Positions 1 to 64,000 of a stretch of 64,000 nucleotides of DNA are shown piece by piece (positions within the stretch are counted from its first letter, which is position 1; each line of letters starts with the position of its first letter). The stretch is taken from assembly GCF_003704095.1 (NCBI RefSeq), contig NW_020846908.1:248001-312000 (forward strand), in the 5' to 3' direction. The notes under the pieces were generated by a model. The model saw only the letters and a list, made by a program, of their open reading frames with translations, had not been told where the DNA came from and made no database searches. The translations under genes were made by a program, and so were the position numbers. Origin of the DNA: Pocillopora damicornis (lineage: Eukaryota).

Positions 1-13055: not shown

Positions 13056-16000
13056 TTACTTTTCTTGTTGAGTAAGGTGTGACACTTCTGTTAATGTCCT
13101 CTCCAATGCTTCTACCTGACCTTGGTATGAGCCCTTCTTTTCAGGTAATACAGGCAGATTAGTAACACCCTCGGCTCTTTCTCCTTGAGGGTCTGATTGG
13201 TTAACAAGGTTAGCATGAGCCCAGGAAACTCTTTCAGTACTAGGTTTTTGTGGAGGGATCATGGTAATGCATGCATCTTCATAGTCTTTACACTCAGTAC
13301 CTGTTGCAAAAGCTGCAAAGTGGGTGAATTTTGGTGGTGACCCTTCCAAGATGCTATCAGAGCTCTTACTTTGATGTCTTGTAAGAGTCACTGCATTATC
13401 TGATGCTCTTTCTGCTGGATTTTTATTCTTTGTCTTTTTACTAAGATCCACAGTAGCATAGAGTGCTGGCAAAACCTCAACACTAGAGGAACATGCTGCA
13501 TTCATATAAAAAAAGTTTGGAGAGCCAACTACAGATAAAGGTTTCTCACCACGTGAAAAGCTTTGTGTTCTCTCAGCATGATCATCAGATGCAACTTGCT
13601 GAGCTGATCTTGGTACACTGGATGGTTTTTGATTTTTTGGAGTTGCACTGGGTTCTTTTGAATGCTCATTACCATTTGTTAATTCATTCTTCTTTTTGGG
13701 TATAGCGGGTGCCATTTTTGTCCCATGTGATTTCTGGTCAGCAGATGGCTCCTCCTGCATCAAATGCCTCTGTTCCATTTGAGATCTTTTGTCCTGTAAA
13801 CACCACAAGATGTATCATGGAGTCAGGCCTGTTTGGCAAGCAGAACAAGGTATAAAACATCTTGTAAGTTAAAAGAAGACAGGTTTTTATTCCACTCAAT
13901 GACCTGCATCTACTTGAGACCTCTTAAGTTTTCTTTTACTTCCCTGCATGACCATTTTTCTCTTTTTTCATCCTTATGATTGTTTTCTATCAGAATTAAC
14001 TTCCCACCAAATTATAGCCGCACACTTTTCTAAGATACAGTGGTGGGTAACTCTGGATAAAAAGGATGTCAAACATTAATTTTTAAGAGGACTATTACCC
14101 ATTCCTGTAAAAATAACAAAGAAAGGTGAATCACCATTAACAGCATTATTGCAATCACTTACCAGTGATTGAGAAAAGTTACGGCTTGAAGTACTTGGTG
14201 AACGGGCTAGTCTGTCATAGCTTCCTTCCTGTATGGTGTTTTCCGTCTGCACTGAACTAAGTGTGTTGTACTGGTCCCTCGGATAAGTTGAACTGGATGT
14301 ATGGGAACCCCAGCTTGGTAGCCTCTCCAGGCGGCTGTAGCTTAGAGCAGATTCTGAGACCATTGAGAAGCTGCCAAGACTATGTGCACTGCCTATACTA
14401 TCTGATCTGCCTATGTGATTATATGCTTGCTGTGGTGTCCCTGTGTCAATGGGTCGTGGCACACTCTGGCTCATATGTCTAACAGATCTGTCTCGATTCC
14501 CTGGAGATAAGGAAAATTATTATGACTCAATCAGTCAGAGTTCATTTGTGAAGTTGTGTAGTAACCTGAAATTGCTAACAGTTTTTCAGAAGTCTATTCT
14601 GCATGCCTGAACATTCCCAAGTGTTTCTACATAGACAAAACCAGTTAATCCCAATTTTGTACAATTAGAAGAAAAAAAAACTTAACAAAATTATCATAAA
14701 TACCTGGGAAGTTTTGGAGGCTAAACCTGAGTTGATCATAGGCACGTTCAATGTCATCTTCTGTCAGCTCATTTGAAGCTGTTGGGGAATGGAAGTTCCT
14801 TCCCCTCCTGACACGAGCAGAAGCAAAACTGTCTATGGCATCAAAAATCTTGTTGTCATCACCATTGCGTGTGACAAAGTTGTATTTCCCTTCACCCATA
14901 GGGGATGCCCTGCCAGCCTCAAAGATAAATTCATTGGAATCTAGAGCTTCATAGTTGCGAATTGTTGTCAAGGGCCACTGAGCCAGCACAGCTCGAGTAC
15001 GCTCTAAAGCCAGGGACAAACCCCACCTGGAAATGTGTAAGAGACACTGTTGGTCCTTAGCTCCTATTCTCTGCATTTGTCGGCTGCCACTGCCTTTGAC
15101 CCTGAAGACCTCACCTACAAGACAAATTGGGATACACCATGTTTACAAGGACTGGTTACCCTTGTTAGACTAAGCATTTCAGAAACATTCTGTTTGATAG
15201 CAGTTTCATGAGCCCAAAGCACCAGAGGCATAAATGGGTTTTTTGACTCTAACCTGCTACTCGTGGATTTAAAGTAGTTTGCATTTGTAACTGAATCACC
15301 CACAGATCCATCACAGTCTCACTCTCTGCAGCCAACGTCAATGTTTCAGCATCAGTACTGATCTCAAACACATACTGCCTCGACTTTTGTTCCATTCTTT
15401 TGAACACCTTGTATCTGGGAAACAATTCCAATGTCCCTCGTGCCATTTGCCTCTGCCATCCTTCTTCTCTATCAAACCACTGCAGGAAAGGTTGGTCTCC
15501 AGCACAATATTTTCGTAGCACATAGTAACTCTTCTTCCATTTCTTTGTGAAAGACTTTTTCAACCAGCCTTTGCTTTTTGCATCATCTTCTGTCGGTTTC
15601 TCTAGCCACCCCTAACAAGTAACATAAAGAATTCAGATTAAAAAACTACATTGTGCTGATGGTTGTAATTACGAATACTATGTGAATCTTGTTGTTTATC
15701 ATGAAGTATATTTTCAATTGATCATTACCATACCTATGTTATAGTAGTAAGGATTTCTCTTAATGTGTTACCCATTTTTCTCAAACCTACTTTCAAAAAT
15801 TCCATGGCTTCAACTCTGACTTATGCAAATGAAATCCCCTGTTCATTCAACCATTTTTATTCATCTTAGAAACATCACCCTGTGGGTACTGAACTGAACA
15901 TAAGATGACTAACCCTTTATTTGTATTAACATTATGCTGTGCACAGCATATGAATAAACAGTCTTGTGCATGTCTTTCTTTAGTAGATGATTGCAATTTC

Positions 16001-16387
16001 AACTGCTAGTCTGTTCATTTCTGCTTGCATCAAAAAGGAATTTTAGCCTTATATGGAGTTCATACTGACACCTATCTAAACAAAACTAAAACAAACACAA
16101 CAGTAATTACGTAGGCTTACTTGAGAGTTCATCGAATCACAATAGTATGTTGGGAGGACAGTGAGTAAATAATGTCGCTCATGTCTATGCTTGTTCCGAG
16201 ATGAGATAAACTTAAAGTCACCAGCTAGTTTCTAACTTCAGTACCAAGGTCACGTAAAGTACCGTAACAGACTTTGTATAACAGGGTTTCTTTTCACAAC
16301 CTTCCTGACAAGCCACATACAAACACATTTCCTGATATGTAAATTACCTACCTCAAATACATCTTCGATGTCCTCCAGATCCGACAT
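13056..16387 (-). CDS. DOK: Second DOK-like PH+PTB adaptor, ~626 aa; exons 16387-16352, 15611-15254, 15114-14704, 14500-14163, 13793-13056
   Basis: Phase-consistent splicing: MSDLEDIEDVFE|GWLEK...KKWKKSYYVL...LAAESETVMDLWV (PH); QWPLTTIRNY...FIFEAGRASPMGEGKYNF (PTB). Tail has YDQL, YSRL, YNTL, YDRL, YMN and YATV. Confidence 0.85.
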
Positions 16388-18090
16388 AACGCACTGTTTC
16401 TAATAGAATTGATTTAAATCAGAGCGCTCTCGGATTGCCGAGTCAGTCACTTGCGTGGATCAGACGATTGCGATCGGTCAGGCGAAATTGTAGCTTAGAA
16501 ACAGTCCTCCATCGACTAAAAACAAATCTTTTGAATACTCACAATCTTAATTTTGAGATAATAGGAGAACTTATGCCGCAAAACCCTTGGACCCATTCCG
16601 GACGCACTCTCATTAAGTTAGTCGTACGCGTTGCGCGTTTTATACCGGAAAACTGCACTTCAGGTGGGTGAGGGGGACTGGAGAGTTGGGTGTGTCCAGC
16701 AGGATACATTCTTGAAATTAGTTAGAATCTGGAACAAATAAATGTCAATATTTTAAAATGTCAATTGACCATCCGGTTTGTCTTAATTTCCTTCTTCTTC
16801 ATGCATTTATTACACCAATGCTAATCCTAATGGATCCTGTTTGTATAACCCTACACCAAGCCGGTTCCAGTGGCCCCGAATATATTTTTTAATTCGATTC
16901 TTTATATTTGTATTTGATTTTGACAAATTATCCCTTATCAAAAGATAATTCTGTTCTAATTCCTAAGATTCTGGTATCTAGTACAAAAGTTAATCGGGCT
17001 AGATGTAAGCCATTTGCTCATATAATGGTTCCTCATATATGCAACCATACACGGTGACTTAGCAAAGTGAACAAGTGTTGACAAAGGGAAGGAGATCAGT
17101 GAAGCCGATCGAAAGCTAGAGGTTTAGTACTAAGGAATAACCCGCTTTCACGAAGGGCCTGTACAGTTATAGTTAAATCCTCTTCCCTATATATCATCCG
17201 CTTGAGTTTCCGGGTTATTCGGTGGGTGGCGTCTTTAGGGAGAGAATTCTTTTCCGAACTTCTAACGAAGGATTTAACTAGTTCTGACTGTAGTTACAAT
17301 CATGCAAGTCACACAACACTGATACTTTTCGTTTTCATATAATTTCAAACATTAACACAAGTCTCATCATTTGGGCTACTCAAAATTTTCTGGGGCAATT
17401 AAGTGGAGATTCTTTATGAGGTAATTTATTCTAAATCCCCCTCAGCATGTCCTTAAACTTTGACAAGATAACTCTTTGGTTTCGCACCAGGGAAGGAATA
17501 GAAAAAACCGGCTAATGACAATTCTCAGAGTATACCGAGGTTTAAGATCCAAGAAGAAAAACGTCAGGTAATTATAGAAGACGGGGGTCGCTGTCAAATA
17601 CACCAGAATAAGTAAGCTTTTTGGAGCTCCATCACCTCTAAGCACCAGAAACTTCCATCCAACCATCATTACTTGTTCGATGACCTCGCAAATTACTGTA
17701 ACTCGGTGCTTCTTTCTTGATCAACCGTGTTGTTTAGTAATTAAAATAACAAGAACCGCGTAACAAAGAAAGAAATAGAGAATTGGGAAACTGCTTGAAA
17801 CAGAATATCACCTTGAGTTGAAAATTAGATAAACATCCATCGTGACAATTTAGACTTAAATACCGCTCAGTAAATTGTAGACATATTTTAATCATTACAA
17901 TTCCTATTTACCCACGATAATTAATCGTAAGTTTATGTAGAAATGAAAGAACCTATCTTTTCGGTGACCCCTGAAGCATCAATTCAAAATAAACAAGATC
18001 AAACAAGTAATTCAAAATCAGTTGTCAGTGATGTTTGTACCGTTGCTCTTCAATTCGATGTTCTTCCGATTTTGCTTTTCGAAGCTGTGT

Positions 18091-19113
18091 TTAATATCGT
18101 TTAAAACTTCTAAACACTACCAAAAATAACTCTTTACAGTTTCTACGGAACTCGGCACTGAAGAAGGAATAGACAAATGCATTAGCAGTACTGTTAAATA
18201 GCATGAGATAATAAGCTACTATAGCATATTCCCTGGGCACTGCTACAGACACAGCGATTAGAAAGATGTAAGTAGCGAAGGGAACAGAACATAATACAAA
18301 TATGGCTGTTAATAAAAATACAATTAATACAACTCCTCGTCTTCGTTGGTCGGCTGTGTGGCGAAACTTACTGAAAAGTTTTGAGCCTTGACCACGTAGT
18401 AATGCATGAATAACGGCGACATTAGTGAACACGATAAAAACTAGCGGAACTAGGAACGTGGCTGAAAGAGTCATTAGCAGAATCACCGTTATATCAGTAC
18501 CTCGAAAAAAGTCGTACGAACAAAATGGAACTAATCCCCGGCCGCAAAACGGTGCTTCTAACCTCTTAAGGAAATAAAAGTCTGGCAGAGTGAACATGAG
18601 AGAATAATACCATGAAAATATTATCATAAGCACAGTACGACGTGTGTTAAGTGTAAAGTCAAATGGTTTCACCACAGCCAGGTAACGCTCCAGCGAAACA
18701 CAACAGATTAAACAGGATGAAGCAGAGAGTGTAGTCCATGTTAAGCCACCAATAAGCTTACAAACAGGTGTGTTAGAGTGCTCTGAATCGATTCCTATGG
18801 CTTCATTGATGTTGTACACGATGCAAACGGCCATGTCAGCCAAACACAAGTGTTGAATAAGCAGCTTCATGGCTCCGCATTGTGCGCTGCGCTTCATTCG
18901 TTGTAGAACGAATATAACAAGTGTATTTCCTAAAACTGAAATGATTAGGAAAAGTTTACTAAATACCACTTCGCCCATTGAGTGCCATGATTCTGGAGGA
19001 ATTGTACATCTGCAAAACTGTTCGTAAACGGCTCTTTCATTTTCCGATTCGGGAAAAGTTGACCCACTACAATCGAAAAGTGCTTTGGAAACATTCATCT
19101 TGGGCTTACGCAA
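18091..19113 (-). CDS. Intronless rhodopsin-like (class A) GPCR, peptide-receptor-like, 340 aa
   Basis: Seven hydrophobic segments; GN in TM1, LCLAD in TM2, SLERY in TM3, W in TM4, FLVP in TM5, FVLCSVP in TM6, NSTANAFVY in TM7, followed by EFR helix 8. Confidence 0.9.
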   Translation of the reverse strand: MRKPKMNVSKALFDCSGSTFPESENERAVYEQFCRCTIPPESWHSMGEVVFSKLFLIISVLGNTLVIFVLQRMKRSAQCGAMKLLIQHLCLADMAVCIVYNINEAIGIDSEHSNTPVCKLIGGLTWTTLSASSCLICCVSLERYLAVVKPFDFTLNTRRTVLMIIFSWYYSLMFTLPDFYFLKRLEAPFCGRGLVPFCSYDFFRGTDITVILLMTLSATFLVPLVFIVFTNVAVIHALLRGQGSKLFSKFRHTADQRRRGVVLIVFLLTAIFVLCSVPFATYIFLIAVSVAVPREYAIVAYYLMLFNSTANAFVYSFFSAEFRRNCKELFLVVFRSFKRY

Positions 19114-19899
19114 AGAAGAGCCTCTTTGTAAGATTTACAGAAAAATTAGGTCGCTTGTTTCGAACAATGGACAAATGTCATAACTGTTTTTAGCAAACTC
19201 TTGGCTTGATTCGCTTATCGATGCAGTCAATGAAGGTTGGTCAGCTATTGATTGCAGAGAATGAAAGGCTGCTACGAAAATATGTTTCAAACAACGGATC
19301 GATCCCTTGGTGTCCTTTGATCTGTTCTGTTTTGACAATTTGGGTCATTTGACTATCAATAGCTCTTTTGTAAGAGCACAACACTTCCGAGGCATAAATT
19401 TATTGCCACATGTACTTTAAGAAAGCTCGAGAACGTCATGAATAACAAATTAAAGAGAAAAAAAAGGAAAATTTGTATGTTTTGTCCTTCTGAGAAAACA
19501 AATGCATCACTTGAAAGTAGGCATGTTAGATCCTACTCAAATATCCATAAGTGTTCTGTTTAGACAGTAAGATGACTAATGCCGCAATAATTCGAGTCGG
19601 TTAGTGTAGTTTGAGTTTAATTTATGTCAGAGTGTTTGTTTTCATAATCCCCTGACCGCGTCTAATTAAAGTGTTTGACAGATCTGTAATTTCTTATATC
19701 GCTCTGACCAAAATATATGGCTATATTCCGCTACACATAAAACACACCGGCAAGATAAATGTAAAACATAAAATTTTATCTAATTACATGGTTCCTACAA
19801 TCTATCTTTACTCTGTAATTCAACATTCTGTCATTGAATGTCACACGAATAGTATGATTCACGACCCAAAAAAGACCGAACAGCTCAAAGGAATGGTCA

Positions 19900-22800
19900 C
19901 TACCAAGGCTCCAGTTCTGGGGAAGTCCTTTTTTCTCCGTTTTCCTCCCCGTCACCTAAATCATCCAAGCCTTCCATGGCCGCGCGAAGCTCTGCTTCTA
20001 AATCGAGGTTCATGTCTAATCCCTCAGTGAAATCTGGAGTGCTGACGATATCTGGTGACGCAGGGGGCTGGGGTGGATCCGTGTTGTCCTTCTCCTGTTC
20101 TCTCTCACCTGACTCAGGGGGCTGGGGTGGATCCGTGTTGTCCTTCTCCTTTTCTCTCTCATCTGACTCCTCTGTTGTTGTACATGTATCTTCATAAGTA
20201 GACTTGTCGTCTTTTTGTTTTTCAGACTCATTTTCATCCTGTCCAGCTTTATTATGCATTTCTTTATTAGTATCTGTTACAGGTAGATTCGTTTTGTCAG
20301 TAGCTTCATCACCGGCAAAAAATGAAGAAACGGTTTTTCCTTCCAAATTTACATCCGGAGTATCTTGTGAGTCGTCGTTTTGTCTTCTTTCAATTGTTTC
20401 TGTGTCCTCAGTGATTGCGAGATCTGTCTCTTTTTCGTTATTGCTCTCAGATTTGATGTCTTTTGAATTTTGGCCAAGGTCAACTTCTTCGTTGCTTTCA
20501 TCAACTTCGTCTCCTTCTTCAACTTCTGAGAGGTTAGCCACGACATTCCTACCTTCTACTTGGCTTACGCCATCAGCCAGACCAGCTGAAGTGATACTGC
20601 TTTTCTCTTCAACTTCACTGACAGGATCCAGCCTGGGAGTACCAGGAACAACAGAGGTAACCAGTATTGCCTCTGGGGAAGGAGGAGGGGGTATGGAGCC
20701 AGAAGTATCCACGGAGGGTGATGTGGCCTGTGCGTCCATTGAATATTTCCCTGGGTCATCTAGAATGAAACTGCCTAGTGTCGAATCCGACAGAATCTGA
20801 TGTACTGACAAATCTCCTGAATCCTTGGAAGAGCTCATACGAGGTGGGGTACTCTTTGGCCTTCGAGGCGTGCGTTGCGCCAGAGGCTTTACAGTTAAGG
20901 ACTTCGGCACACTTTCCTTCGGGGGCTGTTTGAGAGGTCTTGGGGCTCGCCTGGAGGGCGTATCTACGAACTGAATGGGTGTCCTTGAGCGCGGAGGTCT
21001 CCAAGCCGGTGCCATGTAACCACGCGAGTCAGTTTTTTCAGGCTCTTTCACAATGTTCGGTTTTCCAATAATTTTTTGACCTGCTACATGCATTCCTTTT
21101 CTCCCATAAGGATCTCCATGAAATTCAGCGAGAATATCCTGGGGGATGTATGTTTTACTCCCAGGGCTTGGACTTCGGACCATTCGGGGCGTGTCATCGC
21201 TGTTCTCGATCACATTTATTATCATTTTATCTTGCGGCCATTCTTGTGCATCATTCTTGTTTAAAACCAGACTTGGGTCACGAGAAAGAGCTCCTTCTGT
21301 AAGAAAAACTGGTTCAACAGCAAATTCCTCCCCCACTCTCTCCCCCTCAGGACTTCCCAAGGCCTCTCGGCTAATCATGGTTTCGTCCTCGTCATACACA
21401 CTGGTCAGTGTCTCTCGCCTCCTGATGTAGCGAGACGTGACCGAGTTGTTATGTTCCCTACTCTGTGGTGTGCGGGAGAAGTATTGGCCGTGTCTTTCTG
21501 GGCTATTGGGAGTTGGTGCTGGGGCATGCACTGGAGCTGGAGAATATCTACAACGACAACAAAACAAAAGTCAAGAGGTCTTGTCACTGCCTCTCTTAGT
21601 TTGTGCATATGTACCCTGTGATGCCCTGTGATGATGTTTAAAAAGTGACGGAGGTTGGTATGAATGATTTTGATTATGGATGGAATCAGTTCCCTCATCT
21701 GTCACTTTTTTTTCGAGTTCATTCATTTAAGTTTAATTTTCTTTTCCCTCTATCTTCATAGTGGGCTTCCTGCAAAGTTGCCTAGAACAAGTGAAAGCCT
21801 CGCTTAAATTCTATGATGATCTCATCCGGGCCTTTTGGACAAAAAATGAAATCGTCCTACTTAAAAGCTATGCCACTACTTCCTGTGAACAGAGCCAAAA
21901 TAATCCTTGTAGGAAAGCACGTTACTTACTTAGGAGCTACTTACCTAAGTGCAGATGTCATGTGACCTCGCACAGGCCAATGAAGATTCGTCTGATCATC
22001 ACAAGGTGAGATGTACTCACTGGCATTGGCTGAAGTCACGCCTGGGGAAGCCAAGGCACACAGCTGAGATTCTTGACCTTCTAACTCTTCCTGTGGTGTC
22101 CCGATAGGAGTTGGTGTGACTGATACTACGTCAACCGGTTCCATTGCCACGCCCAAATTCAAGTTACGGGGAATGGAGTTGACACAGTGATGTAACTTAG
22201 ACTTGGCACAACGCTCAAAGGGAACACCGACATATGCAAGAGGTAATAGTATGCGACCTCGTTTGCCAGTAAGTTTATCAACAACTGTTTTGATCAGCTG
22301 AGGTTGCAGTTGGTCAGTGTCTTGTTTTGATTCACCGTTGATCTTTAGCCCACCCTCCTCATCAGTAAGTTCTTCATCCACAGGGGGAGTGAAGTGTGAG
22401 TTTATATCAACATCTAGCAGCATGCGCGAGTTTTCATCTTGCAGAGTTTGTTCCAGAATTTCGCTCGGTAAGTTTTCAGCGCTTTTGTTCTGTGTACTTA
22501 GATCAGTAGGCTTGTCTGCTCTTGGACTTGACTGTTGTTTTGGTTGAACTTCTAACCCCAAAGGCAATTCTTGACTAACAGTGACTTGGCTAAAAATTGG
22601 CACAAAGGATAACGCCTAGTAAACCTGGTATAGTCACCACAGCGTATTAGGGAGACATTAAATTTGAGTTCCAAAAAAAAAAAACAGAAATATTATATGA
22701 CTGTGTACATCCAGCTTGTTTGATTTTGGATTGTAAGTGATCATTAATCAAATGAATAAGCCTGTTTTCAGCTCTTCAGACGGACAAAAATACATAAATA

Positions 22801-25800
22801 CAATGTAAATGGGCTTTTATACTCTTAACTTTCATTTACAGATTTACTTCGTTTCTAACTCATAATTTGAACAAGGTTCTTAGCTCAAAGACACAATGTC
22901 ACGTATAACTGTTAATATATTGGTTGACAAATTTATGGGGCTGATTGACTAAGATGCACTCAAGCCTCTGTGGAAAATTGAGGACTGATGTTAAAAACTC
23001 TCCATGAATTTTCATTGGAGATTGTTTGACAAACACACATGTTGGTCAACTGTTATCCTTCTTATGCAAGGCATGAATTCAGACAATTTCTACATGTGTG
23101 AGGATACTACAAAAAGGTGTCTGTGTCATACCTTGGTTTGAGGTGTTGAATGATTCCAGCAATCACTGACCTGGGAAAGTCTCCAAAATCTTCCAGTCTG
23201 CAAAAAGAGGAACAAATTTAAGGTAATCATAGCATGCTCAGTCACTGGTAATTCAAGGAGTCAAGTTTGAAGTACATTAGGCAAAAACAGAGAAAGTACA
23301 AGTATGAAAACTTGTTGACTTACTTTTTACTTAACAATATACTATATTATTTATTTTAATTACAATAAAAATAGAAGACTACAACATTACTAATGTTTAC
23401 ATACAAATACTTACAGTGTAGTCAAGTAAACTACTAAAAATTTATATTTCTTGCAATACAATCTTTTAGTTATGAAACATGAACAATCCTTTGACTACTT
23501 GGAGTTAATTATGCCTACTTACAAGACAGCAAGGTCAAACTGTTAATTGTTAGCCTTATCAGAGGACCTAAGAGAAAATGTTTCTGTGTATATGCCAGAA
23601 ACAATGAAAGAGAGAGTTATATAAGGTACTGTTACCTCATTTTTAGAAAGGGTTTCAGAATTTCCCAGTTTTTATGGATTGCATCTATCCTCAGAATGAT
23701 AAGTCAATTAAAGTAATCAAGATAATATTTGACACACTGAGGTTTTGGTGTAAATTCTGTGATGTAACATCCTGTATGAATGGTTTGATCCAAATTTGTA
23801 GCAAATCAACATTTATATGTAAAGTGGATATCAATCTATAAATATCCTAGATTTATCCACAAAGGCCATACCCATAACTGGAGAGGTCTAAATCCTGAAT
23901 ATGCATTTTGCGATGACAGCTTCCACGACTGGGACTGTAAGGTTGTCCAACAGTGGGTGATCTGCGAGGTTTTGGACGTTCCTGGTAAAAATGCATTGAA
24001 AATTGTCAAATGGATGTCAGATTTATTTATTCGTTGCAGAATATTGCAATTGATTTGGTGAAATCCACCAATTAAGATCAAAATTTTGATTTTTAAATTC
24101 ATCATAAAACAAAAGGCATCACCATGAAGCAACTGATAATAAAACCCACAAACTTTCTCATTTTCTCTTAAAGCCTCTTGAAGAGATTCACTGTTTTACT
24201 CTGAATTTTATATACATTTAGTACCCAAATTAGGAAATCAACAATGATATACTTCTGTCAATGTTCAAAGTTATCTGAGCTTTACAATAAATTGATACAT
24301 GAGTCAATATTTTAAAGTGATTGATAGTCTCTTTAATAAGGTTGAAATATACTCCCAAAGTTTAAACTAACTGGTTTTATTTTTTCCATGGCTGCTGGCA
24401 TCATGTCCTCTGTTACATCTTTAAAAGCAATTCTGTGAGGATCTCTCCTTCTTGAAATTGATCTAAAAACACCAAAAAGATACACAGATAAACTGGATTT
24501 ATTGATAGGTCTTCCTTCCCTTTCCTTAGTTAAATTATAAATTGTATCTGAGGCACATTGCAAAAAGGTTTTGAAATCAATCATTGTTTGTAAGGCAGTC
24601 TAAATTCATGTTCAAGACTCATTACACCAAATAGCGCAAAATGCATATCCTACATGCTACAGACAATTAGTTTCCTATTCAGCTGAAACCAAATGTGTGG
24701 AAATAATATAAAAACTCCACTTATTTTTAATACATGATCATTGTTATCATCATCATTATGTTACTTTGCAGGACTAGTGCTTAGTTTTAACTAATTTTTT
24801 AAAAAACTAGCTTTTCAAAAAACTTCTCTATGAGAACATCAGTACTTTTTAGGTACTGACAAAATTCTTCTTAGGTAAAGCAATGTATGGCTCAAACTAT
24901 CAAAATTACAAAGCAGTGGGATCTCTCACAGCTCCCTGATGTTGATTCCACACATGATCTCCCATGTGTGTTCTTGTAAGCCCTTAAAACAAAAAGTGCT
25001 TCCTTTTACCCTGGTACTATACTATATTTTTTCTAAACCTAACCCTAACCCTAACCCTGCCACTAACAAAATTTAACTAGAACTAAATAATTTATTTCAA
25101 CTTTGATAAATTTCTTGAAACATTAAAAATATTTCTGATCACAAATAATCTATTATTTCTACCACTCAAAGCAGGTAAAACAGGAGACATCTTACCCTGT
25201 GCTTTTTGCTTTCCTTCTTTGCCTCTAAAAATTAACAGTCAGATTAAAGTGATAAATGGTGAGCTTACAGGACTTGCAGTGAATAACATCAAAAAATCAA
25301 AATGGTAATACACATATGATGATAACTTAAAAAAAAAGAAAAGTTAGGATTTTGTCTTATTCCAATCCTTCTCAGTCCTATGCTTGTTTTCACAACATTA
25401 AAATATACATGTATGATGTATTTGTTCAGTGGTTGCTTGATATTTAACAACATGTAACTGCAAGCAAATAAAATACTTGGGTTAACAAATAAACCAAGAC
25501 AATTTTAATCATGATGATTGTGTTATTACTGACCTTGTTAGTTTGGCACCATATAAGATATGCTGAAGTAATGTATACATCCTTCCAATCTTGTAATAAT
25601 TCATCATTTTCATACAACTCATGAACACCAACAACAGAAGCCTTTTTCTTCTTCAGCTCACCACCAGTGGGTTCTGTGACAGGCTGCAACTTTTTCTTCC
25701 ATAACATACGTTTCTGGTAATCCGTCAACATTGTTGGCGAAACAGGAGATGGGCGAGGTACATGCACAGATGGAGTGCATGTAGATGAATGCCGATGACA

Positions 25801-26153
25801 GCTGAATAATAATATCAAATAAGTTTTAAAACAATCATTGGAAATTAATTGCCACAATTCATTACATCAGTTCAACACTCTATATTTGGCTGCTTTCTGC
25901 AACAGATGTTAGCAAAGATATTTAGGAAGGTAAAGTTACAAGCCTTTAAGACTCAGTCATTTCACAATATCAAGCTAGAGAAACACATAGTTTAATTGAT
26001 AATCAACAAGAATTTGATTGATAAAGGTTGAGATGAACCACTGCAATTTGAACAGATTTTTTTCACTTCACTTGATGGTTCATCTAAGCTTTCTCTATGC
26101 AATCAATAATTATTTTTAGATCACACATTCCCTTAACACTTTAAAGAATTAAG

Positions 26154-26185
<32 letters not shown>

Positions 26186-27485
26186 TGTCAGTGGGAGAGT
26201 ATAACAGGGTTATCTAGTACTATCAGCAGAGTTGATAATGAAAATTAGAGTCCATAGAGAGTTTAAAAGCTGACATTTTGAGCATTAGCCCTTTGTCAGA
26301 GCAAATGGTGAAGGGCTAACGCTCCAATTGTCTGCTTTCAAACTCTTTATGGTGGATAATTATGCTATCAACTCAGTTGATAATTTCTAAATTACATCTA
26401 ACAAATTGCCATTCTAAGCTTCAATTCAAACAAAAATAAGACATTCCTGTTTTATACCTGAGATCAGGTGATAATGAGGGTAACGATGCTGATCTGTGAT
26501 GGTATATGTTTGTTTGTGATGCGCTGCTACAATGTCTTGCACTGTTACTTCTCAAGTTTGTTCCATCAAAGACATCAACAACTTTCAGGGTTGGAAGAGA
26601 GCCTGCACAGAAAATATACTGTTGTACACAACTTTATTTTCAATAAATACTACAAATACATCATTCCTCTTGTATTCAATTTGAATTTTCAATGTGAAAT
26701 AACAAAAATTTGCTTGGAGCATGTTTGAAAAAATGGATACACCCTACCAGCCTAACTGGACAGTAAACTGGGGACCGGTCTTTAAAATCCCTCTCACTTC
26801 AAGTTTCAATTGGAAGACGAGTTAAGAAACAGCACAACCAACTCCTTGGAAAATGATGAATAAAGTTACATCTCAGAGCACAAGCTGACATTGAGTTATT
26901 TCGAAACAACTGCATCCCATGAAAGAAAAGAGATGTCAAGTGCGCTTAAGAAACACATGATCAGGAGAGTCATACCAAAGCAGGCCACTAAAAAAATAAA
27001 CATGCACCCCATAAATAACACCGGATGAAAATCAGTCAAAGCTGCAGAGAATTGTGATATGGTCACCGTGTCCCAGTCAGATGACGAAATTGTGTGACAA
27101 ATGATAAGAGTTTGTAAATACCACCAACCTTTCCTACTCTTTCTTTTTTTAATTCATTAGCCCCCCGCCTAATAATATGGCGATTCACACAAACTTGAAG
27201 ACAGTTGTTACGGAAAATGTTTCAAAGCTAAGTTCTTAACTCGCATTAATTGTTAATCGTGTAACGCATTCAGCGCCTATAGTCATCCGATTGATCTCTG
27301 TCTCCTTTCTTACCTTCATCGTCTATTCTTTTCCTTCCAGGAAAAGTATAGAATTCTTTACTCTCCACTGAATCATTAGGCTGGATTCCATTTCTTACTC
27401 TAACAGCATCTTTAACTCTCTGCAAGTTCGATCTCCAACATTCAGGATGCTGACACAAAGCACCACATGAACTTTCACTTTTCAT
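19900..27485 (-). CDS. C9orf43/DUF4647-like protein with long disordered acidic/Pro-rich C-terminus, ~1057 aa; exons 27485-27314, 26602-26458, 25801-25534, 25224-25196, 24462-24372, 23981-23872, 23197-23132, 22589-21945, 21547-19900 (possible extra first exon ending at 27618)
   Basis: All nine exons join in frame with GT-AG sites. The N-terminal CGALCQHPECW...LPTLKVVDV resembles my recollection of the vertebrate C9orf43 N-terminus (CQHPQCW...LPVLTVVD). The family call is from memory, not a search. Confidence 0.7.
20061..20168. repeat. 54-bp coding tandem duplication (18 aa, ES(G/D)ERE(Q/K)EKDNTDPPQPP x2)
   Basis: Two near-identical units at 20061-20114 and 20115-20168. Confidence 0.9.
26155..26395. 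mobile_element. Penelope-like-derived palindromic repeat containing degenerate minimal hammerhead motifs
   Basis: Inverted pair ctgacattttgagcattagccctttgtcag / gaagggctaacgctc, flanked by ATCA..GTTGATAA arms; a partial reverse-strand copy lies at ~52655-52745. Confidence 0.55.
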
Positions 27486-27639
27486 GGCTATGTAATGAAA
27501 CAGCCTTGTATACTGACGAATACAGTGTCAAGAGATAGACTGTGTTATTCTAATCGGCATTTTCTCCCACAAAAAGACCAAATCAACTACAGAACTATAA
27601 ACCACAAACTCACTTACCACCATGCCTTTTGCTTACTTA

Positions 27640-27664
27640 TGACGTCACAATAGTTCCTAGCAAC
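27640..27664. promoter_or_regulatory. CRE (TGACGTCA, 27640-27647) and RFX X-box-like site (GTTCCTAGCAAC, 27653-27664) in a bidirectional promoter
   Basis: Motifs read directly in the short gap between the divergent C9orf43-like and stomatin-1 starts. Confidence 0.6.
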
Positions 27665-28011
27665 CAGTCACCTCATGCGTGCGGGACGCAAGCATTCTTG
27701 TTATCTTGAGTTGCTTGCTCATTACTCCCTTATGGGTACCTTTTACACGTCATAATACAACGTAAAGAAAGTTTGAAATATTTTCTCTTTCATATACAAA
27801 TAATTGATCATGAAACAAGATAGAGAAAGCATCTCTCATCGTTTACTGTACGGGTGCTGATACAGGCCCTCCCGCGACCACTCCTCTAATTAGTAACACT
27901 TTCGCCCAGACCTTGCGCACATACTGAAAATAAAACAATCGTACAGGCGTTGAATAACTCGAAGAAAGAAGAAATAATGGCTCTGTGTGGTGGAAACATA
28001 TGTAAGGTTTA

Positions 28012-31000
28012 ATGACTGCTCGCAGTACTTCGACCAGTATGCACGTGAATCCAGCAGCTCAGAACTACGAACGGGCTGTCAGTGGAGGAGACAAGAGAGG
28101 ACTTCTTGAGGAAGGTAAGTTTTAAACAATTCAGTTGGCTGAACGATCATTCGATGTGGTACCCGAAATTGAAAAACAACTTATCTCTCTGTACATTTGT
28201 AGTTTAATTTAAATGCTTCGTAAATGTTTTACAGACAGGTTAGTATTTGATCAGAGCAAGCTAGGTTTTACTGGCAAATGCATGTAATGTGTTTTCTATT
28301 GAAAAGATAAAGCCATTTGAATGTAAATGTGGATTTCAGTAATTAGTGTGTTTGCAAATCAGTAATTGCGCTGAACATGCCACTTCCAAAGACAAAAACG
28401 TAGGTAGTTTGCATTATTGCCATTTTGCTCTTGGACTGGTGTTGGTTGTCTTGTTGTTGCGAGCTTGAAGAGCTGTAAGCCATGATCAGTTTGAACGAGG
28501 GATTTGATGTAAGCAGCTGCAGTATATTCAAGTTAATATACCGTTTATGGTACCTATATATATAAATTCTCCTCACTCTCTTGATTCTCTTACTTCAGTT
28601 CTCATGTTTTCCATGTGAGTGCTCTTAATGATTGGAAACATGTTTTCACACCCCTCAGTTTGTCCCTTAGGGCTAAAGAGGGCAAAGTGCCAAGGCTGAA
28701 GAGGAATAGGGATTATCGGTATTTTAAAATATTTGCCACTGTTCACAAGGAGGTTTAGTCTGGAATTAAACATTAAATGATATGAGTCAGTGAGTTACAC
28801 CAGTAAAAGATTTATGTCCATGAAGAATACATTTTATATACATGAAAACATACATGAAAAAATTATGCCATCTGATTGGCTGAAAACGAGTGCATTTTTT
28901 ATTTGACATGAGTGCAAAGTTGTAACATGGGTGCAAATTACAAACAGTGGGTGTACCCCATCAAAATTCTGTCTGTCTTGACTTTCTTTGCAATTTTTTT
29001 GTCTTTGAAAAGTTTACTTGCACCAATATTTCCACTAAATTGCAACTAAAATCTTGTTATTACTTTTATGAAATATGAATGTCACTGTGAGTTTCCAAAT
29101 ATATCCCATATCCAATACAAGTCTGGTTGATAGATCTGCTAAACAGAGAGTAGTGATTAGTAAACCATAGGCTTCAAAAAGAACTGTTCATCTGATTGCC
29201 AGCAGTTGACATTTACCTTTGCAGGCTGTCACCATGTACATATGTTAGGAGTTTTGAGACATGGATTTGTTATGTACTTTGTTACCATATGTTGACAACA
29301 AATAAATGTTACGAACAGGATGTTATGAAAGCTGTCAACAGATTTTGCTTCTCACAATATTTTAAGGGTAGAATTTTGACTTATTTCTCTCTTTGAAACT
29401 ACAAGGGTAAGTTATAAGGTTGATTGATAAAAAGCCTCAAGTAACCTTGTGATTCTAGAATTACAATATTCAAGACAGTAGGAGGGTTTTGACTTTGATT
29501 TCAGTAGAATGACAATAAAAGTGTAGATCACCCAAATTTTAAACTGTTATTTATGGAGTATGTTGCCTATATAGCTACAAAAATTGACATAAAAAGAACT
29601 TTTACAATGTCATGTAACTACATATTCTTTAATTGAAGAATGAATAGCTTTTCACGGTTTTATTTGACATCAAGAAGCATTTGGCTGATAAAGTTTCCCA
29701 AAGAAAATTATATTGATACAAAGACGTGTAGTAAGGTGGCATTAGCAGAGAGAAACTCCATGGCTTTGCAGTACCCTTGTAGTGTAGCTACTTGTGTTAA
29801 ACATTCCAAACAAATTTTCAAATCAGGAATTTTTAAAGCCTACGATTGTTATTTGCCGTTCCTTTAAGTACCTTCACAAATGATTGATAATCATTGCCTG
29901 GCAGCGAGCAGGTGAGTCTACTAAGTCACGTGACTTGGGTAATTCTTTTTGAAAGGGACAAGAAAGGTTGTTTCTTATTCCTTCATGGAGTTAAATCGAA
30001 AGGAAAATGCTGGATTTTCAGAGCCAGGTACGTAATTCTATTACAGAAAGGTTTTGCTAGAATTTTTTTTTTGGTCTTTCTTGAATAAAATGGTCGAAAG
30101 CAAAATAAGTTCGGCACAAGATGCTGTTCCGATCGTGTCGGGGAAAATGAAACGAAAACAGAGACATTTTTGGTATGGGATTAATATATTTTTTAAGCGT
30201 TTTGCTCCCCTGACGTTGATAACATATTCATAAACCTTTTTTGTTTTGGGAATAACTTTCTTGTATTAGTGAGTTTTTTTTTTCGTTAAAGAAACAACAT
30301 CGCTTTAACTTCGTGTTTCAAAATACGTTTGATATTTATATTTACGCAAAGTTGTAACTTGATAAGTTTGCCCTGCAGGTGAACGAAAAATTAGAACTTT
30401 CCAGCTAAATTAATTGAATATCTCTTCCCGTAAACAGTTTTTGTTTTTCACTATGATATTTATCAAGTTCAAAGGAAAAAGTGTTTTCTGCAGAAATTTT
30501 TTTCGGACAAGATGTATTTGTGCCTTCAGGTCTTACTTTAAATATACACAGTTATGTTATTCTCTTTTTGAATTGTTAATGAATGTTCGAGGCAGAGTCG
30601 CTTATTCGCTGAAATCACAAATACATCATAATTTCGCATATATGTAGCTCCAGGCGTTTAGATGAGAATAATTACTAGATTACTGTCTCTGCGTGAGGAT
30701 TACTTTCAGTATGCACATATGGAAGCCCACTCTGTTGAAGTCTCGGTAAGGTAACACGGCAAGTAGAAGTATCAGTTTCTTTTCATTTAATTCAACCCTT
30801 CGTTGGTTTATGCAGACAACGATACCTCGAAAATTCAATAATTTATTCGAAAATTCTACTTGATAGTTTTAAGTTATCAGGCCCTTTGAATTTTTAATGT
30901 AAACCACTTTTGGGTTAGAGACGAAGCTTCAAAATATGAAATTCGATGGAACGCAATCACGAATCAAAGTAGAAAAAAAAAACACGAAAGCAAATTCAAT

Positions 31001-31972
31001 GAATTATCTGAGAAAGACGATCGAAACGATTTTGGACAACGTTTGCCTCTACGAGATGAGTAGAAAGGCATTGTTCAAATGTCTAAAAATGTCTGCTTGT
31101 CATTTTTTTAAGTAAAAAAATAAATAAATAAACAACTCTTGATGCATTTTATAGAGAAGCATCGGCTTCTTGACGTTTTATTATTTTCGAGATTTTGATG
31201 AAGTGTTGTTCCAGTGTACTTAAACATCATCTCCTGTCAGCATACAAGGTTATTGCTTCTGTATTTGTCCACGGATAGATCCTATAATTCGTAAACATTG
31301 TTCTTTATATTAAAGATAATTTGATAGATTATGCAATGGGTGCAGACATAATCAGGTGTGTGGGATGGAATTAACATTTATGATACGTAACTTCACATTT
31401 TGTTAAGCAAGTTTAACTCTCATTTATTTCTAGCAAATTCAATTTTTCACAGTGCTTGAAGAAATAGCCATGACTTAAGTAACATGTATTTGAAAAGAAA
31501 ATGCAAAAATGTAACTCACGTTGCTTATTTTAGAAGAAATATGCATTATTCCTGTGTTGGCATTCTACATGCTTAATGTACCATTTATCAGTACCAGAAA
31601 GTTTTTTTTTTGCCAGCTGCCGCTGAGAAAAGAAGGGAAAGTTACTAGAAAGTTAAGGATGTGTTTTATATGGAATTAGATAGTTCCTATAACTGATTGC
31701 TTCAGTGAACAATCACTGTGATCTTTATACCAAAATCAGAAAAAAATGCAACAAAAAAAAATGATATGCTTGAAGGTGTCATAGTGCTTAACTTTTGACA
31801 AGAATGTTAAGGTGATGATTTTAAAAGTCAAAAAGAAGCAGCAAGGTTTACTTATATGTATTTTGGATGATTACATATTTTGGTATGACTGATATGTTCC
31901 CATATGTCATATATCGTTATATGCAAAGCATAGAACAAAACAAAACCTAGGCATGCTATGTATGCGAGAGCC

Positions 31973-32006
<34 letters not shown>

Positions 32007-35000
32007 AGAATGTGTAGGTGGTTTGGAAAGGGACACTAAGTAACTGATGTTTGCATTTTTGAAAAGGAGAAAGAGCATTTACCTTCAAACGATTCCAGTG
32101 AAAATATTGTTCAATAATGGCCAAAAAGTATCTATTCATCTGAAGTAAACTCAGACTTGGGTATTTTATGGTCTATTGCCACTGGTGTCTGAATAATTCT
32201 GAACAGAAATGAACTTCATTGTTGCCATGCTTCCTTACAGCTGTTATTGGATCTTGTCAAGCAATGTGCTCTCTTCCCCTATTGTGTGACAAGATCAAAC
32301 AATGGCCTGCTCATAGACTAAGAACATGCTTACTGCCATTCCTTTGTTGGAGAAAAAAATCAAAATTATTTTGTTATAGCTAGTTGCCTCAAAAATGTTC
32401 TCCCAGATAATTTTGCAGTGGAAAGCAATAATTGATTGGTACTGAAAGATCTAAGCACAAGAGAATTGCATGGAGAATTGACTAAAGTAACATTTAGTTC
32501 CATGTGAAATTATTTCAGTGGGGAAGGATTAATTAAAAAATAACTTGAAAATCAGCAAAGAAGGGATTGTCCATAGTTAATGGGCATGTGAATATGTTTA
32601 CAAAAATTGAATTCGTGTGTTGTCTGTTTCAGGTGGAAGTGGTGATGAGCATGGTAATGTCTGCATGTTAGACCTGTAGTTTCAGTTTCTTGTCTGGCAA
32701 TCTGTCAGTAATGTATCACTCTCGATTCAACTTATATTGAATTATAAGCTTAAGCTAGATCAGTCAGGGAGATAAATTAATAGGAATAATTACAAATGCA
32801 TGTTAGTCAATGATCTAACCATTCTGACCTTACAAATCAATTGATTCCACTTGGTTTGTTTGGATGTTATTAATATTATTTTGTTTAATTTTTGTATTTC
32901 ACTGGCAGGTTCCTCTGAGGAGCGTGGCTTTTGTGATTATTTGCTGACATTTTTCTCCTCCTTAATATTTATCTGTACGCTGCCTTTATCACTGTGTTTC
33001 TGTATAAAGGTAATGACCTTCTTAGGTTACTGTTGACAAAATTAACTCAAAATTTTCAAGATATCGCTCTTTAGATAGAGAGAGCAGTTAAGTTTAATTT
33101 TAAAAAAAAATACAAAATCTTGAAAAAAAGGGCAATGCAACTGCAAAAAATATTTTAAGGGAACCATGGTTTCTTTAAAAGTAGCACAGGTTGGAGGATT
33201 TTTGCACAAGGCACCCTATTTTGTTGACAATAATCTTAATATTAATCCAACTCGTGTACTTTTTTGCATTAATTAGCTGTTGTAGGGAACCAATATGGTT
33301 ATTTTTAATCAGTTCACAAAATCATATTACAAAGTCAGGAGAAATTTTAACAGATTTTCTTCTGGTGTAGTTTTCTTTTAAAGGTTTTACTGTCTTAATC
33401 TTTTTTTGAGTTCTGTCAGGGAGTTAATTGTATCATATGTAAACAATTTTTACATTTTCCTTTTCATTACAAATGGAAAGGACAACACATCTATTGCAAA
33501 CTAGCTGTAATTTAAATTGCTCCATTATTGGAGTTATGAGAAATAAAAATGATTCTTTTAAAATTTATTAAAAAGGTTTTTTTTTTTATTTGTTGGCATT
33601 TAATATTCTTGATTTTGTCTTTACTGTCACATAGGTATAAAATTATAAACATCTATTATTTTATGTCAACAAACTTCTTAATCTGACTGAACAATTTTTT
33701 TCCTTTCCTTGTCATTAAGATTGTACAGGAATATGAGAGAGCAGTTATTTTCCGTCTTGGTCGACTTCTTCCTGGGGGAGCAAAAGGACCAGGTGAAAAT
33801 TATGGACCTGTTTATACAATTACGAATTAGATATTATTGTTCACATTGAAAACTGTCATTTTTTCATGGCACTGCAATTGAAATTTTCCAATCATTTGCT
33901 ATGATTTTGAAAATTACCTCCAATGTCAATTAAACCACAAAATGTTAGTGCAGTAAGATAATAGAAGAAACTTCTAAATGAATAAGAATAAATCAATATG
34001 AATTGAAGTTGGTAAGCAATAACTATAGGACTGAGTGGAATCCAATTCGGCTTGTAATCATTAAGTTATTGACAAAATAGGACAACTTCAAAGCGGGAGT
34101 CTGATTTGTCAATCATGGGTATGATTACAGACAGAATTGGACAATGTATAGTCCTGTTACCAATTAATCAAACGTAACCCTAAGCAAAAAACAGTAATTA
34201 ACTTGGAAAATGCATGACAACAGCATGTGCACATAACCCATTCTGTCCACTTACACAGGCATGGCATGTTAACTATCCCTTTAACTGTCCTATTACACTG
34301 TCCAAATACAAGCATGACATGTACACTGTCCTATGCAGTGCTCAAATCAGGCTGTGATAACCAATCACATTCGAAAATTTTGTTATAGTTTTGATTAAGG
34401 ATGACAAAAATTAATTTGGATTCTACTTGACAAATATTAGACCCCTAATTTAACTTCTCTTAATTGATAAAGACACAAGAAATACATTGTGAATAATAAT
34501 GCTTGAAACAAAGCATCTGTAGGTTGTGAGATTGACCCTGGCAAACTGTTAATTTTTTAGGAATGTTCTTTATTCTGCCATGTATTGACTCCTACCAAAA
34601 GGTAGACCTGAGAGTCGTGTCATTTGATGTGCCACCTCAAGAGGTAAAGAACAACATAGTGAAGCAACCTTATTTTCTTGGGGACAGGTAATTTATATAT
34701 TAGTTAAGAATGGTGGATCTGAAAGTGTGGTCTGAACTCCAGGTGACAGTAGATTTGAGGAAGACTTTTGTTGGTTATTTCAAGACAAATAATTCAGTAG
34801 TATGCGTATTTATGTTAACAAAAATTTTGGCAGGTTTTGACCAAAGACAGTGTTACTGTAGCAGTTGATGCAGTGGTATATTTCAGAATATACAATGCAA
34901 CCATGTCCATCACCAATGTGGAAAATGCCAATCGTTCCACACGTCTGCTAGCTCAGACCACCCTGAGAAACGTGCTGGGAACCAAGAACCTCAGTGAGAT

Positions 35001-36217
35001 ATTAGGTGAAAGAGAAAGTATCAGTGAAACAATGCAGGCAAGTATGTCATATGTAACTTCATAGTAAAGCAAAACCATTGCAATTCCATACTATAACCAA
35101 GTCTGAGATGCTTTAGATCAACTCCTACTTTTTATCTCTGATTATGTTAGAAGTTTTCATTGGTTGGATGCATGTATTGTGTGATTAAGTGCATGACTAA
35201 GCAAGTTACAAAGAAGTAAGTAACCTCCCTTAGTATTCTTGATATCACCTTAGGGCTCAACCCTTCCATTTGTGTAGCTGATTTCGAATCAAACATTGCA
35301 TTGTTGTTGTATTTAGATTTGAGGCACATTAGAAAGAAACTGGGAAAAAATTTTTTGTTGTTTTAATTTGTTAATTTGTTTATATTTTGTTGTTAATTTG
35401 GGTGAATGTACTGTTCCACAGACTTCTTTGGATGAAGCCACTGATCCATGGGGTGTCAAGGTTGAGCGAGTGGAAGTGTAAGAACATTCACAATCTTTTT
35501 ATTGCTCTTAATGTTCTAGTTGCTGTTGTCCTTCTATTATCACATTTCTGTGTTGTCTTCACCAGTAATGGTGAAGTTTACAGTGATAATATTGTTAACA
35601 AAGTCTGCTAAACATCAATTTTTTGCATAAATGTCTGTTTTTTGATAACTTGTTAGTAACTGTTAATTGATTTTACAAGATTCTAAAATCTCATATGTCT
35701 CTTGTTGATATTTGTCCACAGGAAAGATGTGCGTCTTCCTCAACAACTGCAGAGAGCCATGGCAGCAGAGGCTGAAGCTTCTCGTGAAGCTCGTGCTAAG
35801 GTACTCAACCAAAGTTCACATTTAACAAAGTTATTGTATTGTTTCTTCTGATCAGTAACTTTGTATTTCTCTTCAACTAGAAAAAGTTACTAGAAGTTAT
35901 TGTATTGTTTCATTACAGTACCAATTTCAAAAAAAACTATTCAGATTTTAGAAATGAAAAAAGAGAGAAGAGAATTCTCCAGAGAAAGCTTTCACAATGA
36001 GTTGTACTTTTCACATCAGGTCATTGCTGCAGAGGGTGAACAGAATGCATCTCGTGCACTGAAGGAAGCTGCTGACATAATTTCAGAGTCGCCTTCTGCT
36101 CTCCAACTCAGATACCTGCAGACACTGACAACCATCTCAGCAGAGAAGAATTCCACTGTTATTTTCCCTCTCCCTGTCAACTTTTTGGCTAGACTTCTTC
36201 CAAATGAGAACAAATGA
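28012..36217 (+). CDS. STOM: Stomatin/band-7 (SPFH) paralogue 1, ~298-305 aa; exons 28012-28114 (or alternative 29985-30027), optional microexon 32633-32653, 32909-33009, 33720-33792, 34561-34643, 34834-35037, 35422-35477, 35722-35800, 36020-36217
   Basis: GFCDY-hydrophobic hairpin-CTLP, [83 protein letters not shown]. One GC-AG intron. The first-exon choice is less certain than the core exons. Confidence 0.92.
31975..32003. repeat. (TG)n microsatellite
   Basis: About 14 TG units read directly. Confidence 0.9.
34020..34398. repeat. Interspersed repeat in a stomatin-1 intron
   Basis: Its 3' end, tgataaccaatcacattcgaaaattttgttatagttttgattaa, matches the arms of the palindromic element at 50248-50371. 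Confidence 0.55.
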
Positions 36218-36268
36218 GTAGATGAAAGAAGGAAGTGTTCATCCTTGACTGAAATTAGTGTTCTGTGA
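36218..36268 (+). other. Putative stop-codon readthrough extension of stomatin-1 (VDERRKCSSLTEISVL*)
   Basis: In frame after TGA 36215-36217; the terminal LTE(I/V)SVL-stop is conserved with stomatin-3. Confidence 0.6.
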
Positions 36269-37834
36269 TTATGAATGTTTGTTTCCAACACAAGATGTAG
36301 ATATAGAAATAAATGGATGACACTGTGTATATAGCAGAAGAATCAACTAAAAATTTATTTATTGTTAGCCTTGCAACTTGTCTTACTATTTAAGGAGATA
36401 TAGATTACGTATGTTAAGGAGCAGTAGCCACATTGTTTTTGATATTCCTTTCTATTAGTAGATATTCTCTAGTGCCATGCTTTGTTGTAAATGCTATAGA
36501 CATATTCACTATGCTAACAGTTAGCTTTGGACAGTCTTTTTCTAGGAATAATAGTAACAACAATAAATAAGTTTTTTGAGCATGCGATTATTTCAACTTA
36601 CCTAGGTTGCTATGCAACTCAAGGCTTTTTCTTGTTTTAGGTTAATTTTCCCCATTACTTTTCCCCATGGACTTATTATTCTAAGTTTTAGTCATAGCAT
36701 CTGCATTTAAAATGGTGATTTGTGGCTAAATTAAAGACTGGAGTTGCATGGGTTTCAAGAGAGAGAAAAATGACAAGCTTTCAGGAGTAACTTGAATTTT
36801 TTATTGAGGTTTATTTTGGTTTGTTAGACTAATCTATAGCTCCATCAACTGAAATTAAGATTAAATTTAAAGTACTCATATCAAAGGTCAAGTTGCTGAA
36901 TAAAGAGCACTCTTCTCACAGATAAGATGCAATGGTTTGTGGTCATGCATTGAAGATGAGTAAGGAACTGGAAGAGGTTCAGTTGTAGACATTTTTCATA
37001 ACAGTGATGCTATACCAGCGTCTTACTAAATTATGGGAAAATGCACTCTTGTTTCATATTAATAAATTTTTGACCAATCAGATGATCACCGGCATCTAGT
37101 AAACCCTCTACTCTTTGGGTGGAAAATAACGTGATAAATAACTAACGCATAACTTTCTTGCTTCATGGCCTCAAAAATCTAAAAGTGATTTCTTTATCGT
37201 GGGTCTTAGCTGTCAAAAGGAAAGAATTTGGACGTATTATTTCCATTCTGCAAAAGTCACACTAAATATGTTACAAGGAAATTTTTTGGCTTAGTTTGAG
37301 AAACCGCACTAGATATTGTCAAACAGAGGACCGGTTCATGGTACTTTTTCTTTTTTCCCTTTTAGTTTTTGATGAATACAGTCTTGCATACTTAATAACC
37401 ACGATAAAATTGATGTGTACCTTTTAATAACCCCTGCAAGGTAATAACTACGAACTAGCTAACAATGGTAAGCGACTGATGATCACGGAACAGAAACATC
37501 ATGATCCGCAGCTAAGTTTTATAGCCATCGCAAACGGGCTTATAACTTTAATTGAGCTGCATTAGGATTTGTGTTTATTTGTGGCTTCGCCGGGCCAGGA
37601 TTATTGTCGGGAACTGATTAGAAACTACCCTTTCCGTTGGCCTGGCGGCAAAGGCAGGTGTGTGACAAAAGACAACTTAGCCTCTCCTGGAAAGGATCCC
37701 AGCACTATACTTCCTTATTAGGTAATGGATAAACCTTGATGCATGCACTCCCTCGATTGCTTGTTGCTCGCCTTCTCCATACTCTCTGAAATATCTGAAA
37801 TCTGGCAAACGCTAAAGAAACTTCAACGGCGCTA

Positions 37835-40800
37835 ATGGCGTCTGAAGGTGAGTCATTAACGGTGTCTAAAGGGATAAACGGGGGTAACTTGCCTGCTTAC
37901 GACCAAGATGTACCTTAAAGGTGCGCGATGGTTATTTCGCTCCCCGCACTCGTTTCTTATTTACCCATCCTCATCGCGGTGATGTTGTGAAAATTATAAC
38001 AAAGAAGTTATGTTTATTAGAGTTTTAGCAAACAATTAACGTTGAATGTAAAAGTGAACGTTAAGTTATTTTTAAAAGCTTCTGTCTAACTTTGCAAGAT
38101 TGTCAAACGGTAAACATGGGTGCTGTATTTATATCGATAAGTCTTGTCGACGTCATTCGATTTTTCTGGTAACAAATTTTCACTTTACGCGTTTTCAGCT
38201 CTGGTGTCGATTCTTTACCTTTAATCATCGAACACTGATTTAATCAGTTACGTGCTTCTGTAAAGATAGCTTTTTAGGATCAACCGATTCAAACTTCTTA
38301 TCTGACTTACCAAGCGATGGAAGCCGAGAAAAATTCTGGGCTAGGAAGCCATTCACTCTCAAAACAATTCATGTTAACGGAACGTTTAACAGAACGTTTA
38401 ACGGGACGTGAGCCTCGAAAAATATATTTTTTTTTATTGATCCATTACAGTTCAAACGTGTGTATTTTCTAATACACACATTTGTAAAGCTCTCAAGTTT
38501 TGTTTCGACTGCAGAGTCACATTTAGGTATGCTCATCGGAACGGTATAGTGGTTGTTTACGAGCTTGCACAGTGCACCCAGATTTCTTAGTTTTACATTC
38601 ATAAATTCCTTACCAAACCTTATTACATCATTTTCTGTCAGAGAAGGTGTCTCGAAAACAGAAATGGTCTTTCTTTGTTAATTTCAGGGAAGATTCATCT
38701 GAATTCCCTACATTAGTCAGTAACTTCCCTGCTTAATTATTTATGAAGTAAAATCACCTTCAGGATGTTTTTCATGTAAAGAGTTCTTTGGTCAATCAAG
38801 GTTGTTGATCAGTTGTTTCAAACTGTAAATTCGTGGAGAACCTAGGCATTACAAAGGTAGTGACGCCATTAGTGAACAGAAGGTGGCCATCATTCACACC
38901 TCTTGCTGAATTAGTAATTCCAGAAAATATCTTAATGGTTTTTAATGAATATTTAGCTTCAGCCATAGTGCCTGAATGTCTGTAAATCAACATAGCGCCC
39001 TAACCATATTCTGTATTCATTAAATTTTTGATGATAATGGTGTGCTACAGTGAAAAGCTAATGAGAACAGTCATTCATTCTGATAATACAACTTCATCTT
39101 TTTTTCTCTTAGTGGGACGAGACCATTAGTGATTAATCAAATTCTGTGGCTTTGTATTATTGGTTATAGTTTAAATTCTTCTTTGCCGAAATACTTTCCT
39201 CCTAATCAGTCTAGCAATAAAAATTTGAACTGCAAGCTTGGTAGGGGTGTTTAGATATTTCAATGCATTAAATGTGAACAAGCTGTCAAATAACAAAAAA
39301 TTAATATAGGTATTGCTTGCATGTCTTTACTTTTTGACTTGACGTAGCTTAAGTTTCCTGTATGAATCTTTTTTTTCAGAGGATTCAGGTGACCGTGGTT
39401 GCTGTGACTATTTACTCACAGGCTTGTCTATCATCCTGTTTGTGTGTACTTTGCCATTATCTTTATTCTTTTGTTTAAAGGTAAGTTCACTAGAGGTAGT
39501 TTTCTATTGTAAGCCCCTTTTTTAAAGATTTTATTTAGATGACAACTTAGTTACAAGTTTCATGAAATGAAAAAGTTGATTAGATTTTTTTTCTTTTGTG
39601 GACACAAAAACAGATTGTACAAGAATATGAGAGAGCAGTGATCTTCCGCCTTGGTCGTCTGCTGCCTGGAGGAGCCAAAGGACCAGGTAAATAACAATTA
39701 ATGGCTGGAACATAGCTTGGTATACAAAACTACTTGTATATGATCTTAACCTTGTATCAGCAAAGTGATACTTTTTGGAAATGTCTTTTCCTTTATCAGT
39801 GGTCTGATTTAGCTATATTCCAAACATTTGGAACCTTTGTATACTTGATAATTTTTTATTTATAATTTTCAGAGCATTTTATAGTAATTTTTTATGGCAT
39901 TATTTTAGGTCTCTTCTTTATTCTGCCTTGTATTGACTCCTATCAGAAAGTTGACCTAAGGACAGTGTCCTTTGATGTTCCACCACAAGAGGTAACCACA
40001 GTTGTGGTAAAGATAGTAAAAGAATCAAGTGCTTATGCAGTCTTCCTTAATAGTAATTTTCTCTACAATCATGACAAAAAAAGTTTATGTTTATATTTGC
40101 CTGGTGGTTTGGTAAATTCTTGTTTACAGCATTTGCAGGAGAGATGATGATTTTTGGAAATGTTCATTGAAACATTTTTGTAAATTTTAGTAAAATGATT
40201 TAGTTGCTGATAGTGATGTAACCTTTGGCTAACAAACCTGAGTGCTTGAGAGAATTAGTGAGGCACAGCTGAAAAAAATTCAGGCTCAAATGATTTTATT
40301 TTGCTTTTGTTTCATGGACATTGTTAAATTGATGTGAAATAAAATCTAAACTTAAGCCTACAAGATGAAAAATGCTGGGTATAATAAGTAAGTTTTGGAT
40401 GAGGTTGAGCATGATTTCATGAGTTATAGATGCCAAGGTGTGAGTTACCTGCCAAAGCTGAAGGCTGAGGCAGATAACACAGACACAAGGTTTGATAATT
40501 CATAATATCATGCAAAAACAAATTCAATAGTTGTTTTGTTATTGTAATAGATTAGGATCCTTCCAGACCCCTTGCATTCAGAGACTGTAAGCACATGCAG
40601 TTGACTTTAACAAGTAGCGAGCACATGATTGGTGTTGTGAGCTCCAGATATTACAATAGCTGGCAAGGAGGATGGCAAGCAGCGTTGCATGACCAAATTT
40701 TTTGTGGGCTAAGAAATTTGTACCAAATATTATATAAATGTTGTTAAACAGTCTGCTAAAGAAGACACTTCTTTCTGAGTTTGCAAAACTTTGAGAGCAC

Positions 40801-42540
40801 TACACAGACGAGGAGCTTGGAAACTAGGCAAATTTTAAACTCGACATTACAACCCATTATCTGGTGTAGATATTGGGTTATCACATTAACTTCACACTCT
40901 ATTGTAGATTGACTGTTTGCTCTTGACCAATTGGAGTTTCATAGGAAGTCTAATGTATAATGATGTCATTTATAATGTGTTCCCTTTGGTTGGATTTTTT
41001 TCTGTAGGACATATGTGGTACTTAGTGTATTTTTTAGCCACTTCCAATCTGATCAGCTGGTTGTGCCTTTGATTTATTATAGATTTTGACAAAAGACAGT
41101 GTTACTGTTGCTGTTGACGCTGTGGTATATTTTAGAATCCATGATGCAACTATGTCCATCACCAATGTGGAAAATTCCAATCGTTCCACACGTCTGCTAG
41201 CTCAGACCACCCTTAGAAATGTGCTGGGAACCAAGAATCTCAGTGAGATATTGGCTGACAGGGAAGTTATTAGTCATGTCATGCAGGTGATAACAGAATC
41301 TGAGTCTGGATCATTGCTGTATGTTTTAATTAAGAATTTTTAAGCTGTAACAGGTTGAGAAATCAATGGCAAGCAAATTGCTGACTTCATTGGAAGATTC
41401 CAATAATTTTTTTTCTGCCAAACCTAAGTTTGACACAATGGTTATATTAGCCATTCTTGAATGCATTTTAAAGGCAAGAATCACCCTTAACAGTCAAACA
41501 AGTTGAAGCTAATATTTTGATACAGGCTGTGTAATGTGTGGAACTATTTGTCTTGTTTACATAAACAGTGGAAATAAGTCATTTGTGATCTTTCATGAAA
41601 TAATGATCAAACCCTTGATAACTCGAGTAACTTAAATGTTGTGCATGAAGGAAAGTTGTGTGGATCATATCTTGTGTTTTCTTTTCATTAGAGCTCACTT
41701 GATGAAGCAACTGATCCTTGGGGTGTTAAAGTGGAACGTGTGGAAGTGTAAGTTAAAGCTTTATCCAGCTTTTTAAATTGGTTCCTAGTTTTAACTTGAA
41801 GCTGTACATGAAAATGCCCCTCCCCCCCTTAAAAAAAAGAAAATAAATGAATAAAAATGACTGACATAACATGTACCTTACAGGAAGGATGTACGTCTTC
41901 CTCAGCAACTACAGAGAGCCATGGCAGCAGAGGCTGAGGCTTCTCGTGAAGCTCGTGCCAAGGTATGAAATTTTTTCATTAGTAAGAAATCTCAGTTTTG
42001 TGGTAGGTCATCAGTGTTACAGTTTATTAGTTATATGTAAGAGCTGCCTTTTTTAAGTTTACATAGGCTCCCTTTGATTACAAAGGAAGCTGATGTGAAG
42101 TAGTCATTCTAGATTTATAGATATGGTTCTAATTTCAAGCTTTTGTATTATAACTCGTAACTTGGATTATAAAATTGAGTGATCTGTATATTCAGGTTAT
42201 TGGTGTTTAGTTAAGAGGTGATACTGAACTTAAATGACTTTGAATATCAGAAATTAAATAAAATAAAAACAAAGATACTTCAATAGATGAAGCTGTAAAA
42301 TTAGAAAAAATATCATTTGGTGAGGTGTTCTTTTCATTTCAGGTTATTGCTGCTGAGGGTGAACAGAATGCATCTCGTGCACTGAAGGAAGCTGCTGACA
42401 TCATCTCAGAGTCTCCTTCTGCTCTTCAGCTGCGATACCTACAGACATTGACAACAATCTCAGCTGAGAAGAATTCCACAATCCTATTTCCTCTCCCTGT
42501 TGATTTCATGAGCAGATTCTTACCAGACAAGAAAGGTTAA
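37835..42540 (+). CDS. STOM: Stomatin paralogue 2, 268 aa; exons 37835-37847, 39380-39480, 39614-39686, 39909-39991, 41083-41286, 41692-41747, 41884-41962, 42343-42540
   Basis: Same exon sizes (101/73/83/204/56/79/198) and SPFH motifs as paralogue 1; first exon MASE; ends TAA TGA. Confidence 0.93.
40378..40960. repeat. Interspersed repeat insertion in stomatin-2 intron 4
   Basis: This intron is much longer than the homologous introns of the other two paralogues; internal hairpin-like segment gtgagttacctgcc...ggcagataacac. Confidence 0.45.
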
Positions 42541-44865
42541 TGAAATCAAGAGAACAAAGAATGAGAAAAAACTTGCATCATTGCAAGATAGTTGATTATT
42601 CAAAATAGATATCAGTGCTTTTTATCATAAAGGAACATTAAGATTCAGAGCTTGAGATTAACAAGAACAAATCATGTAGTAGTGATAATTTCACATTATA
42701 TGGCAGCCAGATTTTTTTAAATTTCTTCTGTTGTACATATTTGTGAAAGAAACAATTCTTTATCAGTATAACAGAAATGCAAATGGAGCCAAAAAAAAAA
42801 AAAAACATGTTTCCAGTTGATCATGATTGATGCAGTGCCTTTTATGGTAAGCCAGCTACTTCTCTTGTGTACTTGCAAACTGGGCAAAGCCTGTGACAAC
42901 CCCATCATAGGACAGACTGGACTGTGGATTCTTTTACTGATGAAACAGAAATAAAATGATAGATGCTTTCAAAGATATTTCATTTATTTAGTTTATTCCT
43001 TCCACATGATTGCAGTTTTAGTGTCTATGAGCTCTATTCAAATCTAGTTTAGTGGGATGAAAAGTGCAGATCCCCACCAAAAATTAAGTGACCATGATAG
43101 CCATTCTAACTTGTTAATTAGTAGTGCTTGCCAACATCTGAGCAATTTAGGAGTTAGTCTTGAGCTCTGAATGCATATTTCAGTTTATATGAGTAATATT
43201 TCTGCATTAGACATAAGCTTATTTACTCAGGGTTAACAATGTATGTTGAATAAATGTACTTCTCAACTTTTTCTTTAGAAATGTGTAATGGTCAAAAATT
43301 GATTGATGTTGGAACATCTCGATAACAGACATGCTAGAAACAGTCCTATGGCAAGGGTCATGCAATATACAATTATAGCATTTTTATCTAATCAATTCTG
43401 ATGGGCTTACAGTTCCTATTGATTTAGTAAATAGAAAATATTATGAAATGTAATCATTAGGATAATTCTGATCAGAGGACTCTAAGAGTCTGTACTAGTT
43501 TGTTTTCAAGTAGAAAAAAGTTGTGTTACTTTCTTTTTTTAAAGTTAATGTTATGTGGTTATGTTGTTAGCATTGAGAATATGTAACATGTTAAAAGTGG
43601 TGAGCTGTAATTTTTTGGGGGGGCTGGTTCATAGACTGGCCTAAACATCTATTGTAGACATGCTGTGTTGCATAATAGCATAATAAACATATAAAGAATC
43701 ATGCCATGTTATGGTTGTCCCAATTCATTTTCACCAGGAAGTTCAATCTCTTCTCCTTGGTTTAAGTACAATGCTGTTAATTGCTTGTGTTATCCTACAA
43801 TGTGGAGACAATCAATGAAGCCAAGAATTGACTCTTTATTAAAAAAGATATCATTATTTACACTCCAAGTTGCAGCTAGCAGTCTTCAAACAGACAGTGT
43901 GAATACATAGTTTGTTCTTTATTTCTGCCTTGCACAAACCTATTGTGGTCTAGTTTGAGTCTCAAGAAAGAAATCAGTTGACAAATGCCAAAGTCCAATA
44001 GAAATTTGATCCAGGCCTTTGTTCCACACATGTACAACAGAGTCTCATAGCTGTTAATCCTTAATATGATTTACATCATTCCTCTTTCAAGATTCAGATT
44101 AATTTGAGTAAAAGGGAAAATTCCTATTCTGTTTAAATGATATTTTACTTATTCTGTTTAAATTTTTGCCAGACCAAAACATGAATAAGGGAAAAAAACT
44201 TGTGGATCCATTAAAAAGTAGCAAATTTTGAACTGAAAACTGTTTGAAGTATGACAAGATAATAGTATTGATGTAAGGGTTCTGTGTTCAACTCATGATT
44301 TAATGAGGAAATTCTTCTTAATGAATTACAGCCTAAAATTAGGGGGGAAAAATGCAGAGGCACTTGTAAAACTGTACATTACCTATAATTTTGTTTGGGC
44401 AAAAGAACACATTTGGGTTGGTTGTATGATGATAACAAAATAAGAAACCCTACTTTTAATTAAAATGAAATTGATGGATTAATTTTGGCGTGTGGGTATG
44501 TTGAGTTACTGTGTTAAAATTTTAATTTATGTATTTGTGTTTAGGTCGTGCAGTTCGCTTAGTGTCACCTGCGCACGTTTTACTGGGGGTAAAAGTGAAA
44601 GATGTTTTTCAGGATTACCAACTGAGATTTCCTCATCAAAGAAACAAAAATAGCTTTGTAACTTTTGTATTGCCAAAATTATAAATATTTTAGATATATC
44701 CATGACAACTAAAAAATAGAGAAATTGATATTTTGACACCTTTGGATATGATTGGTTGTCCCTCGGGAGGAGTATATATCACGTGATGTAGCTGGGTTGA
44801 AGTCTGAGTTGTTTGCAATCGCAGCTTGCCTTGTATTGCCTTCTACGACTACAAATTCCCTGAAA

Positions 44866-47800
44866 ATGGCCTCGGAAGGTAAGAATTAAAATCCTCTTTA
44901 AGGTTAAAAGAAATGAGAAAATTAAATTTCATGTCAGTGGAATTTCAGCGCCAATTTTTAGACTTCATGGGGGGAAAAAAATGGATTAAGATCGTTAAAG
45001 CGACCCGAAAATTCCGTTTTTAGCTAACTCTGAGGCAAAAGTTAATCGTTTCTTCAACATATACCATTTAAGTTTTTTGTTGCACAAAGTTCTGGGATTA
45101 TCTGCTCGAATCATCATGTCGTTTCAAGAAAATTTGATCAAATCTTACGTTGAAAAACCATCTCACTTCAACATAACAGAACACCAGAAGTGAATGATGC
45201 TGCTGTTACTTGCAAATTAATTAACATTACCCGATCCTAACTCGCTCGATGATTTATGTGCGGTCAAACATGCGTTTCTTGAAATATCACCTCATTTCCT
45301 TCCCTGCGTTTGTGCCGAAAATGGTTAAAAGAGGAACCATCATTACTGTGGGGTCGTTAAGTGCTAAACATGGATCATGTAGGAAATTGCTGCAACAAAT
45401 GAAATCTGCAGAATCGTTTAATTATGGTGCGCATTAAATACGTTGCTTCAACATGAGCATGTTAGGTTTGTATATGACAGTAGTTGTGAAACTGAAGATG
45501 GTGGTGATGATATCAGACGCGGTGCAAATGAAGTTTTCAAATCGCTTGAACTTTTATAATAGTTTGAATAGTTTTCTCTGACCTCATCCATCTAAAGTGG
45601 CTTCAGGTTGCATAATATTTGGGTTCATTCGTTTGTGTACATTGTGTTGTTATGAAAATCAAAGCTACAAGCCATCTTCCACAGATAGTTTGTACTGTTA
45701 TTAGGTAAGAACCTTCCTTGGCAAGATAAAAAATATATTCAGAGTAGCTGTGTACGTGTAGTATATCATTGTATTGTTTAGGATTGATGAATATTTTAAC
45801 AATTTAACAATTGTATCTTTTGCAATTGTAATGGAGTGTTTATTAGTAAAGTCACTTCCATTGTTGACTATGACCTTTCCACTGAGTTGCCTCTATTCCT
45901 ATGCAAGCAATGGTATCTACTGGTCAAGTGTTTCATTATGAAGTCTGTTCTGCTGTGTAGTTGTTTTACAGCCTTGTGTAGGGCATTTTCCTTATATGAT
46001 CTCTTAGTGGTTTGCTGTTGTATTTTGTCTTGAATTTGTCAATTTCAATTTTTTTTAATTCATTTGTTATGTATCCTGGAAAAATTAAAATCAGAGCTGG
46101 TGAACTGGTAAATGTTTTTGTTGATTGTTTTTTTTTTGCTTGGTTTTTTTTATAGATGATGATGTTTCAAGAGGGTTTTGTGACTATGTTCTGACAGTTT
46201 TGTCTTTCCTTATCTTTATTTGTACTCTGCCTTTCTCATTGTGTTTTACTTTGAAGGTAAGCAAATTGGTGAATGTAGATCATGAGTGCTCTGGTATGTG
46301 CCTCTTGAACTTAGCCTTATATGTTTTCATCATACTTGATATAAATGTAATTAAGACAACTTTCAGTGAGAAATATGCATAAACTTATGATAATAAGGGA
46401 TGGTTTTGTATACAGATTGTGCAGGAATATGAGAGAGCAGTTATGTTCCGTCTTGGTCGATTACTTCCTGGAGGAGCTAAAGGGCCAGGTATAATGCAAC
46501 ACTAAAACAAGAATAACTTGAATTAAAAAGCTTTGCCTTAGAGGAATAGGAAGTAAATCTTAGACCATAATATATGTAATAATAGAAAATTGGTATCATA
46601 TCTGATTAGAGTTTTTATAGATCCTTATCTTGTTCTTGATTGATGGTGGAACAATACTGGTACTGAATTAAAATGAATATGAATATGAACATGAAAGCCG
46701 GTAGTGTGGGCTTTATATTCTCTACTACCTAGGAAGTGATCATTACTGTGAAGATTGCTTTCATATTCATTACATAATCAGCAGTTCACATGCATGATTT
46801 TGGTTTATTCACAGTTATTAATATCGGTACAGTTTTAAAGTAATAGGTTGTATATGGAAGCTAACCATAAGAAATGAATAGTGATTGTCACTTGCAACTA
46901 TTCTGATTTGGGTTGGCATGAATGATCAGACCACATCATCAATTCCAGTTTTAAATAAACAATAGACTTTGTTTTGTGTATCATATATTGTTATATCCTC
47001 TGATCATTTCTTACTATTATTTTTGTGCAGGGTTATTCTTTATTCTGCCCTGTATTGACTCTTATCAGAAGGTGGATTTGAGGACAGTGTCATTTGATGT
47101 CCCACCTCAGGAGGTATTGACAGTTCTATCTAGGTTGTATGATTTGTTGTTTGAAGAAAGGGTTTCTAGTGTGAGTGCTGTTAGTTTTGATAATAACCAA
47201 GTATCAACATTGGCTTTCAGATTCTGACCAAAGACAGTGTGACCGTTGCAGTGGATGCAGTTGTTTACTTCCGCATCAGTGACCCAACCATGTCAGTCAC
47301 TAATGTGGAAAAGGCTGATCAGTCAACTCGTCTGCTTGCACAGACAACACTGCGAAATTTCCTTGGCACCAAAAATCTCAGTGAAATTTTGGCAGACCGT
47401 GAAGAGATCAGCCATGCTATGCAGGTACAGACATAATTTTGGAATCATTAATTTATGTCTCTTGGAAATAAGTGGACTGGGATTTATTTGTTTGTTACAC
47501 TTTGTAGACTTCTCTTGATAGTGCCACAGATCCTTGGGGTGTAAAAGTGGAACGTGTTGAAGTGTAAGTACTTTAATTTGTAATTCTTGCACTCTAAAAT
47601 TTCCGAGCATAGAGCTTTGAGTGCGTAGTATAGATTGTTATCTTGAAGAATACTGAATCACCATCCAAGTGGGAAGAAAAAGCGCTACTCTCCATCTGGG
47701 AGCTATGAGAGTCAATTTTGTGTACAGATTTAAAACAGGGGATATACTTCTTATTACATGTGAACTGGTTAGTCTTTCTGAAAGAACTTTCTGTCTGCTA

Positions 47801-48537
47801 TTAGTGATGATGTAATAGAAGATTCGGAAATAAATTATTAATATAAAAAAAAAATATATATATTTTTTTTTTTACATGAAACTATGACTCTTTGAAGCCA
47901 TCTTGATTTCTCTTTGTTCACAGTTTTGATTAAGTGTGGAAAAGTATCAATGCATGTTTTACATGAGTTTGGTGAATTTGACTGAGTGTGAAGTCTGGGT
48001 CTTTGGTTATGCAAATTACCTCCTGTAATTCTTGAGAACAGAAATTATTTTTGCTAGCAACTTTCATCAGAACATCCTTAGTAGCAATATGTACTCATTT
48101 AACCTTGTAGGAAAGATGTGCGTCTTCCTCAACAGCTGCAGAGAGCCATGGCAGCAGAGGCTGAAGCTACTCGTGATGCTCGTGCAAAGGTAGATATCAG
48201 CTAACTTGTCGAGGACGGTGCCAAATTCTGAAAGGCTTGTTTCAGTATGATATGTCAATCAAACAATGAGATTATATTTTAAAAGAAAGAAAAGGCTTTT
48301 ACCAAGGAAATTATATTATTGACCATTGTTTGATTTCAGGTCATTGCTGCTGAAGGTGAACAAAATGCATCTCGTGCACTGAAGGAAGCTGCTGACATCA
48401 TTTCAGAGTCACCCTCTGCTCTTCAGCTGCGATACCTGCAGACATTGACATCCATCTCAGCTGAGAAGAATTCCACTATTATTTTCCCACTCCCCGTTGA
48501 CTTTCTGAGCAGATTTTTGCCAGATGAAAAGAAATGA
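44866..48537 (+). CDS. STOM: Stomatin paralogue 3, 268 aa; exons 44866-44878, 46156-46256, 46416-46488, 47031-47113, 47221-47424, 47508-47563, 48111-48189, 48340-48537
   Basis: Identical exon architecture and SPFH motifs; first exon MASE; stop context TGA CTAG. Confidence 0.93.
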
Positions 48538-48609
48538 CTAGGCAGCCAAAAACAAGAAATTGGAGAACGCTCTTCTGAATCACCATTGACTGAAGTTAGT
48601 GTTCTGTAA
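48538..48609 (+). other. Putative stop-codon readthrough extension of stomatin-3 (LGSQKQEIGERSSESPLTEVSVL*)
   Basis: UGA-CUAG context, 23 open codons, conserved LTEVSVL-TAA terminus. Confidence 0.7.
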
Positions 48610-50247
48610 ACAAAACTTGTTCTGTGAACATTTCGAAAATAGTTTACACAGTGTTGTATATAATCCTGCTTTACCTCAGCAAGCAGTTATTTATAATTTT
48701 GATCAATATATGGGAATCTTAAGATTATTTTAACTCAATATATCAGCCAATATCAATCTTGTCAACTACATTTTCCTTGTTGAAAAATATATTGTAATGA
48801 TGACAAAATTGATTAAAAAAAACTGATTGAAAAGCAATCTGAATTAAAACATATACCCTGCTGTGAGTATAAGATAGTAGAATAAATGGGAAATTCCAAT
48901 AGTGCATGGGGTGTAGTCAATTAGGAATCACAAATTAGAAGTGTTCAGATCTCTTTCCTATTGAGTGCTGTTGAACCAAATTAAAGTTATAGCCTCAGGG
49001 GATCAGAGCAGAGATAACCTTCCCAATGAACCAACGAGGACTCAAAGTCTGTACACTAACAGAAAATACCAAGCAGATACATCAAGAGTGCTCTTGTGTC
49101 AGTCACTTTGCCACATATATTTTAGTTTAGCTCTTGGTTTGTCATTAAGATGGTTACCAATCACAGACTAAACCTACCCGATCCTAGATTACTTTCAACA
49201 CTCAGAAAAAAATTTGTACTGACCCTGTTGGGACTTAAAAAAATTTTTTTAGCATTTTGCACATTACTAATCAGTGGTCTGTTTTTTTTTTTTTTTACCA
49301 ACATTTGTTTTTTATTATGCTAGTTTTGCAATAGAAGCGTTTTTTTTCCTTTCATGTTCATAGTTGTCATGTTACTGTATGATGTGATAGGACTGTTAGA
49401 CAAGTATTATTATATGCAGCTGTCATGAAGACAGTATGGAAAACTGATCATTCTGTCTGAAGTCTGCTCATATGTCTGACAAAACTTAAATGCTGTTTAC
49501 TATTTAAGAACATCAAAATATAACATTCACATAAACCAACCATGTGTAGATTAAAGATAAGATTTATATTCAATTGAGAATCATTGACTGTTTAGCATCA
49601 ATACTTGGAGCATCAGAGCTTTCCTAGGAAAATTTTTTATATAATTTACTTCTTATGAATAGAAGTTGCATGTACTGACAATTCTCAAGGGTGAAAGTAT
49701 AAAGCTGCTTGCTGACATTTTTTTTTTAAAATACTTGCTAATTTGTGCCAATTTTGTATCATTTTGCAAATTGGGATGTCCCTTGTTCTAAACTGTCCAA
49801 ATACAGTAGCGTTAGATATAAAATATTGTTGAACCAGTAATTGATGTTAAATGTCAACAATTGAAGTAAAAATTAAAGCTAACATATGGTTAAATGATGA
49901 GTCTTAAATTTTTTTCGATGTGGCATCAAGACTTTTCTGTATGAGGTATAGCTGATCTGATAAAGTGGACAGAATTCTTTCACTTGAAGTGAGTATGTTT
50001 TGGGGAACAGTGATGGTGCATTGATGACTGTGCTTGCCTTCAAGCCTAGTGGTCTGGGTTCCATTCTTAAACCTAGGTTAACAATGTGCTGAGTATCTTA
50101 AAGATTCTTGTATCTGTAGAAAGGGTTCTCCCTGGATTCCTCACTTTCCTTCAGCCAACAAAATGACTTCATCTCCCAACTTTACCTAATAACAATGGGC
50201 TGGCAGACCGACCTTGTGGACGTCTACTGCTTATTCTGATTTATACA

Positions 50248-50371
50248 TTAATCAAAACTATGACGAAATTCTCGAACGTGGTTGGTTATCACCTGCCCGA
50301 TTTGTTATGGTTATGGGACCATTATAAATCGGATTGGTGATAGCCAATCACGCTCGAGAATTTTGTTATAA
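50248..50371. repeat. Short palindromic MITE-like repeat
   Basis: Inverted arms tatgacgaaattctcgaacgtggttggttatcacc / ggtgatagccaatcacgctcgagaattttgttata. Confidence 0.65.
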
Positions 50372-51329
50372 ATAGAATAAGAGAGACGGTGAGTTTTGAG
50401 CTCAGGGAGAGAAGCTTATCCATTTTATGTCAGTCGTGACTAACGTTATATACCTATGTAGCATGAATTTAGGTTTCATTCGTGTCTTATGACTATCGGG
50501 TTTCGTCGTAAGTGATCAAGAATTGCACTTAGGGTTCCTTTCACCACAATCTGAGATGGGTTAGCAAAACTTGTTTCACTCTTTCAAGACACCACTGAAA
50601 AATGATAAAGCGGAAACTAATATGAGTGGGATTGTAAAAGAAGGATGCGGACGGCGGAAAATAAAAATGAACGAGAGAAAATGATTAAAACATTGAAAAT
50701 GTCATCACTGTTAGTAGAAACGAGGCTATCACTGAAAATAATGACCCGAAAATGTGTTAGCTATTATGTATTTCAGCTGTTATTTTACACAATTCAGAAA
50801 GACGAAAGAGAAAACTGTGGATACTGAATACCTAGCTATCACCAGGACATACTCTAGCTTGAACTAAGGATATCCCCACCACCCACGAGTTTATGATCTC
50901 TTGTGCCACCTTAGAAGCACCACCTAATTTTCACATGCAATTTTAAAACATGCACACCAAGTTAGTTTACTCGTGTATATGCTTGAGAATTAGATAAGAG
51001 ATAAATGGGCGAGTGAACGGTGAATGAAACACTACTTTTCGAACGTTTTGCGACGAGCTTCTAGAAGCGATTATAAGATGTTTCGACTGTTGGTGATGTC
51101 AATTTTTATGCTTTATCTATTAATTTCATACTATTGGGATAAAAAAAGGACAACATAAAACACCTTAGGGAGACATTAGATTCTTCAATGTAGTCGCTGA
51201 ATTATTGAGTGAATGAACTGGCCAAACTAAGTTGTTTGCACCTTCGAAAGTGAGCCCGCGTATCTACCTCCCCAACAGGGGCTATTTTTGTCTTCCATAA
51301 TATGACTCTAGAAGTAACCAAAAAGTATC

Positions 51330-51915
51330 ACCTATCTGTTCACTATAAATGTATCAGTCAACTCCCACAATAACAATATATGTATTTCAATGAATACCGA
51401 TAAAGGACAGATCAAAGCAGTAGACATTGTCACTGGGGATATTTCAGATGATCTTAAAAAGCAAATGAGAGCGAAAGTCCCAGATGACCCAACTAAAACT
51501 ATGAGCTTAATATACTCACTTGTCCAAAGAGAAACAACAGCAAAATGTGATTTAACAACCAATATTGATGTCACTGATGGTTTGACAAGTGGTGCAGAAT
51601 GTATTATAGAAAGCATAGGGAACTCTAGCAGACCAAGTATTACATGGGTGTCTTTTTCTGATCCAAGCATTGGCAGCCAAGAAAACTGCCATCTTTATCA
51701 CAGGGAGAATATGAAAAAAAAACTGGACACCAATTTTGGAGGTCACTAGACAATTCAGGATTAACAAGGAAAGTCAAGTGAAAATTATCAAGACCAGCTG
51801 GTGCAAAAACTATTCATCGTTTTCAAGGTGACTCTTAAGATGCAGCAGTTGTTGATTTCCCATCTTTAACAAGATATCATATGCACTATGTTAGCTTAAA
51901 TTGGGTTCAAAACAG
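51330..51915 (+). pseudogene. Decayed PIF1-family (Helitron/Helentron-type) helicase fragment
   Basis: TTNIDVTDGLTSGA, then after frameshifts GAKTIHRFQGDS*DAAVVDF...HMHYVSLNWV, which corresponds to PIF1 motifs V and VI (TIHKSQG; YVALSR), with an in-frame stop. Confidence 0.8.
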
Positions 51916-52391
51916 TTTGGTGCTCAAGGCAGCTCTTTGCATGCCTTTAGATAATAAATTTTAACCTTCATTTTTCTCTTAAATTGTAGGTTAAATGTTG
52001 AACTATACATGGGCATGTCTAAAAACATTCAATGGATCATGAAATTGTCCAGGTTCTGGTGGGTTCCTGTTCAACTGTTGTACTATGATGTCACAATTCC
52101 AGGCTACATCCCACACCATCAGTCTTGACAAAAACTGTTACCTTACCAAGGCTACTGAAACATTACAAGCAAGGAAAATTCAAGTTCAACCCATATTACC
52201 ATGAAGAGAGTCCAATTACATGCCTAAACATATGAACAATTGCATGATAACAGATTCACTGACAAGGTTGTAAAAATCCACACTAGCAACCTCACTGCTC
52301 AAATGTGATAAAACCAGCCCCTTGCTCTTCCCAGACAAAAGAGTATAGGCAGCAGATAGACCATGTCATTACTTTGAGACACCATTATTGT

Positions 52392-52431
52392 GCTTTGATA
52401 AACATCATTGAGCTTTGATAAACATCATTGA
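52392..52431. repeat. 20-bp perfect tandem duplication
   Basis: gctttgataaacatcattga x2. Confidence 0.85.
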
Positions 52432-53023
52432 GAACTCATTTAATGAGCAATTTGTACCTCATGCAGCAAAGAGGGTGTCAGGCTCTTACGTGTAGAAGGA
52501 TTTATCAATCAAAAAAGAATATCATGACAATATGTACATCCTGTTCAACTTTTATAAACTATGATGTAAATAACTAGACCATTTAGCATGATAGAATCCC
52601 TAGTTTCCAACACTTAGCAAAGCAAACACTTTTAACTCCTAAGGGAACCATTTAACCAACTCAAGTTGATAAAACTAACTTATCTTGCAACTACCGAACC
52701 AATGCAGTTCCACAGTTTCTTTAGAAACTTACTCTCTTTATTCACTCTAATAGCTTTATTAAATTAGAACGTATTAAAATTTAATGGCTAGCAGTCTACA
52801 TATCAACATGAGTAAATACAAGTTAAACTCAATGTAATGTAAATACATGTTAGAGGGCTTAACCAAAGTTAAATGACTTCATATTTACTTAAAACCTTAC
52901 TCTTCCATGACTTCTTTCAAAGAATTAAATTTGCCTGTGAAATTCCCTGACTTTTCATGATGTTAACTTAACATGCAATATAAATCTTAGGGAGCTTGGC
53001 CACTTAAAATTGAGCCTAGTTAA

Positions 53024-53219
53024 CCCTTTAACTCCCATGAGTGACCGAGACAGAATTTCTCCTCACAATATCAATACAATATCAACCAGATAGGTGATGA
53101 GAATAAAAAAATATCAATTTTGGGACAATTGGTTGATCCAATACTAAATTCTCAAAACTAATAAGTATTGTATGACTGAAAGTAAGAAGAATTACAAATT
53201 TGATCTGGGAGTTAAAGGC
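53024..53219 (+). mobile_element. TTAA-targeting piggyBac-like MITE
   Basis: TTAA|CCCTTTAACTCCC ... GGGAGTTAAAGGC|TTAA; paralogous to 12301-12499. Confidence 0.8.
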
Positions 53220-54371
53220 TTAAGTGTTTTGATCATTGCATAGATGTCAATGATGATAATGATAATGATGTTGCACATAGGAGGCTATAATTACAATAAT
53301 TGTAGACTATGGCCACTGTTTGAGTTCTTCGTAGAGTTGCTGGAATTTTCTCTCTATTTATTTATTTATTTTTGTTCAGCCTTAAAGTACAAAACAATGG
53401 CCGGCATTGCCAGGACAGTATGTCAAGATATTGGGACATGATTTACAATGTTCTGCAGCTGAAAACTGCAAAGGATTTGTTTCAAATTTTCAAATCTAAT
53501 CTACAGTTATCAAAGAAGCTGCAAAAAGGCCTTAGAAATACATAACGGAAACTCGATGCCCATACGCAAAATCCTTACTAAGTATGCTACAAATGTTACC
53601 ACCAAGATGCATCACGGTTATTTGAGTTGGAATCCCGTATGGGAAGCAAATTTCTTTTCTATTCCATTTTTCTTTTTCGAATTTGTTTAGTTTTATTCTT
53701 TGTTTGTTGAAATCCAGAGACGTTCAGTTTCCCAGTTTAAAAAGGCCATTTCGTCAACACGCAGAAAAGTGCAAAGTACTTTTCCCTATTTCAATCAACG
53801 TAACCTCTGTTTTCGACTTATCAAGAGCTCGATCCGTTAAGAAGTAGAAACCTTATGCCAACCACGACGGCGGCGACAAAGAAAATATGACAGAGAAAAA
53901 ACAAATGATATCATGGACAGAACATTACTTCCACACGTGTGTTCTACAACATTTCTTAGCGCTCCTCTGCAAAACAGAAAAGTGAAATAACCAAATTTTT
54001 CACAGTCAAAGAAAATTAATACCAATACACAGACGGTCCCTTTTTTACGGCTACTTTCCGTGCACCTCACCTCCAGAGTTCCGCGCGGTGAGCTAACCTA
54101 AGTTTCTTTTTTACGCTTACATTTTTTGACTTGCGCGACGGACTTCACCGAAAAGAAGGGACTACTCGTAACCAACGACAAATCAACAAAATTTTAGACT
54201 GAAAGTGAACGCTTTCAAACGTTACACAACAGATGAAGTCAGGTGCTGTTGCCGACGGTAAACAAATTAACACAAAACCACAAATTCATTTTTCGATGAA
54301 ACCTTTCCTGTCATGACTGCTTAAGCTGGTAACTTACTTCAGCTTAACTTTAGCCATGTATGCAGCCTTAA

Positions 54372-54467
54372 CCCTTTCACCACAAACAAATTCTGCTTGT
54401 CAGCACCTTGAGAAGTGTATGATGAACAGTATGGGGACTGTGCGTACTGATGTTTGGGTGTAAAGGT
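54372..54467 (+). mobile_element. Internally deleted piggyBac-like MITE
   Basis: TTAA|CCCTTT ... GGGTGTAAAGGT|TTAA; 3' half matches 61080-61152. Confidence 0.65.
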
Positions 54468-54537
54468 TTAAGACAAGTTTAACAACTTCCAGAGGGTTGA
54501 AGGAAAAAGAATAGCATACGAGAAACAGTTAATGGTA

Positions 54538-57500
54538 TCACCAATCTAGGTTTTCTTTCTTCATTGAAAGGCGAGGACTGTTCTCGGTGTAAAACTGTGA
54601 GTACCATCGTCTGTGTTTCTTGATTAAGTGATCTTCTTTCACTAAAAGTGGCTTTGGCACATACGTTTTGTGATTCCAAATCATTATATCACGTTCAACC
54701 TGTAGGAAAAATAAAATGTGTTCTAAATCGAAATCATTAAGCATTAAAGAGCAAATATACGTTTTATCAGTTAAGCAATATGGAACTTTTTCCGTGTCCC
54801 AACACGAGGAGGGGTTGAGAGAATTCGAAAACGTTGTGCAAACCATCGACTGCGTCTCCGGTTTGCATAACTAACGAGAATTATCCCAACCACCCGAGAC
54901 TGTAAAGCATAGTTTGGTCTTCGCGAACATTTTGTAGTAAACAAGATAAAGAATATCTAATGGAGGATTTTATTGCAGTACTTTTATTTGAGAATTTCCA
55001 GGAATAACGGTGATGGCAAAGCAGGCCGAAAACGGCAGAGACCACCAGAAAACACAAAGAATGAGTAGTTTTTATTAATCTTGGGTGTTAAGTGTTCACA
55101 TCTCGGAATTTCTGGCGTTGTAAATCGTCCGTATTTCGTTTCCGATACAATTCCTTATGACGGGTTCCTCGTAACACAAAGCGCGACGCTTTCATGAATA
55201 AATACATACGTGTCCGAGAATGCGCATGTACACGCACCCTTTTCTCGAGAGTCTCGAGACGTGAGCTTGGGACGCCTGTGATTATATACGAATTTTGATT
55301 GGTTCCTACTTATCTACTGGAGGGCAGCCGCGTAGATGAAGTCATCCTCAACAAATTTTTGCTTTGTTAACAGATAAAACAAATACATTCCATGTTGCCA
55401 TAGGTTTGTATAGTTACAGATCACGGAACTCTTATTTTCATAACCTAACTTGCTGTTTCCTGGTATTTGGCTGATGTTCTTTTCAACGCCTAATTCCGTG
55501 AGGAAATCCGCCTGGGTTTCTTCCCTATTGCATGGACAAATTGCAAAGATACCCAATAGGAGTGCATAAATTCTTCATCGATTTTTAGCTTATGTAAACA
55601 TGGGCTACTGGATTGATCAGAGGCGGACAAAAATAATCCTGTCAAAGAAGACCTGTGGAATTTATTTGCGCATATCTTTGATTAAACTGACTAGCGGTCA
55701 CATTAAGTGCGTTCTAAGGTATTTTCATCTCGAGGTAGAACACTCATCAGATACAAGCAAGAGAAAACCGTCCAAGCAAAGATCATTGCGTTACAATGCA
55801 AATATATATTGATCTACTTTGAGGCGAAACGTGGCATAGAATCACAGGCAGCCCAAGCTCCAGCTGTGAGATGATCATCTTGCGGAATACAAGTCGTGGC
55901 GAAAATATAAGAATTTGGCTAGGAATATTAACGACCGCTCTTTAGAGGTTGAAATTCAGTCAAATTATAAATAAAAATACCTCACATTGCATCGCTTGTT
56001 GTCTCACCGCTCACTTTGTTGTAAGGAGGCCATTTTGGCGAGTTATCCATTTCCAGGTCCTTCTCTTAGGAGTAGTAAACTTAGAAATAGATAACGCGCT
56101 AAAATGGCCCCGTTGAAACAAAGTAAACGGTCACAAAACAAGCATTGCACTGTGAAAGTAAGGTGAGGTATTTTTATGGAGAATTTGCCAGCATCTTTTA
56201 TTCCTAAGAGCGGCCGTAAATATTCCCATACAAACTCTGAAATTTTCGTCACGACTCTTATTTCGGAAGATGACCATCTCACAGCTGGAGCTTGGGCTGC
56301 CTGTGATGGAATGAAAAATAGTTGAATTCGGCCTGTGCAGGCGAGGAAAGATTTGGATTCCAGCAGCTAAATTTGACGAATTTTGCAAACGGAAATTCGA
56401 TAAACGCAGGATAATATTTTGAGCTGTTTCTGTAGGCTGTGTTTACGTTAATCATTCTGCGGAGTTGGATGTTTATCATAGTCGTGGATCTCAGCTTTTG
56501 AAATAAGAGCAACCTTGCATTGCTATAAGACTACTAATTACAAGCTAACAACTACGCCTTAATCCATATTCATTAAATAAGGTTGTGTTTTTCCGAGATG
56601 AGTGTACTTTTTTGTGTGGTTAACTTGAAAGTATGTAATCAAATCTACAGATGAACGACATTAATCTCTCACCTTGCCTAAGGTCTATTTTGAAATCGAC
56701 AATGGTCTCGAAATATCCCAAAATTAACTACAGCTCGCTAGGAAATAACTCAGTTCAGTCTTTTAGTTGTATTAAAGTGTGTACAGCCTGTTTAATTACT
56801 TAGATTTACGTTTTTGAAAAACAAATCACGACGGCCTAAAATATACGTCCTCAAAGGAAGAAGTCGTTGTCAGCGGAGATGGTATTTGCTTTTACCGAGG
56901 TCAAGCCTTTTCCTGAGCCAACCGATATCCTGTTGCCTAAACAGTGCGAAACCTCTAGCGGATACTGGCATAAACACGAGACGATCAGTGGGTCGAGTTC
57001 CAATTTGTTTCAGAAAAGTCCAAAGGTTTTTGAGTTGCCACTCTTCGCTATTTTCAACTACATAAACAGTCACAGTTTCTTCAACACTAAAACTTTCTAC
57101 AATAATTTCTTCGGCTGATCTAAATGACTAATCGTGCACCTTTCAATGAATGGTACGTTCAGTAGCAAACGCATCCCACAAAATCGCCTTTAGGCGTGTT
57201 GTTCCTCTAAATCACCTGAGGCACCTTCAACTGTTGTATTGCTAATTTATAAAACTACTCTTATCTGCCACACTATGTACATTTCCTTTCCATCCTGATC
57301 CTTTTGACGAATGGTGCAATTTGTATCAAATGGTACGATGATTTTGATAAGAACAGTTCTCCTTTTATTCAGTTCATGAATTCTTCTAAGTGCCAATGAC
57401 ACGATTTTTTTTCTTTTTTTTTTGCGTTTTCTGATTGATAGCCGTATTTGAAACTTAAAACTTAAAAAGGATTGACCTCAGCTTTTAGCGAGTTCTCCTA

Positions 57501-60500
57501 CACCATTTTTTGCGCATTGGAAGTACATGGCCATAAAGTGACCCCGGCCGAAACGATTATGTTACATAGCTGTGACGTAGAAAACTCTGAAGATATGTAG
57601 GCAACTATGGTGGCGAAATGAGAGATTAAGGAAAGAGGACGAATATATTACGTGGCCGGAGCGCTAAGTGTCGACAAGTGATTTTAGGTACAAGAATGAT
57701 ACATATACACCGGTTATTTCTACACACTACTATCCAAAGGATGTAGCTGTATGGCCAAAATGGACGCGTTTCGATCGTCGACATCGAGGAGATTTTACTT
57801 TTCAAAGTCGTCGACCTTATGCTCCATCCCGGCTTTGAAGACGGCTGTTGCGAACACACACTACTGGTCAAATCAGGGGAAGATGGCCAATGAATTCAGC
57901 CAGAGAGAATCCTGGTTAAGGTGCCTGTTTCCAAATCGGATACGATTGTTCCACATTCTTTTCAGCTGACATTTCGCAAGCGAAGAATGGTGAGCTGCTT
58001 ACTGTTGTTTATTTCACGCGCTTGAGATACGATCATACTCAAACTCCTTGTCTTTCCACATGACTAGATTTACAATTTTCTTCTCGTACGAAAATCCTAC
58101 CATTCGTAGTTTCCATCGTATTTTAATAGCAGAAATACATCCCTTACAATAAAGGTCAAGCCCTTTCCTGAGCTGACCGACATCCTGTTGCCTGGATGGT
58201 GCGAAACCTCTGGAGGATACTGACAACTAAGGGGCCGTGTATTGTCCTAACCTAGGTTTCCGAAAATCCACCACACGAGCCATTGATCCCCCGCCCTCAA
58301 GAAACTAAATGAAGCAACAATAGCAATATAATTGTGATAACAGCACAACAATGAGATAAATTGTGAAACACAAATATTATTGAATTAGATGGTAGCGAAT
58401 CCAAGTGGTGTGTGAAAGTCGATGCATCGAAATATATCGAAAATATTCATTTAAAACACTGATATCGGTTATTTGCTAGTAAGCGAAATGGGTTATGTGG
58501 CAATGCTGTATCTAAGATAAAGACGTTTTCCTCCAATATAAATACCTATTTGAGATAAAACTGAATCAGAGGACAATAAACTCAATCGTTTTCCATTTAA
58601 CCGGCTCGACGGTGATAGCCTCTGCCTTTGCAATCTCTGAGGAAAGGAGCAACTCGCACTGTAACTGCCCGATGACTTCTCGGCCAAAAAGATCATTGTG
58701 CCTGGTCATACAGCTGATTATTTCGAATCTTCCGTCAAAAGTTAGCTTTGGTTTGCGGAGGGAATTACTCTTCAGCAACGAAACTCTAGAGCGCTGACCG
58801 AGGGGAACCTTTGCCGCACTTAGCGCAAAGGAAGAATATGTTATGGTAACAGAAACAAACACAGCCTCCAATTTTTAATATAGACTCCGCCACAGAAAAC
58901 AAAACATGAACGCAACGAAATAAACATTCAGCAATGGGAGTTTTCCGTTCTAATCTTGACCTGAACACCACAGGCGAGAAACCGTCTTCATCAGTCTTCG
59001 TCGAAATTCTCGTTTGATGCATGCGGTTCCCGTTCGCAAGCTGAACCGTACACTCAACCTCCATTTCTTCTTTACTACTTAATTACGATGTATCAAAAAT
59101 CTCGGTAGAGTCTGCTGAAGGTAGGAATACATCACTATCGGATTATTTCAAGAGTATTTCAACGCTGACTAATACAAAATTACAAGAGATGAAAGAGATT
59201 TGTAAGTTTTCACAGTTTTCGACGTCATCACCCGCTAACTCGTTACCAGTCTACAGGACACTTTTAAGACAAAATGAGCACTCTGAGGCCCGAAAAAACC
59301 GAGATTTTATTTTTTTGTTTGTATTTCTTCTTTTATTGGGATTGGTTTGTACATATGATAAACTATAGTACTACGCAAAAAAAAATCCGTGTCATGGGCA
59401 CTTTAAAAGAAGAATAGTTTACTCCCAGTAATTAATAATTCAAATTATTAATGATCAATTTATCATTTAACTCAAGTACAGCGCTTATAATAAAAAATAC
59501 AGATTTTACCTGAATAGCCTCTGCATATAGGAGAAACTTGGCCACTATTGTGGGGACACCTCTGGAAACATAAATGGAGTGGCGCATGATTTGCAAAAGT
59601 GGTTCTTTGGGAGTCACTGAATGAAGGAAAATTCCATCACCAAAGCTGCTTCTCCATTTCATGAAGACCAGACCTGGACCAGTCTGACGGGGAAAAGATC
59701 CAAAAAATAATAATTATAAAGCAAACCGAGTCAGTAATAATTTGAAATATGCACATGTCATTTACTGAAAAAAAAGACTTGAATTTATGAAAAGTCACAA
59801 GTTACTCATTTAAAGTAGCTTGAAGGGGTTAAGGTTGCATTTTGTAATGCAATTGTCTGGTACATGGGCTGGCCGTAGAAACCCAAAGCATAAGGAATCC
59901 CAGAAGTTGTAAGTCTGGGAAAATAGAAAATTTAGATAAACATTGCCATGTTTATCTATGTTTAAAAAGGTTGTTTGTTTCTCTAAGGCACTTTCAGGGA
60001 AGATTTCTGATCACCATTTTTTCCAAATATCTTTTATTTGTAGCTGTGGTATCAATTTCATGAAACCTTCAAATTGTTTCAGTGAAAAAATTTGTTACTA
60101 GAAGTTATCAGGTCACAACAGTNNNNNNNNNNNNNNNNNNNNNNNNNNNNNNNNNNNNNNNNNNNNNNNNNNNNNNNNNNNNNNNNNNNNNNNNNNNNNN
60201 NNNNNNNNNNNNNNNNNNNNNNNNNNNNNNNNNNNNNNNNNNNNNNNNNNNNNNNNNNNNNNNCTGAGAGTGAACACCTACCTGCCTGGCTGTGACATGT
60301 AAGTCTAAATAGGGAATCTTGTATCCAAAGACTGATAAGGAGGTCACTAGCTGCAGACATCCAACATGCTTAGTATCCTCAAGAGGTTTCCATTCTGCAG
60401 ACCAGTTGTGTCTGGCAAATTGCCACCAATGTGAGAAAATATGCCTCAGATCAACCCCACTTAGAACTGGTGAGCTATGAAGATGATCAAGGTGGTTGAG

Positions 60501-62317
60501 GTCTGCTCCATTTTCAGGAATCTCCTGGATTCAGTTGCCAGTGACAAAAAAGAAGTCATCAGTCATTATGGGACTGCAGACTTGTACATATTAGTTGAAA
60601 ATACATACGGGTTACAGTTAATTACGCAATTATAATACCAATAATTAAGCTTAGGGTTAGGTTTAAGTTTAGTAATCACAATCAGAAAAGAGTTATAACA
60701 GAGATCTAACCTCCTGAAGATAGAGCCAATTTCTGCAACAAAACATCAGCTATAGCTTGACAGAAAATCAATCTTTCCAATCATTCAAAATGTTATTCAA
60801 ATAACATTTAGTCTGAAATCATCACCAGAAGCCCTAAGTATCACTGGGCTTGAACCAAAAGAAATTTTGTCTCTATTAATAATAATTAAAGCTTAGACCA
60901 AATGCTGACAAAACAGATGTTTATGAGGTAACAAAATTGTTAAATTAACCCTTTAGCCCCTAAGAGTGATTGGCACCTAATTTCTCCTTACACTATCATC
61001 CCTGAGTCACACATTTAGGACACAAGAATAAAGGAGATGCTCATCAACTAAAGAAGCTCTTGATTGTTAAACAAATCTTCCTTGTCAGCACCTTAGGAAA
61101 TGTGTAGAGCATAGTATGAAGAGTTTGCACACTGATGTTGGGGTGTAAAGGGTCAAGAGGCTAATTAGGAAGACAACTTTTTCAAATGCAACATAAAGTG
61201 GTTTGAATTGTGCCAATGCCACTTTTAATTCAAACAAATCATGATAGATGGTACAATAAATAATTAGCGAAGAAATCCATTTAACTTCTTAATCATATTT
61301 GGATGCTATATAGTCATTGTAAGCACAGATTTGTACAACTGTATTGTTTTTAACTGTAATTTGTGACACTGAATATCTCAGAATTTTAACTAAAAACAAG
61401 GCGTTTCAAAGATGTGAACGAACTTCATGTAATCGATGAGCTGCAAAGTTATATCATAACAAATCCTGGTCGCAGCTATTTTAAAAATTCGAAAATAAAA
61501 ACATGAGTAAAGTAAAGCCTACCTCGATGTGAGCATTGATAGTGTGTTGAGTAAAGCCTCGATAGGTCCAAGTTCCGTTTTGAATCTCTTCGATTTCATC
61601 AGGATACCATGAAGGCTCACTTCCTTCTGCGTGATACCAAATGTAAATTGTGTGATTAGTTTCCCAACAGTTCCATGCTTTGGTTTGCGCAAAATTAGGA
61701 ATATTTTCACTGTAAGGAATATCCGTACACTTTCCATCGCTCCCGCGAAATTTCCAACCGTGGAACGGACACTGAAGACGGTCACCCACCACCTGTCCAC
61801 CGATGCCTAAATTAGCGCCCAAGTGCGGGCAATAAGCATTCACAATATACGCGATTCCATCAGTTCCTCTAAACACCACAAGATCTTCGCCTAAAATAGA
61901 AACATACTTGACCTCACCCATGGCTAGCTCGTTCGAAGCGAGTACGTGAAACCAGCCATTAGGGTACACAGGTGGAACCTCGCCACGTTTTCTTCGCTTT
62001 CGATATTCGTTAGCAACGTCTTTCAGAGGACGCTTTTCATCTGAGAAATAGCCGATGTCGTGGAGTTTCCGCTGCATCTCTAACGGGTGAAATAAAAACT
62101 TCCATACTTTCAGGATTAGGTAGGCAAAGAGGAGAGAACCTGTTACCAGCAGGCAAATATTAAAGTTTCGATTCCTCGTCCAAAACAATGGCAGAGCATT
62201 TCCCCAAACTGAGTGAGAGAGATCGTTTAATTTAAGGAGCATCGGTGATGCCGCTGCAACAACGGCTAGGAAAAGCGACGTGCAAATTAATTTGGAAGAC
62301 GTCATCCTGGAAAGCAT
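54538..62317 (-). CDS. nvd: Rieske-domain cholesterol 7-desaturase (neverland/DAF-36), ~457 aa; exons 62317-61523, 60524-60282, 59683-59510, 54699-54538
   Basis: N-terminal TM segments, PPVYPNGW, Rieske CPHLGA...CPFHGW, mononuclear-iron motif [17 protein letters not shown]-terminal [10 protein letters not shown]...[13 protein letters not shown]; all introns phase 0. Confidence 0.95.
54790..54895. repeat. Short hairpin-type interspersed repeat
   Basis: gggttgagagaattc..gttgtgcaaacc / ggtttgcataac..gagaattatcccaacc inverted arms. Confidence 0.55.
57389..59402. mobile_element. Kolobok-like DNA transposon remnant (THAP fragment on +, convergent ORF remnant on -) in nvd intron 3
   Basis: TIRs AGTGCCAATGACACG / CGTGTCATGGGCACT, TTAA on the right flank (TCTA on the left); frameshifted THAP-like [17 protein letters not shown]...[27 protein letters not shown] at ~57689-57848. 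Confidence 0.7.
60123..60263. other. Assembly gap (Ns) in nvd intron 2
   Basis: Run of n. Confidence 1.
60949..61152 (+). mobile_element. piggyBac-like MITE in nvd intron 1
   Basis: TTAA|CCCTTTAGCCCC ... GGGTGTAAAGGG|TCAA. Confidence 0.7.
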
Positions 62318-63136
62318 TTCACTTGCACCCCCCCAAGATGTTGCTAGCGTACGCAGTCAGCAGAGGTAGTAGGCGGAAGAGCACACTTATGCACTGACGG
62401 CATAGTTCATAACGCCCTCTGATTGGTTTAAAATTTATTTGACTCAACCTCAACAAACAATTACCATTATATCGACACCTCATCAATACTGATTAACACT
62501 TGATGGACAGCACGTTTTTCCTCTTGAAAAATGTCTGATTTTCAAATCGGTAACATTTAATCTTTATCGCAAGACTGTCTGAATGCGTGTCCATTTATGC
62601 AGGCACTTTCCCTTTAAGAGGTGAAACAAGATTTCAAGTAGTCATCACGTAATTGCTGTACTGAACGAGAGAGGCCCGATAACGAAACAGAACTCTTGTT
62701 CATAGGCCACACAGTTGATAACGCCTTCTGACTGGTTCATGGGTTGGCATGTGGCCACGGAACAGTTTTTCGCGGAAAATTCTGAAAACTTAGGTTAGTT
62801 TTCCCAAGTAAAATTTTTATAAGAAAAATGCAAAAATTTCAAGAAGATTTCCTCAAAAGGAAGTGCAGATAGTGTTAGTGCTATCTTGATGCTGTAGAGA
62901 AAAGCACTTTTAAAAATGTGGTGGCTACAACATAAAAGACATCAAAATCGGGACAGGAAGTGAGTTGATTACAAGGCTGATGACGTTAAACGCCAGATAT
63001 CTCGCAAGGCCTTATGGTATGTAATACGTCACTCCTGTAAAGACCACTAACGCACATGTCAGCTTGCCGGCGACATTTTCTGTATTTGATTGTCGAACAT
63101 TCCCCTCTTTTTTTTTCGACTGCAGAGTAAATTTCA

Positions 63137-63940
63137 ATGGAAATCAAGGAGTACAGAATAACTTTGCCCGTATCTGTCGAAGAATATAAAATTGGTCAGT
63201 TGTACGCTGTTGCAGAAGCAAGTAAGAACGAAACGGGAGGAGGGGAAGGAATCGAAGTGGTAGTAAACGAACCGTACTCAGACCACGCAAAGTATGGGAG
63301 CGGACAGTACACACATAAAGTTTTCCATTTATCGAAAAAGGTTCCATCTGTAATTCGACTTTTGGCACCTAAGGGTTCGTTGGAAGTTCACGAAAAAGCG
63401 TGGAATGCTTATCCGTATTGCAGGACGGAGTATTCAAACCCGTACATGTCGGACAATTTCTATATCTATATCGATACATGGCATAGGGAAGGAGAAGGCG
63501 AGGAAAATGTGCACAAGTTAACGGCGGAAGAACTGGGAAACAGAGTTGTAGTAGATATTGACATATCTGACAACAATTGTGTTGCTCCATCGGACTACAA
63601 GGAAGATGAGGACCCAACTAAATTTCACTCCAAGAAAACTGGGCGAGGTCCTCTTGATTGTGAAGGCGAGTGGAAGAAAAACGACCATTGGCCTAAAATG
63701 ACGTGCTACAAGCTCTACCAAGTACAGTTTAAATGGTGGGGCCTCCAGACCAAGGTACAGAGCATTATCTTTAAGGCTGTGAGGCGACTCCTCACTAACT
63801 TTCACCGGCAGTTGTTTTGTTGGTTGGATCTTTGGTTCGGAATGACCATGGAAGATATACGAGAGCTTGAAGAAAAAACCAAAGAAGAGCTAAATAGGTT
63901 ACGACATGAAGGCGAAGTGCGTGGAATGTCTGAGAAATAA
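63137..63940 (+). CDS. PITPNA: Class I phosphatidylinositol transfer protein (PITP alpha/beta-like), intronless, 267 aa
   Basis: IKEYRI, EEYKIGQLY, GGGEGIEVVVNEP, GQYTHK, EKAWNAYPYCRT, KTGRGPL, FKWWGLQ, FHRQLFCWLD, TMEDIRELE. Confidence 0.95.
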   Translation: MEIKEYRITLPVSVEEYKIGQLYAVAEASKNETGGGEGIEVVVNEPYSDHAKYGSGQYTHKVFHLSKKVPSVIRLLAPKGSLEVHEKAWNAYPYCRTEYSNPYMSDNFYIYIDTWHREGEGEENVHKLTAEELGNRVVVDIDISDNNCVAPSDYKEDEDPTKFHSKKTGRGPLDCEGEWKKNDHWPKMTCYKLYQVQFKWWGLQTKVQSIIFKAVRRLLTNFHRQLFCWLDLWFGMTMEDIRELEEKTKEELNRLRHEGEVRGMSEK

Positions 63941-64000
63941 ATAAAACTGAAACAGGTACAATATGATCGACCGAAGTGGAACGTTATCCCATTACTATTA

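What the first reader, a model, noticed from the sequence alone, without database searches (positions are those of the whole stretch)
36215..36268. Stomatin-1 keeps the same hidden C-terminal extension but with a UGA-GUAG context
Seen: TGA GTA GAT GAA AGA AGG AAG TGT TCA TCC TTG ACT GAA ATT AGT GTT CTG TGA = *VDERRKCSSLTEISVL*. The context differs from UGA-CUAG only at the first base after the stop. The extension also has a basic RRKxS kinase-type site just upstream of the PDZ-type end. Inference: readthrough is tuned to a lower level here, or is decaying.
Basis: partly seen in the sequence, partly recalled or inferred. Interest (0 to 1): 0.75.

Follow-up and report, generated by a model that had tools for sequence, protein, structure and literature searches.

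The report
Coral stomatin hidden tail, weakened stop
A coral membrane-protein gene keeps a short, evolutionarily conserved protein tail hidden behind its stop signal, but in this copy the base that normally makes that stop leaky has changed, so the tail is probably now made rarely or not at all.

Summary
TGA at 36215 is followed by GTAG and a 16-codon open frame, VDERRKCSSLTEISVL, that ends at TGA 36266. The open frame alone means little: 35% of stop triplets in the window are followed by 16 or more open codons.

What counts is homology. The gene is the first of three tandem stomatin (Band_7) genes in a stony-coral genome.
- **Tail-bearing copies:** copy C of this window and five contigs from other corals all have TGA-CTAG. 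Each is followed by an in-frame tail ending (S)P(L/M/V)TEV(S/T)VL.
- **Frame:** the tail is in frame with the stop in 7 of 7 sequences, at three different lengths. Stop counts inside the tails are 0, 16 and 20 in frames 0, +1 and +2.
- **Conservation:** similarity falls to background right after the second stop.
- **Control:** the paralogue with a TAA stop (copy B, 4 sequences) has only frame-broken remnants.

So this is an ancient UGA-CUAG readthrough tail. Copy A alone has G at +4, and it reads the same in contigs of four runs from four studies. RNA contigs show no splice across it, and I found no SECIS.

Human and fungal reporter data predict that G at +4 sharply lowers readthrough. Whether the copy is tuned down or starting to decay cannot be decided here.

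The scan noted the same phenomenon earlier on the neighbouring gene of this window (s1-784358).

The parts
34834..35037 (+). Internal coding exon of stomatin copy A carrying the SPFH/Band_7 signature
   Evidence: Pfam PF01145 Band_7, E=3.8e-11, 43.8 bits against a cut-off of 23.6. The exon is conserved in copies B and C.
35722..35800 (+). Penultimate coding exon ([26 protein letters not shown]), ending on a complete codon
   Evidence: Translation. Spliced joints 35477^35722 and 35798^36018 (the cut fits 2 places further right equally well), both GT..AG, are seen in RNA contigs.
36020..36214 (+). Last coding exon of stomatin copy A (65 codons, ...[17 protein letters not shown])
   Evidence: Database relatives are named stomatin-like, Band 7 or mechanosensory protein 2 by their sources.
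36215..36217 (+). First stop codon, UGA, preceded by AAC AAA
   Evidence: The stop is TGA in 7 of 7 tail-bearing DNA sequences.
36218..36221 (+). GTAG context. The 6 other tail-bearing DNA sequences all have CTAG here, so the G at 36218 is derived.
   Evidence: No other letter at this place in contigs of 4 of 4 runs.
36218..36265 (+). 16-codon in-frame extension VDERRKCSSLTEISVL
   Evidence: It has 0 stops in frame 0, 2 in frame +1 and 3 in frame +2.
36239..36265 (+). Conserved 9-codon tail block SSLTEISVL (consensus SPLTEVSVL), ending in a class-I PDZ-ligand-like S-V-L-COOH
   Evidence: 78-89% nucleotide identity to the other 6 tails, against 52-60% for the 60 nt after the second stop. Unrelated 60-mers give a mean of 54%.
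36266..36268 (+). Second stop codon (TGA). Conservation ends here.
36269..37074 (+). Rest of the 3' UTR as covered by RNA contigs (ends at 36894, 36907 and 37074 in three runs). No SECIS and no significant structure found.
   Evidence: contigs; Rfam; own SECIS-like scan, 0 hits; fold z=+0.60.
42538..42543 (+). Copy B ends TAA TGA. Its downstream DNA holds only a frame-shifted, stop-ridden remnant of the tail, which serves as a natural negative control.
48535..48609 (+). Copy C: TGA-CTAG, a 23-codon extension ...ESPLTEVSVL, and TAA. It is the paralogous tail.

Best explanation
Position 36215 is the end of the first of three tandem stomatin genes of a stony coral.

Ancestrally, before the corals sampled here diverged, this gene ended in UGA-CUAG. 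A fraction of ribosomes decoded the UGA with a near-cognate tRNA and added a 16-23-residue tail: a variable, charged linker followed by a conserved S-P-L-T-E-V-S-V-L-COOH end, which looks like a class-I PDZ ligand.

In the lineage of this genome the C right after the stop became G, and this state is shared by all samples examined. The other readthrough-friendly features remain: the UGA itself, the A-rich AAC AAA in front of it, and UAG-AU at +5 to +9. The tail frame and its S-V-L end are intact.

My reading is that the extended isoform of this copy is still made, but at a much lower rate than from copy C, under relaxed constraint.

Shown: the sequence, the homology, the coding-type conservation across corals, the fixed G, and the unspliced mRNA.
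Inferred: that translation passes the stop at all, that G lowers it, and that the tail binds PDZ domains.
For: 1. Tails elsewhere. Copy C and 5 metagenome contigs of other corals (L005-L008, L012) all have TGA-CTAG followed by an open frame of 20-23 codons ending ...SP(L/M/V)(T/P)EV(S/T)V(L/P).
2. Frame. The tail block is in frame with the first stop in 7 of 7 sequences, at three different distances (30, 42 and 51 nt). In the TAA-ending paralogue B the remnant sits at mod-3 offsets 1, 2, 1 and 0.
3. Stops. Inside the 7 extensions there are 0 stops in frame 0, 16 in frame +1 and 20 in frame +2.
4. Substitution pattern. Changes are coding-like: CCT/CCC/CCA, GTT/GTG, CTG/CTT, ACT/ACA, L/M/V, V/I, S/T. 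pN is below pS in 19 of the 20 pairs that differ.
5. Where conservation ends. Tail-block identity is 0.74-0.93, but the 60 nt after the second stop give 0.50-0.62, which is the same as unrelated sequence.
6. Database proteins. Gene calls that read the stop as W show the same tail in further species: P0017, P0049 and P0126.
7. Stop position. 11 of 11 A-type database ORFs end at the same lysine.
8. The G. It reads the same in contigs of 4 of 4 runs. RNA contigs of 3 studies run unbroken through stop, tail and second stop.
9. Motif in this genome. The coral's MDH1, a known ancient readthrough gene, also ends TGA-CTAG plus 7 codons (Stiebler 2014).
10. Role of +4 C..
Against: - There is no direct evidence of translation past the stop: no Ribo-seq or peptide data, and contigs cannot show it.
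- In human reporters no variant lacking CU after UGA kept measurable readthrough. Copy A may therefore be at background level, which is the relic reading.
- A-type tails are less well kept than C-type tails. L005 ends S-V-P. Copy A has P>S and V>I and is 4-7 codons shorter.
- Only 3 A-type orthologues have DNA available, and none is close enough to date the C>G change.
- The polymorphism data have no power. About 0.8 variants are expected in the 51 nt and 0 are seen (my arithmetic on the tables).
- Paralogue coding sequences within a genome are more alike than tail-type orthologues. Gene conversion therefore blurs orthology.
- For P0017, P0049 and P0126 the codon behind the W is unknown.
Confidence: 0.5

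Rival explanations
1. Freshly disabled relic. The C>G change abolished programmed readthrough of copy A, perhaps tolerated because copy C still supplies the extended isoform. The tail is now neutral DNA that has not yet had time to break, the first step on the path that copy B has completed.
For: - CU after UGA is needed for any retained readthrough in three human genes, and C at +4 is 'especially important'.
- Loss of the tail is a common fate in this family. Copy B ends in TAA in 4 of 4 sequences and its remnants are frame-broken in 3 of 4. Copy D reads TGA AAC TAA.
- Copy A carries the shortest extension and has lost the conserved proline.
- Only 8 of 144 single substitutions would create a stop, so an intact frame is weak evidence of selection.
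Against: - The frame is open, its length differs from the orthologues by whole codons, and the L-T-E-x-S-x-L end is kept.
- Its 2 amino-acid changes in the 9-codon block equal those of the CTAG-bearing L005 and L006 (hand count on the sequences).
- UGA, the A-rich upstream codons and +5 to +9 are unchanged.
Confidence: 0.33
2. The UGA encodes selenocysteine. The tail would then be a normal part of a selenoprotein stomatin, directed by a SECIS element in the 3' UTR.
For: - UGA, never another stop, stands in 7 of 7 tail-bearing sequences.
- One SECIS-like hairpin (ATGA...AA...TGA) lies about 890 nt downstream of copy C at 49425-49461, against 0.045 expected per shuffle. An earlier scan note (s1-784358) raised this idea.
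Against: - Rfam scans at E up to 10 find no SECIS in 33000-52000, in 36150-37150, or in 5 orthologue loci.
- My own scan finds 0 hits in copy A's 3' UTR and 0 in 5 of 5 orthologue loci.
- The site lies in a variable linker without a redox motif, and no homologue with Cys at that position was seen.
- The conserved CTAG is the signature of near-cognate readthrough, not of Sec insertion.
Confidence: 0.03
3. The tail is joined to the protein, or the stop is removed, at the RNA level. This could be alternative splicing that skips the UGA, or A-to-I editing of UGA to UGG.
For: - Contigs drop rare variants, so a minor isoform cannot be excluded (note).
- The C>G change creates a GT right after the stop.
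- By recall, corals are reported to edit RNA widely.
Against: - RNA contigs of 3 of 3 RNA runs cross 36049 to 36894 or beyond without a joint. The only joints seen are the two annotated-type introns.
- No A>G is listed at 36217.
- A donor after the UGA would not remove the stop.
- In-frame AG sites inside the extension follow purine-rich stretches rather than pyrimidine tracts, and are not conserved in place (my reading of the and 17 sequences).
- There is no significant RNA structure around or after the stop (z=+0.60).
- By recall, a G 5' of the target A is disfavoured by ADAR.
Confidence: 0.05
4. Not coding at all. The conserved 24-27 nt would be a 3' UTR regulatory element (a protein or miRNA binding site) that merely happens to be in frame.
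For: The block is short, and the remnant in copy B is also fairly well kept at the DNA level between distant corals.
Against: - The block is in frame in 7 of 7 sequences at three spacings.
- Stops are 0, 16 and 20 in frames 0, +1 and +2.
- The changes are third-position and conservative amino-acid changes.
- Conservation stops exactly at the second stop codon.
- It is coupled with UGA-CUAG: the copies with TAA have lost the frame.
Confidence: 0.05

Closest known systems
Vertebrate UGA-CUAG programmed readthrough genes (AQP4, OPRL1, OPRK1, MAPK10; Loughran et al. 2014, PMC4132726)
   Same: - A UGA stop with CUAG right behind it in the orthologues and in copy C.
- A short extension of 16-23 codons, against 13-29 in those genes.
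- Conservation concentrated at the C-terminal end of the extension, as described for AQP4 and OPRK1/OPRL1.
- PDZ-class motifs have been predicted in several of those extensions (Pancsa 2016, table seen).
   Different: - Copy A itself has GUAG, a variant that lost readthrough in human reporters.
- The host gene is a stomatin and the organism a cnidarian.
- No reporter or profiling data exist.
MDH1x / LDHBx readthrough at UGA-CU(A) (Stiebler et al. 2014, PMC4207609)
   Same: - The same short motif, shown there to work in a fungus and in human cells and traced back to Hydra.
- The MDH1 gene of this same coral genome ends TGA-CTAG plus 7 codons, LAAPSQL. The motif is therefore in place in a known readthrough gene of this organism.
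   Different: Those tails carry a peroxisomal PTS1. The stomatin tail ends S-V-L, which by recall of the consensus [SAC]-[KRH]-[LM] is not a PTS1.
Alphavirus opal readthrough (UGA CUA GAC in O'nyong-nyong virus; Sindbis UGA C)
   Same: The nine-base context UGA CUA GAC of the C-type coral tails is identical to that listed for ONNV in the table of PMC13517186. By the title of Li and Rice 1993, seen in that paper's reference list, the single C after UGA is the key signal.
   Different: One is a viral polyprotein, the other a cellular membrane protein. Some alphaviruses add a downstream stem-loop, and none was found here.
Stomatin / SPFH (Band_7) family
   Same: One exon matches Pfam Band_7. The last exon is 74-92% identical to proteins that their sources name stomatin-like, band 7 or mechanosensory protein 2.
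   Different: Two full-text searches found no paper on a readthrough tail for a stomatin.

Membership tests
UGA-CUAG programmed stop-codon readthrough | The stop codon is UGA and is conserved as UGA | tested here: met
   TGA in 7 of 7 tail-bearing DNA sequences. The paralogue without a usable tail has TAA in 4 of 4.
UGA-CUAG programmed stop-codon readthrough | CUAG immediately 3' of the stop | tested here: not met
   Copy A has GTAG and reads the same in 4 of 4 runs. The feature is met in the 6 other tail-bearing sequences. Copy A is thus a derived member of a readthrough gene lineage, not a carrier of the motif.
UGA-CUAG programmed stop-codon readthrough | Protein-coding conservation between the first and second stop, ending at the second stop | tested here: met
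   Frame kept in 7 of 7. Stops are 0, 16 and 20 by frame. pN is below pS in 19 of the 20 pairs that differ. Identity drops to background after the second stop.
UGA-CUAG programmed stop-codon readthrough | Measured readthrough (reporter, ribosome footprints or peptide) | not testable with these tools
   All runs laid were contigs. No Ribo-seq or proteome data were at hand.
Eukaryotic selenoprotein | SECIS element in the 3' UTR | tested here: not met
   No SECIS family hit at E up to 10. My own pattern scan gives 0 hits for copy A and for 5 of 5 orthologue loci.
Eukaryotic selenoprotein | Homologues with Cys in place of Sec | tested here: not met
   None among the 82 database proteins read. 11 of 11 A-type ORFs simply end at the lysine.
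Stomatin / SPFH (Band_7, PF01145) | Match to the Band_7 profile above Pfam's cut-off | tested here: met
   Exon 34834-35037: 43.8 bits against a cut-off of 23.6, E=3.8e-11. The two other exon peptides tried (28 and 65 aa) gave no family.
Class-I PDZ-binding C-terminus | [S/T]-x-hydrophobic at the free C-terminus | tested here: met
   Copy A ends S-V-L. 8 of 9 distinct tails end [ST]-x-L, and L005 ends S-V-P. The consensus is recalled.
Class-I PDZ-binding C-terminus | Binding to a PDZ domain | not testable with these tools
   This needs a peptide-binding assay.

The most novel reading that the evidence does not exclude
Copy A is not decaying but has switched to a CUAG-independent way of passing its stop. 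That could be a UGA-G context decoded by a particular near-cognate tRNA, or a trans-acting factor in certain coral cell types. The two neighbouring stomatin genes would then deliver the same PDZ-type tail under different translational control. This would be a natural example of readthrough 'tuning' by paralogue divergence in an early-branching animal.
Probability: 0.12. Interest if true: 0.7.

Novelty: new member of a known kind. Interest (0 to 1): 0.5.

Why it matters
Programmed readthrough at UGA-CUAG is well documented in vertebrates, fungi and viruses. Outside MDH1, few cellular cases reach back to cnidarians.

Here a membrane-scaffold gene family in stony corals shows the full evolutionary signature of such a tail. 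The states come side by side: an intact signal (copy C), a signal with the key base changed (copy A), and lost signals (copy B here, copy D further along the contig). That is a ready-made natural series for asking two questions: how much the base after the stop matters outside mammals, and how fast a hidden tail decays once its stop tightens.

If the tail is a PDZ ligand, readthrough would set the share of stomatin that is tied to scaffold proteins.

For annotation, the call made on contig L008 shows that a gene caller has already read one of these UGA codons as Trp (P0013), and four further database proteins carry W at the same place.

Tried and rejected
- **Chance ORF.** Rejected as sufficient evidence either way. 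35% of stop triplets are followed by 16 or more open codons, so the argument rests on homology alone.
- **Selenocysteine.** Three Rfam scans and my own pattern scan gave nothing for copy A or for the orthologues. The single SECIS-like hairpin lies near copy C only.
- **Stimulatory RNA structure after the stop.** Folds of 126 nt gave z=+0.60 for copy A and -0.80 for copy C. None found.
- **Splicing or editing.** No joint and no A>G in the RNA contigs. Contigs cannot exclude rare forms.
- **Other copies of the tail in the genome.** A pattern search found only A and C exactly. Two 3-mismatch hits stand against 3 in the reversed-pattern control.
- **Population signal of selection.** 10 variant sites and 2 indel places lie in 36269-37074 and none in the tail. 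Only about 0.8 were expected, so there is no power.
- **Dating the C>G change.** No contig from a close relative was available.
- **Region search with P0010.** It returned only the 3 tail-bearing proteins already known.
- **Profile search.** Of the 150 listed I read 16, chosen because the match reached far into the profile or had several stretches. One new tail turned up (P0126).
- **Metagenome loci.** Of the 80 loci I translated 36 (L005-L040). The other 44, at 47-68% identity, were not read.
- **Literature.**
  - Searches 'stomatin + readthrough', 'stop codon readthrough + PDZ + C-terminal extension' and 'readthrough/coral/stop codon/cnidaria' found no paper on a stomatin readthrough. Listings and abstract starts were seen.
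  - Li and Rice 1993 is not held.
  - Supplements are closed, so I could not check whether fly or mosquito readthrough lists include a stomatin homologue.
Full report
**The observation**

The window reads AAC AAA TGA GTA GAT GAA AGA AGG AAG TGT TCA TCC TTG ACT GAA ATT AGT GTT CTG TGA. The first TGA is at 36215-36217 and the second at 36266-36268. The stretch is in frame with a 65-codon exon (36020-36214) that ends ...[17 protein letters not shown].

A 16-codon open frame behind a stop is not remarkable in this AT-rich DNA. 35% of the 3,858 stop triplets on the + strand are followed by at least 16 open codons. Everything depends on whether the frame is homologous to something that is kept as coding.

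**The gene and its copies**

The window is a eukaryotic locus with short GT..AG introns. Three tandem copies of the same gene end at 36215 (A), 42538 (B) and 48535 (C). A fourth, more divergent copy (D) lies about 19.5 kb beyond the window's end on the same contig.

- One internal exon of copy A (34834-35037) matches Pfam Band_7/SPFH at E=3.8e-11.
- The last exon is 74-92% identical to database proteins that their sources name stomatin-like, band 7 protein or mechanosensory protein 2. One close hit is named for the stony coral Desmophyllum pertusum.
- Run labels include 'coral metagenome'.

I searched exon by exon and made no joined model.

The four copies end differently:

| Copy | Stop and context | What follows |
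|---|---|---|
| A | TGA-GTAG | 16 codons, ...CSSLTEISVL |
| B | TAA TGA | no open frame |
| C | TGA-CTAG | 23 codons, ...ESPLTEVSVL |
| D | TGA AAC TAA | no open frame |

**Relatives in other corals**

A scan of metagenome contigs with the last-exon peptide gave 80 loci. I translated 36 of them, L005-L040. The other 44 are 47-68% identical and I did not read them.

Eight of the 36 are close coral relatives and fall into the same three types by their C-termini.

| Type | Locus | Stop and context | Extension |
|---|---|---|---|
| A | L005 | TGA CTA GAT | 23 codons, ...ESPLPEVSVP |
| A | L006 | TGA CTA GAT | 20 codons, ...SPVTEVTVL |
| A | L007 | TGA CTA GAT | 20 codons, ...ESPLTEVSVL |
| C | L008, L012 | TGA CTA GAC | 23 codons, ...ESPMTEVSVL |
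| B | L009, L010, L011 | TAA | no conserved end |

The 6 other tail-bearing DNA sequences all have C at +4. Copy A of this genome is the only one with G, so the G is derived.

Third-codon-position identity in the last exon between copy A and these contigs is only 0.60-0.70. The comparison therefore spans deep coral divergence.

**Is the tail kept as coding?**

Four independent signs say yes.

- **Frame.** The conserved block ([ATG]TG-ACN-GAA-RTT-AST-GT) starts 30, 42 or 51 nt after the first stop. That is a multiple of three in 7 of 7 sequences despite three different lengths.
- **Stops.** Inside the seven extensions there are 0 stops in frame 0, 16 in frame +1 and 20 in frame +2. The sequences are related and L008 equals L012 here, so these are not independent counts.
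- **Substitution pattern.** The differences are of the coding kind: CCT/CCC/CCA, GTT/GTG, CTG/CTT, ACT/ACA, and L/M/V, V/I, S/T exchanges. In the 9-codon block pN is below pS in 19 of the 20 pairs that differ. Examples are L007-copy C at 0.00 against 0.27, and copy C-L008 at 0.05 against 0.28.
- **Where conservation ends.** It ends at the second stop. The last 27 nt are 74-93% identical in deep pairs, while the next 60 nt are 50-62% identical. Unrelated 60-mers of the same DNA give a mean of 54% and a maximum of 67%.

**A natural negative control**

Copy B has TAA in 4 of 4 sequences. Its downstream DNA still aligns with the tail block (TCATCATTGCAAGAT... against TCACCATTGACTGAAGTT...). Its offset from the stop is 43, 32, 31 and 39 nt, which is mod 3 = 1, 2, 1, 0. 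L009 and L010 differ by a one-base indel, and the window's copy B has three in-frame stops.

Where the stop became tight, the frame was lost. Where UGA-CUAG stayed, the frame was kept. This coupling is what a readthrough tail predicts and what a UTR element does not.

**Further tails in protein databases**

Some public gene calls read the TGA as W and so expose the tail.

| Protein | Tail | Note |
|---|---|---|
| P0010 | identical to copy C's (...ESPLTEVSVL) | one residue differs in the exon part |
| P0013 | ...ESPMTEVSVL | lies on the contig of L008, where the DNA is TGA |
| P0017 | ...SESPPLTEVSVL | codon behind W unknown |
| P0049 | ...KLVEVSIL | followed by a second W |
| P0126 | ...STSLTEDSYL | found by the profile search; a more divergent stomatin |

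For P0017, P0049 and P0126 I cannot tell whether the W is TGA or TGG.

Eleven of 11 A-type database ORFs end at the same lysine. Counting distinct tails, 8 of 9 end [ST]-x-L.

**Rivals tested**

- **Selenocysteine.** No SECIS family match at E up to 10 in 33000-52000, in 36150-37150 or in five orthologue loci. My own ATGA...AA...GA hairpin scan gave 0 hits for copy A and for 5 of 5 orthologue loci. It gave one hit about 890 nt behind copy C, at 49425-49461. It is not conserved and does not concern copy A.
- **RNA structure.** None is significant.
- **Splicing or editing.**
  - In three RNA runs of three studies, contigs cross 36049 to 36894, 36907 and 37074 without a joint.
  - The two upstream introns are seen as spliced joints, so the contigs are real mRNA.
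  - No A>G is listed at the stop. Contigs can hide rare forms.
- **Other genomic copies of the tail.** There are none.

**The G at +4**

Contigs of 4 of 4 runs laid cover the site and show no other letter anywhere in 36215-36268. The runs are X5, X15, X17 and X19, from four studies, one of them under a different organism label.

All 10 variant sites and both indel places in the last-exon and 3' UTR contigs lie at 36281 or beyond. With about 12 variants in 806 nt, only about 0.8 would be expected in the 51 nt. Their absence therefore proves nothing about selection.

**What the G should do**

- Loughran et al. 2014 (abstract, passages and section 15 read) report that the four efficient mammalian readthrough genes all have UGA-CUAG. 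UGA-CUA alone gives 1.5%, and the C right after the stop is 'especially important'.
- Toledano, Supek and Lehner 2026 (preprint; passages and section 7 read) randomised the four bases in three human genes. 764 of 765 variants lowered readthrough, and every variant that kept readthrough had CU at the first two positions.
- Stiebler et al. 2014 (passages read) found the same dependence on the stop and the two following bases in Ustilago and in HeLa cells. They traced the MDH1 case back to Hydra.

As a check within this genome, I located the cytoplasmic MDH1 gene. The PDB match to cytoplasmic malate dehydrogenase has E=4e-21. It ends GAA TGA CTA GCA GCA CCA TCT CAG TTA TGA, so the classical motif sits in a classical readthrough gene of this coral. 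I later saw that the scan had noted this before (s1-782865).

By inference, the C>G change should cut readthrough of copy A strongly.

**Tuned down or decaying?**

For continued use:
- The frame is open.
- Its length differs from the orthologues by whole codons.
- L-T-E-x-S-x-L and the S-V-L end are intact.
- UGA, the A-rich preceding codons and +5 to +9 are unchanged.
- By my hand count on the sequences, its two amino-acid changes in the block (P>S, V>I) are no more than in L005 and L006, which still have CTAG.

For decay:
- The key base is gone.
- The extension is the shortest.
- The otherwise conserved proline is lost.
- Copy C in the same genome has no amino-acid change in the block.
- Loss has already happened in copies B and D.
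- Only 8 of 144 single substitutions would create a stop, so an intact frame is weak evidence.

I put reduced but persisting readthrough at about 0.5 and a fresh relic at about 0.33.

- RRKCS is in the sequence, but none of the 6 other tail-bearing DNA sequences has a basic-basic-x-S site at that place. I give it no weight.
- The PDZ reading fits the consensus, which I recall rather than tested. PDZ-class motifs are predicted in several known readthrough extensions (table in Pancsa et al. 2016). It remains untested.

**Novelty**

Full-text searches for stomatin with readthrough, and for readthrough in corals or cnidarians, found no report of this case (listings and abstract starts seen). Supplementary lists of fly and mosquito candidates could not be opened.

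The mechanism is a known kind. The gene family, the phylum and the side-by-side series of intact, weakened and lost signals are new. The scan had already described the phenomenon on copy C of this same window (s1-784358). This report adds three things:
- the derived state of copy A;
- the copy-B control;
- the run data on the +4 base.

Noticed in passing
window 49425-49461: A SECIS-like hairpin (ATGA...AA...TGAA, 9 of 10 helix pairs) lies about 890 nt downstream of copy C's stop. My scan expects 0.045 per shuffle. Rfam reports no SECIS there, and the C-type orthologues L008 and L012 have none.
   Followed up: partly
L090:1471-1494 (-), i.e. G000 contig C1129, just 3' of the MDH1 last exon: The cytoplasmic malate dehydrogenase gene of this genome ends TGA CTA GCA GCA CCA TCT CAG TTA TGA (*LAAPSQL*). 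This is the known MDH1 readthrough arrangement with a weak PTS1-like end. The scan had noted it already (s1-782865).
   Followed up: yes
database proteins P0010, P0013, P0017, P0049, P0126: These public gene calls carry W where the stomatin stop lies. For P0013 the DNA (L008) is TGA, so that gene was called with TGA read as Trp. Other stomatin fragments also show W followed by junk (P0043, P0085, P0113).
   Followed up: partly
window 36020-36178, 42346-42504, 48340-48498 against L005-L012: Last-exon coding sequences of paralogues within one genome are more alike than tail-type orthologues between genomes. Examples: L007-L011 0.94 and A-C 0.89, against A-L007 0.87. This suggests gene conversion among the tandem copies that stops short of the C-terminal codons and tails.
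   Followed up: partly
L004:1501-1700 (G000 contig C3543, 331547-331735): A fourth stomatin paralogue lies about 19.5 kb beyond the window's end. It is 67% identical in the last exon and ends TGA AAC TAA without a tail.
   Followed up: partly
L005:453-527: This A-type orthologue keeps TGA-CTAG and an open 23-codon frame, but its tail ends S-V-P instead of S-V-L. That would not fit a PDZ ligand.
   Followed up: no
window 50271-50360 and 34343-34398: A long hairpin with a weak plant-miRNA-like Rfam hit (E=0.17) at 50271-50360. It overlaps a 57-nt stretch (50248-50304) that recurs in reverse orientation in an intron of copy A (86% identity). It is probably a small inverted-repeat transposon.
   Followed up: no
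L007:4095-4183: A hairpin about 900 nt downstream of the A-type stop in another coral has several miRNA-precursor-like Rfam hits (best E=3.7e-6, all below the gathering scores).
   Followed up: no
window 36308-36313: An AATAAA lies 40 nt after the second stop. The RNA contigs nevertheless run on to 36894-37074, so it is not the main poly(A) signal.
   Followed up: partly

What the first reader, a model, noticed from the sequence alone, without database searches (positions are those of the whole stretch)
48535..48609. Conserved stop-codon readthrough appears to add a PDZ-ligand tail to stomatin-3 (UGA-CUAG context)
Seen: the stop reads AAA TGA CTA G and is followed by 23 open codons, LGSQKQEIGERSSESPLTEVSVL-TAA. 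Stomatin-1 has a 16-codon in-frame extension ending SLTEISVL-TGA. The two post-stop regions are otherwise divergent and differ in length by exactly 7 codons. They share 21 of 22 nt at the end (TTGACTGAARTTAGTGTTCTGT), the one change is conservative (Ile/Val), and a stop sits at the same position (TGA vs TAA). Established: UGA-CUAG is the leaky context of mammalian AQP4, LDHB, MDH1, OPRK1 and MAPK10, and [S/T]-x-[V/L/I]-COOH is the class I PDZ ligand. Inference: a minority of subunits in the stomatin oligomer carry a PDZ tail that could anchor the SPFH scaffold and associated DEG/ENaC/ASIC-type channels. I know of no description of readthrough in stomatins.
Basis: partly seen in the sequence, partly recalled or inferred. 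Interest (0 to 1): 0.92.

Follow-up and report, generated by a model that had tools for sequence, protein, structure and literature searches.

The report
Recoded UGA extends coral stomatin
In reef corals the UGA "stop" of two neighbouring stomatin genes is followed by a short hidden coding tail ending in Ser-Val-Leu that has been kept in frame across many coral lineages, so some ribosomes almost certainly read past the stop; gene 3 also carries a selenocysteine-signal-like hairpin, so the codon may be read as selenocysteine there.

Summary

- **Conserved tail.** I found 8 distinct coral DNA copies, plus 2 database fragments, with a UGA followed by an open 16-27 codon tail ending S-[V/I/Y]-L-stop. 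UGA is followed by CUAG in 6 of the 8 DNA copies.
- **Coding signature.** All length differences are multiples of 3. Changes in the last codons are synonymous (Leu CTG/TTG/CTT). The other two frames are closed. Sequence after the second stop is unalignable.
- **Decay pattern.** Copies whose stop is TAA have no tail.
- **RNA evidence.** RNA contigs from 4 studies run unspliced and unedited through the UGA.

- **SECIS-like hairpin.** A canonical AUGA / AA / GA kink-turn hairpin lies at 49408-49484, on the same transcript. It is single-copy in the genome and conserved in a second coral lineage. I did not detect it in at least 5 other tail-bearing copies.
- **Splice donor inside the 22-mer.** GAA|GTTAGT at 48594/48595 is spliced to 51990 in one RNA run. 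This removes both the SVL ending and the hairpin.

Best reading: programmed UGA recoding. CUAG-context readthrough is the shared mechanism. Selenocysteine insertion in gene 3 is a serious, untested possibility. PDZ binding remains inference.

The parts
46156..48534 (+). Stomatin-3 coding exons 2-8: 46156-46256, 46416-46488, 47031-47113, 47221-47424, 47508-47563, 48111-48189, 48340-48534. Exon 1 ends at 44878.
   Evidence: GT..AG joints in RNA contigs of 4 runs from 4 studies. Boundaries and exon-by-exon frames checked. Pfam Band_7 hit on 47221-47424.
48535..48541 (+). First stop UGA (48535-48537) plus CUAG (48538-48541): the proposed recoding site.
   Evidence: TGA is the first stop in all 11 copies of the tail-bearing lineage, whether the tail is intact or decayed. 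CTAG follows in 7 of these 11.
48538..48606 (+). 23-codon in-frame extension LGSQKQEIGERSSESPLTEVSVL.
   Evidence: Homologous tails in L009, L010/L011, L016, L014/L015, L019, L020-L025, gene 1, P0126 and P0032.
48607..48609 (+). Second stop (TAA), placed directly after SVL in every intact copy (TAA or TGA).
48586..48607 (+). Conserved 22-mer. It encodes LTEVSVL plus the first base of the stop, and contains the 5' splice donor GAA|GTTAGT (exon ends at 48594).
   Evidence: (loose end at 48598 in X1).
48595..51989 (+). Optional 3395-nt intron (GTTAGT...TTGTAG), seen in run X1 only. The spliced form reads ...LTE|VKC-stop in the tail frame and lacks the SECIS-like hairpin.
49408..49484 (+). SECIS-like kink-turn hairpin. 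Helix I is UAUAUG.AGC / GCUCAUAUG. AUGA lies at 49425-49428. Helix II is 11 positions with 1 mismatch. The apical loop is AAAACUGA. GA lies at 49459-49460.
   Evidence: It lies on the same RNA contig as the last exon (X14 record 19).
36215..36268 (+). Stomatin-1: UGA-GUAG, 16-codon tail VDERRKCSSLTEISVL, then a second TGA. No SECIS-like element was found in the 3.3 kb downstream.
42535..42543 (+). Stomatin-2 end: GGT TAA TGA, a double stop with no tail. This is the internal negative control.

Best explanation
The UGA at 48535-48537 is a programmed, leaky stop. Most ribosomes terminate and make ordinary stomatin. A fraction decodes the UGA and continues 23 codons to UAA 48607-48609. This makes a longer isoform whose new C-terminus, ...ESPLTEVSVL, is under purifying selection in stony corals.

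The mechanism shared by all tail-bearing copies is near-cognate tRNA readthrough, favoured by the UGA-CUAG context. Gene 3 also has a SECIS-like hairpin 890 nt downstream in the same 3'UTR that could raise recoding by inserting selenocysteine.

Shown: the sequence anatomy, the coding-type conservation, the conservation of UGA and CUAG, the absence of a bypassing splice in RNA contigs, and the presence and conservation of the hairpin. Inferred: that translation actually passes the stop, which residue is inserted, and that S-V-L-COOH acts as a class I PDZ ligand at the apex of the stomatin oligomer.
For: (1) Tails in other corals. Each follows UGA and ends at a stop directly after the last Leu:
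- LDGQKEVECERLSESPPLTEVSVL
- LDGQKGTNKERYTESPMTEVSVL
- LDGQCEDVHRDSSESPLTEVSVL
- LDERKEDISTDESPLTEVSVL
- PDEQKEDIPTESPLTKPSVL
- ...SLTEDSYL
- ...KLVEVSIL

(2) Tail lengths are 16, 20, 21, 23, 23, 23, 23 and 24 codons. That is at least 4 indel events, all multiples of 3 (roughly (1/3)^4 = 0.012).

(3) All four variable sites in AGT GTN YTN TRA are silent (GTT/GTG, CTG/TTG/CTT, TAA/TGA). About 28% of single changes there would be silent, so roughly 0.006 by chance.

(4) In the last 30 nt, frame 0 has no stops and pN/pS 0.38. Frames 1 and 2 carry 7 and 12 stops. Only 2 of 10 second codon positions vary.

(5) Synonymous divergence of the upstream exon is 0.24-0.69 between copies. The 60 nt after the second stop are only 58% identical in a forced alignment, against 79% for the last 30 nt of the tail.

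(6) The Leu codon after the UGA is CTA in 7 divergent copies. This is nucleotide constraint beyond what the amino acid requires.

(7) Copies with a TAA stop (gene 2, L027, L028) have no tail or a decayed one.

(8) RNA contigs of 4 studies cross 48372 to beyond 49200 with no joint and no base change at the UGA.

(9) UGA CU(A)(G) drives readthrough from fungi to human cells, and the hidden MDH1 signal reaches back to Hydra (PMC4207609).
Against: - There is no direct evidence of translation past the stop (no Ribo-seq, no peptides).
- pN/pS over the whole tail is only 0.4-0.8, and about 1 for gene 1 against some copies. Constraint sits mainly in the first 2-5 and last 7-10 codons.
- Nucleotide conservation in ACTGAAGTTAGTGTT exceeds what the protein needs (Ser AGT and Glu GAA are invariant). 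It overlaps a used splice donor.
- In Desmophyllum pertusum (L013) a 7-nt deletion puts the intact 20-nt motif out of frame.
- Three further UGA copies have decayed tails (L012, L013, L017).
- The SECIS-like hairpin means CUAG readthrough may not be the main route in gene 3.
- Logan contigs drop rare variants, so low-level editing or rare splicing is not excluded.
Confidence: 0.55

Rival explanations
1. Stomatin-3 is a selenoprotein. The hairpin at 49408-49484 is a working SECIS, and the UGA is decoded mainly as selenocysteine, with the 23-residue tail following it. CUAG readthrough would then be the ancestral or back-up route still used by the copies without a SECIS. This rival overlaps the best explanation, because the tail is made either way.
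For: - This hairpin is the only conserved island in the 3'UTR between the window and L010/L011, and it has the SECIS layout. Helix I is followed by an internal loop and AUGA. Then comes an 11-position helix II and unpaired AAAA(C/G) exactly after it. GA closes the 3' side.
- A model built from the window copy finds L010 and L037 at 30 bits, E about 1e-4. 96% of cells are paired, with 2 pairs changed on both sides.
- It is single-copy in the genome.
- My energy-based SECIS scan ranks it first in both loci, at -16.1 and -19.6 kcal/mol. The antisense control gave 3 hits in 39 kb.
- The same scan picks canonical AUGA...AAA(A)C...GA hairpins 1.5-2.2 kb downstream of GPx genes that carry one in-frame TGA.
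- Rfam SECIS_1 aligns the element end to end at 14 bits. A GPx-linked hairpin scores 18.6 bits and another scores nothing, so Rfam is insensitive here.
- It lies on the same RNA contig as the tail.
- All copies that share gene 3's residue signature keep intact tails, whereas about half of the copies with gene 1's signature have decayed tails.
Against: - No such element was found by the model or the scan in L009 (2.9 kb downstream), L014 and L019 (7 kb), L020/L023 (1.3-1.6 kb) or gene 1 (3.3 kb). All of these keep the tail.
- No homologue with Cys at the UGA position was seen among the fragments read.
- There is no conserved Cys partner or redox motif near the UGA.
- All Rfam scores are far below the gathering score of 35. 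C/D-box snoRNA models score similarly, about 14 bits, because they share the kink-turn.
- There is covariation evidence from only two lineages (59 of 500 shuffles reach the observed score).
Confidence: 0.3
2. The tail is not translated. The 22-mer and the first bases after the stop are conserved as RNA or DNA signals, such as the 5' splice site of a 3'UTR intron, U1 binding, or a binding site for a microRNA or an RNA-binding protein. The open frame would be incidental.
For: - The donor GAA|GTTAGT inside the 22-mer is used in run X1, joined to a canonical acceptor at 51990.
- In L013 the 20-nt motif survives a frameshift.
- AGT and GAA are invariant although synonymous alternatives exist.
Against: - Gene 1 (ATTAGT) and L020-L025 (CCTAGT) have lost the GT but keep S-V-L-stop in frame.
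- Leu varies among CTG, TTG and CTT, and Val between GTT and GTG, with the amino acid kept.
- The variable middle of the tail stays open, and all its indels are whole codons.
- The stop directly after Leu is conserved while its identity changes.
- The spliced form was seen in 1 of 4 runs.
- The acceptor exon is not conserved in other loci.
Confidence: 0.1
3. The tail is reached by alternative splicing or A-to-I editing that removes or rewrites the UGA, not by recoding at the ribosome.
For: An AG directly follows the stop (CTAG|) in most copies. Contigs cannot exclude rare isoforms.
Against: - RNA contigs of 4 studies show only the 7 constitutive introns, with none near the stop and no A>G at 48537.
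- Splicing from the phase-0 donor at 48189 to the AG at 48541 would enter a different frame and stop at TGA after 15 codons (read from the sequence).
- L020-L025 have CCTG (no AG) and keep the tail.
Confidence: 0.03
4. Chance: an open frame after a stop in AT-rich sequence, plus relic similarity left from a recent duplication.
For: A single 23-codon open frame has roughly a 0.2 probability by chance.
Against: The same tail occurs in at least 8 diverged copies whose synonymous sites differ by 24-69% and whose flanking UTRs are unalignable.
Confidence: 0.02

Closest known systems
UGA-CUAG programmed readthrough genes of animals and fungi (MDH1x, LDHBx, AQP4ex, OPRK1, OPRL1, MAPK10; PMC4207609 for the motif and MDH1/LDHB; the others from own knowledge)
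   Same: A UGA followed by CUA(G). A short conserved in-frame extension whose function sits in the last three residues (there a PTS1 such as CRL or SRL, here SVL). The first stop is always UGA. MDH1's hidden signal was already traced to a cnidarian, Hydra.
   Different: The host protein is a stomatin/SPFH membrane scaffold. I found no report of readthrough in this family. The terminal motif is not a PTS1 consensus and looks like a class I PDZ ligand. One paralogue also carries a SECIS-like hairpin and a splice donor inside the extension.
Eukaryotic selenoprotein genes with Sec in a C-terminal tail of a membrane protein (SelK, SelS; own knowledge)
   Same: An in-frame UGA near the C-terminus of a membrane-anchored protein, in a variable segment rich in charged and Ser/Pro residues. 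A kink-turn AUGA/AA/GA hairpin lies in the 3'UTR.
   Different: No Cys homologues and no redox partner were seen. The hairpin was detected in only 2 of about 7 tail-bearing lineages. The UGA sits in a strong readthrough context. Sec would lie 24 residues from the end rather than 2-3.
Cryptic peroxisomal targeting in fungi by both alternative splicing and readthrough (Freitag et al. 2012; own knowledge; same research line as PMC4207609)
   Same: A hidden C-terminal tripeptide signal is exposed by stop-codon readthrough. Splicing acts on the same region.
   Different: Here splicing removes the tripeptide rather than exposing it. The target organelle or partner is unknown.
Human stomatin C-terminal region (PMC5456319)
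   Same: The coral exon keeps the oligomerisation/raft segment (human KNSTIVFPL, coral KNSTIIFPL). In human stomatin the segment just after it is an interaction region (LANCL1, and a predicted PDZ-protein site).
   Different: Human stomatin has no reported post-stop extension. Its predicted PDZ-related motif is internal (IDML), not a C-terminal S-x-L.

Membership tests
Programmed stop-codon readthrough, UGA-CUAG class | UGA stop followed by C, ideally CUAG | tested here: met
   Window 48535-48541. CTAG follows the UGA in 6 of 8 intact DNA copies. The two exceptions are GTAG (gene 1) and CCTG (L020-L025).
Programmed stop-codon readthrough, UGA-CUAG class | Downstream in-frame ORF with protein-coding conservation up to a conserved second stop | tested here: met
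   Whole-codon indels, silent changes in the S-V-L-stop codons, alternative frames closed, and a sharp drop in identity after the second stop.
Programmed stop-codon readthrough, UGA-CUAG class | Extension not produced by splicing or editing | tested here: met
   Contigs of 4 RNA studies are colinear through the stop. Limit: contigs hide rare forms.
Programmed stop-codon readthrough, UGA-CUAG class | No SECIS, so that recoding is by near-cognate tRNA | tested here: inconclusive
   None was found for gene 1, L009, L014, L019 or L020. Gene 3 and L010 do have a SECIS-like hairpin.
Programmed stop-codon readthrough, UGA-CUAG class | Ribosomes or protein demonstrably pass the stop | not testable with these tools
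   No Ribo-seq or proteomics was available.
Eukaryotic selenoprotein gene | SECIS element in the 3'UTR of the same mRNA | tested here: inconclusive
   Canonical geometry, conserved in a second lineage, single-copy, and on the same RNA contig. Rfam SECIS_1 scores only 14 bits against a gathering score of 35, but Rfam also fails on the GPx-linked hairpins of this genome.
Eukaryotic selenoprotein gene | In-frame UGA flanked by conserved coding sequence | tested here: met
Eukaryotic selenoprotein gene | Cys in place of Sec in some homologues | tested here: not met
   No Cys at that position among about 40 homologous fragments read. Tail-less copies end with Gly-stop or Lys-stop. The sampling was limited.
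Eukaryotic selenoprotein gene | SECIS present wherever the UGA and tail are kept | tested here: not met
   Absent from at least 5 tail-bearing copies, with 1.3-7 kb scanned downstream of each. The scan recovered candidates for 4 of 6 GPx controls.
Eukaryotic selenoprotein gene | Genome uses selenocysteine | tested here: met
   7 of 8 GPx-domain matches in G000 carry an in-frame TGA; 6 of them have it as their only in-frame stop.
Stomatin / SPFH (Band 7) | SPFH domain, N-terminal hydrophobic hairpin, C-terminal oligomerisation segment | tested here: met
   PF01145 at 43.9 bits on exon 47221-47424. Exon 46156-46256 is hydrophobic. [12 protein letters not shown] lies in the last exon (compare PMC5456319).
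Class I PDZ-binding C-terminus | [S/T]-x-[V/L/I]-COOH | tested here: met
   S-V-L in 8 DNA copies, plus S-Y-L and S-I-L in P0126 and P0032. This is a motif match only.
Class I PDZ-binding C-terminus | Binding to a PDZ domain | not testable with these tools
   No partner is known, so no complex prediction was attempted.

The most novel reading that the evidence does not exclude
Coral stomatin-3 is a true selenoprotein, the first in the SPFH/stomatin superfamily. It would have arisen when a 3'UTR SECIS was added to a stop codon that was already leaky (UGA-CUAG) and already followed by a functional tail. Sister copies without a SECIS still use plain readthrough. This would be a living intermediate showing how a selenoprotein can be born from a readthrough gene. 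An optional 3'UTR intron removes both the SECIS and the SVL ending, and could act as a switch.
Probability: 0.3. Interest if true: 0.88.

Novelty: new member of a known kind. Interest (0 to 1): 0.76.

Why it matters
- **For stomatins.** Stomatins organise membrane microdomains and regulate ASIC/DEG/ENaC-type channels. A conserved minor isoform with a new C-terminal docking motif would give the oligomer an anchoring or sorting handle that current gene models miss.
- **For recoding biology.** This extends functional use of the UGA-CUAG motif in Cnidaria beyond MDH1. It is a case with unusually clear comparative support.
- **For selenium biology.** The SECIS-like hairpin makes "readthrough or selenocysteine?" directly testable in one gene family that has built-in controls: gene 1 (tail, no hairpin), gene 2 (no tail) and gene 3 (tail plus hairpin).
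- **For annotation.** Coral stomatin models end at the UGA. Metagenome gene callers using a TGA=Trp code had already "translated" the tail by accident (P0001, P0004, P0005).

Tried and rejected
- **Rfam scans for SECIS.** Scans over 26 kb of the window and over 6 loci found nothing. This later proved uninformative. RF00031 rang nowhere in the whole genome or in the controls, and it missed hairpins next to Sec-GPx genes.
- **My first strict pattern scanner.** It found no SECIS near GPx genes within 1.5 kb. I replaced it with an energy-based scan on longer flanks.
- **Second homologue search on the tail region.** It returned only the 3 known fragments.
- **JGI metagenome scan with the hairpin core.** It returned only the L010 taxon (L031, L036, L037) plus 9 unrelated hairpins.
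- **Repeat or MITE origin of the hairpin.** Rejected. It is single-copy, and the 16.9-bit match at 14417-14487 lacks AUGA.
- **C/D-box snoRNA reading of the hairpin.** Judged less likely. The boxes are only about 30 nt apart, the interior is a perfect stem, and the element is exonic.
- **Conserved acceptor exon for the 3'UTR intron in other corals.** Not found.
- **Conserved island downstream of the Desmophyllum-type copies (L013 vs L019).** It looks like a poly(A)-signal region, not a SECIS.
- **ML tree of the last exon.** It was unresolved, with no well-supported branch. Orthology of the gene-1-like and gene-3-like copies therefore rests only on residue signatures (TTIS...VNFL versus TSIS...VDFL).
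- **PTS1 reading of SVL.** Considered and set aside. There is no basic residue at position -2, and the protein is membrane-anchored (own knowledge).
- **Association of an intact tail with TGA versus TAA.** Only suggestive (8/0 against 3/3, Fisher p about 0.055, not corrected for phylogeny).
- **Spliced protein model.** Exons were searched one at a time by reference. P0004, a database fragment that reads the TGA as Trp, was used by its id.
Full report
**1. What is in the window**

Three stomatin paralogues lie in tandem on the + strand, at about 33.7-36.3 kb, 39.6-42.5 kb and 44.8-49.9 kb.

RNA contigs from four independent studies give the gene-3 exons with canonical GT..AG introns. They are: exon 1 ending at 44878, then 46156-46256, 46416-46488, 47031-47113, 47221-47424, 47508-47563, 48111-48189, and a last exon starting at 48340.

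Exon 47221-47424 matches Pfam Band_7/SPFH at 43.9 bits. The last exon carries [12 protein letters not shown], the counterpart of the human oligomerisation/raft segment (PMC5456319).

The genome is 234.35 Mb in 4393 contigs. The RNA runs that hold the locus are labelled coral or marine metagenome. From memory this size fits Pocillopora damicornis; I did not test that.

Exons were handled one by one, by reference.

**2.

- Gene 3: AAA TGA(48535-37) CTAG, then 23 codons, then TAA(48607-09).
- Gene 1: AAA TGA(36215-17) GTAG, then 16 codons, then TGA(36266-68).
- The 22-mer matches 21 of 22 bases and occurs only twice in the genome.
- Gene 2 ends GGT TAA TGA with no tail.

**3. Orthologous and paralogous copies from other corals**

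A search with the 65-residue last exon returned many exon-sized fragments from coral (meta)genomes. Three had been called with TGA read as Trp, and so already display the tail (P0001, P0004, P0005). I fetched the DNA for 12 of these fragments and read the post-stop region of each.

Intact tails, each ending exactly at a stop:

| Copy | Context after TGA | Tail | Second stop |
|---|---|---|---|
| Window gene 3 | CTAG | LGSQKQEIGERSSESPLTEVSVL | TAA |
| L009 | CTAG | LDGQKEVECERLSESPPLTEVSVL | TAA |
| L010/L011 | CTAG | LDGQKGTNKERYTESPMTEVSVL | TAA |
| L016 | CTAG | as L010, with one residue different | TAA |
| L014/L015 | CTAG | LDGQCEDVHRDSSESPLTEVSVL | TGA |
| L019 | CTAG | LDERKEDISTDESPLTEVSVL | TGA |
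| L020-L025 | CCTG | PDEQKEDIPTESPL[T/A]KPSVL | TGA |
| Window gene 1 | GTAG | VDERRKCSSLTEISVL | TGA |

A full-library search added two more diverged fragments: P0126 (...GEK-W-LYGRQNKTVTSDDSTSLTEDSYL) and P0032 (...DAK-W-LGSRKEKSGSSVQENKEETKLVEVSIL-W...).

Decayed or absent tails:

- L012: UGA-CTAG, with an early TAA and an eroded motif.
- L013 (Desmophyllum pertusum, GCA_029204205.1): UGA-CCAG. A 7-nt deletion shifts the frame, although 20 nt of the motif remain.
- L017/L018: UGA-CTCG, ending ...ESSMIHL.
- L027: the stop is now TAA, a second stop follows after 4 codons, and the motif is eroded.
- L028 and gene 2: TAA, with no tail.

Apart from Desmophyllum, the taxa behind these contigs are unknown to me.

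**4. Is it coding?**

- The copies are well separated. Synonymous differences in the upstream exon are 0.24-0.69 per site, with pN 0.01-0.08.
- All tail-length differences are whole codons, representing at least 4 events.
- The final block ESP-L-T-E-V-S-V-L shows synonymous variety: GAA/GAG, CCA/CCC/CCT, TTG/CTG, ACT/ACA, GTT/GTC, GTT/GTG, CTG/TTG/CTT.
- The four variable sites in the last three codons plus the stop are all silent.
- Frame 0 is the only open frame and has the lowest pN/pS (0.38). Second codon positions vary least, at 2 of 10.
- Identity falls from 79% in the last 30 nt to 58% just after the second stop, even in a forced alignment.
- The middle of the tail is free to vary. pN/pS over the whole tail is 0.4-0.8, which fits a flexible linker that presents a terminal motif.
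- The first stop is UGA in every copy of the tail-bearing lineage, while the second stop alternates between TAA and TGA.
- The Leu codon after the stop is CTA in seven diverged copies. That is nucleotide constraint of the kind expected for a readthrough context.

**5. RNA evidence**

In polyA and total RNA contigs from four studies, the last exon is colinear with the genome from 48372 to beyond 49200-49500. There is no joint near the stop and no base change at 48535-37.

One polymorphism, 48563 G>A (Gly to Glu), lies in the variable part of the tail.

These are assembled contigs. They show that the unspliced, unedited form is the main one, but not that rare forms are absent.

**6. Surprise one: a splice donor inside the 22-mer**

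In run X1 a contig leaves the genome after 48598. Its next 30 letters match 51994-52023 exactly, and this is the only match in the genome. The sequence there is ...ttgtag|GTTAAATG.

The junction is therefore GAA|GTTAGT (48594/48595) joined to 51990, a canonical 3395-nt intron. The spliced mRNA reads ...L T E | V K C stop in the tail frame.

This explains some of the excess nucleotide conservation, and perhaps the out-of-frame survival of the motif in Desmophyllum. It cannot explain the tail as a whole. Gene 1 (ATT) and L020-L025 (CCT) have lost the GT and still keep S-V-L-stop in frame.

**7. Surprise two: a SECIS-like hairpin**

Blastn of the 3'UTR against all loci gave a single island: window 49423-49477 against L010 4722-4780. 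Read directly and folded, it has the layout of a eukaryotic SECIS:

- helix I, an internal loop, then AUGA;
- an 11-position helix II;
- unpaired AAAA(C/G) directly after helix II;
- GA on the 3' side.

Further results on this element:

- A covariance model of the window copy finds L010 and L037 at about 30 bits, and nothing in any other stomatin locus, even with filters off.
- 96% of pair cells are standard pairs, with two double-sided changes. Statistical power is low with only two lineages.
- It is single-copy in the genome.
- X14 record 19 places it on the same contig as the tail.
- Rfam SECIS_1 aligns it full-length at 14 bits, and C/D snoRNA models score similarly because they share the kink-turn.

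Rfam is a poor judge in this genome. It found no SECIS genome-wide and none near GPx genes that carry an in-frame TGA. On 200-nt slices it gave 18.6 bits to one GPx-linked hairpin and nothing to another.

My energy-based scan recovered canonical hairpins downstream of 4 of 6 GPx loci. With the same settings it found the stomatin-3 and L010 elements as top hits, and no candidate at all downstream of gene 1, L009, L014, L019, L020/L023, gene 2, L017, L027 or L028.

**8. Weighing the mechanisms**

The tail is conserved in at least five copies in which no SECIS can be found. Selenocysteine therefore cannot be the general way the tail is made. Near-cognate readthrough at UGA-CUAG, a context shown to work from fungi to human cells (PMC4207609), is the shared mechanism I infer.

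Gene 3 has that same context, so it should read through as well. If its hairpin is a working SECIS, Sec insertion would add to readthrough or dominate it. I put that at about 0.3-0.5.

My estimates:

| Reading | Probability |
|---|---|
| Some form of ribosomal recoding produces the tail | about 0.85 |
| RNA-only function | about 0.1 |
| Bypass by splicing or editing | about 0.03 |
| Chance | about 0.02 |

**9. Function of the tail**

The invariant feature is S-[V/I/Y]-L-COOH, preceded by L-[T/V]-E-x. This fits the class I PDZ-ligand rule. With Ser at -2, it also fits a phospho-dependent 14-3-3 mode III site (own knowledge).

The tail is appended right after the oligomerisation segment. That is an interaction region in human stomatin.

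No binding test was possible.

**10. Novelty**

I found no paper linking stomatin with stop-codon readthrough or with selenoproteins.

The mechanism class is known, and readthrough has already been inferred in a cnidarian for MDH1. I therefore file this as a new member of a known kind. The combination of a readthrough context, a SECIS-like hairpin and an intron that removes both would be a new variant if confirmed.

Noticed in passing
window 48594/48595 to 51990: Optional 3395-nt intron whose donor GAA|GTTAGT lies inside the conserved 22-mer. It was seen as a branching contig in RNA run X1 only. The spliced form ends ...LTEVKC-stop in the tail frame and removes the SECIS-like hairpin. The exon junction lies about 57 nt after the normal stop, which is borderline for nonsense-mediated decay.
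   Followed up: partly
L013:11697-11770 (Desmophyllum pertusum, GCA_029204205.1, MU825901.1): The stomatin copy keeps UGA (context CCAG) and 20 nt of the tail motif, but a 7-nt deletion puts SVL out of frame. The public protein for this locus (P0011) is a 67-residue 'hypothetical protein' that covers only the last exon.
   Followed up: partly
window 48563: G>A in RNA contigs of runs X10 and X14 changes Gly to Glu in the variable part of the tail. This is likely an allele or a sister species.
   Followed up: no
window 50248-50370 and 34343-34398: A roughly 112-nt self-complementary element at 50259-50370 has related copies in an intron of stomatin-1. It looks like a small inverted-repeat transposon (MITE-like).
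   Followed up: no
window 47845-47872: A perfect 28-nt palindrome lies in intron 6 of stomatin-3. The reads tool skipped 47834-47879 as a repeat.
   Followed up: no
G000 C1460:85063-85428, C266:2173-2526, C4007:305372-305734, C3577:210286-210471, C3877:160690-160848: Several glutathione-peroxidase genes have a single in-frame TGA. Candidate SECIS hairpins lie 1.5-2.2 kb downstream for some of them (L048 around 4870-4931 on the minus strand, and L049 around 5400-5475 on the minus strand). Rfam SECIS_1 scores these at 18.6 bits or not at all, so Rfam thresholds miss coral SECIS elements.
   Followed up: partly
window 48881: AATAAA lies 270 nt after the tail, yet RNA contigs continue at even depth to at least about 49900. 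The main 3'UTR is therefore long and includes the hairpin. A short-UTR isoform without the hairpin is possible.
   Followed up: no
P0001, P0004, P0005, P0032, P0126, P0125: Metagenome gene callers that read TGA as Trp produced 'proteins' running through the stomatin stop. This is a convenient way to find recoding candidates in eukaryotic contigs hidden in metagenomes.
   Followed up: partly
window 60123-60263: A run of 141 N (assembly gap or masked). Left untouched.
   Followed up: no
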